The notes beneath the pieces are model-generated. The model saw only the letters and a list, made by a program, of their open reading frames with translations. It had not been told where the DNA came from and did not search any database. A program made the position numbers and the translations under genes. A stretch of DNA of 64,000 nt from a bacterium (GTDB lineage Bacteria > Zhuqueibacterota > Zhuqueibacteria > Residuimicrobiales > Krinioviventaceae), in the NCBI GenBank assembly GCA_963675755.2, contig CAXXMD010000003.1, positions 2,944,001 through 3,008,000 of the forward strand, written 5' to 3'. The stretch's first letter is position 1. Each line of letters opens with the position of its first letter. This document shows positions 1-64,000 of this stretch, piece after piece.

Positions 1-10
1 AAAGGAAAAT

Positions 11-424
11 ATGCAAAACAAATTAATTACATTTATTTTAATCTCCTTGATTGTAACCACTGTGGGAATGGGTGGAGTTGTTGTTAAAGAATTCCGTGCA
101 GAGCCAGGCCTCAATAAAGTTGAAGTAAAATGGCGTGTTGGTGCAGAAACCGGAGTAAAAGGTTATAATTTATACCGAAGTCTTGATGGTGTCTCTTTTA
201 CAAAATTATCTTTTATCATGTGCAAAAGTTCTTCTGAAGACGAAATTACCTATACTTTTACTGATAATTCCGTTTTTAAAGCTGATGACAGAGTCTATTA
301 TTATAAACTCGAGTTTGTAAATAATGACAATTCAACTTCTGCTTATGAAGAGATCATCCAAAGTACACCACAAATTTCATCTGCACGACATACTTGGGGA
401 AGCATTAAGGCAATGTTCAGATAA
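11..424 (+). CDS. Small secreted Ig/FN3-like protein ending in a TWGSIKAMFR motif
   Basis: N-terminal hydrophobic signal. W..GY.LYRS..Y.F.D..YYY.L pattern of an Ig-like module. AAAGGA SD upstream. Confidence 0.75.
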   Translation: MQNKLITFILISLIVTTVGMGGVVVKEFRAEPGLNKVEVKWRVGAETGVKGYNLYRSLDGVSFTKLSFIMCKSSSEDEITYTFTDNSVFKADDRVYYYKLEFVNNDNSTSAYEEIIQSTPQISSARHTWGSIKAMFR

Positions 425-429
425 CAGCC

Positions 430-1416
430 TTAATCTTTAATAAATCTCAATTCCTGCAATCTGTTTGATAAATTTTCAAATTTAAGGTAAAGTTTGTCTG
501 AACTGTTTTTTGCATTATTAATATGTGTTGATAATGTAGATAAATCCGTACGTATTGTATTGACTTGATTTTCAAGTGTGTAAATGGATTGTAATACTTT
601 TTGTGCGGTTTCTTCTATCTTTTGGCCTTCAAGCCCCATTAAAATAATTCTCAGAAAATAATAAAACTGATTGGGTGAGCTGGGCATTATTTTTTTGTCC
701 TGAGCATATTTAATCAGTTCTTCATTGACAGCCAGTTGATAATAGATGGATTCTGAAGGAATGTACAATATAGCAAAATCTAGTGTGCCTTCACCGGGTT
801 TGATATATTTTTTAGCTATAGTATCAATATGACGTTTAACATCTCTGTTAAATTCTTTTCGATAGGCGGATTTTTGCTGCTCATCAGTTGCTTTTTCTGC
901 CTTTAAATAGTTTTCCATTGGGAATTTTGCATCAATAGGGATCATTCCTTTTTGCAGCAATACCACTGCGTCTACAGTATCACCAGACTGAAACCGGTAT
1001 TGCAGCTTTACATTCGTTTTGGGTAATATTTGATATAGCAGGTCCGTAAGCAGCTGCTCACCCAAAATTCCACGAAGTTTGGGTGTACGAAACAGTTGTT
1101 GGAAATCTCGCATTTGTTGCCCAATCTCGTGCACTTTGCCGAGATCATGATTTAGCAGCCTTAGCAATTGGGCCGTATTGTCCAGTCGGTTATTAATGGA
1201 TTCGTTGTTGGTGTGGAGCTGTCTGTTGATCCTGTCCGATGTATGACTAATGTCATCGCTGATTTCTCTTAGCCACGTACTAAATAGTTGTGAAGGATTT
1301 TCTTTATCTGCAAGTAATCGCTCGAACCGTTTTTCCTGCCAGAACATAATTAGTACAATCAGCAAGATGAAAATGAGAGGGAATATATAAAGTATGGTAG
1401 TTGGTATGGTTGTCAT
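430..1416 (-). CDS. rmuC: DNA recombination protein RmuC
   Basis: N-terminal TM, coiled coil, RGILGE, IPIDAKFP, DFAILYIPSESIY motifs. Confidence 0.9.
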   Translation of the reverse strand: MTTIPTTILYIFPLIFILLIVLIMFWQEKRFERLLADKENPSQLFSTWLREISDDISHTSDRINRQLHTNNESINNRLDNTAQLLRLLNHDLGKVHEIGQQMRDFQQLFRTPKLRGILGEQLLTDLLYQILPKTNVKLQYRFQSGDTVDAVVLLQKGMIPIDAKFPMENYLKAEKATDEQQKSAYRKEFNRDVKRHIDTIAKKYIKPGEGTLDFAILYIPSESIYYQLAVNEELIKYAQDKKIMPSSPNQFYYFLRIILMGLEGQKIEETAQKVLQSIYTLENQVNTIRTDLSTLSTHINNAKNSSDKLYLKFENLSNRLQELRFIKD

Positions 1417-1417
1417 A

Positions 1418-2980
1418 TTATAATTCTATATTTATAGTTGTGCCTTTGTCTTTTTCACTCTCTATAATAAATTTACCGCCATGTTCAGAGATAATACGGT
1501 TTACAATGAAAAGGCCTAATCCTGAACCTTCTTTTTTAGTCGTGTAATAAGGCTTTAATATTTTTTTCAACAAGGATTTTTCTATACCTGTACCCTGGTC
1601 CTGAATGGTTATACGAACTGAAAGCTCAACAGACTCTGGATTTGTCAATACAACGCGAATAGGCAATTTTTCTGGAGAGGCTTCAATTGCATTTTTCAAT
1701 AAATTGTTTATTGCGCGTCTTATCTGCTCCCTGTCCAGGTGCAGTGTATGGGTTGTTGCATTGTTTTCGAAATGTATGGGATAATTCTGGTATAATGCGA
1801 TGCAGTCTCTGATCAATTCATCGATATTTTCTTTTTTCAATTCCAGTTGTGGCATTCTGGCAAACTCGGAAAAGGATGAGGCCAGTCTTCTCATGGAGGC
1901 TATTTCTTCCTCTATAATGCGTACGGATGCAATCATATCCGGGTAGCCTTCACTGCCTTCCGGGATTGCGGTTTTAAGCCGGTACAGAGAAAGTTCTATT
2001 GGCGTTAATGGATTTTTAATCTCGTGAGATATCTGTCTTGCTACGTCTCGCCAGGCTGCGGCGCGTTCTGCTTTTTTTAGATTTTCGCGACTGATTTGCA
2101 ATTCACTTGTCATTTTGTTAAAGGATTCGATTAAAAATCCGATTTCATCTTTGGCTTTAATATTTACCCGATGATCCAGATCTCCTTCACCTACCTGTTC
2201 CATGCCTTTTGCAAGTCCCAGAATGGGTTCGCTGATTCCACCCGATATAGCTTTTGCAAGCTGAAAGGATATGAGCGCCAGAATGATCATGAGCCCCAGT
2301 GCAAGAAACCAGACAAGATGGTTTTGTACTACCATGTCTCTGAAAAAAGTGAATGACGTATAATTTTTCAACAGTTGATTGATCTGTTGAATGGATACCA
2401 GGGTATTAGCGTCTATTTTGTATCCAATGAAAAAAATGGTTGAATCCGGTAAGGGATTATAACTTTCAAAATAATTGATCTCTTTGAATTCTACAATTCG
2501 TGATGTTGCAGATCTTGAGCGTGTTGATGCTTTGGCTATTGTTGTGCTATGAGCGAGGGGGATATTCATTTGAGGATTGTTTGATAAAAATTGATTTAAT
2601 ACTAATCCTGAATCTGATGTTGAATACCTTCCCATATACTCTATTTGGTTTTGGGCCAGAATATCCTGATTTATCTCTAAAAGTTTAGTATGTGATTGAA
2701 AAAAAGTATTTCCTTTTTGCTCCAGATTTTCCCTGAGAATTTCAAGCGACCGATTCAATGCCTGATCTATTTCTGGTGGGGCAATCAGATTCGAACTGTT
2801 GATGATGAGAGAACTGAATAGAAAAAGCAAAGGAACGATGGGTAAAAGCATGAATAAAAAGAAATAAACAGCCAGCCTTGCCTGAAATTTGGATTTTTTA
2901 CGAGTTTTAATAAAAGCCCGTGTACTGTAAACTAAAAAAGTTACCAGCAGTAAAGTTATCCATATGAAAATACTGTTCAT
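1418..2980 (-). CDS. HAMP-domain sensor histidine kinase (NtrY-like)
   Basis: TM segments, HAMP, AWRDVARQISHEIKNPLTPI H-box, N/G1/F/G2 boxes. Confidence 0.9.
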   Translation of the reverse strand: MNSIFIWITLLLVTFLVYSTRAFIKTRKKSKFQARLAVYFFLFMLLPIVPLLFLFSSLIINSSNLIAPPEIDQALNRSLEILRENLEQKGNTFFQSHTKLLEINQDILAQNQIEYMGRYSTSDSGLVLNQFLSNNPQMNIPLAHSTTIAKASTRSRSATSRIVEFKEINYFESYNPLPDSTIFFIGYKIDANTLVSIQQINQLLKNYTSFTFFRDMVVQNHLVWFLALGLMIILALISFQLAKAISGGISEPILGLAKGMEQVGEGDLDHRVNIKAKDEIGFLIESFNKMTSELQISRENLKKAERAAAWRDVARQISHEIKNPLTPIELSLYRLKTAIPEGSEGYPDMIASVRIIEEEIASMRRLASSFSEFARMPQLELKKENIDELIRDCIALYQNYPIHFENNATTHTLHLDREQIRRAINNLLKNAIEASPEKLPIRVVLTNPESVELSVRITIQDQGTGIEKSLLKKILKPYYTTKKEGSGLGLFIVNRIISEHGGKFIIESEKDKGTTINIEL

Positions 2981-3001
2981 AGGGGAGCTGCCTTTTGTGG
3001 A

Positions 3002-3907
3002 TTAACCACCAATACGTTTACGTTTGATCAGGTATTGCATTAAAGCGATGTCAAATGACTCATGTGTGTCCATTAACGCGTAATCAATCTGATTGGCTAA
3101 ACACTGGTCTTTATAGGTTTTTAAAAAATCTGCCATTAGTGCTTGATAATCTTCACGTATATGCCAGGGCTGTGTTGCCATTTTTTCCCCGGTTTCCATA
3201 TCTTCAAAGGTAGTATTGTGTTTGAACTGAAATGAGCGTTCCATGGGATCCAGAATTTGAAAGACAATCACTTCGTGCTTTTTGTGTCTGAAATGTTTTA
3301 AGCCCGAGAGTACCCGTTCAGGATTGTCAAGCATGTCTGATAAAATTATGATTAATCCCCGGCGTTGAATACGTTCTGCAAGTTGATGAAAGGTCTCGGA
3401 AAGATTGGTTTCTTTACCGGTTTGTGTTGTTTGCAATTGTTCCAGAATAACATTCAAATATGTATGGACCGAACGGGGGGGAACATAACTTTTAATTCCT
3501 TCATCAAAGGTAACCAGGCCTACAGAATCTCTTTGTTTTAACATCAGATACGTTAGAGAGGCGGCAAGGTAAGAAGCATATTGAAATTTGGTGATCTTTT
3601 GAGATGTATATGCCATGGATGCGGATGCATCCAGTAAAATATATGCTTTAAGATTGGTCTCTTCTTCAAATTGTTTTACATAATATCTGTCGGTTTTGCC
3701 GTATACTTTCCAGTCCACATGGCGGATATCATCCCCCGGCATGTATTGACGATGTTCTGCAAATTCAACGCTGAATCCATGATACGGACTCTTGTGTAGA
3801 CCGGTCATAAAGCCTTCAACAACCAGGCGTGCGATAAGGTTCATGTTCCCAAGGCGAGACACTGCTTCAGGATTAAGATAGTTGATGGTTTGTTGGTTCT
3901 GGGCCAT
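3002..3907 (-). CDS. DUF58 family protein (MoxR-associated, VWA-like)
   Basis: GLHKSPYHGFSVEFAEHRQY.PGDD.R..DWK, LLDASASM. Adjacent to moxR. Confidence 0.9.
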   Translation of the reverse strand: MAQNQQTINYLNPEAVSRLGNMNLIARLVVEGFMTGLHKSPYHGFSVEFAEHRQYMPGDDIRHVDWKVYGKTDRYYVKQFEEETNLKAYILLDASASMAYTSQKITKFQYASYLAASLTYLMLKQRDSVGLVTFDEGIKSYVPPRSVHTYLNVILEQLQTTQTGKETNLSETFHQLAERIQRRGLIIILSDMLDNPERVLSGLKHFRHKKHEVIVFQILDPMERSFQFKHNTTFEDMETGEKMATQPWHIREDYQALMADFLKTYKDQCLANQIDYALMDTHESFDIALMQYLIKRKRIGG

Positions 3908-3910
3908 ATA

Positions 3911-4912
3911 TTATATCTGCTGTAAGAGTTTATCAATTACATCTGTTGAAGAAATTCCTTCAGCTTCGGCGTTAAAAGTGGTAACCAGCCTGTGTCGCAA
4001 CACCGGTTTGGCAACTGCTTTTACATCTTCAATATCAGGGGTTGGGCGTCCGTCAAGAACCGCACGTGTTTTTGCACCCAATACCAGAAATTGAGACGCG
4101 CGCGGACCGGCTCCCCAGTTGATCCATTCTTTGATAAATTTGGGGGCTTCGTCACTTTTGGGGCGTGTCTGTCTGGACAGTTTAACCGCAAAGCTGACCA
4201 CATTGTCTGCTACCGGTACACGTCTGACCAATGCCTGTAATTGAGTAATATCCTGTGCGTTGAGAACGATATTCAGTTCCGGGGTGTAACCACTGGTTGT
4301 AGAGTGGACTATTTGTTCTTCTTCTTTCAATGTAGGATAATCAACCCAGAGATTGAACATGAAGCGGTCAAGTTGTGCTTCAGGCAGGGGGTATGTACCT
4401 TCCTGTTCAATGGGGTTTTGAGTTGCCAGCACGAAAAAAGGCTCATCCAGTTTCAAAGTTTCACCTGCCGCACTTACTTCGTGTTCCTGCATGGCTTGCA
4501 GCAAAGCTGACTGGGTTTTGGGAGGAGTTCGGTTGATCTCGTCTGCCAAAACAATGTTTGCAAAAACAGGGCCTTTAACAAACTTGAAGGTTTTATGGCC
4601 GGTTGTCATGTCTTCTTCAATTACTTCAGTACCGGTAATATCTGATGGCATTAAATCCGGAGTAAATTGAATGCGGCTGAATTTTAAATCCAGTACTTGT
4701 GATAGTGTACTGATCAATAAAGTTTTTGCCAGACCGGGCACACCCACCAAAAGGCAATGGCCGCGAGATAACAATGAAATAAGCATTTCATCTATGATCT
4801 GGTTTTGCCCAATAATTACTTTGCCAATTTCATTAACAATATCATCATGAGATTTTTTTAACGCTTTAACAATTTCAACATCATCATTATGATTAAAAGA
4901 CGGTTTCTGCAT
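3911..4912 (-). CDS. moxR: MoxR family AAA+ ATPase
   Basis: GVPGLAKT Walker A, RIQFTPDLMPSD, LADEINR, EGTYPLPEAQLDRF. Confidence 0.95.
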   Translation of the reverse strand: MQKPSFNHNDDVEIVKALKKSHDDIVNEIGKVIIGQNQIIDEMLISLLSRGHCLLVGVPGLAKTLLISTLSQVLDLKFSRIQFTPDLMPSDITGTEVIEEDMTTGHKTFKFVKGPVFANIVLADEINRTPPKTQSALLQAMQEHEVSAAGETLKLDEPFFVLATQNPIEQEGTYPLPEAQLDRFMFNLWVDYPTLKEEEQIVHSTTSGYTPELNIVLNAQDITQLQALVRRVPVADNVVSFAVKLSRQTRPKSDEAPKFIKEWINWGAGPRASQFLVLGAKTRAVLDGRPTPDIEDVKAVAKPVLRHRLVTTFNAEAEGISSTDVIDKLLQQI

Positions 4913-5091
4913 TACGCCTCCGGATAGTCTTGATCACTTTATATTATAGTCATGTAACTATAGTCTTTACTTGTAGTTCCATACAAATTATCGATTTTTT
5001 CGCCCAAAGTCAATGATGTAATAAATGTATAATATTTTTCATGAATTAAACTTTTTCTTGTAGCAGTAGCATAAAAACAGTAAATTCAGGT

Positions 5092-6126
5092 ATGGAAAAT
5101 ACAAATTTAACAGGCATGTCTCTGCACGAACTTGAACGTTTTGCAGAATCTCTTGGAGAGAAAAAATTTAGGGGACGCCAACTGTTCAGTTGGATATATG
5201 AAAAAAGGGCCAATTCATTTTCTGAAATGACCAATCTGGCCAAACCATTGCGGGAAAAATTGGAGCGCGATGCGGCTGTTGGGCATTTAGAGTTGGTAGA
5301 AAAAACAGAATCTAAACACACCGGAACACACAAGTTTTTGTTCAGGCTCAGAGATGAGCATCTTGTAGAGAGTGTATATATTCCCGATGAAGATAGGCGG
5401 ACTTTGTGTATATCTTCTCAGGTTGGGTGTGCTTTAAATTGTGCCTTTTGTGCAACTGCAAAATTAAAATTCAAACGAAATCTTGATGCCGGAGAAATAG
5501 TAGATCAGGTATTGTTTGTTGAGCGGGATCTTGGAATTGAATTGACCAATATAGTGTTTATGGGAATGGGTGAGCCGTTTATGAATTATGAAAATGTTAT
5601 ACGTGCCGCCCATTTGATCAATCACCCCGATGGTATTGGTATTGGTACCAGACATATTGTGATCTCTACAGCAGGAGTTGTTAAAAATATTTATCGCTAT
5701 GCGGATGAAGGTCACAAGTATCGACTTGCGGTTTCTCTCAATTCTCCATATGATGATGAACGGCAGTCTATTATGCCTGTTGCAAAAAAATGGAATATGG
5801 AAGAACTGATTAACGCGGTTCGATACTATACCAAACGTTCAAAACAAATACTGACCTTTGAATATGTTTTGTTTGACGGATTAAATGATACCCCGGAACA
5901 CGCAACTGCTTTGAAAAAACTGGTTTCGCCATTAAATTGTAAATTAAATTTAATCCCTTATAATTCTGTACTGGACCAATTTAAACGGCCTTCTGCAAAA
6001 CGTATGGAACTCTTTATGCAGCAATTACACCCCCTGAATGCACCTGTATCTGTAAGATGGAGCAAAGGGGATGATATTAATGCAGCATGCGGGCAGTTGG
6101 CAGGAAAATATAAAAAATCCGGCTAG
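5092..6126 (+). CDS. rlmN: 23S rRNA A2503/tRNA A37 C2-methyltransferase RlmN (radical SAM)
   Basis: CISSQVGCALNCAFC, MGMGEP, C-terminal DINAACGQL. Confidence 0.96.
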   Translation: MENTNLTGMSLHELERFAESLGEKKFRGRQLFSWIYEKRANSFSEMTNLAKPLREKLERDAAVGHLELVEKTESKHTGTHKFLFRLRDEHLVESVYIPDEDRRTLCISSQVGCALNCAFCATAKLKFKRNLDAGEIVDQVLFVERDLGIELTNIVFMGMGEPFMNYENVIRAAHLINHPDGIGIGTRHIVISTAGVVKNIYRYADEGHKYRLAVSLNSPYDDERQSIMPVAKKWNMEELINAVRYYTKRSKQILTFEYVLFDGLNDTPEHATALKKLVSPLNCKLNLIPYNSVLDQFKRPSAKRMELFMQQLHPLNAPVSVRWSKGDDINAACGQLAGKYKKSG

Positions 6127-6145
6127 TATTTACAAAGGGGCCATT

Positions 6146-6646
6146 ATGGAAAGATCCAGAAAAAAACTCGTTATTGGGGTAATGGGGGGAGGCCATATTT
6201 CAAAGAGTAACTTTGAAATGGCAAGAGAACTTGGCGGCCTGATTGCGGAAAATGGATGGATTTTACTGAATGGCGGACGAGATGCGGGAATCATGAGGGC
6301 TTCGGCTGAAGGGGCAAAAAGCAAAGGCGGCATGACTATTGGTATTTTGCCCGGTACCAGCAAAGAACAAAGTAATCCTTATATCGATATTCCAATTATT
6401 ACCGGTATGTCTGACGCGCGTAACCTGATTAATGTCTTGAGTAGTGATATTATTGTAGCTTGTCCGGGGTCAGCGGGGACTATATCTGAAGTTGCGCTTG
6501 CACTGAAAAACGGAAAACATGTAATTTTGTTGCAATTTGATTTACGAAATACATTTCCGGAATTTGTTTCCAATGGCTTGTTAACCTATGCGGGCTCACC
6601 ACATGAATGCATATATCTGATCCATAGTTTACACGAAAAAGTTTAG
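6146..6646 (+). CDS. TIGR00725 / LOG-SLOG family Rossmann-fold nucleotide-binding protein
   Basis: IGVMGGG, GG..GIM.A...GAK..GG.TIGILPG, ARN, GSAGTISE. Start set at ATG 6146, downstream of the rlmN stop. Confidence 0.85.
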   Translation: MERSRKKLVIGVMGGGHISKSNFEMARELGGLIAENGWILLNGGRDAGIMRASAEGAKSKGGMTIGILPGTSKEQSNPYIDIPIITGMSDARNLINVLSSDIIVACPGSAGTISEVALALKNGKHVILLQFDLRNTFPEFVSNGLLTYAGSPHECIYLIHSLHEKV

Positions 6647-6708
6647 CTTTATACTATTGGCTAATGTAAATTTTTTATAAATACATAAACCACGATATTA
6701 AAAAGAGG

Positions 6709-7590
6709 ATGAGGCAAATGAAACGGGCTTTTAGTATTTTTTTGTTTTTGGCTTTTATTTTTTTCATGTCATGTTCCGGTGCATTATCAGGATTCCGTTC
6801 CAGCTCTACAAAGAAAATTAGTAAAGCACCCTACTACACCGGAAGTGCCAAAACGCTTGAAGGGACAATTGGGCATTTCCCCGTTGAAATGGATGTTCGG
6901 TTATACAATGATTTTTTTGAAAATAATCGGCGAGATGAGCTCACTCCCGTCATCAATGCAATGAACGAATATGTCGATTCGTTTAATGTAAGCAAGCCCC
7001 TGATTTACATTGATCTTGATCCTGACAAGGCTCCGGATATCTATGTTGGAAACCGTAATGCGTTCAATTCCCCTGCACCCGGTTCCGATCTTGGTGATAT
7101 CTCTGAAACGCAGGAAATGGTTATTTATCAACAAGACCCATCTAAAGCCTGGAAAGACAGTCTGCTTGCTGTTTCCGCTAAAGAGAATGTTGAGAATTTT
7201 ATTTATATCACTATCGGATTCAGCGAGTATTTTTTGCGTATGAAAAATTTGTTAGGGAAAAAAGAATTACAGATTGGTACCGGTTATACCCAGGCCGCTC
7301 CATGGTTAAGCGATTTAGATACTCCCGCAGAAGTATTGCATGTTACCGGAGTATTGCTGGATAAAAATGGCAAGATTTTACGCTGTGGTTCAGAAGGTAT
7401 CATTGCAAAGCAAACCGGATTCTGGTCTTCTGTTTTTGATTTACAAGATATGATTGATGAAGCTGAACTGAAAAATGTGCTGGAAAACGAGAAACGCCAG
7501 GACCTTGATGGAGAACCACTGGCCTGGCAGGTAGCACTCAATAATTTGGTGGCACAATTACTTGAAAAAGAAGATATGATTATTCAATAA
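6709..7590 (+). CDS. Hypothetical lipoprotein
   Basis: Basic N-terminus, hydrophobic stretch, FFMSC lipobox-like motif. AAGAGG SD. Confidence 0.7.
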   Translation: MRQMKRAFSIFLFLAFIFFMSCSGALSGFRSSSTKKISKAPYYTGSAKTLEGTIGHFPVEMDVRLYNDFFENNRRDELTPVINAMNEYVDSFNVSKPLIYIDLDPDKAPDIYVGNRNAFNSPAPGSDLGDISETQEMVIYQQDPSKAWKDSLLAVSAKENVENFIYITIGFSEYFLRMKNLLGKKELQIGTGYTQAAPWLSDLDTPAEVLHVTGVLLDKNGKILRCGSEGIIAKQTGFWSSVFDLQDMIDEAELKNVLENEKRQDLDGEPLAWQVALNNLVAQLLEKEDMIIQ

Positions 7591-7599
7591 ACTGATTTT

Positions 7600-8136
7600 T
7601 TATTTAAGTACTTTGAATAAAATTCCTGCAAGGAAAAAGGCAAATACACCGCCAATAACAGCGGTAATAAATTGTGGCAGCGCCATCATTGCCAGAAATT
7701 GAGGGGGAAAGTTTTTTCCAAAAATTAACGGCACAAATGTTTTTGCCGAATAATAGAGAAACAGGAATTTAACAGTTGAACCCGCTAAAAGTCCTATCCA
7801 ATGAGCAGGGGATAAAAGCGGTGTTTTGTTATTCAATTTGGTAGATTTGAATGTTTTGATTATTGTACCAAATATTGAGACCAGCAAAATATTTGCTGCT
7901 ACAATAAAGGGAACCATGGGTAAAAAGATAGGGGGAAGTTGGCCTCTTATTACCGCGGCTAGAGGAGTAATAATTCCCAATATGATACCAGCGGTAACAT
8001 TTAATAATAATGTTGTTAATAACAACATGGTATTCACCAAAGGCCCCGTTACAGGCTGTGGCAGACCAACCATTTCAATTGCTAATGTCAGTGATATAAG
8101 AATTACCAGACGTGTAATCGTTTTTGTACGGTTCAT
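7600..8136 (-). CDS. ECF transporter S component
   Basis: Small multi-TM protein with Q.VTGPLVN and PQFITAVIGG motifs. Confidence 0.75.
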   Translation of the reverse strand: MNRTKTITRLVILISLTLAIEMVGLPQPVTGPLVNTMLLLTTLLLNVTAGIILGIITPLAAVIRGQLPPIFLPMVPFIVAANILLVSIFGTIIKTFKSTKLNNKTPLLSPAHWIGLLAGSTVKFLFLYYSAKTFVPLIFGKNFPPQFLAMMALPQFITAVIGGVFAFFLAGILFKVLK

Positions 8137-8242
8137 AGCTTTTTTCCACTCGTTGTTTTGAAAATAATACTAAAATTCACTCTGAAAAACAAATTTAATT
8201 TTACCTTGATTTCCATTTTAAAAAAAATTATTATATTAAAAC

Positions 8243-9073
8243 GTGAAAGGTACAATACATCTGAATTCCATTTTTATAAATAGACAAAATCATCTTTACC
8301 ATATTCATGTCGGGAGAATTTTCGCGCACAATTTGAATTCACATCGACAACGGCCGGTGTACCCGGGCGTTTCCATGGCGCATAAAGCAACCAGTGTTGG
8401 TACCCTGGGAGCGGTTGTAAAAGATAATGAAACCGGTGAACTTTTATTACTCTCTAATAACCATGTTTTTGCCAATTGTAATCGGGCCAAAATAAGAGAT
8501 GTTATTATTCAACCCTGTAAAGCAGATGGCGGGCTAAAAGAAGCAGATGCATTTGCCAGATTGGAACGATTTGTACCCTTGAAAATTTCCTATTCAACAA
8601 AATTTAACTCTCTCAGATACAAAACCAGTGACTTTATTACGCTATTTATGGGGCTCCGAAATACAGCATCCTTTAAGCAAAAGTATGGGAATCAAGTAGA
8701 TGCCGCTGTTGCCAGGCCCGACAATCAAAGTCAAATATCGCTAAATATTCCGGAGATTGGTTCGGTTAAAGGCGTTGCAGAACCAGTAGAAGGTATGCAG
8801 GTGCAAAAATATGGCAGATCCACAGGACTAACTAGGGGAACTGTCAAATATACTCGAATGGATTTACGCGTTCATTACCCTGATGGTACGTCTGTCTGGT
8901 TTATTGATCAGATTGTAACATCTAAAATGTCTGAATTTGGAGATTCCGGTGCATTGTTGCTGGATATGCAAAACCGCGCTTTGGGTCTGTTGTGCGGCGG
9001 ATCTGAACATGTTTCTGTTTTTAGTCCCATACAAACGGTTCTCGATTTATTGAATATTAGCCTGGTGGTATAA
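8243..9073 (+). CDS. Trypsin-like (S1, Nal1-type) serine protease
   Basis: GTLG, LSNNHV (His), VDAAVA (Asp), K.GR.TGLT.G, GDSG (Ser). Start uncertain (GTG). Confidence 0.85.
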   Translation: MKGTIHLNSIFINRQNHLYHIHVGRIFAHNLNSHRQRPVYPGVSMAHKATSVGTLGAVVKDNETGELLLLSNNHVFANCNRAKIRDVIIQPCKADGGLKEADAFARLERFVPLKISYSTKFNSLRYKTSDFITLFMGLRNTASFKQKYGNQVDAAVARPDNQSQISLNIPEIGSVKGVAEPVEGMQVQKYGRSTGLTRGTVKYTRMDLRVHYPDGTSVWFIDQIVTSKMSEFGDSGALLLDMQNRALGLLCGGSEHVSVFSPIQTVLDLLNISLVV

Positions 9074-11230
9074 ATGTCTGTATTTAACTTGATACATCTT
9101 TTGGGATTTGGATTCGGTGCAACGCTCACCATCATCATTATTGTACTGACGATGCAAAAAACACCAAAGTTCTATGATGATTATTTGCTGGGTATAGTAT
9201 TAAGTATGTGCTTGTTGTGGCTTGGTGGTAATTTTATCGCACTTTTGGGTGGATTTTTATTCGGTAGTGTATTGATGGTAGAGATAAATGCTCTGCTTTT
9301 GATTTCGTATCTGGGTTTATTATGTATACCGTCTGCATTGATACATGGATTAACCGGTATACTGCTTCGGGTAAAAGACAATTTACCTTCTTTTTCCAAA
9401 TTATACCAGGTGATCTTTGTTCTGGTTGTGTATGCACCCGTTGTGGTATTTATTGTACTGGCACTTCAATTTTATCTGAATCCTTATCTGAGGCTGCAGC
9501 TTGATGATGTATTAAGGGTTCCGTTTTACTTGTGGGTCTTATTTTCGTTGGTAATTGCAGTTATAATATGTGAAAATCTTGCACGTAGTCATCCTATAAA
9601 ATCTGACCGATATTTTTACAGAGACCTTTCAATCTCTCTTGCCGCACTGGGAATTGGAATCATTGTTGTTTACATCATTCCTTCCTATCGTATTTCATAT
9701 GTTGGCAGATATTTAAATATGACCATGCGCATCTCTCCATCATATCCTCTCGCAATTATGGCATATTATGTTTACCGTTACAATTTTTATCGTTTGGTAA
9801 TCAAGCCCAGTCTTGTCTATTCTATTATTTATGGTACAGTGATGGCCATTTATTTGCTCGGAATCAGAAGATTGGGAGAATATTTAAAACAGTATCCTGA
9901 AGTGAATTCCGAATTCATTGAAGGCATTCTTTTAATTGCCCTTGTATTCGCGTTTCAGCCATTTCGGCAATTGATACAGAATCGCCTAGACAGGATTTTC
10001 TTTAGAGACCGGCATTTTTATCAACAGGTATTGCGCGAACTGTCTGATGCTATTATTGGTATTGTAGATCTTGAAAAACTGTTGACAACCATTAGTGACT
10101 CTTTGTCAAAAGCGTTTAAATCCAGGTCTATTACCATTGTTGTTTTTCAATACAAGGACAAAAAACCTGAAATATATAAAACCGTAGGGCATCAGGATTT
10201 TAACGACTTTTTCGGACTTGTACGTGCATTTATGTCCACACGGAAAATGCGTCTCAGACAACAAATTAAGGATATGCGGGTTGTCAGAGAATTAGAAGTA
10301 AACAATCTTGAACTGGCTGTACCGGTTTTTTATCAAAAAGAGATTATGGGAATGATATGTTTGGAGGAAAAACAAACAGGCATACCCTATTCTGAAAATG
10401 AAATAGATATGCTGCAAACTTTTGCAAATCAGATAGGACTTGCAGTAGAAAATGCCCGGCTGGTGCAGGAACGGTTAAACCTTGAAGCCAGGGTATATCA
10501 GGCAGAAAAATTAAATTCATTGGGACAGTTGGCAACTACCATGTCGCATGAAATTAAAAATCCATTATCTTCAATAAACAGCATCATTCAGGTGCTTCAC
10601 GAAAGTGCACAAGGTGAGGAGCAAAAAGATCTTGAAATTGTTTTGAACGAGATACAGCGGTTAAACAATATTTTGAAAAAATTATTAACATTTTCAAAAC
10701 CAACTGACGGTACATTAGACAGGGTTTCTTTGCGAGAAATGGTACAGGATGTTATTTCTTTATTGAAATTTCAAGCGAATAAATACAATATTTCAATCAA
10801 AGTAAACGATTTCCCTGATCATGCTTTTATATATGCCAATAATCAGTCTGTCCGTGAAGTTATATTTAATCTGGTATTAAACGCTATGCAGTCCATTGAT
10901 AATGAGGGGCATATTGAATTGGAACTGGAAGCGTTGGAAAACGTAAAACCGTTGAGAAAAATCTCCAAACGAGTTGATATATCTGATGTTAAAAAATGGT
11001 ATTGTTTGACAGTTTTGGATGATGGCCCCGGAATAACCAAAGCAAATTTACGACACATTTTTGATCCTTTTTTTACAACCAAAAGTTCTGGAAGTGGATT
11101 AGGACTTTCCATTGTTAAAAAGAATGTAGAAGATTTTGGTGGATTTATACAGGTGAAAAGTCAGATGAAAAAAGGAACGGCATTTTGTGTCTATTTCCCC
11201 GTACATGAACAAGAGTTGCAAAATGGATGA
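9074..11230 (+). CDS. Multi-TM GAF sensor histidine kinase (PrsK-like architecture)
   Basis: About 9 TM segments, GAF (LAVPVFY..MGMICL..ANQIGLAVENARL), SHEIKNPL H-box, HATPase boxes. Confidence 0.9.
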   Translation: MSVFNLIHLLGFGFGATLTIIIIVLTMQKTPKFYDDYLLGIVLSMCLLWLGGNFIALLGGFLFGSVLMVEINALLLISYLGLLCIPSALIHGLTGILLRVKDNLPSFSKLYQVIFVLVVYAPVVVFIVLALQFYLNPYLRLQLDDVLRVPFYLWVLFSLVIAVIICENLARSHPIKSDRYFYRDLSISLAALGIGIIVVYIIPSYRISYVGRYLNMTMRISPSYPLAIMAYYVYRYNFYRLVIKPSLVYSIIYGTVMAIYLLGIRRLGEYLKQYPEVNSEFIEGILLIALVFAFQPFRQLIQNRLDRIFFRDRHFYQQVLRELSDAIIGIVDLEKLLTTISDSLSKAFKSRSITIVVFQYKDKKPEIYKTVGHQDFNDFFGLVRAFMSTRKMRLRQQIKDMRVVRELEVNNLELAVPVFYQKEIMGMICLEEKQTGIPYSENEIDMLQTFANQIGLAVENARLVQERLNLEARVYQAEKLNSLGQLATTMSHEIKNPLSSINSIIQVLHESAQGEEQKDLEIVLNEIQRLNNILKKLLTFSKPTDGTLDRVSLREMVQDVISLLKFQANKYNISIKVNDFPDHAFIYANNQSVREVIFNLVLNAMQSIDNEGHIELELEALENVKPLRKISKRVDISDVKKWYCLTVLDDGPGITKANLRHIFDPFFTTKSSGSGLGLSIVKKNVEDFGGFIQVKSQMKKGTAFCVYFPVHEQELQNG

Positions 11231-12629
11231 TAAATTGATAGAAAAAATTTTAATTGTAGACGATGAACCCACAGCACGCTATGGAATTCGTAAAGCTCTG
11301 GCAAAAGCGGGTTATGAACTGAGTGAAGCAGGTAATGGCAAAGAGGCACTGGAAAGCATTAAGGAGAATCTGCCGGATGTGGTTCTGAGTGATATATACA
11401 TGCCGGAAATGGATGGCCTTGAATTGTTACGGACAGTACAAAAACTAGAGTTTGAAGAAGATAAAAGACCTTTGATAATCATGCTAACAGCGTTTGGTTC
11501 TGAGAAACTGGCTGTTGAAGCTATGAAATCCGGAGCTTATAATTATCTGTCCAAGCCATTCAATATTGACGAACTGCGTTTAACCATTGAAAAAGCTCTT
11601 GATAAAATCCGGCTGGGCCGGGAAAATGTTTTATTGAAAAAACAACTGGACCAGCACAAGAAAACCGCAATTGTGGGCAAGAGTCCGCAGATATCTAATA
11701 TCATAAAACTGGTAGACAAAGTTGCCCCAACTGATGTCACCGTGTTGTTGACAGGAGAGAGCGGCACGGGAAAAGAACTTGCAGCCAGAACCATTCACAA
11801 TACCAGTCTTAGGCACGACGGTCCCTTTGTTACTATGAATTGTGCCGCTATTCCCAAAGATCTTGTGGAAAGTGAATTGTTCGGACATGAAAAGGGTGCG
11901 TTTACAGGTGCTTCTAATCAACGTGAAGGTAAATTCGAAATAGCAAATAATGGTACTTTATTTCTTGATGAAGTCGCAGATATGAGTCTGGAAACCCAGG
12001 CTAAAATATTACGAATTCTTGAGGAAAAATCTTTTTCCAGATTAGGCGGGAAAAAGATCATCCATACGGATGTCAGGCTCATTAGTGCAACCAATAAGGA
12101 CTTGCAAACAGAGATAGCAGCCGGTCGGTTTCGGGAAGATCTTTTTTACCGGATAAAAGTTGTCGAGATCCAGTTACCTCCATTAATTCAGCGAACAGGT
12201 GATATTGCACTGCTTGCGGATCATTTTGTAAAGTTGTATGCGGTTAAACATAATAAAGATGTTTCCGTTATTGATACAAAAGCTATGCAGATGCTATTAA
12301 ATTACAATTGGCCGGGAAATGTAAGACAATTGATGCACGTCATTGAACAAAGTATTGTTCTCTCTGAAGGTAAAGTTTTATTGCCCGATGTTTTACCTCC
12401 CGAGCTTTATATTGACAATACATTAAATGTTTTAAAACTTGATGGAAACGAGTCTTTTTCAGAAGCCAAAGAACGGTTTGTTCAGCAGTTTGAAAAAGAT
12501 ATCATTCAAAAAGCATTGGTCAAAGCCAATGGGAATGTAAGCCAGGCGGCCAGAGAATTGAAAATGAAGAGGCAGTTTTTACAACAAAAGATAAAAAGTC
12601 TGGATTTGAACGTGCAGGATTATAAATAA
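11223..12629 (+). CDS. Sigma54-dependent response regulator (NtrC/PrsR-like: REC-AAA-Fis HTH)
   Basis: ILIVDDE receiver, GESGTGKE, ESELFGHEKGAFTGA, WPGNVR, GNVSQAARELKM. ATG at 11223 overlaps the kinase stop. Confidence 0.93.
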   Translation: MDDKLIEKILIVDDEPTARYGIRKALAKAGYELSEAGNGKEALESIKENLPDVVLSDIYMPEMDGLELLRTVQKLEFEEDKRPLIIMLTAFGSEKLAVEAMKSGAYNYLSKPFNIDELRLTIEKALDKIRLGRENVLLKKQLDQHKKTAIVGKSPQISNIIKLVDKVAPTDVTVLLTGESGTGKELAARTIHNTSLRHDGPFVTMNCAAIPKDLVESELFGHEKGAFTGASNQREGKFEIANNGTLFLDEVADMSLETQAKILRILEEKSFSRLGGKKIIHTDVRLISATNKDLQTEIAAGRFREDLFYRIKVVEIQLPPLIQRTGDIALLADHFVKLYAVKHNKDVSVIDTKAMQMLLNYNWPGNVRQLMHVIEQSIVLSEGKVLLPDVLPPELYIDNTLNVLKLDGNESFSEAKERFVQQFEKDIIQKALVKANGNVSQAARELKMKRQFLQQKIKSLDLNVQDYK

Positions 12630-12657
12630 AAAAACCCGCTATTAAGCGGGTTTTTTT
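12628..12657. terminator. Bidirectional intrinsic terminator
   Basis: A-run, CCCGCT-atta-AGCGGG, T7, between convergent genes. Confidence 0.85.
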
Positions 12658-12665
12658 ATTATATA

Positions 12666-14048
12666 CTAATTAACCCTGTTGAAAACAAAGGGCAAGTTAA
12701 CTGTTATAGAGCCTTCCCTGATGGGCGGGAACTTTAATCGTCTTACAATATTCATCAACTCTCTTACAAAATCCTGATTATCAATTGATGATTCCAGAAT
12801 TTGAATGTTGGAAACACTACCATTGGCTTCAATGGTTACATCAAAACTCACTTTACCTCTCAAATCAGGATTGGTGCGCAGGTACTTGTTATATGTATAC
12901 ATAACACGACCCTGTTGAGAATTAATGATTGACATAACAGATTCGGATGTTCTTTGCGCTCTTGCTTCCTGAGAACCTCTCATGCGTTGGGGCTGCTGAA
13001 TGTTGACTTTGCCCTGTTTTTTCAGGTCAACGGTTTCAACGCCTTCCACTTCAGAGAGCAGATCATCAACACCGCCAGAAAGTCCAAAAGCCATCAGTTC
13101 ATCAATTCCGTCACCGTCTCCGGTACCACCGCCATCTCCGGTTCCATTGCCTTTACCTATTTTATTGCTCTTGGTCAAAGGTTTGCTACCAATGAGCTGA
13201 TCAAGTTCCTGAACAAAACCCTGTTCAATGAGAAAATCAGCCGCAGAACTTGAACTGCCGGAACTACCCGTACCGCCAATAAGTCCCAACAGACCTTGTG
13301 CGTTAACCGGTTTGGGAGCGGGTTTGTCTGATCCGCCACTGCCGCCTGGTTTGGGTTGTTCCTGCTGAGATTCCTGTTCCTGCGTTGTTTCTTCTTCAGC
13401 TTCACCTTCTCCGGAGCTTGTTGTTGCAACCATTTCGGTTTCTGGTGGCTGAGTTGGTTTCTTGATCATGAATCTTGCAAATCGTTCCGGAACCGTGGTT
13501 ACATCGGGTGGTTCCTCTGGTGGAAGTTCATATCCTTTTAGCGAAAAACCAATTATAATTTCAATACTGAAAAGGATAAGGAACAAAGATTTATATAATA
13601 AATCTTTGGTAAAAGTTTTGCCAATTGCCTTGTTCCAGGTGTAAAGAGGAAGCCCTTTAAGGGTTTCCGGCTGGTGGCCATTATAATTAAAAAAGATATC
13701 TGTATCTGATATTCTGAGAGAACCTGATCTGCCGTGTGTAAATTCTAAATTGTAAAAATTACCTTTTTGTGGTAAAAGGTTGTGTACAAACAGATCATTA
13801 AAAGTAACTTTGGAGCCTTTGAATTCAATTTCACCAGTCATTGCAGGTGAAATTTTCATACTGCAAGTGTTTTTCTTACATTCAATCAGAACATGCTTTT
13901 TGGGATAGGCATCGTCATATACAATAATATCATTATCCGGACTACGACCAATTGTAAGCTTGTCTTTTGGCCCAAAATAACGCTGAGTAACGCGACCACC
14001 CTGAACAATTTTGGCTTCTAATATAGAACTATTTCGTTTTATTGTCAT
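12666..14048 (-). CDS. GltG/PglI-like protein: FHA-like domain, TM, Pro/Glu/Gly-rich linker, TonB_C (AgmX/PglI C-terminal) domain
   Basis: LTIGRSPDNDI (FHA), PERFARF after the TM, GLLGLIG, Y.Y..YLR.NPDL.GKV....TI...G.V, NLPFVF. Confidence 0.82.
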   Translation of the reverse strand: MTIKRNSSILEAKIVQGGRVTQRYFGPKDKLTIGRSPDNDIIVYDDAYPKKHVLIECKKNTCSMKISPAMTGEIEFKGSKVTFNDLFVHNLLPQKGNFYNLEFTHGRSGSLRISDTDIFFNYNGHQPETLKGLPLYTWNKAIGKTFTKDLLYKSLFLILFSIEIIIGFSLKGYELPPEEPPDVTTVPERFARFMIKKPTQPPETEMVATTSSGEGEAEEETTQEQESQQEQPKPGGSGGSDKPAPKPVNAQGLLGLIGGTGSSGSSSSAADFLIEQGFVQELDQLIGSKPLTKSNKIGKGNGTGDGGGTGDGDGIDELMAFGLSGGVDDLLSEVEGVETVDLKKQGKVNIQQPQRMRGSQEARAQRTSESVMSIINSQQGRVMYTYNKYLRTNPDLRGKVSFDVTIEANGSVSNIQILESSIDNQDFVRELMNIVRRLKFPPIREGSITVNLPFVFNRVN

Positions 14049-14096
14049 GTATAATATCTATTTTATTTATATCGGGTTTCAACGAATTTGGGTTTA

Positions 14097-14609
14097 CTAT
14101 TCTATTTGGTTCACAGCAAGCAGCATATTGTTGTAACCAACACTACCGCAAGTCAACATAATACGTTTGACCAGTTCAAATGTAAGATCACGGTCACCCT
14201 GGATCGTAATATTACCTGTAAAACCGCCCTGGTCAGAAATTGAACCTATACCTTCAGAAATTGTACGAAGTTTGGTCAATTCATCTTTTAGGGGATTGAT
14301 GACGAGTAATTCATCATTCATGATATTTTCAAGTTTTTCTATTGGGCGTCCATCAACCAGTATCCATTCCTGCGTAATTGCTATAACGGATGTGACTTTG
14401 GGTTGCATTTGTGATGTAGATTCAGGCAATTTCAGATCTTTGGTAACGGTCATGATCTGACCTTCTGCACTGTAGCTCTTTAATAAAAACACCAATAGAA
14501 TGGTAAACATGTCTATCATTGAAGTCAATTTCAAATTGAATGTACCACGCTTGGTCCGTTTAGTACCGGTTGCAAGCAATGGTATTGTTTCATGTTCTTC
14601 TATCTTCAT
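14097..14609 (-). CDS. ExbD/TolR-family stator subunit (AglS-like)
   Basis: LKLTSMIDMFTILLVFLL TM with Asp33, L.LPES, IQGDR...F..VKRIM.TC. Confidence 0.88.
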   Translation of the reverse strand: MKIEEHETIPLLATGTKRTKRGTFNLKLTSMIDMFTILLVFLLKSYSAEGQIMTVTKDLKLPESTSQMQPKVTSVIAITQEWILVDGRPIEKLENIMNDELLVINPLKDELTKLRTISEGIGSISDQGGFTGNITIQGDRDLTFELVKRIMLTCGSVGYNNMLLAVNQIE

Positions 14610-14625
14610 GGTTTTATTCTCTTTC

Positions 14626-15093
14626 TTAGCCGGAAATAGAAATATTGGGAAAACCGGATTCCCTGCATCTGTCCATTACCTGAATAATTATGTGATACAG
14701 GATTGCGTCTTCTGGCGAAATTAATATATCTTCAGAATCCGGGTATTTTTCTTTTATTTGGTTCAACTGTGTGGTTAAACCCTGCCAGTTGAAATCATTA
14801 TCAGTTTTGTCTAATTTTTTAAGATTAAGATCAGGACTGTTGAGTTCAAAACCGGTCTCACTGATCTTTAATATGTTTAAAACCGTACTTTTGGGTTTTT
14901 CTGCTGTTGCAGTCTGACCGGGTTTGTCTAAACTCGGCAAAGACAATTCCATAACGGCAATACGAACAAATACTGCCGTTAACAGCATGAACGGAATCAG
15001 TATCAAAAAGATGTTCATTACAGCCGTCAGGTTTAATTCTGTTTCTTCTGCGTGTCCTTTAAGACGACTGCCCATGGATTGTTTTAAATTCAT
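14626..15093 (-). CDS. ExbD/TolR-family stator subunit (AglQ-like; TM Asp replaced by Asn)
   Basis: ELNLTAVMNIFLILIPFMLLTAVF TM, IK..YPD, Y..IIQVMD, FPNIS. Confidence 0.85.
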   Translation of the reverse strand: MNLKQSMGSRLKGHAEETELNLTAVMNIFLILIPFMLLTAVFVRIAVMELSLPSLDKPGQTATAEKPKSTVLNILKISETGFELNSPDLNLKKLDKTDNDFNWQGLTTQLNQIKEKYPDSEDILISPEDAILYHIIIQVMDRCRESGFPNISISG

Positions 15094-15096
15094 ATA

Positions 15097-15717
15097 TTAT
15101 TTCTCCGTTGTCATGAACCTGAACAAACGGGCAACATTTTCATTTATTTCATCGATTAATTCATTGGTTTTTTCCTGAAGATAGGTAAAGCCAATCAAAC
15201 AGGGGATAGCTGAAATAATACCAAAAGCTGTGGTATTCATCGCAATAGCAATACCGGATGTAAGCAATGCGGCTTTGTCTGCTGCATCAGCGTGAGCAAC
15301 CGCGGCAAACGCACTGATTAAACCAAAAATTGTTCCCAACAAACCCAACAGTGTGGAAACGTTTGCAATCATTGCTAAATAGTGGGTACGTTTTTCTAAT
15401 TTGGGTATTTCTACCATTGCTGCAAGTTCCATTGCGTTCTGAATGCTTTTGGGAGAGTTGTTGATTTCATTCAAACCAGCTTTTGCAATGTTTGGAAGTG
15501 CTGCATTAGAGATATTGCAATATTCTATAGCCCGGCTAACATTACCGCTTTTAATCAGTTCTGCAATTTTATTTACAAACAATTCTGAATCGATACGATT
15601 TTTGAATTGTATAAAAATTACACGTTCAATAATGGTAACCAGCCCGAGAAGCAGCGCGAACAAGATTACAAACATAACCGGTCCACCACCCATAAAAAAT
15701 CTAATAATACTGTCCAA
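15097..15717 (-). CDS. MotA/TolQ/ExbB proton-channel protein (AglR-like)
   Basis: GGPVM, ER, TLLGLLGTIFGLI, AMNTTAFG. TTG start with AAGGAGG SD. Confidence 0.92.
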   Translation of the reverse strand: MDSIIRFFMGGGPVMFVILFALLLGLVTIIERVIFIQFKNRIDSELFVNKIAELIKSGNVSRAIEYCNISNAALPNIAKAGLNEINNSPKSIQNAMELAAMVEIPKLEKRTHYLAMIANVSTLLGLLGTIFGLISAFAAVAHADAADKAALLTSGIAIAMNTTAFGIISAIPCLIGFTYLQEKTNELIDEINENVARLFRFMTTEK

Positions 15718-15801
15718 GGAAACCTCCTTAATGTTATTTAGAAGCGAGAAAAATTATCTTGAATAATTTAACAAAAATAGAAAATAATTTCAAATTTATT
15801 A

Positions 15802-16185
15802 CTACCAGGGAATATAATCTTTTCTATCAACTGTAGGATCTGTTGTGATTTTTGTTTGTATACGTCCCCTTTTTTCCACCGGTCGAAAGATTTCTTTAAA
15901 AAATGAATGTTCAATTTGAATATCGGTCAATATCCGGAGTGGAACCTGGCAAAATAAACATGGCTTGCGGTTTTTCCAATTGACCAACGACTTCAATTTT
16001 ATCTATAAACAGTTTAACGTCCGAATCTTCAATTGTGGGGGCACTTTCGTTCATCATATTCTGAGCGTTTTGTGCCTGCAAAGTAGAATCATTAGCAAAT
16101 TCCTGCAGTAAACAATTCATTTGAATTTTTGTGCGAATAACAATACGGGAAGTATTATTAATGTAATTACATTATTGTATTTCAT
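15802..16185 (-). pseudogene. GltF/CglF-like small secreted protein, split by frameshifts in this sequence
   Basis: Three pieces in shifting frames: signal peptide MKYNNVITLIILPVLLFAQ (ATG 16185), then IEVVGQLEKPQAMFIL, then DIQIEHSFFKEIF. Frame breaks near 16126 and 15925. Confidence 0.65.
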
Positions 16186-16209
16186 AAACTTTTTTAAAAT
16201 TCTTCATGG

Positions 16210-19124
16210 TTAACCTGCTGTTTCCTGAGCTACATTTAATTCTTCACTGGGTTCGGCTTGAACTTTTTGAGTTTCTAATCCCTCTGTTAGAGATTCAATT
16301 CGTTTTTTACTTTCCGTAACCCAAATATTATCAATACTATTTGCTTCAGCTTGTTCAATATTTCTTCTGTATGTTTCTAGCGCCTGTGTTTTATAGGGTT
16401 CTGCTTTTTCCCGAAGCATATCAACATACATGGTAAGCTGTTCATCATTCAACTCTTCCGGTGGAGGAGACTCTACTCAAATGCTCTGAAAAACTCTTCA
16501 AAAGCCATGCCAATTTTATGAGTTGAGGCGGTGCTCCAGTCAGCTACCTGATACTCTAGTGCACTCTTGTATGCACCCAATACTTTTTGAAGGTTTTTAA
16601 CTTTTAGCTGTAAATTTGTTTTAAGCGGTGGAACCAGTTCAATTTTTTGAAACGGCGTGTAATAAATTTCACCTATCATAAACTGTGCTTGTGCAGCAAA
16701 ATAATTGTCTGCAAACTCACCACTTTTTGTTATGGCTTGAAAGTTTTCAATAGTCTTTTTAAAATATTCTTCTGCCGCAGTAAAATCTTTGACTTTATAG
16801 TTCATATCGCCAATTTTATACAGACATTCTAATAGTTCATCGCCAGGTTCTGGATATGTAGAAATATACCGTTCATAATATGATCTTGCGGAATACCAAT
16901 CTTCAAGTGTTTCATAATTATAAGCAGCATTTCGAATCGCATTTTTGTGATGTTCTGAATCAGAATAATTGTCTGCCAGCAGGATATAATCATTAGCTGC
17001 AAGCGTCCAGTTTTGGGTGCTTTCACGAATACCCGCAGCTTTGTAAAGCGCTTCATCAGCCATTTCAGATTCAGGGAACAGCTTGAAAAATTGTTCCAGG
17101 GCTAATGCTGCTTTATCCGGTTGTTCACCTTGTTGGAACTGGATAGCAGATTCGAATAGCGCTCTTTCCCGAAATTCAGGATTCGAAGAAGTCGTTACAA
17201 TGGATGCCAACAGGTTTGCCGCTTCAAGGGGTTTGCCTTCCTGGTTCAAGGCTTCAGCAATTTTAAAGTTGGATGAAGAAGCCATCATTTCCGCTTTTTG
17301 CAAGTACCGTGTTGAATCAGGAAAAGATTTTACAATATCATCGAACCAGATTTCTGCTTCATGATACAATTCTGCGTCATAGTAACATTGCCCTGCATTC
17401 ATAGCAGAAAGCAATCTGTATGGCCTCTTGTCACCCAGGTCAATGACTTTTTTATAAATTTCTATGGCGGGCAAATAGTATTTCAAAGAGTGCATGATCT
17501 CGCCATATTTCATATAAACCTGATCTAATAAATTGCTTTCAGGGAACATGAGCACAAAATCATTGCTCGAAATCAAAAGATTTTTCTCTACACCTGTATT
17601 GGTGTTAAATGTCAACGTATCCGGTGTATTCAAAAAGTTGGGTATATCTACAGAGCCGCCGGCAGCTGTAGAGTCGTCAAGTAATTGGTAATAACTTAGA
17701 ATTCTATTATAAGCGGCTTGTTCTTTGAATTCCGTTTTTGATAAGGAATCACGTTTTACAACGCTGTAATAAGATTCAGCAGCATTGTAATAATCGTTAA
17801 TTTCATAATAACATTCAGCAAGATAGTAGTTGATCTTGACTGCATCATCAGCAGTAGAGAATTTATCCAAGTATTCTTTGTATTTATCAATCGCAGTTTG
17901 AAAACTATTAATATCTGCCGATTGTTGAGCTTCAGCCTGATAAAAAGTACCCAAATAAACCAGTGATTTTTTTGTTATATCGAGACCGGTATTTTGTACG
18001 GTATCTGCCTGATTAGTTTGCCATTCACTGCCAGGACCTAGATACGTGACCAATTTCTCACGAGTTTTGTTTGCACCTTCTATATCCTCATCCAGTTCAT
18101 AACTTTCGATGATTTTTTGATAGATATTTGGCGCGTCACTATAGTATGGATATATATCAAGAAGCACGTTCAAGATTTCAATGGATTCTGTATAATAGTT
18201 TCGTTCGTGGTATAAGTCATAAATTTTTAAAAGAATGGGGAGTGTATAATCTTTATCTTTGTGATTGATCAGAAAATTATGTGCAGCAGATGGACCACCA
18301 AACTCGGTAAAACAGCTTGAAATATAATATATAGCTTCTGTCCTGAGATCAGCCTTGCTCTTTGTAAACACCTGGGTTTTTGCTTTTTCAATGAGAGAAA
18401 TATCTTCAATGAGGTAGAGGAAGGTACTGATAGCATCGGAATAATTGTTTAAATTATAATATGACCAGCCCAGTTTGTAAAGGCTCATATCAAAATAAGG
18501 ATTACTCCACTCATCCAGCAGTTCTTTGTAATGCGAAATAGCTGTTTTATAATCTCTTTGAGAAAAATAGTATTCACCAATTCTAAAGTGTGCTTCAAAG
18601 GCAATGGGTGATTCCGGATGATTGGCTACAATACTTTCGAAATAATCTTTGGCCCGAAGTTTATCACCCTGCTGGAAATAGGAAATTCCTAACTTGTATA
18701 ATACTTTGTCTTTAAACTTGGAAGCAGGAAAATCTGTTAAAAGCCTGTTACAGTATTCTATTGTCTTATTCATGTCCAATTTGGGCAAAGAAGGTTCGGT
18801 AGCAATTTCACCATTATCAAACCTTCCAAGATCCGTTTCGTATTGCTGCATTTGAAGCTGATAATTGATCTGAGATCTTTGTGTGTACAATTCGGCAAGC
18901 TGAAACATGATTGTTGACGCAAACGGACCTTGCGGGTATTTTTTTAACAAAGTCTCATGCTCAGAAATAATCGCATCCAGTTTACCAATATCTTCACCCG
19001 TATCCTGGATGATTGCATTTACATAGGCACTTTCCTGACCAATTACGGTGACTGACTGGCCAAGAAAGAGTAAACCCACTATGAATGCAACAAGGCAGTT
19101 TTTATATAAATTTGATTTTTTCAT
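16210..19124 (-). CDS. Large secreted TPR protein (GltD/AgmU-like), frameshifted near 16477
   Basis: Signal peptide, MFQLAELY, many TPR repeats. The 883-aa ORF ends at FFRAFE*; VESPPPEELNDEQ..Y..ML.EKAEP continues in another frame to the stop at 16210. Confidence 0.8.
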
Positions 19125-19149
19125 AATTTTTTTAACATTATTAATGATA

Positions 19150-20544
19150 CTAGTTATGTATTTCTGTGCGTTTCAAAAATAATGCCCTTGATTTACCATA
19201 TTCGGCAAAAGCTCTCCAATCCTGTCTTTCTTCTTTCACTTTGATCATATTTTTCATAATGTCCATTTCAGCCAGCATGCTTTGGAAATTTTGACGTTCG
19301 GTCTGGATTTGTCTCATCAATTCATTACGAGTTTGATTTATCTCGTGTTTTTCCAGCTGTAAATAATCTGGCGCTTCAGTATCAGGCGTTAATTGGATCA
19401 GGTTGAGCAATTTTGTTTCAAGTACCAGTAAATCCATTTTAATTGATTCCAGTCTTCTTTCCTGAATATGAATACTGGATTCTACTTCGTTGACAATCAT
19501 GGGTACTAGCTCACGCTTTGGTAAGCTATTTACCAAATATTCGTATACTTTGAGGGCTTCATCGTATAACCCTAATTTTAAATAACATCTTCCCAATAAA
19601 AAGAAACCTTCCTGGGTATTTTCATCTTCATTCGGCATGGATACCAGGTCAGTTAATGGATCTACCGCAAGTTGATATTGTTTCATCTTGGTTGCGGCCC
19701 ATCCTGCAGCTAACAACGCACTTTTATAATGGTTATGTTTTGAAGATACTGCTCTGAAATTACCCAAAGCTCTCTGGTAATAACCCAATTCATAATAGAT
19801 ATAACCGAGTGTCAGGTAGGTTTCATCAACAATATTTCTAAAATCATCATTAACGATAGGTATACGAAGAATTGAATTGAGTGAATTAACAGCTTCTCGA
19901 ACCTGACGCAAGCGCAAGTATGCAAGTGCTGCTGTATATTGTGCATATGGTGAATAGGGATTTCCCTTGTCAATCTCGGTCAATATTTCAATGGCTTTGT
20001 CATAATCGAACAGGTTGTAATAAGAAAGACCCGCGTAATATCTTGAAGCATCAAGAATGTCTCTTGAAGGATTACCTTTGGTGATGACTTTATAGAATTC
20101 GATACATTTTTCCAGATTGCCTTTATCATATTCTATTCGTTGAAGTCCTAGTAAAGCTCTGGGTAAATGAGGACTGGCAATATATTTTTTTACAAGGAAT
20201 TTAAAAATCTTTTTCGATCCATCTAGCAACCCAATTTCAAATAGACAATCACCAAGTGTAAAAACAACCTGATCGATCTTGGAGTAACTGGGGTAAAAGT
20301 CCATAAGGATAATCAGATTCCGTGAGCTTTCCCAATAATCTCCATCCATAAACATTTTTTCAGCCTCAAGATAAAGCTTTTCAGCCGCACGCTCTAGCTC
20401 TTCTGTTTCTGCTCTTTGCAGTCTGGCTTCTTTATCTTCCGGTTGAGAATATACAGCGGTTGGGAGTAAAGTCCCCCCAAGCATAATTGCTATAATTGCT
20501 GCAATCCACATTTTGGACTGTTTGGATTTATCTAAAAGGGTCAT
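19150..20544 (-). CDS. Secreted TPR protein with C-terminal coiled coil (GltC-like)
   Basis: Signal peptide, TPR repeats, LTLGYIYYELG, ALLAAGWA. Position in the operon fits. Confidence 0.72.
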   Translation of the reverse strand: MTLLDKSKQSKMWIAAIIAIMLGGTLLPTAVYSQPEDKEARLQRAETEELERAAEKLYLEAEKMFMDGDYWESSRNLIILMDFYPSYSKIDQVVFTLGDCLFEIGLLDGSKKIFKFLVKKYIASPHLPRALLGLQRIEYDKGNLEKCIEFYKVITKGNPSRDILDASRYYAGLSYYNLFDYDKAIEILTEIDKGNPYSPYAQYTAALAYLRLRQVREAVNSLNSILRIPIVNDDFRNIVDETYLTLGYIYYELGYYQRALGNFRAVSSKHNHYKSALLAAGWAATKMKQYQLAVDPLTDLVSMPNEDENTQEGFFLLGRCYLKLGLYDEALKVYEYLVNSLPKRELVPMIVNEVESSIHIQERRLESIKMDLLVLETKLLNLIQLTPDTEAPDYLQLEKHEINQTRNELMRQIQTERQNFQSMLAEMDIMKNMIKVKEERQDWRAFAEYGKSRALFLKRTEIHN

Positions 20545-20663
20545 TCGATTCTTGCTTCAAGTTGTTTGTTATATAAATATATGCCTATTTTTGCAGCACT
20601 ATTTAGAGTTATAATGTATGAATATACTCACATTAAACATCATATACGTAAATATTTTTTAAT

Positions 20664-21695
20664 TTATTCAGTTTTAGGTTTCTTTTCTTCTTCAAGTTGT
20701 TTCCGAAGTTCTTCAAGATCTTTGACAACTTCTTTACGTTTTTGTTGTATTTGGTCCAATTCTTTACGCTCTTCCTGGCGCTGGTTATCCATTTCTCTTT
20801 CTTTGCGGGTTTTACCTGCAAAGATATTGGTACGGTATGTCACTCCAAACATGACTTTCCAATCTGCATAATCTTTCATGAATGGGTTGGCAGCCAGGTT
20901 TTCATTTTCCGGGGTGAATCTGCCCAATTCAAAATCAGCAGCCAGATCACAAATCAAATGCCAGGGACCAACAAATCTAAATCCCTGTGTGAAGCGAGTA
21001 AAGTTTTGACTTGGAGTAATATCAGCATTATTGATAAACATTTCACCTGTAAATTCAGAATAGAACAGAGATGATCTTACCGGGAATTTGAATCCGAGAC
21101 CGCCTATGATCTGATCTTTTTCTGAGGAAAAGTAGGCATCAGACCAGTTGTTATCCAGATAGCCCAGGTTGATTGACAACTTCATTGGAAATGTTTTGAT
21201 ATAATCTTTGAAATCCAGCGTAGACAACAACATTAAACCCCAACCCATAGCATCATCCGTATAGGGTTCAAATTGTACATTGTGATTCAAAGCTGTTGGA
21301 AACTTGGCAAAACCAGCAAGTCCCAATTGTACCATTGAACCGTATCGGGGTAGGTGATATTTTACATACAAGCGAGAATCACCAATAGGACCCCAGGTGT
21401 GCTTTTGATCATCCTGGTAAGGGGTCAGTTGTGCAAATACTTCAAATTGTTCTGAAAGGCTAGTTGTAATACCCAAATGTAAAGCATGATCTTCACTGAA
21501 ACTTTCGTTATCTCCGGCACCGTAAAATGAATACACAGGATTAATTGCCAAAACACCCGGATGTATGGTTTCAGCTTCAATAATTCTGAACAAACCTTTG
21601 CCACCAAAATAAGAAACCTGTGCAAAGCTATTCATTGAAAAAAGTATAATGAAAATAAAAAATATTGATCCAATATTTGTCAATTTCCTGTTCAT
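20664..21695 (-). CDS. Putative outer-membrane beta-barrel protein with charged C-terminal coiled coil
   Basis: Signal peptide (SFA/Q), G..GL, GDSRLYVKY, INLGY, amphipathic strands ending FGVTY, then a K/E-rich helix. Confidence 0.65.
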   Translation of the reverse strand: MNRKLTNIGSIFFIFIILFSMNSFAQVSYFGGKGLFRIIEAETIHPGVLAINPVYSFYGAGDNESFSEDHALHLGITTSLSEQFEVFAQLTPYQDDQKHTWGPIGDSRLYVKYHLPRYGSMVQLGLAGFAKFPTALNHNVQFEPYTDDAMGWGLMLLSTLDFKDYIKTFPMKLSINLGYLDNNWSDAYFSSEKDQIIGGLGFKFPVRSSLFYSEFTGEMFINNADITPSQNFTRFTQGFRFVGPWHLICDLAADFELGRFTPENENLAANPFMKDYADWKVMFGVTYRTNIFAGKTRKEREMDNQRQEERKELDQIQQKRKEVVKDLEELRKQLEEEKKPKTE

Positions 21696-21822
21696 TCTCT
21701 ATTCTCCCTTGTTCGGAGTTAAATATAATAAATGTATTGTAATACTTGACTAAACATATAATTTAAAACTTGTATTGCAAAATTCCAATAATAAATTTAG
21801 TTTTGGGATTTTTTCAATAACC

Positions 21823-23979
21823 CTACAACATCCCAAACTTTTTGCGCAAAAACCATTCCAATGAAAGCAAAGTGATTATAGTTATTAGAATTATTTTATG
21901 GTTCCAAACATCTACTTGAAAAGTGTTTGTGATTTCCCGAGTTTGACCATCAATTTCAGAAAAAAGTAAATTCAAAGAATCAGGATGTATAAATTTCCCA
22001 CCGCTTTTTGCTGCTAACTCTTTTAAAACAGAGACTTGGAGCCTTGTGTTTGCCAGCTCAGAGTTATAATTGCCCATGCTGAAAAGGGCTGTATTGTGCT
22101 TGTCCTTAGGCAGGGAGGGTGTTTCAAGATTTAGCTGGTAATCACCAGACTCGTCCAGATAGATAGTTTTTGTAAATTGATTTTCTTTGTTAGGGTCCAA
22201 TTGCAGGTACTCTGTTTCATTTTCGTGATCAAGCTGTAATGTGATTTCATTTTTGTAATTGCTAATTGCATCTGGGTTATTGATGCTTACATGAATATGA
22301 ACGGGATCACCAAAGTTGTAATTCTTTTTATCTGTAGATATTTTTAACCAGTCAGTCTCTTTTTTTACTTCAAGCCACTGTAGAGAATTCAGAATAAAGT
22401 TCTCGTAAACCTTGTCATCATTTTCTACCCCTCTCATCATCAAGTCCCAACGCCATGTATCATATGCCAGTAACGCTTCAGATTTGTGATTGTTTTCATT
22501 TCTCACAAGAACCAAAGGTAGTGCTTGTTGTTCTAAAGCACCTGTTCCTGCCTGCGCCAAAACCTGTGTTCCCGGCCACATATTGGTTATATATACATCT
22601 GTAAATGCAGGTGGAAGCTTTTGCCAGTTGTAATAATTATCACCGGATGCATTTGTGCTCAGCATTATGGGGTGGCTTTTACCATTAGCAGTTAACGTTG
22701 GAGAAATTTGAGTGAATTTTGTTTTGTTAACAGGTGATTTAAAAGGCAGAAATTCTTGCAGGCTACTCAACTGATTAAAGTCTGTATTGGGGCCAGAAAT
22801 AAAAAAGATCGGTTTTTTATCCGCTTTCAAGCGTTCAGATATTTGATTGATAATTGATTTATTACTGTTTGTAACAGGATAATTAAATAAAATAAACAGA
22901 TCTGTTTCTTGTAAAAGTGTAGGCACATCTATTTCAGTTTTATAAAAACTGCCATCTTTTTTTTGAACAAGTTTGGTTATTTGATAACGATCCGTATTTT
23001 GAATATATCTGTTAATAAAAGAAATATCCGTGGCTGGGCCACCGGCAACAAGTGTTACATTTTGTTTGGCTTTTAATACTTCATGATAAATTGTATATGT
23101 ATTATTTTGGCTTAGAAATTCATCTGACTGCTGAGGAATTGATACGGTTACTTTATGCTGTCCTTCTTTTTCCGGAGTGTAATTCATTTCAAGATTAACT
23201 TCGGAAGGAGAGGAGGGAATGGTTAAGGTTTGGGTCTGTTGAGATTTTCCATCAATGTACAAGGATACGGGAACTACCAGATTGCTAAAACCTGTAGTGC
23301 GGATTGTAATAATAAATTCTGCAGGTTCATTTACATATGTAAAGGGATTGGTTTGAACATAGTCGATGCTGATATCCCGAATGGGATTCGCAGAACCAAT
23401 ACCCACCGGATATACAGGGATTGATGATTCTGTAGCAAATCGGGCAGGACTGCCACCTTGATTATAATTTCCATCGGTATAGATAACAATTGCTGAGAGA
23501 TTATTATTTTCCTGATCCTGATTGATGTAATTCAATGCTTTGCTGATATTGGTGACATCGCCTGTGAAATCTTGAATGATTTCTTTATTCTCTTTAACAG
23601 GTTGAACATCACCAGAGAATGTATAATATTTTAACTTGAACTTGTTTAATAATTGATCAAATACAGGATCATTTGCAGCTTTTTCTAAAAGACTGACACG
23701 GTCACCACTGGCATCTTTTATTGACATGCTTTTGCTGTTATCTATTGCAATGCCAATAACCGGTTCAAGCTGTTTTTTGGTATTGTAATAAAGTTGCCCC
23801 TGAAATAGTACAATGAATAACAAGAAAAAAGCGATCCCGCGTAAAAATGCAAGGATAAGTTTAGAGTAAAGTGGTACAGCCGGAACTGTTTTGCGATAAA
23901 CAAATAAAGTAAATATTATTGAGATAATAAGGGTAATGATAAAAATTTCGATGTGTTGTATAAACAAGCTGTAATGCAT
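21823..23979 (-). CDS. Membrane-anchored VWA-domain protein with Ig-like and GATase-like domains
   Basis: Two N-terminal TMs, IDNSKSM MIDAS, TDG, C-terminal TM with LEWFLRKKFG. Confidence 0.8.
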   Translation of the reverse strand: MHYSLFIQHIEIFIITLIISIIFTLFVYRKTVPAVPLYSKLILAFLRGIAFFLLFIVLFQGQLYYNTKKQLEPVIGIAIDNSKSMSIKDASGDRVSLLEKAANDPVFDQLLNKFKLKYYTFSGDVQPVKENKEIIQDFTGDVTNISKALNYINQDQENNNLSAIVIYTDGNYNQGGSPARFATESSIPVYPVGIGSANPIRDISIDYVQTNPFTYVNEPAEFIITIRTTGFSNLVVPVSLYIDGKSQQTQTLTIPSSPSEVNLEMNYTPEKEGQHKVTVSIPQQSDEFLSQNNTYTIYHEVLKAKQNVTLVAGGPATDISFINRYIQNTDRYQITKLVQKKDGSFYKTEIDVPTLLQETDLFILFNYPVTNSNKSIINQISERLKADKKPIFFISGPNTDFNQLSSLQEFLPFKSPVNKTKFTQISPTLTANGKSHPIMLSTNASGDNYYNWQKLPPAFTDVYITNMWPGTQVLAQAGTGALEQQALPLVLVRNENNHKSEALLAYDTWRWDLMMRGVENDDKVYENFILNSLQWLEVKKETDWLKISTDKKNYNFGDPVHIHVSINNPDAISNYKNEITLQLDHENETEYLQLDPNKENQFTKTIYLDESGDYQLNLETPSLPKDKHNTALFSMGNYNSELANTRLQVSVLKELAAKSGGKFIHPDSLNLLFSEIDGQTREITNTFQVDVWNHKIILITIITLLSLEWFLRKKFGML

Positions 23980-24000
23980 AATTTATCTATATCCTTAATC

Positions 24001-25005
24001 TCAATTGCCTGCCAGTGCAAGGTTGGGCACAGCATCCAATTCAAAATCTGACAATTCTCCATTCTGTAAATGATAGTATCCGGCACGGGCAATCATGGCT
24101 GCATTGTCTGTACACAGCTCTGGGTCGGGTACATAGAAATTAACTTTAGAATTTTCGCAATGTTCCTCAAATGTTTTTCGAAGTGTATTGTTTCTTACAA
24201 CACCACCAGCAAGGATGAGTGTTGAACAGTTGAACTGTTCAAGTGCCTGAATGCTTTTTTTCAAGAGCACATCAATAACCGCATATTGAAAACTTGCACA
24301 GATGTCTGGAATTGACAAAGGATTATTTTTTCTTTTTTCTGATTCTATATAATATAATACAGATGTTTTTAATCCACTAAAGCTAAAGTTGAAATTATTT
24401 TTTTCCATCAAAGCACGTGGAAAATCAATGGCATTGGGATCACCTTGCTTTGCTGATTTTTCAACTGCCGGACCGCCCGGGTATCCTAAACCAATGATCT
24501 TGGCGACTTTGTCAAAGGCTTCACCTGCTGCATCGTCAATAGTTTGTCCTATGATTTTGTAATCGAGCGGACTTTTAATATGTACCAAAATGGTGTGCCC
24601 ACCTGAAGCAACCAGGCCAATAGCAGGGTATTGGATATTTTGTTCATTTGCATGCACTGCCAGCAAATGACCCTCAATATGATTCACGCCAATAAAAGGA
24701 ATGTTTAAACGAAGAGCAAGGCTCTTTGCAAAACACATTCCAACCAGTAGAGAGCCTGCCAGTCCCGGTCCATTTGTTACAGCAATAGAATCTATTTCCT
24801 GATACGAGATACCGGCATTTTTTACAGCAAGCTGTACAATAGGGACTATTTTTTGTATGTGGGCGCGTGATGCAAATTCGGGAACGACGCCACCATATTG
24901 CTCATGAATATGCTGAGTTGCAATAATATTACTTTTTATATGTGTATCATCAACCAGTGATGCGCTTGTTTCATCACAGGATGTTTCTATACCTAAAACG
25001 ATCAT
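24001..25005 (-). CDS. tsaD: tRNA N6-adenosine threonylcarbamoyltransferase TsaD
   Basis: LGIETSCDET, GGVVPE.ASRAH, HIEGH, SGGHT, DDAAGEAFDK, TDNAAMI. Confidence 0.97.
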   Translation of the reverse strand: MIVLGIETSCDETSASLVDDTHIKSNIIATQHIHEQYGGVVPEFASRAHIQKIVPIVQLAVKNAGISYQEIDSIAVTNGPGLAGSLLVGMCFAKSLALRLNIPFIGVNHIEGHLLAVHANEQNIQYPAIGLVASGGHTILVHIKSPLDYKIIGQTIDDAAGEAFDKVAKIIGLGYPGGPAVEKSAKQGDPNAIDFPRALMEKNNFNFSFSGLKTSVLYYIESEKRKNNPLSIPDICASFQYAVIDVLLKKSIQALEQFNCSTLILAGGVVRNNTLRKTFEEHCENSKVNFYVPDPELCTDNAAMIARAGYYHLQNGELSDFELDAVPNLALAGN

Positions 25006-25008
25006 TTA

Positions 25009-25974
25009 TCAGTCTCTTTTTAAAATTATTTTAAAGCGTTGCGGCTCAATATTCGTAAAACGGACACCGGGTAATGGTTTTATATAAGCGGGAAAATTTT
25101 GTTGACTGTTCGGTCTTTGTTTTTGATAATCAATATAAGCATCTATATCTGTTTCATTAATTGGAAACACTACATTTACACCACCCTGAACTACAAGAGA
25201 TAGGTTTGAGGGGATTACCAGTGCTGTAACATTAGGTGGCAGGTTTTTAACTTTGACTGTAATATTATTAATCTGTTTTTCCATTAATTTTTGAACATCA
25301 GCGCTAACTGTCACTTTGGTTGTTAATAAATCAAGATGTTGAATTTGTGGATCAATCAGTTCAAGTTGTCTTTCAATGGGGTATTTCAGGTCACTCAGTT
25401 CAAGACGTTTTGATTGGATTGTATCTATAGAATCAATCATAGATTTAGGAGCGCGAATCAATACCTCTTCCGGCTCGACTTTAACTTCATCAACAATTGT
25501 AAATCCATTTTGAGGCTTTAAAAAGATTTCTGTTTTAACCTTTACAGACTTTGTTTCTAATTTTTCAATATTAAGCTGCAAAGAGTCTGGCTCCAGATAT
25601 TTTAAAACAGAGATCTTTTTTGCATTCCCCGACAATGAAATGTTTTCCAAAGTTGGATGGATTGTGTGTAAGCCGGGTTCCCAATTGGGTTCTATACGCA
25701 GCTTACCTTCATTAAAGAGTAGGTAGGTCAATAAATGAATGCCTTGACCACGCAGCAATACCTTGCCGGTTTTTTGGTAATCGTTTGTTACAATATAATC
25801 GTTACGAGTACCCGGACAAGTGATTTGAATAGGGGCTTCATAATCAAAAGTTCCACCGGTAACAATAAAAAACCATACAGTGGTTGCTATAAAAGTTGAG
25901 GCAATTTTAACCCGGTGTTTCTCCCAAAAGTTATTGTTTCGGGAAAACAAGACATTTTTATTCAATAAATTCAA
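25009..25974 (-). CDS. YbbR/CdaR-like membrane-anchored protein
   Basis: KI.S..IA...WFFI TM followed by repeated beta-rich YbbR-like modules (VEPEEV.IR.P, IPS.LS.VVQG). Confidence 0.75.
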   Translation of the reverse strand: MNLLNKNVLFSRNNNFWEKHRVKIASTFIATTVWFFIVTGGTFDYEAPIQITCPGTRNDYIVTNDYQKTGKVLLRGQGIHLLTYLLFNEGKLRIEPNWEPGLHTIHPTLENISLSGNAKKISVLKYLEPDSLQLNIEKLETKSVKVKTEIFLKPQNGFTIVDEVKVEPEEVLIRAPKSMIDSIDTIQSKRLELSDLKYPIERQLELIDPQIQHLDLLTTKVTVSADVQKLMEKQINNITVKVKNLPPNVTALVIPSNLSLVVQGGVNVVFPINETDIDAYIDYQKQRPNSQQNFPAYIKPLPGVRFTNIEPQRFKIILKRD

Positions 25975-26025
25975 TTTCGGCTAACCGATAATTATCCGCT
26001 AAAGCAACATATGCATAAAATGCTA

Positions 26026-26217
26026 TTATTTGGTTGATTCCTTGATACCTTTCCCCAAGCTGATTTCTCCATTGTCAATGCGGATATTGAAACCACAGTC
26101 CGGATTAGTGCAAACCCAGGCTTTATATTCAATGGTTGCTCCATCTCTTCCGTAATCTGAAAGCGGGACCAGAATGCCAACATTGCATTTTAAACATTTA
26201 GGATAACTGTTTTCCAC
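26026..26217 (-). CDS. Small zinc-ribbon protein of unknown function
   Basis: CLKC...CTNPDC with PLSDYG and YKAW. GTG start with AAGGA SD. Confidence 0.75.
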   Translation of the reverse strand: MENSYPKCLKCNVGILVPLSDYGRDGATIEYKAWVCTNPDCGFNIRIDNGEISLGKGIKESTK

Positions 26218-26355
26218 GGTATTTTCCTTATATTGTGGTAAATTTTTACTTTAGGAAACACTTAATTTAGTAAAATAATTCATCTGAATTATAAAATCAA
26301 CTCTTTTTATGCAAATATTTAAGTTTTTACCAGATAGTAAAATAAAGGAAAGGAT

Positions 26356-26379
26356 AAAAGGGGAAATAAGATTTCCCCT
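26356..26379 (-). terminator. Intrinsic terminator after rplI
   Basis: Minus strand AGGGGAAAT-ctt-ATTTCCCCT followed by TTT. Confidence 0.7.
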
Positions 26380-26415
26380 CGAATTTTCCTAATAAATAGA
26401 AAAACCAAAAAGCAA

Positions 26416-26859
26416 TTAGGAGCGTACTACCCAAATTTTAATTTTAACTTCAACTTCGGGATGTAATTTTACAGGAACATCGTAAACACCCAAAGCTTTC
26501 AGTGGTTCTTCAAGAATGATTTTTTTACGATCAATATCGTAATTTTGTTCTTTGAGTAGATCAGCAATATTCTGATTTGTTATGGCGCCAAAAACTTTAT
26601 CATCTTCACCAACCTGAACAGAAGCAGTGATAGATACTTTTTCAAGTTTAGCTGCCAGTTCTTCAGCTTCCTGTTTGCCCTTGAGCGCTTTTTTCTCTAT
26701 CAATTTAATTTCTTCTTTAAAAGCTTTCATATTAGATGCAGTGGCAGCAATTGCTTTTGAAGAAGGGATTAAATAATTTCTGGCATAGCCGGTTTTTACT
26801 TCTACAACTTCTCCGGCTTTTCCCAGAGTTTCGATATTTTCTTTTAATATTATTTTCAT
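26416..26859 (-). CDS. rplI: 50S ribosomal protein L9
   Basis: MKIILKE..ETLGKAGEVVEVKTGYARNYLIP, FGAIT, LHPEV. Confidence 0.97.
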   Translation of the reverse strand: MKIILKENIETLGKAGEVVEVKTGYARNYLIPSSKAIAATASNMKAFKEEIKLIEKKALKGKQEAEELAAKLEKVSITASVQVGEDDKVFGAITNQNIADLLKEQNYDIDRKKIILEEPLKALGVYDVPVKLHPEVEVKIKIWVVRS

Positions 26860-26877
26860 AGTCCCTTTCCCAGTTTT

Positions 26878-27099
26878 TTATTTCGTCAAGTCTGCAACAT
26901 ACGGAACTAGTGCGAGTTCTCTTGCTAACTTAATAGCAGATACAAGCTGGCGTTGATGTTTTGCACAAGTACCGGAAGTTCTTCTGGGAATAATTTTTCC
27001 CTGTTCTGTGGTGAAGCGTTGTAAACGTTTTTCGTCTTTATAATCAATGTAAAGAATTTTTTCTTCACAAAATCTGCACATTCGTTTCTTTTTGAGCAT
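26878..27099 (-). CDS. rpsR: 30S ribosomal protein S18 (Zn-binding C+ type)
   Basis: [28 protein letters not shown] 27099 after AAGGAG. Confidence 0.96.
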
Positions 27100-27115
27100 A
27101 TACACTCCTTTAAAA

Positions 27116-27655
27116 TTATAGATTTAGATTTTTGTAACCAAAATCAAAATCTGTAGGTTTTACTTTAATGTCATTGGGTTCAGAATCTCTACCTGCTTGT
27201 AGTTCCTCATTGTTTACATCATCATTTTGAGGTTTATCTTCAATAGCTTCAGTCTCTATATCCTTGTAACTATTTTGATCAGGCATGGTTTCCTCAACTT
27301 CCGTCAGTACCTGTCTATCTAGAAATTGTATTCTACGCGCTCTAATTTCAACTACATTTCGAGTTGTTCCATCTTCGTTTTTCCAGCTTCTGCTTTGCAG
27401 CTCGCCGTCAACAAGAATGGAACTGCCACGCTTTAAAACTTCATTACAGGCATCGGCAAGTTTGTGCCAGGCAACAATTCCGACGTAACATACGTTTTCA
27501 CGCCAGATACCAGAATTATCACGATACTTTCGGTTTGAGGCAATATAGAAATTTGCAACAGAAGTACCGTTGCTTGTTTTTCTGAACGTTGGATCACCTG
27601 TCAAGTTGCCTGCTATTAAGACATTGTTAATGTCGGGCATTTTTAGTTCAGACAT
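27116..27655 (-). CDS. ssb: Single-stranded DNA-binding protein
   Basis: [21 protein letters not shown]. rpsF-ssb-rpsR synteny. Confidence 0.94.
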
Positions 27656-27699
27656 AATTGGCTCCTATAACCAGTTCAATTTCTGGTGTTGCTGCAAGT

Positions 27700-28176
27700 T
27701 TATTTTTCTTCAGTTTCAGTCTCAGTCTCTGATTCTTGAGCTTTTTCTTCAGCTGCTGGCTCTTCTGCTGTTTTTACTTCTTCAGCAACAGGTGCCGCAG
27801 GAGCTGCTTTTGTTTCTTCTTTTGGTTCTTCAGCTTTTTCAGTAACTACTGGTGCCTGAGATAATTTTTTCTCAAGTGCTTTTAACGCCATAGTAGTTAA
27901 TAAAATGGTCTTGTAACGCAAGATCGATTCATTCAGGCGGTATTCGCGTTCAAGAGGTTTGATCATTGTCGGTAGTCCGTCAAAACGGATTAAGACATAA
28001 TAACCATACTGACGTTTTTTGATTTCATAGCTGAGTCTTTTTTTACCCCAGCGTTCAATTGTTTCGATTTGTCCGCCATTTGCAGAAATGAATTTTTCGT
28101 ATTTTGTAATAATATTATCAATTTCATCCGGCTTTAGAAGTGAATCGATGACAAATACAGTTTCGTATTTTCTCAA
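27700..28176 (-). CDS. rpsF: 30S ribosomal protein S6 with acidic, Ala-rich tail
   Basis: RKYETVF, WGKKRLSYEIKK, GYY. TTG start with AGGAGG. Confidence 0.96.
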   Translation of the reverse strand: MRKYETVFVIDSLLKPDEIDNIITKYEKFISANGGQIETIERWGKKRLSYEIKKRQYGYYVLIRFDGLPTMIKPLEREYRLNESILRYKTILLTTMALKALEKKLSQAPVVTEKAEEPKEETKAAPAAPVAEEVKTAEEPAAEEKAQESETETETEEK

Positions 28177-28178
28177 GT

Positions 28179-28778
28179 TTATTCCTCCTGATAGGATTTG
28201 GGTTTTAGTTTGGCATTGAAAATACTCATACTTTTTTCCAAACCATCGTTAATAAAACTGTTTACGGCACTGTTAACGTGCTCTAAAATATCTGCTAGTT
28301 CTTTACGTTCTGCCCTTGAAAACTTGGACAAAACAAAATGAACCATATTGTTTTTTAATTTTTCTGATCCAATACCTATACGAAGTCTGGGGATGTCAGG
28401 TGTTCCCATTTCCTGAATTATGGATTCAAGACCATTGTGTCCGCCTGAGCTCCCTTTGCCACGAATTCGAATTCTACCAAACTCGAGTGAAACATCGTCA
28501 TAGATAATTAAAACATGATCAGGGTTTATGTTATAGTCCTTTGCTATGGCCGATACTGCGAGGCCACTACGATTCATGTATGTCAATGGCTTTACGTATG
28601 TAAAGGTGAAGCCATCTTGATTTACGGTGTAAATTGTTGACATATATGAGTTGGTTTTCAAAGAACTTTTCATTGATTTTACAATAGCATCGATAGCCAT
28701 AAAACCAATATTGTGTCGGGTTTTTTTATACCGAAAACCGGGATTACCTAACCCAACTATAAGATAATGATCTGACAT
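28179..28778 (-). CDS. pth: Peptidyl-tRNA hydrolase
   Basis: VGLGNPG, TRHNIGF, KPLTYMNRSG, GGHNGL. Confidence 0.96.
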   Translation of the reverse strand: MSDHYLIVGLGNPGFRYKKTRHNIGFMAIDAIVKSMKSSLKTNSYMSTIYTVNQDGFTFTYVKPLTYMNRSGLAVSAIAKDYNINPDHVLIIYDDVSLEFGRIRIRGKGSSGGHNGLESIIQEMGTPDIPRLRIGIGSEKLKNNMVHFVLSKFSRAERKELADILEHVNSAVNSFINDGLEKSMSIFNAKLKPKSYQEE

Positions 28779-28792
28779 GAATCTCTGAATAA

Positions 28793-29428
28793 TTATTCTT
28801 CATCAGAATCAGATTGTTTAAGAACTTCTGGCTCTGCAGCACCTTCTTCGCCTTCTTCAGACTCGACTGTTTCTTCAGCAACTCTGGGAGCGGTAACGGT
28901 AGCTACTACTGTATCATCTTCTGCAGAAAAAGAGAATTTATCATCTTTTAATACATCCAGATACATTGTGTCGCCAATATCAAGAGCAGAAACGTCAGCG
29001 GTAAAGTTCTCAGGAATGTCAGCAGGGAAACATTCAATTTCAACTTCACGAAGTACGTGTTGTAAAATACCACCACTGTTTTTTACACCTACCGATGTTC
29101 CGGTAAGATATACAGGTACAGTAACTTTGAGTTTTTCGTCAAGTTTTATACCCAGCAGGTCGATGTGGATTGGTTCCAAGCGAATAGGATCGTACTGGAT
29201 TTCACGAACCACGCATTTTTTTTCTTCTTTACCATCAAGTTTAACTGTTAACATACCGGATTCATGACCCGCAATGGCTTGAAGTGATTTTAGTTCAACT
29301 GAAAAAGGGATGGGCTCGGATCCATGGAAATAGAAAACTCCGGGAACTCTACCTTCTCTTTTCAGCTTTTTTGAATATTGTTTACCGGTTTCTGAACGGC
29401 GTTCAATATTTAATGAGATTTCAGACAT
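28793..29428 (-). CDS. rplY: 50S ribosomal protein L25/Ctc (long form)
   Basis: R..GRVPGVFY, HIDL, VPV...G...GVK.GG.LQ. Confidence 0.95.
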   Translation of the reverse strand: MSEISLNIERRSETGKQYSKKLKREGRVPGVFYFHGSEPIPFSVELKSLQAIAGHESGMLTVKLDGKEEKKCVVREIQYDPIRLEPIHIDLLGIKLDEKLKVTVPVYLTGTSVGVKNSGGILQHVLREVEIECFPADIPENFTADVSALDIGDTMYLDVLKDDKFSFSAEDDTVVATVTAPRVAEETVESEEGEEGAAEPEVLKQSDSDEE

Positions 29429-29482
29429 GTGTAAACTCCATTAATTATAGTCCGTTTGAAATGAATTGCAAAATAAAGTATA

Positions 29483-30451
29483 TTAGTGCATTGGTCCTTT
29501 TTGTGGAAACAAATCAGAAATGGACCGTTCTTCATGAATTCTTGCAATGGCCTCTGCCAATAGTTTTGATAAACAAACAATGTTCATGTTGCTCATTTTT
29601 TTCGATTTAGGCAGGTTAATTGAGTTACTTACATACAGTTGAGTAATGTCAGAATTTTCAATTTTTTCTACAGCGTCTCCTGAAAGAAGTGCATGGGTGC
29701 AGGCTACATAAATGTTTTTTGCACCTTTGTCTTTCAGAACTTTGACACCGCTTACAAGCGTACCTGCTGTATCGATGATATCATCAACAATAAGAACATT
29801 TTTATTGTTTACATCACCAATTAGTTCTGTTACATCGCAAACATTATGTTTGATGCGACGCTTATTCAGCATGGCCAAATCTGAGGATAGTCGGCTGGCG
29901 TATGCCCGGGCCAGGTGTATACCGCCAATATCAGGAGAGGCGACAACTAGGTCCGGAATTCCCATCGTTTTAAAGTGATCAATGAATATTGCTGCCGCAT
30001 ATAAATGATCCATGGGTATATCAAAAAATCCCTGAATCTGCGGTGCATGTAAATCCATGGTCAGCACACGGTCCGCGCCGGCTTTGGTAATCAAATTAGC
30101 GACCAGTTTTGAACTGATGGAAACCCTGGGTTGGTCTTTCCGGTCTTGCCGGGCGTAACCAAAGTAGGGTATTACTGCTGTAATGCGTGATGCAGAAGCT
30201 CGTTTAGCCGCATCAATCATGATAAGCAGTTCCAGAAGGTTCTCTGATGGAGCATTTGTAGATTGGATTATAAAGACATCAGTACCGCGAATATTTTCCT
30301 GGTATTTTACCCAAAGCTCACCATCTGAAAAGTTTTTGATTGTGACCTTGCCCAGCTCTATCCCTAAAACATTGGCGATTTTTTGCGCAAGCTCGGGATT
30401 TGACCGACCTGAAAATACCTGAATTTCGCGATTTGATTTGCTCTTTAGCAT
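29483..30451 (-). CDS. prs: Ribose-phosphate pyrophosphokinase
   Basis: FSDGE, PYFGYARQDRK, DLHAPQIQGFFD, VDDIIDTAGT. Confidence 0.97.
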   Translation of the reverse strand: MLKSKSNREIQVFSGRSNPELAQKIANVLGIELGKVTIKNFSDGELWVKYQENIRGTDVFIIQSTNAPSENLLELLIMIDAAKRASASRITAVIPYFGYARQDRKDQPRVSISSKLVANLITKAGADRVLTMDLHAPQIQGFFDIPMDHLYAAAIFIDHFKTMGIPDLVVASPDIGGIHLARAYASRLSSDLAMLNKRRIKHNVCDVTELIGDVNNKNVLIVDDIIDTAGTLVSGVKVLKDKGAKNIYVACTHALLSGDAVEKIENSDITQLYVSNSINLPKSKKMSNMNIVCLSKLLAEAIARIHEERSISDLFPQKGPMH

Positions 30452-30545
30452 ACCAATCTGGGTTGTTTAAACTCCATGAAAACGGGTTCGTTGCTATTTG
30501 ATTCTGGCCATGTTAAATTTATTAACATTGACTCACAGTATAAAG

Positions 30546-30582
30546 AAAAAATGACGAAAGCTATATGGTTTTCGTCATTTTC
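30546..30582 (-). terminator. Hairpin/terminator downstream of tRNA-Gln
   Basis: Minus strand AAAATGACGAAA-N10-TTTCGTCATTTT followed by TTCTTT. Confidence 0.6.
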
Positions 30583-30595
30583 ACTGTGAGATTTG

Positions 30596-30667
30596 CTGGG
30601 GCGGGAGGATTCGAACCTCCGAATGCAGGAACCAAAATCCTGTGTCTTGCCGCTTGACGACGCCCCA
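30596..30667 (-). tRNA. tRNA-Gln(UUG), CCA not encoded
   Basis: TGGGGCGTCGTCAAGCGGCAAGACA-CAGGA-TTTTGGT-TCCTG-CATTC-GGAGG-TTCGAAT-CCTCC-CGCCCCA-G cloverleaf. Classic ispE-tRNA-Gln-prs synteny. Confidence 0.95.
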
Positions 30668-30681
30668 AATTTATATCTAAT

Positions 30682-31521
30682 TCAGTTTTGGGGTTCAAAT
30701 AAGAATGTTTTGAACCTGTTTTCAAAAATTGAATTAGCTGCATGCGCCTCTTTTTGAGTTTCAAAAAGACCAAACATTGAAGAGCCGCTGCCAGACATCT
30801 GCGCGTAAAACGCGCCATTGTCATACAATTCAGTTTTTATCTGTTTAAGAACAGGGTGTTGCTTGAATACAATATCTTCAAAATCATTTTCAAGTAAAGT
30901 TTTCCAATCTGTAGTTGGAATAGACTTACTTGTAAAGACGCTAAATTTACTGTTTTTAAATGAATTTGTCAAGCTAAAATTGAATTGTTTATATGCCCAT
31001 GTTGTATCAATATGGTATTCAGGGCAAATAAGCACTCCAAACCAGTTGTTTTCGATTGTAATTGGGTATAATTTTTCCCCTCGGCCTGTGCCTAGCGCAC
31101 TTTTTCCTAAAATGAAAAAAGGTACATCTGAACCCAACTTTGCAGCAAGAGAGAAAAGATGTTCATTTGTTAATCTTGTTTGCCAGAGATGGTTCAAGGT
31201 TATCAAGGTTGCAGCAGCATTACTGCTGCCGCCACCTAAACCCGCACCCGAGGGTATATTCTTTTCCAAACGGATATGGCATCCTTTTGATGAATTGGTT
31301 GTTTGCTTGAGTAAAGCTGCTGCCTTGACAACCAAATTTGTAGAATCTGATGGACACCAGGGAGAGCTGCATTCAAAAGTAATTTTTTCGTTTTGAACGT
31401 TAAATTCCAAACTATCCTTTACGGATATAGTTTGGAAAATGGTTTCTAGCTCGTGAAAGCCATCGCTCCGCTTACCAAGAATTCGTAGACCCAGATTGAT
31501 TTTTGCAAGAGAAGAAACCAC
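30682..31521 (-). CDS. ispE: 4-diphosphocytidyl-2-C-methyl-D-erythritol kinase
   Basis: AKINLGL, DGFHELET, IP.GAGLGGGSSNAA, LGSDVPFF, MSGSGS. Confidence 0.96.
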   Translation of the reverse strand: MVSSLAKINLGLRILGKRSDGFHELETIFQTISVKDSLEFNVQNEKITFECSSPWCPSDSTNLVVKAAALLKQTTNSSKGCHIRLEKNIPSGAGLGGGSSNAAATLITLNHLWQTRLTNEHLFSLAAKLGSDVPFFILGKSALGTGRGEKLYPITIENNWFGVLICPEYHIDTTWAYKQFNFSLTNSFKNSKFSVFTSKSIPTTDWKTLLENDFEDIVFKQHPVLKQIKTELYDNGAFYAQMSGSGSSMFGLFETQKEAHAANSIFENRFKTFLFEPQN

Positions 31522-31589
31522 TGGTTACCGCTTGATAATTTTATAATCTATACAGAATTTATTGCTCAATATTTTCCCAATACACAGTC

Positions 31590-31862
31590 TTATTTAGTTT
31601 TGGGAAGAATGACCTCTACATCTGTATGGGGACGAGGAATTACATGCACCGAAACCAGTTCGCCAACTTTTTCAGCAGCTGCAGCACCAGCGTCAGTTGC
31701 TGCTTTAACAGCGCCAACATCGCCGCGAACGATTACAGTCATCAATCCACTTCCAACTCTTTCTGTGCCGAGCAACTTTACATTTGCCGCTTTAACCATT
31801 GCATCTGCGGCTTCTATTGCAGGAATGAAACCTCTAGTTTCAACAAGTCCTAATGCTTCCAT
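31590..31862 (-). CDS. Bacterial microcompartment hexameric shell protein (BMC-H, EutM/PduA-like)
   Basis: [48 protein letters not shown] 31862 after GGAGG. Confidence 0.95.
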
Positions 31863-32051
31863 TGTGGGGTAACCCTCCAAAATTTTTCTGCTGTTTTACA
31901 TTGATTATGTATATATTTTACAAAGTAATAAACTTTTAATTGTTTGTCAACTCTTTTTAAGTTTTTTTGTTTGATAAACACATTCAAGAATACAGACTTG
32001 CATTTATCAACTGGTTTGGTTAATTTCTTTCGGTGAAAAATATAGGGAAAT

Positions 32052-32840
32052 ATGAAAAAAATTTTTATTTCTGATGCTCATTTTGGCGCTGAAAGTACGG
32101 AAAAAGAAAAACATAAAGCAGAGTTGTTTTATTCTTTTTTAGAATATTTTGAAAGTCAGGATGCCGAACTTTATATCGTTGGTGATTTATTTGATTTCTG
32201 GTTTGAGTACAAGTATGCAATACCACGCAGACATTTTAGAATAATTGCCCATTTGGCTGACTTGTGCCGTAGTGGTAGAAACATTCATTATCTTGCCGGC
32301 AATCATGATTTCTGGCTGGGTTCGTTTATGGAAAAAGAAGTGGGCTTGAAATTACATACTGATGATTATATTATTTCAGAACCGGAATGCAAGATCTATA
32401 TTTGTCATGGTGATGGTTTGCTAAAAAATGATTACGGTTATCGATTTTTAAAAAGGGTGCTAAGGAACAAGCTGAATATTTGGCTATATCGATTAATGCA
32501 TCCCGATTTTGGAATTCCCTTTGCGCTGTTTTTTTCTAATCTGAGCCGAGAACATTCCAAGGATGATGAGAATTACACGGATATCGATTACAGGCAATAT
32601 GCTTTTAATAAAATAGACGAAGGCTATGATTTTGTAGTTTTGGGGCATACCCACTGGCCGGCTATGGATAAATATAAAAACGGCTGGTATTTAAATGCCG
32701 GGAATTGGATGGAAAAATTCACTTTTGCTGAAATTGACAACTGTACACCCCGCCTGTTCAAATGGGATGGACAGCAAGCTGTTGACGCGGAAATAGAATT
32801 TCCTCCCGGATACGGAAAATATTTTGCAGGTAAAGAGTGA
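32052..32840 (+). CDS. lpxH: UDP-2,3-diacylglucosamine diphosphatase (calcineurin-like)
   Basis: ISDAHFG, GDLFDFWFEY, GNHDF, HGDG, GHTH. Confidence 0.85.
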   Translation: MKKIFISDAHFGAESTEKEKHKAELFYSFLEYFESQDAELYIVGDLFDFWFEYKYAIPRRHFRIIAHLADLCRSGRNIHYLAGNHDFWLGSFMEKEVGLKLHTDDYIISEPECKIYICHGDGLLKNDYGYRFLKRVLRNKLNIWLYRLMHPDFGIPFALFFSNLSREHSKDDENYTDIDYRQYAFNKIDEGYDFVVLGHTHWPAMDKYKNGWYLNAGNWMEKFTFAEIDNCTPRLFKWDGQQAVDAEIEFPPGYGKYFAGKE

Positions 32841-33643
32841 TCAATTATCGTAAAAGCTGGACAGATTATTTTACGTTATTCGTGGCAATTGTAATCTCGT
32901 TGATTCTTATTGCCCGCAATGGTGACGCTTCCCGGAATTCTGCAATTCATACAATAACCCTGGAAATCACATCTACCCTTGCAACCCCTTTTGCATTTTG
33001 GCATGACATTCTGGGTGTACGTAAAGAAAATCAACGTTTAAAGCAAAGAAATATTCAATTGCAGTTGGAGAATTCACGGCTTTATCAAGATCGTTTGGAA
33101 AAAAACAGATTGATGAAATTGTTGGATCTTAGAGAGAACTTTGGTTTTAAAAGTATTCCCGCACGTGTTGTTGGTCTTGATGGGATGATGGGTGTGCACT
33201 CTTTTATTCTTGATAAAGGCAAAAAAGACGGTGTTAAAATAAACATGCCCGTTATAGCTACTCAGGGCCTTGCCGGCAAAGTAATACAATTATCTGAACA
33301 TAATTCTGTTGTGCAGGCTGTTACAGATAAGAATTTTCGTGTAGCTGCAAGGTTACAGGATGAGCGTTTTTCAGGTATCTTGAAAGGTACAGGTGGGGAT
33401 AAGGCCGAGTTGTGGGGAATACCCTTGTCCGCTAGTGTGAATGTTGGTGATAAACTCATCACGCTTGGTATGGATTCAATTTATCCACCTTATTTACAAC
33501 TTGGTAAAGTTTTACAAGTTAAAGATGGACCCGAAGGTCTTTTTTATGTCATCAAGGTTGAACCGGCTGAAATATATTCCAGAATTGAGCAGGTTCTGAT
33601 TATAGCCCAAACGGACAGTACAAATGAAAACAGCAATCTTTAG
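32837..33643 (+). CDS. mreC: Rod shape-determining protein MreC
   Basis: TM, ENQRLK coiled coil, DKG..DGV..NMPVI...GL.GKV, GD.L.T.G..IYP. Confidence 0.92.
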   Translation: MINYRKSWTDYFTLFVAIVISLILIARNGDASRNSAIHTITLEITSTLATPFAFWHDILGVRKENQRLKQRNIQLQLENSRLYQDRLEKNRLMKLLDLRENFGFKSIPARVVGLDGMMGVHSFILDKGKKDGVKINMPVIATQGLAGKVIQLSEHNSVVQAVTDKNFRVAARLQDERFSGILKGTGGDKAELWGIPLSASVNVGDKLITLGMDSIYPPYLQLGKVLQVKDGPEGLFYVIKVEPAEIYSRIEQVLIIAQTDSTNENSNL

Positions 33644-34124
33644 TATACTTTTATTTATATCGATATTGATTCAGATATCTGTCAAACCTATATTGACTTA
33701 TTGGGGGGTGGCCCCGGATTTGACTGTTCTGGCACTTTGTTTTGCAGCGTTTGCTTTGCCAAGAAATTCGGTTACTGTTATGGGATTTGCAACGGGATTT
33801 ATTCGTGACAGCCTTGGGTTTAGTATGTTGGGAGTAGGTTCGCTACTTTTTACTGTTATTGCATTTGCTGCGGCGTCTTTGCTTCGAAAACGATCTTTTC
33901 AGTCTTTATTTGAAGTTACCTTGTATTTTTCAATTATTATCTTGAGCTATTTTTTCTTGTACCATGTATTTATAAACTTGTTTGCTGATGGTTTTGGTTT
34001 AATGATTATTACACGGGTATTGCCCTCTACACTTTTATCTATATTAATATTGGTAATACTTTTTATTCTTATTCCCAACAAGTTCTGGTACCGTATCAAC
34101 CTTTATGGTCAAACGAGATATTGA
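33624..34124 (+). CDS. mreD: Rod shape-determining protein MreD
   Basis: Hydrophobic protein with PDL and GF.TG..RDSL motifs, between mreC and mrdA. Confidence 0.85.
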   Translation: MKTAIFSILLFISILIQISVKPILTYWGVAPDLTVLALCFAAFALPRNSVTVMGFATGFIRDSLGFSMLGVGSLLFTVIAFAAASLLRKRSFQSLFEVTLYFSIIILSYFFLYHVFINLFADGFGLMIITRVLPSTLLSILILVILFILIPNKFWYRINLYGQTRY

Positions 34125-35901
34125 TATGCTGGATTTTGAAGACAAGAAAATAATTTTTTCTTTAGCCATTTATTTTTTGTTTCTGATTTTATTTTTTCAA
34201 CTGTTTAGGCTGCAGGTGTATGACCGTAAAAAATATCAGCAGCATTCTTTTAAAAATAGAATCAAGCAAGTAAGGTTAATGCCCTCACGGGGTGTCATTT
34301 ATGATAGAAATGGTGAAAAAATTGTAGAGAACCAACCGGTGTATAATGTATATGTTGTTCCGTTCGAATGTAAAAATGACACTGCCCTAACATTGTTGTC
34401 TCGCTTGCTGGGTGACTCGACGAACATTATCCAGGATCGTATAAAACAATCTGGACGGCTTTTTAGTGCAGTCAAAGTATGGGATGATATCTCTTTTGCG
34501 CAGCTGGTAGCCATTGAAGAACGCAAGTTTGAATTACCCGGTACAAGTGTTCAGGTTGATACGCGAAGGCGATACACCTCAAGAGCTGATCTTGCTCATG
34601 TATTAGGCTATTTATCTGAGGCATCTGAGACAGATATAGAACAGGATTTACAAAAGCAAACAAGATTGGGAGATTGGGTAGGTAAAAAGGGTGTTGAAAA
34701 AAAATATCAAAAAGAACTATTGGGAATGGTGGGCGTTAACTTTATTGAAGTGAATGCCCTTGGAAGAGAAATTAATGATAAAGACTTTGCGGGAGAAATG
34801 GCCCCCAAGCGGGGTAAAGATCTTTACTTGACTGTTGACCTGGATTTGCAGGTAATGGCCGAATCCTTGTTTGTTGACAAGCAGGGTGGGGTAGTAATGC
34901 TGGATACCCGCAATGGAGATGCTTTAGTTTTGTGCAGCAAGCCAGACTATGATCCCCGCGTTTTTTCAAAACGTATATCAACAACAGATTGGAGAACTTT
35001 GGTAAATAACCCTGCAAAACCCATGTTTGACAGGGTGGTACAGGGTGAATTCCCTCCGGGCTCAACGTACAAACTGGTTGTTCTTGCCGCTGCTTTGGAA
35101 ACCGGTATTGCTGTTCCTGATGACAAGTACAATTGTACAGGCTTGTATCGCTTTGGCAGAGGAAGGTTCCACTGCTGGAATCATAGCGGGCATGGCACGC
35201 TTGATATGTATGGAGCGATAAAGAATTCGTGTAATGTTTACATGTATAATGTTAGCCTGGATATGGATGTGAATGTTTGGGCCGAGTACTCGAAACGTTT
35301 TGGTTTTGGACAGGCAACAGGAATTGATCTGTATGCAGAAGGTAAAGGAAATATACCAGACAAAGCATATCTTGACAAGGCATACGGAGAAAATGGATGG
35401 ACAAAGGCCATGATGTTGAACCTGGGAATTGGGCAGGGAGACTTGTTGGTTACACCGTTGCAAATGGCACAATTTGCTATGATAATGGCAAATAAAGGAT
35501 ATTATTTTGCTCCACATATGATGCAGAAATTTGTTGATCCTATAGATGGTTCTTTTGTGTTATACAATGCACCTAAAAAAACAGTTGAAGGTATATCCGA
35601 ATCTACTTATAATGTGCTTCGCAAAGGTATGGATATGGTGGTAAATGATATTGGCGGCACCGGTAGAGCGAGCTATAATCGGGATTACAAAGTAGCAGGA
35701 AAAACAGGTACTGCTCAAAATCCACATGGAGAATCGCACGCGTGGTTTATCGGTTTTGCACCGTTTGAAAACCCACAGGTTGCGTTTTGTGTATTTGTTG
35801 AGAATGGCGGCAGCGGTGGTGGAAACGCCGCACCCATTGCCGGTAAATTGTTGAAAAAATATTTTGAAAAGCAAACAATGGTAGCAGACTTTGATTCTTA
35901 A
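34105..35901 (+). CDS. mrdA: Penicillin-binding protein 2
   Basis: RGVIYDRNG, PPGSTYK (SxxK), SCN, KTGTAQ. The start may instead be 34126. Confidence 0.94.
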   Translation: MVKRDIDMLDFEDKKIIFSLAIYFLFLILFFQLFRLQVYDRKKYQQHSFKNRIKQVRLMPSRGVIYDRNGEKIVENQPVYNVYVVPFECKNDTALTLLSRLLGDSTNIIQDRIKQSGRLFSAVKVWDDISFAQLVAIEERKFELPGTSVQVDTRRRYTSRADLAHVLGYLSEASETDIEQDLQKQTRLGDWVGKKGVEKKYQKELLGMVGVNFIEVNALGREINDKDFAGEMAPKRGKDLYLTVDLDLQVMAESLFVDKQGGVVMLDTRNGDALVLCSKPDYDPRVFSKRISTTDWRTLVNNPAKPMFDRVVQGEFPPGSTYKLVVLAAALETGIAVPDDKYNCTGLYRFGRGRFHCWNHSGHGTLDMYGAIKNSCNVYMYNVSLDMDVNVWAEYSKRFGFGQATGIDLYAEGKGNIPDKAYLDKAYGENGWTKAMMLNLGIGQGDLLVTPLQMAQFAMIMANKGYYFAPHMMQKFVDPIDGSFVLYNAPKKTVEGISESTYNVLRKGMDMVVNDIGGTGRASYNRDYKVAGKTGTAQNPHGESHAWFIGFAPFENPQVAFCVFVENGGSGGGNAAPIAGKLLKKYFEKQTMVADFDS

Positions 35902-37105
35902 TAATCGCAAATATGAGTGGAGCATTTTAATTGCTGTTTTATTGCTTTGCACTTATGGCTTGGTTGCTATTTACAGTGCAACACATGGAGAATTGAGTTC
36001 TCAATCTGAACATCTTTTTTTTATAAAGCAGATGGTTTGGATTGGAATAGGGCTTTTTATGTTTTTTGTTGTTTCCATGCTGCCGAGTAACTGGTTGTCC
36101 ATGTCTGCACCATTTTTATATGGCGTATTATTATTAATCCTCATGGGATTGCTGGTTTTGGGGCGAGGTGGTGGTCCAAACCGTTGGATTGGGTTTGGTG
36201 GTTTGCAGTTGCAGCCGTCAGAGTTTATGAAACCAGTGCTGGTAATGACTCTTGCTGCATATTTTAGCTCTGGTTTTTCACTCAATCGCAAAATGGATAT
36301 TTTGCTTGTCTTTATAATGATACTGGTTCCCTTTGCATTAGTATTGAAACAGCCAGATCTGGGAACTGCATTGACTTTTTTAGTAATAATTGTTCCCATG
36401 TTGTATTGGCGGGGAGTAAGTTTATTTGTTTTGTTTGTTATATGCGCTCCAATTGTTACATTTATAGCTTCGTTTCAGTTCTGGTCTTTTTTTGTAACAA
36501 TTTTAGTGATTTGTACCATTCTGATTGTTTCAAGAAGAGGTGCGTTAACTTTTTGGACTGTGTTCTTTTTTAATATTATAGTAGGTATTGCTGCCCCTTC
36601 TTTTTGGAACCATTTGCACGAATATCAGCAAAAACGTGTTTTGAATTTTTTAGGTATTGTGTCTGACCCCCAGGGTTCAGGATATCAAATTATACAGTCC
36701 AAGGTGGCAATTGGTTCGGGAGGGTTTTGGGGTAAAGGATTTATGGAAGGCTCGCAAACCCAGTTGAGTTTTTTACCAGAGCAGCATACTGACTTTATCT
36801 TTTCAGTTATTGCGGAAGAGTGGGGTTTTGTTGGTTCAATGGTATTGATTGCTACATTTATATTTTTAATTTCAAGAGGTATACATATTGCCTCAACTGC
36901 AAAAAGTGATTTTGAAGGGCTGTTAACAATTGGCCTGGTTTCCATGTTTATGTTTCAAATACTAGTAAATATGGGAATGACAATGGGTATCATGCCGGTT
37001 ACAGGTATGACATTACCTTTTATTAGTTACGGCGGATCTTCTATGATGTCATCGATGGTCATGGCCGGTTTGTTTATGAATACTGCACTAAATCGTTTCA
37101 AGTAA
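35891..37105 (+). CDS. rodA: Rod shape-determining protein RodA (SEDS)
   Basis: QPSEFMK, QPDLGTA, GSGG..GKG, PEQHTDFIF, LPFISYGGSS. Confidence 0.94.
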   Translation: MILNNRKYEWSILIAVLLLCTYGLVAIYSATHGELSSQSEHLFFIKQMVWIGIGLFMFFVVSMLPSNWLSMSAPFLYGVLLLILMGLLVLGRGGGPNRWIGFGGLQLQPSEFMKPVLVMTLAAYFSSGFSLNRKMDILLVFIMILVPFALVLKQPDLGTALTFLVIIVPMLYWRGVSLFVLFVICAPIVTFIASFQFWSFFVTILVICTILIVSRRGALTFWTVFFFNIIVGIAAPSFWNHLHEYQQKRVLNFLGIVSDPQGSGYQIIQSKVAIGSGGFWGKGFMEGSQTQLSFLPEQHTDFIFSVIAEEWGFVGSMVLIATFIFLISRGIHIASTAKSDFEGLLTIGLVSMFMFQILVNMGMTMGIMPVTGMTLPFISYGGSSMMSSMVMAGLFMNTALNRFK

Positions 37106-37123
37106 GCGAAGAGGAGGTTAAAA

Positions 37124-37945
37124 TTGCATCCGACATTGTTTCGACTTGGCGCTTTTGAAGTTCGTTCTTATGGCGTTATGTTAGCGTTGTCTTTTTTGTT
37201 TGGTATTATGATAGCGGTAAAAAGAGCAAAAAAGCGTGGAGTTGATCCCAATCATATTATGGATTTATCAGTTATCCTGATTATCAGTGCAATAGTGGGG
37301 TCAAGATTGTTGTATGTTGCATATCATCCGGAAGAGTTCTCCGGACATTGGTTGGATGCTATAAGTCCTTTTCAAAGCGATGGTACAATTGGTCTTGGTG
37401 GTTTGACTGTTTTGGGTGGAGTGGTATTGTGTTTTATTTCTGCTTTTATTTTTCTAAGAGTTAAAAAGCTCTCCTTTCTTGTATTTGCAGATATTATGAT
37501 TCCCATGGTGGGTTTGGGTATTTTTCTGACCCGTATTGGTTGTTTCCTTAACGGATGTTGTTATGGTTTGCCTTGTGGTGAACATGCCCATTTATGTGTA
37601 ACTTTTCCGTACAACAGTGCTGCCGGACATATGTTTCCGGATACGCCCCTGGTTCCTGCACAGCTTTATTCCTCACTCTATGGATTAATGATTCTGGGTG
37701 TTTTGTTATTCATTGAGAGGTGGCAGAAATTTGATGGATTTTTGTTTTACGCATTCTTAATTCTTTATGGCTTGTCCCGCTTTACTGTAGACTTTTTTAG
37801 ATATTATGAAAACAGTATGGTAATCATGCAGTTGGCAGGTAAAGATATTAGCCTGAATCAGGGAATTAGTTTTATGTTTATTGTAATTGGAACTTTAATG
37901 CTGATTTTAGGTTATTTACGTAATAAAAAGAAAGATGTTGTATAG
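37124..37945 (+). CDS. lgt: Prolipoprotein diacylglyceryl transferase
   Basis: MHP.LF.LG...SYG, GSRL.YV, RIGCFLNGCCYG, P.QLY, RF.VDFFR. Confidence 0.9.
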   Translation: MHPTLFRLGAFEVRSYGVMLALSFLFGIMIAVKRAKKRGVDPNHIMDLSVILIISAIVGSRLLYVAYHPEEFSGHWLDAISPFQSDGTIGLGGLTVLGGVVLCFISAFIFLRVKKLSFLVFADIMIPMVGLGIFLTRIGCFLNGCCYGLPCGEHAHLCVTFPYNSAAGHMFPDTPLVPAQLYSSLYGLMILGVLLFIERWQKFDGFLFYAFLILYGLSRFTVDFFRYYENSMVIMQLAGKDISLNQGISFMFIVIGTLMLILGYLRNKKKDVV

Positions 37946-38019
37946 ATTTCGTTAAAAATTAAAATTCTCTTGACTTTTTTTGTTAAGTTCAATAAATTTA
38001 ACTAAATAACTTAAAGCGA

Positions 38020-39195
38020 ATGGTGAAATATCAATTGATAAAACGACTGTGGTTTTTGCTCCTTGTGTATATCATTTCAATTGTCCCTTGTGGTGCATTT
38101 GCGCTTGATGACAAAATTGGTATAGGCGTTAAAGCAGGAATGGGTCGCCTTGAGGGGGATTGGAGCAGCCCCGGACTCTCATTCAACGGTTCTGTTTTTG
38201 CAAGTTACAGCCCGTTTCCATACTTTAGTATAAGTGGTGAGCTGGGAACCGGTTTTCTCAGAACCTCGGAAATATCAGATATCAACAGGATTGATGCCGG
38301 CTTTGATAATGTAGATGATTACAGTACAACATTTGTACCCTATGAATTGCAGGTACAGGTCAATCCTTTTCCATATTTTAAAATCAAGCCCTTTGCATTG
38401 CTGGGGGTAGGTGGCTTGTGGTTTAATTCAACCTACCAGGATGCTACAATTAACCTGGATGGTGTTGAACAGAATTTAATGGATTCATATATCAAGTTTG
38501 GTGGAGGTATTGAATATCCAATTGAACCACGTATTTCAGTAATGCTTGGTGCGGATTTTAGACAAACCATGACAGATCGCCTTGAACAATGGAAAAGTGG
38601 TGATGAAAACGACGGCATTATTTCAGTTTGGGCCGGAGTTACATATTATTTTCCACTAAAGAATAAAGATGATCGTGATTTTGACAATATTCCATTGTCT
38701 TTGGATGTTGATCCGATCTATGCTGAAGATTTTAATGGATATCAGGACCACGATGGACGACCAGAAAACGGCGTTCCTGAAAATTTTGATTATAAAAAAC
38801 CCCTGGTTAAACATAACCCTGTGTTTAGAGCGCTTGAGGGTAGTAATCTTGAAATTAAAGCAGAAATTTATTCTACCACGCCTTTGAAAAGTATTTCAAT
38901 TATGCACCGGGCAATGGGTAGTAAAAAATGGCAAGTTGTTGAGATGAGTCCGGAACCGAATAATGTATATGTGGGTGAAATAGATAAATCATATATAACC
39001 GGTGATGGGCTTGAATATTTTGTTGTTGCAGTAACACGAGATTTACAAGGTATGGGATATTCAGGATTACCAAAACGCCCTATCCAGGTCAAGGTAGTAA
39101 AAAATGCTCCAAAATGGCGACTAGCCACCGGGGCGCTTTCAGCTTTAAGCTGGGCTAGCGCTTTGTATATTATTCTAAGAAAACAAACCAATTAG
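38020..39195 (+). CDS. Outer-membrane beta-barrel protein with TSP3-like Asp-rich segment, Ig-like domain and C-terminal hydrophobic helix
   Basis: Signal peptide, OmpA-type strands (PFALLGVGG, FGGGIEY, AGVTYYF), DRDFDNIP..EDFNGYQDHDGRPE, H.P...LEYFVVA. Confidence 0.7.
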   Translation: MVKYQLIKRLWFLLLVYIISIVPCGAFALDDKIGIGVKAGMGRLEGDWSSPGLSFNGSVFASYSPFPYFSISGELGTGFLRTSEISDINRIDAGFDNVDDYSTTFVPYELQVQVNPFPYFKIKPFALLGVGGLWFNSTYQDATINLDGVEQNLMDSYIKFGGGIEYPIEPRISVMLGADFRQTMTDRLEQWKSGDENDGIISVWAGVTYYFPLKNKDDRDFDNIPLSLDVDPIYAEDFNGYQDHDGRPENGVPENFDYKKPLVKHNPVFRALEGSNLEIKAEIYSTTPLKSISIMHRAMGSKKWQVVEMSPEPNNVYVGEIDKSYITGDGLEYFVVAVTRDLQGMGYSGLPKRPIQVKVVKNAPKWRLATGALSALSWASALYIILRKQTN

Positions 39196-39204
39196 GAGAG
39201 CGAA

Positions 39205-40035
39205 ATGAAGGCAAAGCAATATATTATTTTACTCGTGATGATGCTGAGTTTTTTCAGTGTACTGTTTCTGAGTTCGTGTGCCGGTACTCGCCAGGAAGAC
39301 AGCAGCTTTGAGGATGAGTTGTTTGGTGAAGATGAATTGGAAGGTATTGACGATATGGTCCTGAGCGATTTAGACGCTTCTTCTGATGAAGATGAGGTTT
39401 TGCGTTTATTGGGAATATCTGAAGACAATAATGATAATTCCCAATCGTTTTCTCAGACGGAATACGCAGAAAGTACCAATGTTGCTACACGACCCAGCGG
39501 TAATCTTGAAGAACAAGTTAATTATCTGGAAGATGAGGCACAACGTAAAGATATCGAAATGTCAAACCTGAAAGCAGACATTGCTGAACGTGAACGTCGT
39601 ATCCAGGAACTGCAAAATCAACTGGCACAAAATGGTGGTACTTTGCCAAGTTCTGGTTCTGCAACCGGCAGTTTTAAAGGTCAATATGAACAAGCCTTGA
39701 ATAATTACCGTACAAGAAACTACCGTACTGCTATTCAGCAATTTGATGTCTTGTTGTCACAAAATGCAACCAATACTCTGGTTGACAATTGTCAGTATTG
39801 GAAGGGTGAATGTTATTACGCGCTTAGCGATTATAACCAGGCTATACTTGAATTCCAAAAAGTATTCATGTATGGAGAGTCCAACAAAATTGATGATGCA
39901 CAATTGAAACTGGGATTGTGTTATTTGAGATTGGGCGACAAGCAAAGATCAAGAACAGAATTTGAGAAACTAATCTCAAATTATCCTGACAGTGAATTTG
40001 TATCACGGGCACAAACTTATATGTCTCGTTTATAA
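39205..40035 (+). CDS. CpoB/YbgF-like TPR lipoprotein
   Basis: LSSC lipobox, acidic linker, coiled coil, Y..A...Y..AI..F, NCQYWKGE, DAQLKLG, YPDS. Confidence 0.8.
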   Translation: MKAKQYIILLVMMLSFFSVLFLSSCAGTRQEDSSFEDELFGEDELEGIDDMVLSDLDASSDEDEVLRLLGISEDNNDNSQSFSQTEYAESTNVATRPSGNLEEQVNYLEDEAQRKDIEMSNLKADIAERERRIQELQNQLAQNGGTLPSSGSATGSFKGQYEQALNNYRTRNYRTAIQQFDVLLSQNATNTLVDNCQYWKGECYYALSDYNQAILEFQKVFMYGESNKIDDAQLKLGLCYLRLGDKQRSRTEFEKLISNYPDSEFVSRAQTYMSRL

Positions 40036-40074
40036 AAAAAAATAATATATTTTTTATCATTAATCTGGAATTAC

Positions 40075-40102
40075 AAAAGGGTAACTTTGGTTACCCTTTT
40101 TT
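40075..40102 (+). terminator. Intrinsic terminator
   Basis: AAAAGGGTAAC-tttg-GTTACCCTTTTTT. Confidence 0.85.
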
Positions 40103-40199
40103 ATTGATTTTGTTACAAATTTTTTTAAATTAGTAGATGCGGAAGTGTTCCGTTTCTTGTTTTTGAATTTCCATTCATTGATAAACAATAGGTAATCTC

Positions 40200-41687
40200 A
40201 TGAAAAAACGGCTAAGAATATTATACTTGTCTTCTGAAGTAGCACCATTTGCTAAAACCGGTGGGCTTGCAGATGTTTCGAGCGCGTTACCCAAGGCACT
40301 ATTAGAAATGGGGCATGATATCCGTGTAATGATGCCAAAATACGGAACTATTAGTGATCGCCGTTATGTGTTAAGAGAAGTCATTCGATTGAAACAAATC
40401 AAAATTCAGATGGGAGAGACTGAACATATAGCTAGTGCAAAATCTGCATTTATACCTGATTCTAAAGTTCAGGTATACTTTATCGAGTATCCTCCATGCT
40501 ATAATCGTGATGATTTGTATGTGGACCCCAAAACAAATAAAGATTACCCCGACAATGCCGAACGTTTTGCATTATTTTGCAAATCTGTGCTAGAGACTAT
40601 AAAGCTGCTGCATTGGGAACCTCAAATTATACATTGTAATGACTGGCAAACTGCATTGATTCCCTGGTATTTAAAAAACGAATATAGCTCTGAATCTTTT
40701 GCGTCATCATGCCGTACTGTTTTGTCTATTCATAATATGGCGTATCAGGGCGGTTTTTCAATGGATGCTCTTGAGAAAATGGGCGAGTCTAAAATTACTG
40801 ATAGTGCATTAGAAGATATTAAATTTTTTGATGGTATAAATTTCCTCAAAGCCGGTATATTAACAGCTGATCGTATTACCACAGTTAGTCCGACTTATGC
40901 AAATGAAGTATTGACAGATCCTGAAATTGGCGCAGGTATGCAGGAATTTTTGGAAAAACGAAAAGACAGCTTTGAAGGAATTTTGAATGGTGTAGATTAT
41001 TCCGAGTGGGATCCTGAAAAAGATGCTACTTTGGAGCACATGTATACCAAAGACGATCTTGACGGCAAGTTAGAAAATAAAAAATTGTTACTTGAAAAAT
41101 GTGAATTTAAAGGTGATCCTGAAAAGCCACTCATTGGCATTGTGTCTCGTATTGCTGAGCAAAAAGGATTTGACCTTATTATTGATGCGGTAAAAGATAT
41201 TGTTGCAGCAGATGCAAGAATGGTAATTCTGGGTACCGGCGATGAGAAATATCAAAAGCAACTTTCAGATATTGCTTCAAAATATAAAAAGAATGTAGCA
41301 TTATTTCTGACGTTTGATAATGATTTGGCGCATTTGATTGAAGCAGGAAGTGATATATTCCTCATGCCGTCACGTTATGAACCCAGTGGTTTGAACCAGA
41401 TGTATAGTCTGAAATATGGCACCATTCCCGTTGTAAGGAAAACGGGTGGTTTGGCAGATAGTATTTTGGATTATCAGAGTGATCCTGATAAAGGTAACGG
41501 ATTTGTTTTCGAGTCTTATGATTCAGGGGAAATGGTAAAAGCGATCAAGAGCGCCCTGGACGTGTATAAAGACCAAAAGAAATGGAAAGATTTGATGGTA
41601 CGTGCAATGAGTGCTGATTTCTCATGGCAGGTAGCAGCTGATAAATATATGAATTCGTATTCTCAGATAATTCAAACCAAAAAATAA
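40200..41687 (+). CDS. glgA: Glycogen synthase (GT5)
   Basis: SEVAPFAKTGGLADV, HCNDWQT, IHN.AYQG, QKG, MPSRYEP.GL.Q, TGGLAD. Confidence 0.94.
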   Translation: MKKRLRILYLSSEVAPFAKTGGLADVSSALPKALLEMGHDIRVMMPKYGTISDRRYVLREVIRLKQIKIQMGETEHIASAKSAFIPDSKVQVYFIEYPPCYNRDDLYVDPKTNKDYPDNAERFALFCKSVLETIKLLHWEPQIIHCNDWQTALIPWYLKNEYSSESFASSCRTVLSIHNMAYQGGFSMDALEKMGESKITDSALEDIKFFDGINFLKAGILTADRITTVSPTYANEVLTDPEIGAGMQEFLEKRKDSFEGILNGVDYSEWDPEKDATLEHMYTKDDLDGKLENKKLLLEKCEFKGDPEKPLIGIVSRIAEQKGFDLIIDAVKDIVAADARMVILGTGDEKYQKQLSDIASKYKKNVALFLTFDNDLAHLIEAGSDIFLMPSRYEPSGLNQMYSLKYGTIPVVRKTGGLADSILDYQSDPDKGNGFVFESYDSGEMVKAIKSALDVYKDQKKWKDLMVRAMSADFSWQVAADKYMNSYSQIIQTKK

Positions 41688-41908
41688 TATAAATGAGCCG
41701 TTCCTATGACGATTTTTCGTCTGTCTGTTATTGTTACAACTTGGGACACCTTGTTTCGAGCTTTAACAAAGATTTCGATGTGGAGCGGCATTTTTATGCC
41801 TAAAGAATTTTTGACAATTTTTAGTTGTTCTAGTAGGACATAAGTTCATTATAAACAATGTGATTTTTGTGTAAAAACAATACAAACATATTGTAATATT
41901 GTACGTTA

Positions 41909-41925
41909 TTGGCACCAACTTTGCA
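41909..41925 (+). promoter_or_regulatory. Sigma54 (-24/-12) promoter of the STAS-EPS operon
   Basis: TTGGCAC-CAACT-TTGCA matches the TGGCAC-N5-TTGC consensus, 48 bp upstream of ATG 41974. Confidence 0.8.
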
Positions 41926-41973
41926 AAATTAAAGCAAGTTTGGAATGTTAAGAGAATAATTTAAAGGTTTTGC

Positions 41974-42675
41974 ATGGAAGGCATTGAAAAAAGTGTACAT
42001 AAAATTGGTGCGTTAAAAGATATTACACTTTTGCGTGTTAAAGGGTATATTGACACAACCACATCACCTGACTTGCAAAAAGCCATTGCAGAAGAGATGA
42101 GCCGTGGCAGCAATCAGTTTATTGTTGATTTGGGTGGAGTGCACTATGTCAGCAGCGCCGGTTGGGGGGTTTTTGTTGGTGAAATACGGGGATTACGCGA
42201 GAGCGGTGGAGATTTAAAAATCACCCAGATGACTCCCGATGTATATGAAGTATTTGAAATGCTCGAGTTTAACCGCATTCTTACCAGTTATGATTCTCTG
42301 GAAGAGGCAATTGATGATTTTGATTTCTGTAGAGGTATTTCAATAAACGCTTCTTTTAATGGTGCTCAGGACCAGGCAGAAGAAGCCATGGTTGAAGAGT
42401 ATCAACCCAAGGCAGAAATGAACACCGTAAATAAAAAGGTGCCCTCGTTTGCCAAACGCCAGCAGGAAGTGAATGATGCGGAACTTCCCGTTTCTGAAAA
42501 GATTAAAAAAATCATTGTTGATGACCCTATGATTGGATTCTGGGGTATTAAAAAACAACTGTATTCAGATCGGTTTGGATTTACCAAAATTGGTGCTTTT
42601 AAACTCAAAAGTATGCTAAAACGAATGGGACTGCAAAATAAATCGAAACGTTATCGTTATTACCGTTCCAGATAA
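41974..42675 (+). CDS. STAS anti-sigma-factor antagonist fused to a C-terminal HTH-like domain
   Basis: GYIDT, VDL..V.YVSSAGWGVF, GGDLKI, VFEMLEF, followed by a basic helical C-terminal domain. Confidence 0.85.
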   Translation: MEGIEKSVHKIGALKDITLLRVKGYIDTTTSPDLQKAIAEEMSRGSNQFIVDLGGVHYVSSAGWGVFVGEIRGLRESGGDLKITQMTPDVYEVFEMLEFNRILTSYDSLEEAIDDFDFCRGISINASFNGAQDQAEEAMVEEYQPKAEMNTVNKKVPSFAKRQQEVNDAELPVSEKIKKIIVDDPMIGFWGIKKQLYSDRFGFTKIGAFKLKSMLKRMGLQNKSKRYRYYRSR

Positions 42676-42703
42676 ATTTAGGTATTCAACAAATGGTGGA
42701 GAA

Positions 42704-43450
42704 ATGACAACAGTGTTAAAAAAAATTATTCCTGTTTTGTTCACGGTTTTCTTTTTGTCAACGACTTTACACGCCCAGGAAGCTGAATTAGAACCTTTTA
42801 CCGGGCCGGACACTGATACAGAAGTGCAAATTGATCCTGAAGTACGGTTTAATATTGATAATTATATTCTGGGTCCTGGTGATGCTATACATTTATATGT
42901 ATATGACCGTGGAGCGGCTCCATCAAGAGATCAGTTTATTTCAAATTTTCATGACAAGATTTTTGTTATAAACGGTTTCGGAGAAGTAGATTTTTTTACA
43001 CTGGGTAAATTAAAGATTGCAGATTTGAGCAATGCTGAAATTACTTCACTGATGAATGAAACATTAAAACCCTATGTGCATGAACCTATGATCATCGTTC
43101 GTCCGTTAATTCGTATAACAATGCGTGGTGAGTTTTCACATCCGGGTATGTATCGTTTTAGTCTGGATACAACAATTTGGGATATGATCCGTAAGACCGG
43201 TGGCCTTGTAGGTGGGCTGGATGGTGTATCAGCTCTTGAAAATATGTTCATCTTGCGTAAAGACGAAATTATTTTCAAAGATTTTATTGACGCTGTTTAC
43301 AATGGAACTTCGATATATGAATTGGGTGTACAATCAGGAGATGAAATTGTTGTTCCACGTTCTAACAGGCCAACATTTAGAAGTATGCTTCAATATTTTC
43401 AATTTGGAATGAATTTGATCGTATTGTACTTGTCACTCATCAATCAATAA
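42704..43450 (+). CDS. Polysaccharide export protein (Wza/OPX-like, SLBB domain)
   Basis: YILGPGD, G.V....LG.L, GEFSHPG.Y, QSGDEIVVPR, C-terminal amphipathic helix. Confidence 0.82.
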   Translation: MTTVLKKIIPVLFTVFFLSTTLHAQEAELEPFTGPDTDTEVQIDPEVRFNIDNYILGPGDAIHLYVYDRGAAPSRDQFISNFHDKIFVINGFGEVDFFTLGKLKIADLSNAEITSLMNETLKPYVHEPMIIVRPLIRITMRGEFSHPGMYRFSLDTTIWDMIRKTGGLVGGLDGVSALENMFILRKDEIIFKDFIDAVYNGTSIYELGVQSGDEIVVPRSNRPTFRSMLQYFQFGMNLIVLYLSLINQ

Positions 43451-43468
43451 TAGAATATAGAAATTATT

Positions 43469-45787
43469 ATGGAAGAATTTGATAATATACAACCGCATGT
43501 AGACCAGGAAGATGGGTCTCAAATTGATTTTCAGAAATACCTCAAAGGTATCTGGAAACGAAAAATTTTGATTATTTTATTGACTATTGCAGTTTCTATT
43601 CCTTTTTATTGGAACGCTCTGAATCAGGTCCCAATTTATAGGGCACGTGTTTTACTGCAGGTACGTGATTTAGAGATGAATGACGGTCCTTTTTGGAATG
43701 ATGAACGGTTGGGTGAAGTGAATAGCCGTGCTTTTAGAATCCGGCTGGCTTCACGTTTAGGTATGGCAATTGTTCTGGAAGACAAGTCAATAAAAAATTA
43801 TGATAAAGTTTTTAATCAATATTCAACAACCAATTCACCCCAAATGGGTAGATATGAAATTGCTATAAATGAAGCAGGTGCTTATAATCTGGTTTTTCAG
43901 GACTCTTTGGGAACCAGTATTGTGGATAGTGCAAATGTTTGGGACCTGGTAGCCGCGCCACGATCTGTGAATGGCATTACCTTTCAGTTGCAGCCCGATG
44001 TTGTTGAACTTCCAAAATCCATTCGATTCAAAGTGATCGGTATGGATATGGCAGTTCGAGATTTGGCAAGGGGACTCAAGGTAGCTACATATAAAAAAGG
44101 TACCATTATGCAGCTCCAAATGGAAGGTAGTGATCCTGAAGCATTGCCTTACAAATTGAACCGGATAGCAGCTGGATACGTGGAAGAGAGTTTACGCCTG
44201 AAATCCAGAGGTGTAAATACAAAGCAGGATGTTTATGAGAAACAGCTTGCTGCTGCCGAAGCAAAAGTGAATCAAATTGAGGCGCAATTACGAAGTTTTA
44301 CTTCCAAGTACCCCTTTTCGCTTGATCGTGAAGAACAGCGCTTATTAGACAAGCTAACCGAATACGACCGTGCTGTTGATGAATTGCCGCGTATTCGTAC
44401 CCAATTGTCTGATTATCTTGATCGTTTGAATAAATCAGACCAGGAACCAGACCCTGAGCAATATCGTCGTTTTGTTATTAATGAAATTTTAAATAATGAG
44501 ATATTTGCCAATGAAACCAAAATGGCGTTACTGCGTCAACAATTGCAAACCGAGCAAAGTCAATATGCACGTCTTCTGGATCAGTATTCTCCCAGTCACC
44601 CCGAAATTGCAGACATTAAAGAAAAAATAACTGATACTCAGGAAGAAATTATAGAATTTACTTCCAACTATCGTAATACTTTGGCAAAACGTGAATCAAG
44701 ATATAGAACAGAACGTGAAGCAATTCAGGCACAATTACAATCACTGCCGGCTGATCGTTATCGTTATATGGAGCTTGAGCGTAAAAAGAAAATCAATGAA
44801 GAACTTTATTCCTATCTGTTTCAGGAACTGCAGAAAATTGATATTTCAAACGCTGTTGAAGAAAGCGAAATTCAAATTCTTGATCCGGCTATCAAGCCCA
44901 CTAGACCTATTAATCCCAGTAAAATGTCACGCGTTTTGTTGGGTGGCGGTTTAGGTATGCTTTTGGGAATCATCTTGTCTATACTTTTAGAAGTATTGGA
45001 TAACAAGATCCGTACATTTAACGATGTGGAAAGACAACTCCGATTGCCAGTTTTGGGAGCGATACCCATTGTCAAATTTAAAGATATTGATGATTTTGAA
45101 GATTTTGAAAAGGCCAAACAAATTGACCGTCAGCTGGTGACGCACGATTATTCTCCAACACCTATTGGAGAGTCTTATCGGGCATTGCGTACCCATTTAA
45201 TGTTTTCAAAACAAACTGGCAGAATCCACACACTCTTGATTACCAGTATCAGCCCTGAAGAAGGCAAATCATTTACAGCCAGCAACCTTGCAATTATTCT
45301 GGCTCAACAGCGTACCAATACACTGTTAGTTGATGCTGATTTACGCCGAGGCGTATTGCACAATACTTTTGGAATGAACAAGGAACCTGGCTTTACAAAT
45401 TATTTGAACAATCGTGTTGCATTGTCCAGTGTTGTACAACAAACCCATGTTCCGAATCTGTCGATCATCAGTTGTGGATCCATGATCCCTAACCCTTCAG
45501 AATTGTTGGGATCACCGCAAATGAAACGCTTTCTGGATGAAGCAAGACGTAAATTTGACTTTATTTTATTTGACGCACCGCCATTAGAAGCCGCTACAGA
45601 TGGTGTTGTAATAGGCACCCAGGTAGACGCTGTTGCCGTAGTTGTTAAATCCGGCCAGACCAACCGTAAAGTGGCGCAGGAAAAACTTGAAGTCTTTAAT
45701 AATGTAAATGTGAACGTTATAGGAGTCGTGCTGAACGGAACAGAAAACGCATTGGTGAACGATACATATAGCTATTATCATTATTAA
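43469..45787 (+). CDS. wzc: Polysaccharide co-polymerase / tyrosine autokinase (Wzc-like)
   Basis: Two TMs flanking a coiled-coil periplasmic region, ESYRALRT, SPEEGKS, DADLRR, PNPSELL, C-terminal YSYYHY. Confidence 0.92.
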   Translation: MEEFDNIQPHVDQEDGSQIDFQKYLKGIWKRKILIILLTIAVSIPFYWNALNQVPIYRARVLLQVRDLEMNDGPFWNDERLGEVNSRAFRIRLASRLGMAIVLEDKSIKNYDKVFNQYSTTNSPQMGRYEIAINEAGAYNLVFQDSLGTSIVDSANVWDLVAAPRSVNGITFQLQPDVVELPKSIRFKVIGMDMAVRDLARGLKVATYKKGTIMQLQMEGSDPEALPYKLNRIAAGYVEESLRLKSRGVNTKQDVYEKQLAAAEAKVNQIEAQLRSFTSKYPFSLDREEQRLLDKLTEYDRAVDELPRIRTQLSDYLDRLNKSDQEPDPEQYRRFVINEILNNEIFANETKMALLRQQLQTEQSQYARLLDQYSPSHPEIADIKEKITDTQEEIIEFTSNYRNTLAKRESRYRTEREAIQAQLQSLPADRYRYMELERKKKINEELYSYLFQELQKIDISNAVEESEIQILDPAIKPTRPINPSKMSRVLLGGGLGMLLGIILSILLEVLDNKIRTFNDVERQLRLPVLGAIPIVKFKDIDDFEDFEKAKQIDRQLVTHDYSPTPIGESYRALRTHLMFSKQTGRIHTLLITSISPEEGKSFTASNLAIILAQQRTNTLLVDADLRRGVLHNTFGMNKEPGFTNYLNNRVALSSVVQQTHVPNLSIISCGSMIPNPSELLGSPQMKRFLDEARRKFDFILFDAPPLEAATDGVVIGTQVDAVAVVVKSGQTNRKVAQEKLEVFNNVNVNVIGVVLNGTENALVNDTYSYYHY

Positions 45788-45808
45788 ATTTTCAATAAAG
45801 GAACACAA

Positions 45809-46756
45809 ATGAAGGTTTTGGTTACCGGAGGGGCTGGGTTTATTGGTTCTCATCTTGTTGAAAAGTTAATTGCCAATAATCATCAAATCGTATGTCTGGA
45901 CAGTTTTAACGATTATTATGATCCTTCCATAAAACGAAATAATATAAAAACTGCTTTAGAAAGCAGCTCGTATCAGCTTGTTGAAGGTGAAATTCTTGAC
46001 AATGAGCTGTTAACCCAATTATTTAATCAGCACTCGTTCGATATAATTGTCCATCTTGCCGCACGCGCTGGTGTTCGTCCTTCAATCCAGGAGCCCTTGC
46101 TCTATGAAAGAGTAAATGTACAGGGTACCATGAATTTACTGGAACAGTGCAGAATTCACGATGTTAAAAAATTTGTTTTTGCATCATCTTCATCGGTTTA
46201 CGGTGCAAATGAAAAAGTACCTTTTTCCGAAAGCGACAGTGTAGACAATCCCGTATCTCCTTATGCTGCCACCAAAAAGGCGGGTGAGTTGGTTTGCTAT
46301 ACCTACCATCACTTGTACAATATATCTGTCAATTGTTTAAGATTCTTTACCGTTTATGGACCAAGACAACGTCCCGATATGGCTATTCACAAATTTGCAA
46401 AATTGATTCATGAGGGCAAAACCATTCCTGTTTTTGCACATGGTAAAAGCAAACGTGATTACACCTATATTCAGGATATTATTCAAGGTATAACCGGTGC
46501 CATGGAAAATTGTAATGGATACGGAATTTATAATTTAGGTGAGTCTAATACTGTTGAATTGATGTACCTGATCGAATTAATTCAGGATAATTTGGGGGTA
46601 AAAGCAAATTTAGAGTTTATGCCGGCACAGCCCGGAGACGTACCCATCACCTATGCAGATATCAGCAAGGCCAAAAGGGAATTGGATTATAAACCCAGTG
46701 TCCAGATTGAGGAGGGGATAGAGCTGTTTGTGCGGTGGTTTAAAGAGGTTTACTAG
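45809..46756 (+). CDS. NAD-dependent epimerase (UDP-glucuronate 4-epimerase-like)
   Basis: TGGAGFIGSH, HLAARAGVRPS, ASSSSVYG, YAATKK, RFFTVYGPRQRPDMA. Confidence 0.9.
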   Translation: MKVLVTGGAGFIGSHLVEKLIANNHQIVCLDSFNDYYDPSIKRNNIKTALESSSYQLVEGEILDNELLTQLFNQHSFDIIVHLAARAGVRPSIQEPLLYERVNVQGTMNLLEQCRIHDVKKFVFASSSSVYGANEKVPFSESDSVDNPVSPYAATKKAGELVCYTYHHLYNISVNCLRFFTVYGPRQRPDMAIHKFAKLIHEGKTIPVFAHGKSKRDYTYIQDIIQGITGAMENCNGYGIYNLGESNTVELMYLIELIQDNLGVKANLEFMPAQPGDVPITYADISKAKRELDYKPSVQIEEGIELFVRWFKEVY

Positions 46757-46782
46757 GCATTTAATATTTTTGGGCAAGTTGT

Positions 46783-48240
46783 ATGGTCTCTGAAAAGGAA
46801 AGATTTCTCGGAAATGTAATGAAGGTCTTGGATTTTTTTGTCCTTCTTTTAGCTTTCCCCATAGCATATTTTCTGGATGAATACATCCGTGATATTGCTA
46901 ATCTGAGCATTAAAGCTTATGCGGATAGTGCTACATGGACCGGATTTTTAAATTACGCCGAGAATTATTGGATGATGTTTCTCGGCTTTCCTTTGATTTG
47001 GGTTATCATTCTATCCATTTATGGTTTATATCAAGGCTACAGGACCCGATCATTTGCAAGAATGATGGGGCTTGTCGTTATATCCGGTTTGTGGGCCACC
47101 CTGGCTTCAGGTAACTTTGTATTTTTAATGAAGCTTGAAATGACCAGTCGTCTGTTCTTTGGTGTCTATGCAATTACAGCTTATATATTGATTCTGCTTG
47201 ACAAGCTAGCTATCATAAAAATTCTTGATAATGCGCATTCCAAAGGATATAATCAGGAAAATCTGCTGATTGTAGGAACCGGACAGCGGGCATTGGAATT
47301 TATTGAAGCTGTTCAACAGCATTCCACATGGGGACTCCATATAGTCGGGCTGATTGATGATGACCATGAACTTTATGGAAAAGAAATTAATGGTTACCGT
47401 GTCATTGGCAAGATCAAAGATATTCCGTTCATTATTAATCAAATTGTTATTGACAGAGTGATCTTTGTGGTCCCCCGTCACTGGCTGCCTTTAATTGAGG
47501 AAGCAATTCTTGCCTGTGAAGAAGTAGGTATTAATACTTCGTTATCTCTGGATTTTTATAATTTAAACTTTGCCCGTACCAAGCAGTCAGACTTTAATGG
47601 ATTCCCGCTGGTAGAGTTTCAGACATTTCAGGCAAAAGAATGGCAGTTGTTTATAAAACGCATGATTGATATATTTGTATCTGCAACTGTTTTAACTATC
47701 ATGTCGCCGATTTTACTGCTCATTGCATTACTTATAAAATTGACATCACCCGGACCAGTGTTTTTCAAACAGGAGCGAAGCGGTTTAAAAGGCCGCAAGT
47801 TTACCTTGTACAAGTTCCGGTCTATGGTAGTGAATGCTGAAGAGATTAAAGAAGAACTGATGGACCAGAATGAAATGGATGGTCCGGTATTTAAAATTAA
47901 AAAAGATCCCCGAATTACCCTTGTTGGAGCATTCATTCGTAAAACCAGTCTGGATGAATATCCGCAATTGTTGAATGTTTTGAAAGGGGATATGAGTATT
48001 GTGGGGCCGCGTCCCCCAATTCCCAGTGAAGTTGATAATTACCAGATTTGGCAGCGAAGGCGTTTGAGCTTAAAACCCGGTATTACCTGTATATGGCAGG
48101 TAAGCGGTAGAAATAAACTTTCTTTTGACCAATGGATGCAAATGGATCTGGAGTATATCGATAGTTGGTCTTTACTGCTTGATATGAAAATACTATTTCG
48201 TACATTTTTTGTAGTATTGAGCGGGTATGGCGCGGAATGA
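46783..48240 (+). CDS. Undecaprenyl-phosphate sugar phosphotransferase (WcaJ-like priming transferase)
   Basis: KRMIDI, KFRSM, DPRIT.VG.FIRKTSLDE.PQ, GDMS.VGPRP, KPGIT..WQV.GR. Confidence 0.93.
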   Translation: MVSEKERFLGNVMKVLDFFVLLLAFPIAYFLDEYIRDIANLSIKAYADSATWTGFLNYAENYWMMFLGFPLIWVIILSIYGLYQGYRTRSFARMMGLVVISGLWATLASGNFVFLMKLEMTSRLFFGVYAITAYILILLDKLAIIKILDNAHSKGYNQENLLIVGTGQRALEFIEAVQQHSTWGLHIVGLIDDDHELYGKEINGYRVIGKIKDIPFIINQIVIDRVIFVVPRHWLPLIEEAILACEEVGINTSLSLDFYNLNFARTKQSDFNGFPLVEFQTFQAKEWQLFIKRMIDIFVSATVLTIMSPILLLIALLIKLTSPGPVFFKQERSGLKGRKFTLYKFRSMVVNAEEIKEELMDQNEMDGPVFKIKKDPRITLVGAFIRKTSLDEYPQLLNVLKGDMSIVGPRPPIPSEVDNYQIWQRRRLSLKPGITCIWQVSGRNKLSFDQWMQMDLEYIDSWSLLLDMKILFRTFFVVLSGYGAE

Positions 48241-48270
48241 TCATACAGAGATTTTGAAAGTATAATACGA

Positions 48271-49488
48271 ATGACAACTCAAATTAAAGATAATAATCCC
48301 AAAAAACTCAAAATATTAATGCTGGCGCCACAACCCTGGTTCCAGCCCAGAGGCACGCCTTTTAGTGTGTTACACCGAATTAAAGCGCTTTCTACACTGG
48401 GACATGAGGTCGACCTGTTGACTTATCATATCGGTCAGGATATTCCTATAGACGGTTTGACAATTCATCGTTCCACCCGGATCCCTTTTGTAAAAAAAAT
48501 CAAGGTTGGGCCATCAAAAACCAAATTGTTTCTTGATGTGTTTATGGTGTTTCATACATTGCGTTTGTTGATCAAAAATAAATATGATCTGGTGCACACA
48601 CATGAAGAAGCCAGCTTTTGGGGCGCTCTTTTTGCAAAAATTTTCAAAGTTCCTCATTTGTACGATATGCACTCATCTTTGCCGCAACAGTTGATTAATT
48701 TTAAATTTACCAGTTTTAAACCCATTCTCAGCGTGTTTGACTGGCTGGAAAGATATACCATTCGTAATGCAAAATCAGTCATAACGATTTGTCCAGAATT
48801 GCAATATTATGTTGAAGAACATTTTCCCGAAAAGCCCAGCCTTTTGATTGAAAATGTTGCGGATAACAGTTTAGTTTTTCCTCCCGATATGCAGATCAAG
48901 GAAGAATTACGAGAAAAGTATGGATTAAAAGATAAACGCATTGTTCTTTATTATGGTACTTTTGAGCCCTATCAGGGACTTGACCTTTTTGTCAAAAGTG
49001 CAAAGCATGTTATTGATGTTATGGGAAGCGATGTCCGTTTTGTTCTGGTAGGAGGCAACGAAGAGCAAAACAAAAAGTATAAAGATCTTGCTGAAAGTTT
49101 GGGCTTGACTCCCTGGTTTGTTTTTACCGGATTTGTGCAACCCCAGGTTATACCCGCATTTGTGGATATAGCAGAAGTGCTGGTTTCACCAAGGTTAAAA
49201 GGCAACAATTCACCTTTAAAGATCTATTCTTATCTTCGTTCCGGTAAACCCATTGTAGCAACGCGGCATATAACACATACACAAATTCTCGATGATTCGG
49301 TTTCTGTGCTTACAGAAACCGATCCCGAAAGTTTTGCCAAAGGTATTGTAGATATTATGAATGATGCGGACCGCAAGGCTGCAATGGTAGAGTTGGCAAA
49401 AAAACTGGCAGATGAAAAATACAGTTACCAGGATTATTTAAGCAAAACTGATAAAGTTATAAATTTGGCCCTGAATGGCACATATTGA
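48271..49488 (+). CDS. Glycosyltransferase family 4
   Basis: APQPWFQPRGTP, YDMHS, G.FE.YQG.D, PLKIYSY..SGKPIVAT. Confidence 0.88.
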   Translation: MTTQIKDNNPKKLKILMLAPQPWFQPRGTPFSVLHRIKALSTLGHEVDLLTYHIGQDIPIDGLTIHRSTRIPFVKKIKVGPSKTKLFLDVFMVFHTLRLLIKNKYDLVHTHEEASFWGALFAKIFKVPHLYDMHSSLPQQLINFKFTSFKPILSVFDWLERYTIRNAKSVITICPELQYYVEEHFPEKPSLLIENVADNSLVFPPDMQIKEELREKYGLKDKRIVLYYGTFEPYQGLDLFVKSAKHVIDVMGSDVRFVLVGGNEEQNKKYKDLAESLGLTPWFVFTGFVQPQVIPAFVDIAEVLVSPRLKGNNSPLKIYSYLRSGKPIVATRHITHTQILDDSVSVLTETDPESFAKGIVDIMNDADRKAAMVELAKKLADEKYSYQDYLSKTDKVINLALNGTY

Positions 49489-49494
49489 TTTGAG

Positions 49495-50250
49495 GTGGGT
49501 TTGAGTAAATTATCAAAAAAACATTATAGCTATTCCCTATATGCAGACAAGAAATTTGCAAGTGATTATGAGCAGGATCGATTTGGTAAGGGATTTGGAA
49601 CGTTTTTAAAAAGTTATGAAATTGAATTATATACCAAGTTGCTCCCTAAATTTGACCGTATGCTGGATGTAGGCGCAGGTACGGGTAAAATTGCTGCCAA
49701 GTTTGCAAAGCGCGGGCGCGTAGTGGCAAGCGATGCATCCTTCGAGATGTTGAAAAATGCACGGGATTTAGCCAAAGAAGATCATATCTATTTTGATGTT
49801 GTTGTTTGCGATGCACACCATCTCTGTTTCAAAGATGAGGCGTTTGATGCTGTTGTCTCTTCCCGGGTTTTGATGCATGTTATCGACTGGAAACTCATGA
49901 TCAAAGAATTGTGCAGAGTGTCCTCCAATGCGGTTTGTCTTGATTTTCCCGCGTATTGGAGTTTTTCACTCTTTGAACGTATAATGAGAAAACTTGCCCG
50001 AATTCTTATTCCACGTGTTCAGAGTTACCGTGGATTTGCATCCAAGACGGTTGCGCAAGAGTTTATTGAGCTGGATTTTGACCCGACTGTTAAATTGAAA
50101 AGTTTTTTTCTACCCGTAGCTGTTTACAGGCTTGTAAATGCACCCCGAATGACATTTAAACTAGAGCGGTTCTGGGGAAAACTGGGATTCACCCGATTTT
50201 TTGGAAATCCTGTAACCTATAGATTCGATAAAAAAGTGGGGGATGCATGA
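49495..50250 (+). CDS. Class I SAM-dependent methyltransferase
   Basis: LDVGAGTG, D.S.EML, DAH.L.F.D..FD, RVLMH. Confidence 0.88.
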   Translation: MGLSKLSKKHYSYSLYADKKFASDYEQDRFGKGFGTFLKSYEIELYTKLLPKFDRMLDVGAGTGKIAAKFAKRGRVVASDASFEMLKNARDLAKEDHIYFDVVVCDAHHLCFKDEAFDAVVSSRVLMHVIDWKLMIKELCRVSSNAVCLDFPAYWSFSLFERIMRKLARILIPRVQSYRGFASKTVAQEFIELDFDPTVKLKSFFLPVAVYRLVNAPRMTFKLERFWGKLGFTRFFGNPVTYRFDKKVGDA

Positions 50251-51911
50251 TTAAAAGAGATATAGAAGCACTGAACCAGCCCTTTGATGTGATTGTCGTT
50301 GGTGGTGGAATGTATGGTGCAGCTATGGTATGGGAAGCGGTTTCTCGCGGCTACAAGGTTGCATTGCTGGAAAAAGATGATTTTTCTTCAAATACTTCTG
50401 CTAATAGCTTGAAGATTATTCATGGTGGATTGCGATATCTACAATCCCTCGATATCAAGCGTGTTCTCGAATCTGTACGTGAACGCAAAATCATGTTAAA
50501 AATTGCTCCCCATCTTGTGCAGCCATTACAGAGTGTTATGCCTACTTATGGCTTGACCATGAAGAGCAAGCACGTTATGTGGGCAGGAATGCTTGTGAAT
50601 GATATCCTCAGTTTTAACCGTAACAGTGGTGTTGATTCTGAGCGTCACTTACCCAATTGTAAAGTAATTTCCCGGTCAGAAGCGGCAGCCATGATGCCCA
50701 AATTGACCGACGATCATTTTACCGGTGCTGCTTGCTGGTACGACGGCCAGGCATATAATACCGAAAGACTGGCACTTGCTTTTACAAGCTCTGCGGCTGA
50801 AAAAGGTGCTGTCACTGCAAATTATGTTCAGGTTACAGATTTCATTATAGAAAATGATACTATAACCGGTGTTTGTGCTATAGACCGTTTGAGCGGAATG
50901 GAGCTCAAAGTTAATGCCAAACAGGTTATTACCACAGCAGGACCCTGGACTAATACCATGAATGAATTGCTGGGTGACCGAAAACCCGCAAAATTTATCC
51001 TTTCAAAAGCTATTAATTTGATAATAAAACGCAAAATCAATTCAGATACCGCACTGGGTATTACCAGCAAGATTGTTTACGAAAAGGGTGTGAAAAAAGA
51101 ACGCAGCAAGAGGCGTCAATTGTTTATTACTCCCTGGCGGGATTATACGGTTGTAGGCACAACGCACCTGCCTTATGATGGAAAGCCTGACGAATATCGT
51201 GTTAGTGAGTCAGATATTCAGGATTTTATTGCCGAATTGAACGATATTATGCCAGAGATCAATCTTTCAAGAGATGATGTGACTTTTTTCAATGGTGGTG
51301 TATTGCCCCTTGCGGAAGAGCCGGTACCAGGTCAGGATGTGAAATTGCTGGGACATTATCGTGTTTTGGATTCTGAAAAAGAATCCGGTATAAAAGGTTT
51401 GATTAATGTTATAGGTGTTAAATATACTACCGCACGTGATGTTGCGGAAAAAGTAATGGACGAGGTCGTAGCCAAACTGGGTAAAAGCAGTAAAGCATTT
51501 TCAACACGCGAAACACCGCTATCAGGCGGAATTATTAATAATGTAAAAACATTTTTTGAACAAAAACCCGAACACGGATTGTCTGAATCTGTCTTTGAAT
51601 CCTTATTGTACAATTATGGAACGCGTTACAGCGAAATTGTTGATTTGTTAAAAAATGATGCGGATCTCGCCGAGCCGGTTGATACGGATTCACATGTTAT
51701 TAAAGCCCAGGTTATTTATGCTGTACGCAAAGAGAGTGCTCAAAAATTGTCTGATGTGGTGCTTCGCAGGACTGATCTTGGCAGCGGTGAACAGCCATCT
51801 GATAAAGCTCTAAAGACTTGTGCCGATTTAATGGCCAAAGAACTGGGCTGGGATGAAAAACGGATAGAATCTGAAATCGATGAAACCAAAGCGGTATATA
51901 TCCCCGCATAG
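50247..51911 (+). CDS. FAD-dependent glycerol-3-phosphate dehydrogenase/oxidase-family protein (GlpD-like)
   Basis: VVGGGMYG, TS.NS.KIIHGGLRYL, GTT, KYTT.R..AE, DVVLRRT.LG. Confidence 0.88.
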   Translation: MIKRDIEALNQPFDVIVVGGGMYGAAMVWEAVSRGYKVALLEKDDFSSNTSANSLKIIHGGLRYLQSLDIKRVLESVRERKIMLKIAPHLVQPLQSVMPTYGLTMKSKHVMWAGMLVNDILSFNRNSGVDSERHLPNCKVISRSEAAAMMPKLTDDHFTGAACWYDGQAYNTERLALAFTSSAAEKGAVTANYVQVTDFIIENDTITGVCAIDRLSGMELKVNAKQVITTAGPWTNTMNELLGDRKPAKFILSKAINLIIKRKINSDTALGITSKIVYEKGVKKERSKRRQLFITPWRDYTVVGTTHLPYDGKPDEYRVSESDIQDFIAELNDIMPEINLSRDDVTFFNGGVLPLAEEPVPGQDVKLLGHYRVLDSEKESGIKGLINVIGVKYTTARDVAEKVMDEVVAKLGKSSKAFSTRETPLSGGIINNVKTFFEQKPEHGLSESVFESLLYNYGTRYSEIVDLLKNDADLAEPVDTDSHVIKAQVIYAVRKESAQKLSDVVLRRTDLGSGEQPSDKALKTCADLMAKELGWDEKRIESEIDETKAVYIPA

Positions 51912-51926
51912 ATAAAAAGGAACGAG

Positions 51927-52931
51927 ATGAGCAAACTTGCACTGGTTACCGGTGCTTCCGGTTTTACCGGAAGTTATATGGTTAAAAATCTCCATGAACA
52001 TGGCTATAAAGTCCGGGCAATGGTGCGTTCTACCAGCAATACACATGAACTGGATGGTCTGGATGTTGAACTGGTATCCGGTGATCTCTTGAATCAGGCC
52101 GATGTCGAGAATGCGGTAAAAGGTGTTGATGTTGTGTATCATATTGCTGCATTTTATCGTTCTGCTAATGAACCGGACCAGGTTTATAGAGATGTAAATG
52201 TAACCGGTACCCGCTATATTTTTGATGCAGTTTTAAAACACAATGTGGAACGAGTTGTGTATTGTAGTACTGTAGGTGTACATGGACATGTTGATAATCC
52301 CCCTGCTGATGAAAATGCTCCTTTAAAACCGGGAGATATTTATCAGATCACCAAGGTTGAAGCCGAAGCCCTTGCTATGCAATATTACAAGGAAAAGAAT
52401 CTACCGGTTACCATTGTTCGTCCTACCGGTATATATGGCCCTGGCGATTTGAGGATGTTAAAACTGTACAGAATGGTGCAGAAAAAGCGTTTCCTGATGC
52501 TGGGCAATAAAGATCCGTTTTATCATTTGACCTATGTTACCGATATCGTTGAAGGTTTTCGCCTGGCGGGAGAGAATTCCAATTCAATTGGTCAGGCATA
52601 TATCATTGCCGGTGAGCCTTATATAACCCTGAAACAGTTTGCGGAAACTATAGCAAGCGTACTCAAAATAGATCTTAAAATTGTAAAATTTCCTTTATGG
52701 CCTGTTTATGCAGCTGGCTATGTGTGCGAAAAAATTTGTGTACCTTTGCGTGTACAACCCCCAATCTTTAGAAGACGTGTAGATATTTATGTTAAAGATC
52801 GTGCTTTTGATTGTTCTAAAGCAAAGAATGAACTGGGTTATAAACCCCAGGTAACTCCGGATGAAGGTATTCGACGCACCGCAGAATGGTATATAGAAAA
52901 AGGATACCTGACACCTGTTAATTCAAACTAA
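51927..52931 (+). CDS. NAD-dependent epimerase/dehydratase (extended SDR)
   Basis: TGASGFTG, STVGVHG, YQITK, RP.GIYGPGD. Confidence 0.88.
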   Translation: MSKLALVTGASGFTGSYMVKNLHEHGYKVRAMVRSTSNTHELDGLDVELVSGDLLNQADVENAVKGVDVVYHIAAFYRSANEPDQVYRDVNVTGTRYIFDAVLKHNVERVVYCSTVGVHGHVDNPPADENAPLKPGDIYQITKVEAEALAMQYYKEKNLPVTIVRPTGIYGPGDLRMLKLYRMVQKKRFLMLGNKDPFYHLTYVTDIVEGFRLAGENSNSIGQAYIIAGEPYITLKQFAETIASVLKIDLKIVKFPLWPVYAAGYVCEKICVPLRVQPPIFRRRVDIYVKDRAFDCSKAKNELGYKPQVTPDEGIRRTAEWYIEKGYLTPVNSN

Positions 52932-52937
52932 TGGTGG

Positions 52938-53681
52938 ATGATTATGAGTGAACAAACACCCATCGGAATTCAACGTGACCTGCATGACCAGTCTCAGGGC
53001 AAACTAGGGAAATACTGCAGCCTTGTGGTTGGTAAAAATGGGCTGGGCCCATTAATCAAATACGAGTTGGTGCAAATGTTGAGCACCGCAGTGCCTGGTG
53101 CCTTTGGTTTGTTACTGCGCAGCAAGCTGTACAAGTCTCTGTTGGGTTCGTGTGGCCGCAATGTCAATTTTGGCATGAATGTTATCCTTCGTCATCCGCA
53201 TAAAATACACATTGGTGATAATGTTAATATAGATGATAATTGCTTAATAGATGCAAAAGGGACTGAAAATACCGGCATTTCCATAGGCTCCGGTTCTTTT
53301 ATAGGCAGGAATACTATACTCAGTTGTAAAAACGGTGATATTGAGATTGGTGAAAATGCCAATATCGGATTCAATTGTGAAATTTTTTCCGCAAGCAAGG
53401 TCACGCTTGGCAAGAACAATCTGTTTGCAGCTTATTGCTACCTAATTGGCGGCGAGCATACCTATGACCGAACAGATGTTTCGGTTTTAGAGCAGGAACG
53501 GATTTCACGAGGGATCACTATTGAAGATAATGTCTGGCTGGGTGCATCTGTCAAAGTAAACGATGGGGTTACCATTGGTAGAGATTCAATTATCGGTACA
53601 TCGGCAGTGGTAAGAGAGGATGTACCTGAATTCAGTATTGCTGTAGGAATACCGGCCAAAGTGGTGAAAAGCAGAAAGTAA
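52938..53681 (+). CDS. Hexapeptide-repeat (LbH) acyltransferase
   Basis: IG.N..I hexapeptide repeats, IEDNVWLG, G.PAKV. Confidence 0.88.
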   Translation: MIMSEQTPIGIQRDLHDQSQGKLGKYCSLVVGKNGLGPLIKYELVQMLSTAVPGAFGLLLRSKLYKSLLGSCGRNVNFGMNVILRHPHKIHIGDNVNIDDNCLIDAKGTENTGISIGSGSFIGRNTILSCKNGDIEIGENANIGFNCEIFSASKVTLGKNNLFAAYCYLIGGEHTYDRTDVSVLEQERISRGITIEDNVWLGASVKVNDGVTIGRDSIIGTSAVVREDVPEFSIAVGIPAKVVKSRK

Positions 53682-53684
53682 AAC

Positions 53685-54911
53685 ATGCAATTGTCTGGCT
53701 CAAATGGAATTCAAAAAAATTATATACTACTGGCAGTTTTGATTCTTGTCTTTATTGCCGGAATCTGGCCGCAATTGAAAAATGATACAGGTGATTTAAA
53801 TTTCTATGTGCACCAGGCAGATGCCTTTTTGCATGGTCGTTTGGATATAGCCCCCCAGAAATATGATACCGCGTATTATAATGGCAAGTATTATGTACCT
53901 TATCCCCCGGTGCCTGCTATTCTGTTGTTACCCTTTGTCGCTATATTGGGTATTGCTGGTACAAAGGTTATGTGGATCAGTTTAATTATTACCATTCTCA
54001 ATATTTTTGTTTTACGTGATATTTTTAAATGGTTAAATGTGAAAAAAGAACTTGTTCCCTGGCTTCTGGTTGCCTTTTTTACCGGCACGGCTTATTGGAT
54101 GGTTCTAAGATATACCACAACAGTCTATTACTTTGCACATATAGTATCTGTTTCTGCCTTGCTATTGGCTATACGTGAAGGATTTGGAAAAGGACGCGGC
54201 TGGTTGGCAGGTTTGTTTCTTGCTATGGCGATTTTGTCCCGGCAGCTGATGGTGTACAGTACGCTCTTTATGATTGTTGTTTTGTGGCAAGGGTATAAAG
54301 GAAAATCCAACAAATCCAGAATTCTCAATATGGCAGGATTTTTCGCAGTGTTGGGCATCTTCTTTTTTGCATACCTGGGATTCAATTATGTGCGTTTTGG
54401 TAATCCTTTGGATACCGGTTATATGTACATCCAGTTTACTCCTTTTTTGAAATTACGAATAGAGAAATATGGTTTATTCAATATAGCATATGTTCCATTT
54501 AATTTTATAAACCTGTTTTTACAGGGCTTTCATGTTAACTTTAGTCAGCCCTTGTTGTTACGCATTGTCGATGTAGACCATTTTGGTACATCCATAACCT
54601 TTGCGAGTCCCTTTGTTTTTGCTGCATTTTGGGCAAAGGGAGACCGCGCAATTATCCGTGCTGCCTGGATTTCGATTTGTCTTGCTATACTGCATATGTT
54701 GTTTTATCATAATAATGGTTGGTATCAGATCAATGCGCACCGTTTTACGCTGGACTTTTTACCGGTTCTGATGGTGCTGGTTGCTTTGAGTGCTCAATCT
54801 GTACATCAAAAATTGTTCAAATTTGGTATTATTTATTCATCGGTATTGAATATTTTAGCTTTATTACTGGTTCCACTTTTAGCTGCTGTCTTGAAATTTA
54901 TTGTAAAATAA
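53685..54911 (+). CDS. Polytopic membrane protein, putative GT-C fold glycosyltransferase
   Basis: About 10 TMs, QADAFLHGRL, YYNGKYY.PYPP.PA, NY.RFGNPLDTGY, RFTLD. Confidence 0.65.
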   Translation: MQLSGSNGIQKNYILLAVLILVFIAGIWPQLKNDTGDLNFYVHQADAFLHGRLDIAPQKYDTAYYNGKYYVPYPPVPAILLLPFVAILGIAGTKVMWISLIITILNIFVLRDIFKWLNVKKELVPWLLVAFFTGTAYWMVLRYTTTVYYFAHIVSVSALLLAIREGFGKGRGWLAGLFLAMAILSRQLMVYSTLFMIVVLWQGYKGKSNKSRILNMAGFFAVLGIFFFAYLGFNYVRFGNPLDTGYMYIQFTPFLKLRIEKYGLFNIAYVPFNFINLFLQGFHVNFSQPLLLRIVDVDHFGTSITFASPFVFAAFWAKGDRAIIRAAWISICLAILHMLFYHNNGWYQINAHRFTLDFLPVLMVLVALSAQSVHQKLFKFGIIYSSVLNILALLLVPLLAAVLKFIVK

Positions 54912-54920
54912 AGGTAAAGC

Positions 54921-56057
54921 GTGACAGATAACAAATACAATATTCTTCATGTGATTGATAAATTTTCAATGGACGGAGTGAATCCAAGCAGCTGCGCCTA
55001 CCTGATCCGTGACTGGCACCGTTATGCAAATAAAGACCATTTCAATGTGATGGCATGTGGACTAAAAGCCGAAGAACCAGCGGGTGAGATTTATCGTAAA
55101 TCGGGTATTCCGGTTTTCTTTTTGGGTAATGGCAAATATTCTCCCGGAAATGTTACCGGGCTCATGCGTCTGATTGACTGGGAAAAGATTGACTTGCTGC
55201 ATTTGCATGGATACAGTTCTGCAAATTTTGGACGAATTGCAGCGAAACTGAAAAAGATTCCCAATATTGTGCATGAACATGCTATTCTAAAAATTTTACC
55301 GCATCAATATATTGCGGATCTGCTGCTAAAAGGTTTAACCGACTGCGGTGTTGCGGTATCGGGCGCGGTTAAAGATTTTATGGTTTCCGGTAGGCATGTA
55401 CCCAGGAAAAAAATTAAGGTGGTTTATAATGGTGTGAATTTGCATAAATTTGTCAAGAGCGATCCAGAGTCTGTTGCCAATCTACGTCATGAATTGGGAT
55501 TATTGCCCGATCATTTTATAATAGGGAATCTGACACGATTACGTGAAGAAAAGGGCAATGCGGTACTGATAGAGGCGATGAAATCTATTGTTGCAAAGCA
55601 TCCCATGGTGAGACTGGTTATTGCAGGTGACGGCCCGGAAAAGCAGGAACTTGAAACGCTGGTTCATAATCTGGAGCTTGATGAATATGTAAAGCTGGTT
55701 GGTTTTCGACGTGATATCATGGAGCTTTTAACTCTGTTTGATTTGATGGCAATTCCTTCTCTGAATGAAGGTTTTGGCCTGGTTCTTGTAGAAGCTTTGG
55801 CAATGGAATTGCCTTCTGTTTGCTCACATGTTGGTGGTTTGGTAGAAATTGCCGGAGAACCTCCTTGTGCGCAGCTGGTTCCCGCAGGAGATTCTGATTT
55901 GCTTGCACAAGGGATTCTTGAATTGATAGAAAAACCCAATATGGCAAGACGAATGGCACAACGGGGATTAATTGAAAGTCAGAAATTCAGTATTGAAAAC
56001 AATGTAACTCGACTTGAAGAAATTTATTTGTCCCTTCTTGAAAAGAAGGATTATTAA
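54921..56057 (+). CDS. Glycosyltransferase family 4
   Basis: HEH, VSGAV, NGV, RLREEKG, EGFGLVLVEALA (EX7E). Confidence 0.9.
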   Translation: MTDNKYNILHVIDKFSMDGVNPSSCAYLIRDWHRYANKDHFNVMACGLKAEEPAGEIYRKSGIPVFFLGNGKYSPGNVTGLMRLIDWEKIDLLHLHGYSSANFGRIAAKLKKIPNIVHEHAILKILPHQYIADLLLKGLTDCGVAVSGAVKDFMVSGRHVPRKKIKVVYNGVNLHKFVKSDPESVANLRHELGLLPDHFIIGNLTRLREEKGNAVLIEAMKSIVAKHPMVRLVIAGDGPEKQELETLVHNLELDEYVKLVGFRRDIMELLTLFDLMAIPSLNEGFGLVLVEALAMELPSVCSHVGGLVEIAGEPPCAQLVPAGDSDLLAQGILELIEKPNMARRMAQRGLIESQKFSIENNVTRLEEIYLSLLEKKDY

Positions 56058-56080
56058 GAATAAAAAAAAGAGGGCTGTAA

Positions 56081-57100
56081 ATGAGATCTGCTATTGTAGG
56101 TTGTGGAAATATATCCCGGTTTCATATTCATGGTATCAGCACCTCTCCGTTGGCGTATCTCGCCGCGGTTTGTGATACCAATGCAGAACTTGCGGAAAGC
56201 AAGGCAAAGGAACTGGGAGTAAAAGCGTATACCCAGGTTGACGAAATGCTTGAAAACGAAGAACTGGATGTAATACATGTTCTGGTTCCACCGCAATATC
56301 ATAAAGATGTTGCCGTTAAAGCAATGTCCCGGGGTGTGCATGTATTGGTAGAAAAACCCATGGCGGTATCTACCAAAGATGCTGATGCCATGATTGCCGC
56401 GGCAGAGGAGAACAATGTAAAGTTGTGTGTAAACCACAACATGACCTATGAACCCTCCTATGTTAAAACCAGAGATCTGGTAAATAGCTATGAATTTGGC
56501 GAACTCTTGCACATTGATGCATTTATGGCATTCGATCTGAGACGTACTCTAGGTGAAGGCGGCTTGGACTCTGTTTGGCAAAGTCAGTTAAAAGGACATT
56601 TCCTGCAGGACTTGTTACCTCATCCCGCATCTATGGTATTAGAGCTTTTACGTGGTTACTCCAAGGCGAATGTTATCTATAGAAAAGATGCAAATGATCG
56701 CTTGAAAGATCAGGCCAACATAATGCTTGAATCTCAATTGGCAACTGCCAACATTACCCTGTCCTTATCTGCACAACCCGATGTGTTTGGAATGACTTTG
56801 TATGGAACCAAGATGATACTAAAGTCTGATTTTTCAAATATGAGCGTTGTGAAACAAAAAACCTATAAAGTACCAAGAAAACTGATGCGCGGTGTAGACA
56901 GCATTTCACAATCCATGCAGATTTTCGGAAACACTGTTGGCACAACTGTGGGCCTGGCGTTGAAACGCGTTTCCGAAGCGGGTGGTATGGGTGCGTTGAT
57001 ACATGCATTTTATGAAAGCCTAGATAAAGACTGGCCTGTTCCGGTAACCGGTGCGGAAGCCAGAGGCGTTGTTGAATTGTCTGAAAAAATCTGGAAATAA
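56081..57100 (+). CDS. Gfo/Idh/MocA family oxidoreductase
   Basis: IVGCGNIS..H, PP..H, HVLVEKP. Confidence 0.9.
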   Translation: MRSAIVGCGNISRFHIHGISTSPLAYLAAVCDTNAELAESKAKELGVKAYTQVDEMLENEELDVIHVLVPPQYHKDVAVKAMSRGVHVLVEKPMAVSTKDADAMIAAAEENNVKLCVNHNMTYEPSYVKTRDLVNSYEFGELLHIDAFMAFDLRRTLGEGGLDSVWQSQLKGHFLQDLLPHPASMVLELLRGYSKANVIYRKDANDRLKDQANIMLESQLATANITLSLSAQPDVFGMTLYGTKMILKSDFSNMSVVKQKTYKVPRKLMRGVDSISQSMQIFGNTVGTTVGLALKRVSEAGGMGALIHAFYESLDKDWPVPVTGAEARGVVELSEKIWK

Positions 57101-57111
57101 AGGAGCACATC

Positions 57112-58101
57112 ATGAAAGTCCTAGTAACGGGAGCATCTGGTTTTTTAGGCAGCCGTTTGGTTGAGGTGCTAGTAGAAAAGAAATATGATGTAAAGGCAAT
57201 GGTAAGGCAGCAAAGTAATCGGGAGCATCTCGATAAATTGCCGGTTGAGATCTTTACCGGAGACCTGAAAGATAAATCTACACTCCAGGGTATTATGGAT
57301 GGAGTGGATGTTGTTATACATGCCGGTGCAACCACTTTCGGCACATTTGAAGAACAAAAACAAGGTACCATTGAAGGTACGCGCTACATGCTTGATCTTG
57401 CTGAAGAAGCGGGTGTCAAGAAATTTATTCACATCAGTTCACTTACGGTTTACGATATCAACAACGTACCCAATAATGCATTGATCAATGAGGCGTATCC
57501 CATTGAGCCTTACCCCGAAAAAGTGGGACCTTATGCATATACCAAAACCGAGAGTGAAAAGCTGGTGCAGGAACGTATGAAAAAAGAAACCCTGCCAATA
57601 ACCATTGTTCGTCCGGGATTGGTTTATGGTTCACGCCGTAATATGTTTTTCCCGCACCTGGGATTTTCTGCTGGTGGCGGCAAACTGATTGTAACAATTG
57701 GTTGGGAAAGTAAAGTATTGCCCCTTACTTATTTATACAATACATGTGAAGTGATTGCACGGCTTATAGAGCATGATCGTGCGGTTGGACAAATTTACAA
57801 CATTGTAGATCCCAAAACCATTACTTATAAACAATACCTGAATTATTATTTACGCGCTATGAGAATGAAAAGTATTGTCGTTCCTTTCCCATACACACTG
57901 TTAAAGCTTGTGGCGTTTGGTTTTGAAATGTTGAACAAGATACCGCCATTAAAAGGCAAATTCGGTATGAGTCGTTATCGTTTGAATCCTAAATTCAAAA
58001 AAGTAAGATTTGACGGTTCTCTGGTACTCAAAGAATTAAACTGGTACCCCGAATTGTCTCTTGATGAATCCCTGCATCGTGCATTTCATGAGGATGAGTA
58101 A
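57112..58101 (+). CDS. NAD-dependent epimerase/dehydratase
   Basis: TGASGFLG, HISSLTVY, YAYTK, RPGLVYG. Confidence 0.88.
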   Translation: MKVLVTGASGFLGSRLVEVLVEKKYDVKAMVRQQSNREHLDKLPVEIFTGDLKDKSTLQGIMDGVDVVIHAGATTFGTFEEQKQGTIEGTRYMLDLAEEAGVKKFIHISSLTVYDINNVPNNALINEAYPIEPYPEKVGPYAYTKTESEKLVQERMKKETLPITIVRPGLVYGSRRNMFFPHLGFSAGGGKLIVTIGWESKVLPLTYLYNTCEVIARLIEHDRAVGQIYNIVDPKTITYKQYLNYYLRAMRMKSIVVPFPYTLLKLVAFGFEMLNKIPPLKGKFGMSRYRLNPKFKKVRFDGSLVLKELNWYPELSLDESLHRAFHEDE

Positions 58102-58111
58102 TTAACGCCTT

Positions 58112-59131
58112 ATGAAGCAAAAAATTTCAAAGCAATTAAAATTGATTGGTAGAGTGGCCCTTAGCGGGGCCATTCTTTTGTATTTAATCAGCAAAATAGA
58201 TTTTGCTGCTGCCAAAGACAGTCTGTCAACACTCAATTTCGGTTTTCTTGCCCTGGCTCTGGTACCATCGGTTGTAGAGTTGATTTTAAAATCGTTAAAG
58301 TGGCAAATGCTATTACGGATCAAAAATATTCGTGTGCCTTTTTACGAAATTTTCAAGATTTATTATATCAGCAGTTTTATTGGTACGTTTTTACCATCCA
58401 GTCTGGGAATTGATGTATTGCGCTCTTATAGCATGTCACGATTCATTAGAAATGCCCAGGAATCTGTATCAACGGTTTTTGTCGACAGATTGTTGGGTGT
58501 GTTATCGCTTGTTTTTGTTGTATTGATGGGGGTTTTGTCAGTACGGACAACATTGGTTAACAATATGTGGCAGTTTGTTTTAACCATTGTTGGGGTAATT
58601 TTTATCTTATTTACGGGGCTAATCTTGTCCCGGCATTTGATTGTATTACTTGAAAAGATATTAAAGCAGTTCCGTATTAAACCGGAAAAGATTCGGAAAT
58701 ATATAGACTTGTTGCACAATATATATAATTCCATAATTGATTTTAAAAACAACAAAGTACAGGTTTTCAAAGTTTTTCTCGTTTCTATCATTTTTCAATT
58801 CAGTCGTATTGCCATTACCTGGTGTGTAGGTTTGTCTTTTGGAATTGATCTTAGTATAAAATATTGGATCATTATCGTTCCTTTGGTAACACTTGCCACC
58901 ATGCTGCCGCTGGCAGTAGGAGGGATTGGTATTCGTGAAGGGGCATTTGTTTTCTTTTTGAATAAAATGGGTGTACCTATTGAAACCGGCTTTTTGTTAT
59001 CCATTACCGTATTTCTGCTCGCTGTATTTACCGCCATTCCCGGATTTGGTTTTTATCTGCGGTACGGAATTAACACTTCTAAGGACAATGATACCAATTT
59101 CAAAAATGACCCAAATGTGCAACAGAATTGA
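58112..59131 (+). CDS. Lysylphosphatidylglycerol-synthase-TM / UPF0104 flippase-like protein
   Basis: KW..LL, FLPSSLG.D.LR, VDRL.G, LP...GGIG.REG. Confidence 0.85.
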   Translation: MKQKISKQLKLIGRVALSGAILLYLISKIDFAAAKDSLSTLNFGFLALALVPSVVELILKSLKWQMLLRIKNIRVPFYEIFKIYYISSFIGTFLPSSLGIDVLRSYSMSRFIRNAQESVSTVFVDRLLGVLSLVFVVLMGVLSVRTTLVNNMWQFVLTIVGVIFILFTGLILSRHLIVLLEKILKQFRIKPEKIRKYIDLLHNIYNSIIDFKNNKVQVFKVFLVSIIFQFSRIAITWCVGLSFGIDLSIKYWIIIVPLVTLATMLPLAVGGIGIREGAFVFFLNKMGVPIETGFLLSITVFLLAVFTAIPGFGFYLRYGINTSKDNDTNFKNDPNVQQN

Positions 59132-59226
59132 AATAGAGTGGGACATTTTTATTCGAATTTATTCGCTATAAAGACACCAATGGAGTAACTGTTAAAAACT
59201 GCAAATATTTTTTGCCCACATAGCCC

Positions 59227-59239
59227 TAACCTATTGTTT
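59227..59239 (-). promoter_or_regulatory. Possible IHF site upstream of the sigma54 promoter
   Basis: Minus strand AAACAATAGGTTA, one mismatch to WATCAANNNNTTR, about 65 bp upstream of the -24 element. Confidence 0.35.
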
Positions 59240-59303
59240 TTATTCGATTGAAAATAAGGCAACTTGACCAAATTGACTCTTGGGGAAACGCTGCTTGTTG
59301 AAT

Positions 59304-59320
59304 CTGGCATAGTCATTGCT
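59304..59320 (+). promoter_or_regulatory. Sigma54 (-24/-12) promoter
   Basis: CTGGCAT-AGTCA-TTGCT with exact GG-N10-GC spacing, in the 260-bp intergenic gap. Confidence 0.75.
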
Positions 59321-59391
59321 TAATAATCGATGGTAATAGTATTATTGCTACTTATATCCTTTGATATAATTAAGAACCATGGAGAGATAAT

Positions 59392-61005
59392 ATGAGGTTA
59401 GAGTTGATACGAAATATGAAAAGTCATTTAATATTATATACTATATTGATACTGATTCTGGCAGCCCTGATCAATAATGCGCATGCCCAGCTCAAAGTAT
59501 TGGAACGCAACCCGAATTACCTGACATATAATGGAAAGCCTTTGTTGTTGGTATGTTCTGTGCCTCCTGACAATGATTTTCATGTTGAGGATTTCGATCT
59601 TACATATTTAGATAGAATGGCTGAATATGGTGCAAACCACGTTTGGATTATGATTGAGAATTTTACGCGTGAAAGATGGGATTATGCCATTAATACGCCA
59701 CAGGTTTTTTATGACAAAATGGAAGCGATAGTTGCAAAAGCAAATGAATATGATATTATAGTTGGTATCTCTCTTTTTGGATATGGACTGGTTAAATACC
59801 CTTACATGTATTCGTTCAATGCTGCATGTACCGGTGACTGTGATGAAGGTCCAGGCCCTTTGACTGATCCCTGGGATTTTTATGATATAACTAACAATTC
59901 GGCTGAAGTTATTGAAGCTCGTGAGGGCCAAAAGGCGATAATGAAACGTATCGTTGAAACAACGTGGGAATATCCTAATGTGTATTACAGTCCCGGTTGG
60001 GAATTGAATTGTATCTGGAATAGTAACGTTGCTCTTTGGTACAAATGGGTTGTTCAATATATGAAATCCGAAGGTGAAAAGGTTAATCCCGATTATACAC
60101 ACTTGTTTGCTCTTGAAAAGAGTGTTGATCCTATAGAGGCGTACAACCTGGGAGCAGATTTTATTATTGATGAAGATGGTAATTCTCAAAAAGTTGAGGG
60201 TATTCCATTTGTCTATTGGAGTATGGATGGAGTTTACCGTGGCGAAACATTCTGGAATAAAGATGATGAGCCTCAAGCCAATTTTGAATTTGCAAGAGAT
60301 GAATTTGTACGCGGTGCGGCTGGTATTGCTTCAATATGGAGCACCAGAGCTTATGAGGAAGAATACCTGAGTGCAATTGCATCCTGGGCATCTACAATTG
60401 AAAATTGGTCAGATGAACCGGGACAGGAAATTACCGACGCAGCAGTACCTACAACAATCGACGGGATAATGAATGATATTCCGGGTGACCCGGATGTGTT
60501 GGATTTTACAGATTTTAGTTTGTTTGAAATAACAGATATTACTTCTTCTACAGGCCACCCGTTTGAGGTAGATAGAGCGGTTTCTGTTGGAAATCTTTTT
60601 TATACTGACCGTGAATATGTAATAACTTATATTCCGCCTGATTTCAGAGGACTTGTTTGGTTAAAAACTCCCAATGATGATAAACGTATTTCAGCAGATC
60701 CATATCTTAGCTATCGGATTAATACTGAAGCTACCATTTTTGTTGGTTTTGATACAAGAATGCCAACCCCACCATCGTGGCTGGATGCCTGGACATCTAC
60801 AAATGAGTTTATTGTTGATGATACCGGTGTAGAATATGAATTGTTTCGTAAAGATTTTCCGGCAGGTGTAGTCGAGTTGGGATCAAATGATGGTATGGAA
60901 AGCAGCTGCAGTATGTATATTGTTCTGCACAAGCCTACAGGCGATATTGACCTTGTTGCACCAGGAATACCTTCAGGATTTACATTGACTCCTCTTTTTG
61001 ACTAA
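59392..61005 (+). CDS. Secreted acidic protein: putative clan GH-A TIM barrel plus C-terminal beta-sandwich
   Basis: Signal peptide (AHA/Q), Y..YNGKP.LL, YLD.M..YG.N, D......A....I.V.ISLF, YPNVYY..GWE. Start may be the second Met. Confidence 0.6.
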   Translation: MRLELIRNMKSHLILYTILILILAALINNAHAQLKVLERNPNYLTYNGKPLLLVCSVPPDNDFHVEDFDLTYLDRMAEYGANHVWIMIENFTRERWDYAINTPQVFYDKMEAIVAKANEYDIIVGISLFGYGLVKYPYMYSFNAACTGDCDEGPGPLTDPWDFYDITNNSAEVIEAREGQKAIMKRIVETTWEYPNVYYSPGWELNCIWNSNVALWYKWVVQYMKSEGEKVNPDYTHLFALEKSVDPIEAYNLGADFIIDEDGNSQKVEGIPFVYWSMDGVYRGETFWNKDDEPQANFEFARDEFVRGAAGIASIWSTRAYEEEYLSAIASWASTIENWSDEPGQEITDAAVPTTIDGIMNDIPGDPDVLDFTDFSLFEITDITSSTGHPFEVDRAVSVGNLFYTDREYVITYIPPDFRGLVWLKTPNDDKRISADPYLSYRINTEATIFVGFDTRMPTPPSWLDAWTSTNEFIVDDTGVEYELFRKDFPAGVVELGSNDGMESSCSMYIVLHKPTGDIDLVAPGIPSGFTLTPLFD

Positions 61006-61014
61006 AATTATTGA

Positions 61015-61051
61015 AAACCACTCTTTTTAATGTTTTTAAAAATAGTGGTTT
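61015..61051 (+). terminator. Hairpin / probable terminator
   Basis: AAACCACT-c-TTTTTAA-tgttt-TTAAAAA-t-AGTGGTTT. Confidence 0.55.
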
Positions 61052-61111
61052 AATTTTATTCAAAAAAATCTTACCTTTATCTAAAAGATAAATAATCAAT
61101 TAGGGATACGT

Positions 61112-62005
61112 ATGTTATCTCATATTCGAAATATATGGGAGAAAAACTGGCCTGAAATACATGCGGCATTGAAAAGAGGTATGCCGCAGTTTGTATTCTC
61201 TCCAAAACCCAAAGCTTTAGGCACAATGATTCCGGTTTTTTGTTATCATACTGTTGAGCAGGAACGGTTCCGTGGTGATCTGGCTTTTCTTGCTGAAAAT
61301 GGTTATGTTACCATAGATGTAAATACATTACAGTCTCATATTTCCGGAGTTGACCTTGCTCCTCAAAACAGTGTGGTAATTACTTTTGATGATGGCGCGC
61401 AAAATCTGTTTGATGTTGCTCTGCCATTGTTAAAAGAATTTGAGATGACTTCAATTGTTTTTATTGCCCCGGGATTGCATCCTGAAAAAGATGAAGCGCA
61501 AGCTCCGGTTCGTCCCCTAAGTTGGGAAACCATGCGAGTTATGCAGGATTCCGGACATTTTGATTTTCAATCACATACCCTTGAACATCGTTATGTGCCA
61601 CGTTGGCCTGAGTTAATTCCGCTTGCCGGAGCAGAGCCCGGATATGTGCAAAAGCGAGCCGGTAAAGCCCTTCCCATGGAAGACGATTTTAAACGTGCTA
61701 AAGAAATGATAGAAGAACATTTGCAAAAGCCTGCAACACATCTGGCATTCCCCAAGTTTTTTGGTACCACTGATGCTATCATGATGGGAAAACATATTGG
61801 TTATGAAGGCTTTTGGTGGGGTGCTTTACCTTACCGCCCCATGAATGCTTTTGGCAGTGGTTCTGAACATATTGTTCGTCTTGAAGCACAGTTCATAAGG
61901 CGTTTACCCGGAGATGGACGCGAATCACTGGCAACTGTTCTGTTGAGACGATACGCCTCAAGTTTAATACGTCTGTTAAATGTTTTTAAAGGGAAAAAGA
62001 AATGA
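61112..62005 (+). CDS. Polysaccharide deacetylase (CE4/NodB-like)
   Basis: CYH, ITFDDG, FQSHTLEH, LAFP. Confidence 0.85.
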   Translation: MLSHIRNIWEKNWPEIHAALKRGMPQFVFSPKPKALGTMIPVFCYHTVEQERFRGDLAFLAENGYVTIDVNTLQSHISGVDLAPQNSVVITFDDGAQNLFDVALPLLKEFEMTSIVFIAPGLHPEKDEAQAPVRPLSWETMRVMQDSGHFDFQSHTLEHRYVPRWPELIPLAGAEPGYVQKRAGKALPMEDDFKRAKEMIEEHLQKPATHLAFPKFFGTTDAIMMGKHIGYEGFWWGALPYRPMNAFGSGSEHIVRLEAQFIRRLPGDGRESLATVLLRRYASSLIRLLNVFKGKKK

Positions 62006-62463
62006 CTTTAAAACAGAAATGGACAGAAATAAAAAGATGGATGGCGGTTTATTGTCCACATCCGGCTTTAAGGACCTCCTTATTTCGCCAATGTGGAGTC
62101 AAGATTGGTGAACAGGTTGTGATCAATTTTGGTGTTAATATTATTATTCCGTTATCAGAAAAAGGAGTAAAGGATCACAATATTGTGATTGGAGACCGGG
62201 TTGCTATTGCTACAGGTGCTGTCATTGTTGGGCAGTCTGACCCCAATTTTTCTAAACTATCACGTCTTTACCCGGATGACAGCCGCCCAATCGTTATTGA
62301 AGATGATGTATGGATAGGCGCCAATGCTGTGATTTTACCTGGGGTTACTATTGGAACTCAATCCATTGTTGCTTCGGGTGCAGTTGTAAACCGGGATGTT
62401 CCTCCGTATACTGTTGTTGCCGGCGTGCCCGCCAAAAAAATTAAAGACATTCCCAAAGATTGA
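62002..62463 (+). CDS. Hexapeptide-repeat acyltransferase
   Basis: IEDDVWIGANAVILPGVTIG, VAGVPAK. Confidence 0.88.
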   Translation: MTLKQKWTEIKRWMAVYCPHPALRTSLFRQCGVKIGEQVVINFGVNIIIPLSEKGVKDHNIVIGDRVAIATGAVIVGQSDPNFSKLSRLYPDDSRPIVIEDDVWIGANAVILPGVTIGTQSIVASGAVVNRDVPPYTVVAGVPAKKIKDIPKD

Positions 62464-62476
62464 CCAAATAAATTAT

Positions 62477-63619
62477 ATGAATAACGAACAACTATTAAAA
62501 ATTAAAGTGGTTGACACCGATCAGGGGTTTCTTGATCTTGAAAAAGATTGGCAGGCCCTTGAAAAACATGTTCAGGATTTAACTGTTTTTCAAACCTGGG
62601 TATTTCAATATCATACTTGGAAAATTTTTGAAAATCAATCCCATTTACATATTTTGGCAATGTATAATCAAAACAATGAACTTGTTGGCTGTGCCCCTCT
62701 GGGATGGCAAAAACAGCAAGTAGGACCAAAATCCATCAAAACTCTTGGGTTTGCATGTTTAAAATATTGTGATTTTCAAAATATCATAGCCCATTCCGGG
62801 TATCAGGATGAGGTTACTCAACATTTCATACATTGGCTTGCAGAGAATCGTAAAAACTGGGATGATATTGAATTACGACTGGTACGTGAAGATTTTGTAT
62901 TGTATACAAAGCGTGACTTTTTTTCTCAAACCTTTGGTAATGATGTGAGCATCATAAGCGAAGGTATTGCTCCTTTTATTACCATTGACGAATCCTGGGA
63001 CGATTTTCAGAGTACCTTGTCCGGCAAACGAGCAAAATCAGTTCGGTATGAGATTCGCAACTTGTTTAGACAGTATGAGAGTGAATATGTCCATCATTCA
63101 AAGGGTGAAGAACTGTTGAGCGCGCTTGAACAGTTTATGGACTTGCACCAAAAACGAATTCACCAGAAATACCAGTTGGGAGCTTTTCCAACGCTGCAAA
63201 TTCGTCAAGGGTTTACAAACCTGATTAAAGCACTTGAAAAGTATGACTATGTTGATATTCATACAATACAGTCATCGGAAAAGACCATTGCCGCTATCGG
63301 AACCTTTACACATAACAATAAAGTCTCATATTTTCAGGGTGGCTTTGATCCCGATTACTTTAAACTGAGTCCCGGCAAAGTAGTATTGGCATTGAGAATA
63401 ACCGAAGCCATTCAACAGAAAAAGAGCGAATTTGATTTCCTGGTGGGGGATGAAGATTATAAATTTGCTTGGTCTACCGGGCAGCGTGAGATTTTTAAAA
63501 TTCACATCAAAACCGGCTCCTGGAAACAGGGATTATTTACCCAGATGAATGATTTAAAAACAAGGCTTCAGCAATCCGTCAGGTTCCGAAAGCTTTATTT
63601 TAAATTGACCGGTAAATAA
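62477..63619 (+). CDS. GNAT family (CelD/BcsL-like) acetyltransferase
   Basis: W..L..FQTW, GCAPL, Y.D, YFQGGFDP.Y...SPG, FDFL.GDE.YK..W. Start set at ATG 62477. Confidence 0.85.
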   Translation: MNNEQLLKIKVVDTDQGFLDLEKDWQALEKHVQDLTVFQTWVFQYHTWKIFENQSHLHILAMYNQNNELVGCAPLGWQKQQVGPKSIKTLGFACLKYCDFQNIIAHSGYQDEVTQHFIHWLAENRKNWDDIELRLVREDFVLYTKRDFFSQTFGNDVSIISEGIAPFITIDESWDDFQSTLSGKRAKSVRYEIRNLFRQYESEYVHHSKGEELLSALEQFMDLHQKRIHQKYQLGAFPTLQIRQGFTNLIKALEKYDYVDIHTIQSSEKTIAAIGTFTHNNKVSYFQGGFDPDYFKLSPGKVVLALRITEAIQQKKSEFDFLVGDEDYKFAWSTGQREIFKIHIKTGSWKQGLFTQMNDLKTRLQQSVRFRKLYFKLTGK

Positions 63620-63715
63620 ATAATATTATGCAAATATATATTGATTCTGTAGTAAATATATATTAACTTAACATCTTTTAAACATTAGAGCTTAACTAAA
63701 GTTGGACATTTGATT

Positions 63716-64000
63716 ATGAAAGAAGGTATTTCCGTTGTAATACCTGCATACAATGAACAAGATGGCATAGAACAGGTTGTAAATGATCTGAAAACAATTC
63801 TGGACCCTATTGACATCGAGTATGAAATTATTATTGTTGATGATGGCTCTGCTGACAAAACAGTAGAAAAAGCGCTGTCTACAGGTGTGACTGTAATTGA
63901 ACAATTAAAAAATCGCGGTTATGGCGCATCTTTAAAAATCGGTATACAGTATGCAAATTATGAGTTAATAGTCATTACTGATGCAGACAATACTTATCCT
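63716..64000 (+). CDS. Glycosyltransferase family 2 (polyprenol-P-sugar synthase-like), truncated by the window edge
   Basis: Read manually (absent from the ORF track): MKEGISVVIPAYNEQ..IIIVDDGSADKT..NRGYGASLK.G..ITDADNTYP. Confidence 0.9.
   Translation, partial: MKEGISVVIPAYNEQDGIEQVVNDLKTILDPIDIEYEIIIVDDGSADKTVEKALSTGVTVIEQLKNRGYGASLKIGIQYANYELIVITDADNTYP

Follow-up and report, generated by a model that had tools for sequence, protein, structure and literature searches.

A probable distant relative of the myxobacterial Agl-Glt core complex in a KSB1-type bacterium

Introduction

Is an operon of about 9 kb in a bacterium outside the myxobacteria a form of the Agl-Glt machinery, a Ton or Tol locus in an unfamiliar arrangement, or something wholly new? 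The question was raised by a preliminary description of the window, by which we mean the whole 64,000-nucleotide stretch of DNA analyzed here. In the consulted parts of the study by Luciano and colleagues from 2011, the core complex consists of aglR, aglQ, and aglS with gltC, gltD, gltE, and gltG in one cluster, and core clusters of unknown function are described in Gamma- and Betaproteobacteria, Geobacter, and the FCB member Fibrobacter succinogenes (PMC3169522). What the core complex does outside the myxobacteria has been open since 2011, and understanding it would, those authors argue, explain the origin of the gliding and spore-coat machines (PMC3169522).

Judged by sequence, the operon is distantly related to the Agl-Glt core complex, a proton-driven assembly that became part of the gliding and spore-coat machines of myxobacteria, and is therefore a new lineage of a known system and not a wholly new one. 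We put the probability at roughly 0.7 that it is a KSB1-lineage Agl-Glt core complex, a machine driven by the proton motive force that spans the cell envelope.

Operon and host

The operon runs from 21695 to 12666 on the minus strand; it is preceded by a promoter-like site and closed by a single terminator. In order of transcription, it encodes an outer-membrane barrel, two TPR proteins, a small secreted protein, a MotA/TolQ-like protein, two ExbD/TolR-like proteins, and a protein with an FHA-like domain, a transmembrane (TM) helix, and a TonB_C tail. All eight genes and the terminator were found on the strand where the preliminary description had placed them. The intrinsic terminator (12628..12657) is bidirectional and is shared with a convergent sigma-54 activator gene; its fold (-20.7 kcal/mol, z -6.23) was equalled by none of 200 shuffles. 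Close homologues that bear organism names belong to candidate division KSB1 or Calditrichaeota, in agreement with a host outside the myxobacteria. The host phylum is uncultured.

Glt-like proteins

Four operon proteins appear to share a homology that is specific to Glt proteins and goes beyond common domains. The comparison drew on a paralogue cluster of Myxococcaceae and Archangiaceae, here called G4, which lies beside an MglA-like GTPase gene and has MXAN_1922 as its M. xanthus gltD homologue. When G4 profiles were searched against the 1825 six-frame ORFs of the window, the best matches all fell inside the operon and followed the G4 gene order (C, D, F, G); on profile comparison, a chance match to the operon ORFs is excluded. 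Similarity to the GltG, GltD, GltC, and GltF/CglF types was seen for the TonB_C, large TPR, smaller TPR, and small proteins, respectively, which goes against the refuting outcome named in the preliminary description.

The GltG-like transducer (12666..14048, minus strand; 460 aa) has a cytoplasmic FHA-like domain, a TM helix at about residues 150-170 that contains Glu163, a low-complexity linker, and a TonB_C-type tail of the AgmX/PglI kind. It matched the NCBIfam model gliding_GltG with 96.3 bits (E 1.7e-27; model positions 214-646 of 650), below the equivalog cut-off of 650, which was missed by every relative of about 450 aa tested as well. The AgmX/PglI tail model, myxo_SS_tail, gave 76.7 bits (cut-off 40), and all 12 of the relatives of about 450 aa that were tested had both a gliding_GltG match and this tail above its cut-off. 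The G4 GltG profile (79 sequences) found the ORF with E 1.6e-40. Of the FHA-TM-TonB_C architecture described earlier, the TonB_C domain reached its Pfam cut-off, but the FHA domain fell short of it (17.5 vs. 20.7 bits). A homologue with 51% identity bears a precomputed FHA domain; a search of the PDB with the family profile returned TonB C-terminal domains only (E about 1e-6) and no FHA structure. The residue in the middle of the TM helix is polar (H, E, N, or Q) in 23 of 26 aligned GltG-type proteins. Some homologues carry the source label "energy transducer TonB."

The large TPR protein is a predicted GltD-like scaffold. Its first 883 residues (16473..19124, minus strand) are collinear with the GltD-like protein of L054 (BLASTP 205 bits, E 1e-58; residues 48-878 vs. 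100-993), the collinearity with myxobacterial GltD paralogues extending over about 900 residues; the best tblastn match reached 269 bits (E 2e-76), and the G4 GltD profile (63 sequences) gave 315 bits (E 1e-94). The ORF ends early at a frame break near 16473-16476, and the C-terminal 87 codons lie in a different frame (16210..16475, minus strand). This piece matched the same profile with E 3.5e-4, and over 16213-16473 it is 73% identical, with no further stops, to P0218, a homologue of 969 aa, in the latter's residues 881-969. Given this alignment and the homologue sizes (907-1035 aa in 117 of 119 among the matches listed), the earlier estimate of about 970 aa for the repaired protein was right. 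The protein also exceeds the NCBIfam cut-off for YbgF/CpoB (112.8 vs. 90.1), only through repeated TPR_6 units. JGI labels some of its homologues "TolA-binding protein."

For the 464-aa periplasmic TPR protein (19150..20544, minus strand), which carries Pfam TPR families and ends in a coiled-coil-like tail, the putative GltC assignment is weaker than the others. It scored 24.8 bits against NCBIfam GltC and matched the L054 GltC-like protein over 125 residues (BLASTP E 1e-11); it was the best match in the window to the G4 GltC profile (54 sequences; E 6.8e-16, next ORF 7.5e-6). The GltC match spans just about 125-200 residues of a repeat protein. Neither TPR protein matched NCBIfam gliding_GltE at E up to 10, the 464-aa protein showed no similarity to GltE-like proteins (BLASTP E 9.1), and the G4 GltE-like profile (31 sequences) had no match in the window at E up to 10.

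The small secreted gene (15802..16183, minus strand), with the motif quoted in the preliminary description, is real but is spread over three frames: a signal peptide (16183-16118), the piece with the motif (16171-15914), and a C-terminal piece ending at 15802. A profile of 76 small ORFs that directly precede the GltG-like gene in myxobacterial G4 clusters matched only 15914-16171 (minus strand) among the 1825 ORFs (E 2.5e-6; next best 0.23). The motif piece had no direct match to NCBIfam gliding_CglF; the G4 small proteins matched that model in 21 of 21 cases, and CglF is given as GltF in the consulted text of PMC4488436. The suggested GltF/CglF identity is therefore transitive, passing through the G4 proteins over about 55 residues.

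Motor and barrel

With the GltF-like gene on one side and the GltG-like gene on the other, at gaps of 3-84 nt, the motor genes comprise one MotA_ExbB gene and two ExbD genes that adjoin from 15717 to 14097 with gaps of 3 and 16 nt. The AglR/TolQ-like proton-channel subunit (15097..15717, minus strand; 206 aa, three TM helices; Pfam MotA_ExbB E 2.4e-28) starts with TTG 7 nt after AGGAGG. It is followed by ExbD/TolR-like subunits of 155 aa (14626..15093, minus strand; Pfam ExbD E 1.3e-18) and 170 aa (14097..14609, minus strand; E 1.6e-11), which are 24% identical to each other. All miss the NCBIfam equivalog cut-offs by wide margins: the channel protein scored 76 bits for TolQ (cut-off 221) and 47 bits for ExbB (cut-off 206), and its partners scored 32 bits for TolR (cut-off 127) and 17-19 bits for ExbD (cut-offs 153-216). 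These scores favor the earlier view that this is not an ordinary Ton or Tol locus. Against the PDB, the channel protein matched TolQ with 45 bits and ExbB with 37 bits.

In alignment with E. coli TolR and ExbD, the second ExbD-like subunit keeps the membrane Asp, and the first has Asn in its place. This substitution of the channel Asp in one ExbD paralogue is new here. In the consulted portion of PMC3858216, an AglQ D28N change at the same position paralyzes the Myxococcus motor, and both Myxococcus TolR-like proteins are reported with the Asp kept in that of PMC9389320.

The first gene (20664..21695, minus strand) encodes a predicted 12-stranded outer-membrane beta-barrel of 343 aa, which also has a signal peptide and, at its C terminus, a charged periplasmic helix (297-338). 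It belongs to no Pfam or NCBIfam family and has no detectable sequence relation to GltA, GltB, or GltH. The AlphaFold2 model, based on a 44-sequence alignment, is confident (mean pLDDT 89.1, pTM 0.76), and its Foldseek matches are outer-membrane barrels, namely FapF, NanC, Tsx, and intimin (in the PDB, FapF 5o68 with E 2.9e-6; NanC with TMt 0.72). There are 46 homologues, eight of them with organism names: six KSB1, one "Bacteroidetes bacterium," and one "bacterium."

Discussion

Comparison with known systems

Where the operon stands among related systems can be read from what it shares with each. Like the core complex of 2011, as presented in the consulted sections of PMC3169522, it has one TolQ-like and two TolR-like genes with GltG, GltD, and GltC types, in one operon with one or two extra genes, outside the myxobacteria. 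However, GltE, which is in the published core set, has no homologue in the operon, and the operon has a GltF/CglF-like gene and begins with a barrel gene. With G4, it shares the order GltC-like, GltD-like, small GltF-like, and GltG-like, and the short GltG form of about 450 aa that lacks the first FHA domain of GltG. In contrast, G4 has a GltE-like gene, has neither motor genes nor a homologue of the window barrel within 10 kb (0 tblastn matches each), and its proteins are just about 23-30% identical to those of the window. The Myxococcus Agl-Glt and Nfs machines share with the operon a proposed chain of motor, GltG, GltD, GltF, GltC, and outer-membrane barrel or barrels (consulted parts of PMC11761067). 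They differ from it in having three barrels rather than one and, according to the part of PMC9389320 consulted, Asp in both TolR-like proteins, and the window proteins have no lipobox.

The window contains no sequence homologue of GltA, GltB, GltH, GltI, GltJ, GltK, CglB, AglZ, or MglA; a Pfam scan of 58 ORFs in the window turned up no GltI, GltJ, AglZ, or MglA/MglB, and the operon has no lipoprotein or VWA adhesin gene. Since these components and GltE were not found, the term "near-complete" used earlier was too strong, and the gene set present is best described as a "core complex." Likewise, "best candidate for the novel system" claimed too much, as the consulted text of PMC3169522 described core clusters outside the myxobacteria, including Fibrobacter succinogenes, in 2011. 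What stands of the overall interpretation is the Glt-specific homology, the distance of the motor proteins from the Ton and Tol equivalog cut-offs, and the non-myxobacterial host.

Alternative explanations

Three frame breaks fall within about 560 bp, from about 16476 to 15915, in the GltD-like and GltF-like genes; they may point to a system that no longer works fully in this genome, or to an assembly error at this place. An operon inactivated by these breaks would be a decaying remnant, which is compatible with the homology assignment but which we consider unlikely. GltD-like homologues are uninterrupted, and no other split gene was noticed among 49 other Pfam-scanned ORFs in a non-systematic survey, as decay would have it. 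However, the remaining seven reading frames are all unbroken and of full length relative to their homologues, the broken GltD-like pieces align at 73% identity without further stops, and A or T runs adjoin two of the three breaks, a pattern to be expected of local sequencing or assembly errors.

A role in envelope maintenance, also compatible with Glt homology, is a poorer prospect still. Here TolQ, TolR, TolA-like, and CpoB-like proteins would anchor the outer membrane or draw it inward as the cell grows and divides, and would move no cargo. The operon does resemble Tol-Pal in its TolQ/TolR-type motor, its transducer, which is anchored by a TM helix and ends in a domain of the TonB/TolA type, and its TPR_6-rich periplasmic partner. 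TolQ is the best named match of the channel protein in both NCBIfam and solved structures, several TPR_6 stretches carry the GltD-like protein over the YbgF/CpoB cut-off, JGI's "TolA-binding protein" would fit, and MreC, MreD, PBP2, and RodA are encoded about 11 kb away. Nevertheless, neither TolB nor Pal is present in the operon or the 49 scanned flanking ORFs, and the TolQ and TolR cut-offs are missed. The scaffold of about 970 aa aligns collinearly with GltD rather than with the 119-position YbgF model, and is about eight times longer than the CpoB TPR domain. The cytoplasmic FHA-like domain and the small GltF-like adaptor have no Tol counterpart, and the operon has its own barrel.

An ordinary FCB-type Ton system, in which ExbB, two ExbD proteins, and TonB energize receptors encoded elsewhere and the TPR genes are accessory, is very improbable: it accounts for the Pfam families (MotA_ExbB, ExbD, ExbD, and TonB_C), the TonB-type fold of the tail found in the PDB, and the "energy transducer TonB" labels, but not for the sub-threshold ExbB and ExbD scores, a channel protein for which TolQ outscores ExbB, a transducer aligned to GltG across FHA-like domain, TM helix, linker, and tail with the AgmX/PglI cut-off passed, or the GltD-, GltC-, and GltF-like partners in the same operon. 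A Pfam scan of the 49 flanking ORFs found no TonB-dependent receptor, TolB, or Pal domain, which bears out what the preliminary description had said of these genes.

Proposed mechanism

For an Agl-Glt core complex of this kind, a mechanism can be patterned on that proposed for Myxococcus (Cambillau and Mignot 2025; Luciano 2011). Five channel subunits would surround a heterodimer of the two TolR-like proteins in a 5:2 motor, in which only one of the two partners keeps a protonatable Asp. The motor would use proton flow to move the TM helix of the GltG-like protein, with its mid-membrane Glu. In the periplasm, the long linker and TonB_C-like tail would contact the GltD-like scaffold, which would in turn be joined to the barrel by the GltF-like peptide and the GltC-like protein, so that force would arrive at the outer membrane. 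Our best guess as to the output is that a surface-bound polymer or outer-membrane protein would be moved or organized, as with Nfs. Such movement could, but need not, yield surface motility, which as a role of this operon is pure conjecture.

Significance

Several features appear to be new here: the KSB1/Calditrichota-like lineage, a probable GltF-like gene outside Myxococcota and Bdellovibrio, and a dedicated barrel. The "additional gene" of the 2011 core clusters, as mentioned in the consulted text, could be a barrel or small protein. GltF is listed there as restricted to Myxococcales and Bdellovibrio (PMC3169522), and the GltF-like gene found here questions the published view of GltF as a late, myxobacteria-specific addition. 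A compact operon that joins motor, transducer, scaffold, adaptor, and barrel also provides a minimal set of components for modeling or reconstitution. We know of no core complex outside Myxococcota whose function is known.

A wider reading is possible, though we hold it tentatively and would bet against it. Bacteria of the KSB1/Calditrichota type would have a stand-alone Glt machine of eight genes (barrel, GltC, GltD, GltF, AglR, two AglQ/S-like proteins, and GltG) with a single protonatable Asp per stator dimer. The whole chain would have existed outside Myxococcota and not been recruited late within it, and its minimal form would, in an FCB phylum with no cultured members, power a process at the cell surface, either the transport of a polymer or adhesin or a novel form of gliding.

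There is a practical warning as well: automatic annotation would name these genes TolQ, TolR, TonB, and YbgF. As a proxy for linkage among homologues, the longest contig was identical in size to that of another operon gene's homologue for 16 of the 46 barrel homologues and 16 of the 59 GltG-like homologues, and the contigs concerned include ones of 6.7, 10.7, 12.1, and 12.6 kb.

Organization of the operon

On the minus strand, positions 21695 to 12666 carry an operon homologous to the Agl-Glt core complex. Its lineage is new and deep, and its gene set is distinctive. The preliminary description had listed an outer-membrane barrel, two TPR proteins, a small secreted protein, a MotA/ExbB protein, two ExbD proteins, and an FHA-TM-TonB_C protein, followed by a terminator. 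Every item is borne out: the operon is real and was rightly read. It is compact, with intergenic gaps of 3 to 119 nt, and encodes a secreted protein of 343 aa, a TPR protein of 464 aa, a second TPR protein of 883 aa with 87 further codons in a different frame, a small secreted protein spread across three frames, a MotA/ExbB-family protein of 206 aa, two ExbD-family proteins of 155 aa and 170 aa, and a 460-aa protein in which a weak FHA match and one transmembrane (TM) helix are followed by a long linker rich in Pro, Gly, Ser, and Glu and by a TonB_C domain.

Upstream, at 21817-21788, is a sigma-70-like site; a consensus scan of the window for sigma-54 promoters found none ahead of the operon. 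The operon ends at a bidirectional hairpin terminator (12628-12657), which it has in common with the convergent gene. A simple terminator scan missed this hairpin, which was recognized by inspection and by folding: it folds at -20.7 kcal/mol (z -6.2), and none of 200 shuffles was equally stable.

Three frame breaks fall within approximately 560 bp (about 15915-16476), one at codon 883 of the large TPR (GltD-like) gene and two in the small (GltF-like) gene that follows it. Two of the three adjoin A or T runs. Among the GltD-like homologues listed, 117 of 119 are uninterrupted proteins of 907-1035 aa, and the two shorter ones are on contigs of less than 5 kb. A non-systematic look at the other window ORFs scanned turned up no further split gene. 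These breaks may represent error or decay.

Homology to myxobacterial Glt proteins

To obtain reference loci, we relied on a genome scan queried by an alignment of myxobacterial-type GltG proteins. This returned 80 loci, all of one paralogue cluster and all assigned to Myxococcaceae or Archangiaceae. The cluster is probably G4, adjoining mglA. In the locus from Myxococcus sp. Y35 (L054), for example, a small GTPase of MglA size comes first, followed by a GltC-like protein (gliding_GltC, 66 bits), a GltD-like TPR protein of 1112 aa, a GltE-like protein (gliding_GltE, 119 bits), a secreted protein of 91 aa, and a GltG-like protein of 447 aa. Luciano and colleagues (PMC3169522) give MXAN_1922 as the gltD homologue of the G4 cluster and describe the function of that cluster as unknown. 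A Myxococcus-type G4 cluster, small GltF-like gene included, is also present at L051, whose record has the title Comamonas sp. KCTC 72670; the GltG-like protein there has 58% identity to the Archangium query. The record seems to bear a wrong organism name or to come from a mixed assembly.

The 883-aa protein is collinear with the GltD-like protein of L054 (residues 48-878 against 100-993; 205 bits, E 1e-58 by BLASTP) and scored up to 269 bits (E 2e-76, tblastn) against other G4 loci. A profile of 63 G4 GltD-like proteins recovered the ORF at 16476-19172 with an E value of 1e-94 and the out-of-frame tail with 3.5e-4. The top match for the profile of 54 GltC-like proteins was the 464-aa ORF (E 6.8e-16; next ORF 7.5e-6), and the profile of 79 GltG-like proteins matched the 460-aa ORF (E 1.6e-40). 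For the small protein, a profile was built from 76 small ORFs located directly upstream of the G4 GltG-like gene. It matched one of the 1825 six-frame ORFs of the window, 15914-16171 (-), at E 2.5e-6, with the next at 0.23, and the aligned core is the motif quoted in the preliminary description. The NCBIfam model gliding_CglF is matched by 21/21 of those G4 small proteins (best E 9.3e-11), and CglF is reported to be GltF (PMC4488436). The window piece itself falls below the CglF model, and the link to GltF is consequently transitive. GltE was the exception: a profile of 31 G4 GltE-like proteins had no match in the window at E <= 10, BLASTP found none either, and neither TPR protein matched the NCBIfam GltE model. 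Given the profile matches for C, D, F, and G, the operon is collinear with the order C, D, (E), F, G. In that order the motor genes are inserted between F and G, and the barrel gene stands first.

The repeated TPR_6 units of the GltD-like protein (16473-19124 (-)) also carry it past the NCBIfam equivalog threshold for Tol-Pal YbgF (112.8 against 90.1) and past the BamD cut-off (95.9 against 81.4). It would be misnamed by automatic annotation.

The GltG-like transducer

Residues 20-457 of the 460-aa protein align with positions 214-646 of the 650 in the NCBIfam model gliding_GltG (96.3 bits, E 1.7e-27), and with the model for the C-terminal AgmX/PglI domain the score is 76.7 bits (cut-off 40). 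Cambillau and Mignot (PMC11761067) describe two FHA domains in GltG, one N-terminal and one immediately before the TM helix; a disordered periplasmic segment and a C-terminal TonB-like domain follow. In that account, binding to the AglR pentamer is predicted for the second FHA domain together with the TM helix. All of these parts except the first FHA domain have their counterpart in the window protein. This short form is widespread: an exhaustive search returned 3957 cluster representatives at E <= 0.001, of which 544 reached E <= 1e-10, and many of these GltG-type representatives are approximately 450 aa and align end to end. Both the GltG model and the tail model were matched by 12 of 12 relatives tested. 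The FHA assignment in the 460-aa protein is weak. The Pfam score of 17.5 bits is below the cut-off of 20.7, and the GltG family profile found TonB C-terminal domains only, and no FHA structure, in the PDB; a precomputed FHA domain is present in a 51%-identical homologue.

The TM histidine of TonB and TolA is essential. In the GltG-type TM helix, one mid-membrane column is polar in 23 of 26 aligned proteins (His in 10, Glu in 6, Asn in 4, Gln in 3), and the window protein has Glu163 at this position. By analogy, this residue may be a coupling residue akin to the TonB/TolA histidine. A joint structure prediction of the GltG-like tail (330-460) with the small-protein piece, run without controls, scored 0.00 and counts neither way.

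Motor proteins

Against NCBIfam, the channel protein (206 aa) scores 76 bits to TolQ (cut-off 221) and 47 bits to ExbB (cut-off 206), the 155-aa ExbD-like protein scores 32 bits to TolR (cut-off 127) and 17-19 bits to ExbD models, and the 170-aa ExbD-like protein matches no model. By NCBI thresholds, therefore, the motor proteins are not canonical TolQR or ExbBD. Among solved structures, the channel protein scores higher to TolQ (45 bits) than to ExbB (37 bits). None of the three motor proteins had a tblastn match in the 80 myxobacterial G4 loci. When the ExbD-like proteins are aligned with E. coli TolR and ExbD, the membrane Asp is kept only in the 170-aa subunit (14097-14609 (-)), and the 155-aa subunit (14626-15093 (-)) has Asn in that column. 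This pair of one Asp and one Asn differs from Myxococcus AglQ and AglS, both of which are said to retain Asp (PMC9389320). The D28N substitution in AglQ is reported to halt the Myxococcus machine (PMC3858216).

The outer-membrane barrel

The 343-aa protein belongs to no Pfam family; 46 homologues were found. With an alignment of 44 sequences, AlphaFold2 predicted a 12-stranded fold with a charged helix of 40 residues after it (pLDDT 89.1); this alignment-based model was used, as a single sequence gave a pLDDT of only 37.5. Foldseek matched the model to 12-stranded outer-membrane barrels with modest TM-scores, including FapF (E 2.9e-6), NanC (TMt 0.72), Tsx, and intimin. No relation of the 343-aa protein to GltA, B, or H was detectable. 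In the Myxococcus model, GltC contacts the GltA/B/H barrels on their periplasmic face (PMC11761067).

Comparison with the published core complex

Luciano and colleagues (2011; PMC3169522) described a core complex of aglR, Q, and S with gltC, D, E, and G, gathered in a single genomic region, in Gamma- and Betaproteobacteria, Geobacter, and Fibrobacter succinogenes. They report one additional gene in it that lacks a myxobacterial homologue, describe the function of the complex as unknown, judge the complex unlikely to drive motility alone, and list gltF among genes restricted to Myxococcales and Bdellovibrio. The window operon has five of the six core features tested, GltE being the one that fails, and it adds a GltF-like gene and a barrel. 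The additional gene of the published clusters may be one of these two. The operon is far from the 17-protein Myxococcus gliding machine. In the mechanism we propose, proton-driven force would pass from the inner membrane to the outer-membrane barrel, where it would act on surface polymer or protein.

Relatives and linkage

Organism labels are attached to 10 of the 69 relatives that the GltG-like protein has at E <= 0.001: "candidate division KSB1" for six, "bacterium" for two, and "Calditrichaeota" and Archangium for one each. Homologues of the large TPR protein and of the 343-aa protein agree with this taxon picture, with best identities of 60-71%; of the eight named homologues of the latter, six are from KSB1, one is labelled "Bacteroidetes bacterium", and one "bacterium". 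KSB1 is now named Zhuqueibacterota and placed within the FCB superphylum (PMC11683472). The G+C content of the window is 36-42%. No paper that connects Glt or adventurous gliding genes with KSB1 or Calditrichota came up in literature searches, and term searches of KSB1 genome papers found no mention of gliding or TonB.

As a proxy for linkage in relatives, we used identical longest-contig values between homologues of different operon genes. Such a value is shared by 16 of 46 barrel homologues with a GltG-like or GltD-like homologue, and by 16 of 59 KSB1-type GltG-like homologues with a GltD-like one. The values in common include 6652, 10654, 12114, and 12560 bases. Contigs this short would have room for both genes only in an arrangement as compact as that in the window.

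Neighboring loci

Directly upstream, 127 bp from the operon, a 718-aa protein (21823-23979 (-)) has TM helices at both ends and belongs to no Pfam or NCBIfam family. We weighed it as a possible VWA partner of the CglB type but did not retain it: its look-alikes in the Atlas are VWFA/GATase1-like proteins of wide distribution, and those of known phylum come mostly from Bacteroidota or Fidelibacterota. This protein is probably unrelated to the operon. Convergent with the operon are a histidine kinase and a sigma-54 activator (9074-12629), and a MoxR-type AAA ATPase adjoins a DUF58/VWA protein at 3002-4912 (-).

An OMP_b-brl protein (391 aa) followed by a TPR_6 protein (276 aa) is located at 38020-40035 (+). 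The TPR_6 protein is a weak third match of the GltC profile (E 4e-5), and the two may be a CpoB-like pair. Approximately 20 kb from the operon, a STAS gene is followed by genes for a Wza-like exporter, a Wzc-like kinase, and a sugar transferase and by numerous glycosyltransferase genes, which together make up a surface-polysaccharide locus (41974-63619). The window has a single perfect match to the sigma-54 promoter consensus, at 41910-41925 (+), just upstream of this STAS gene.
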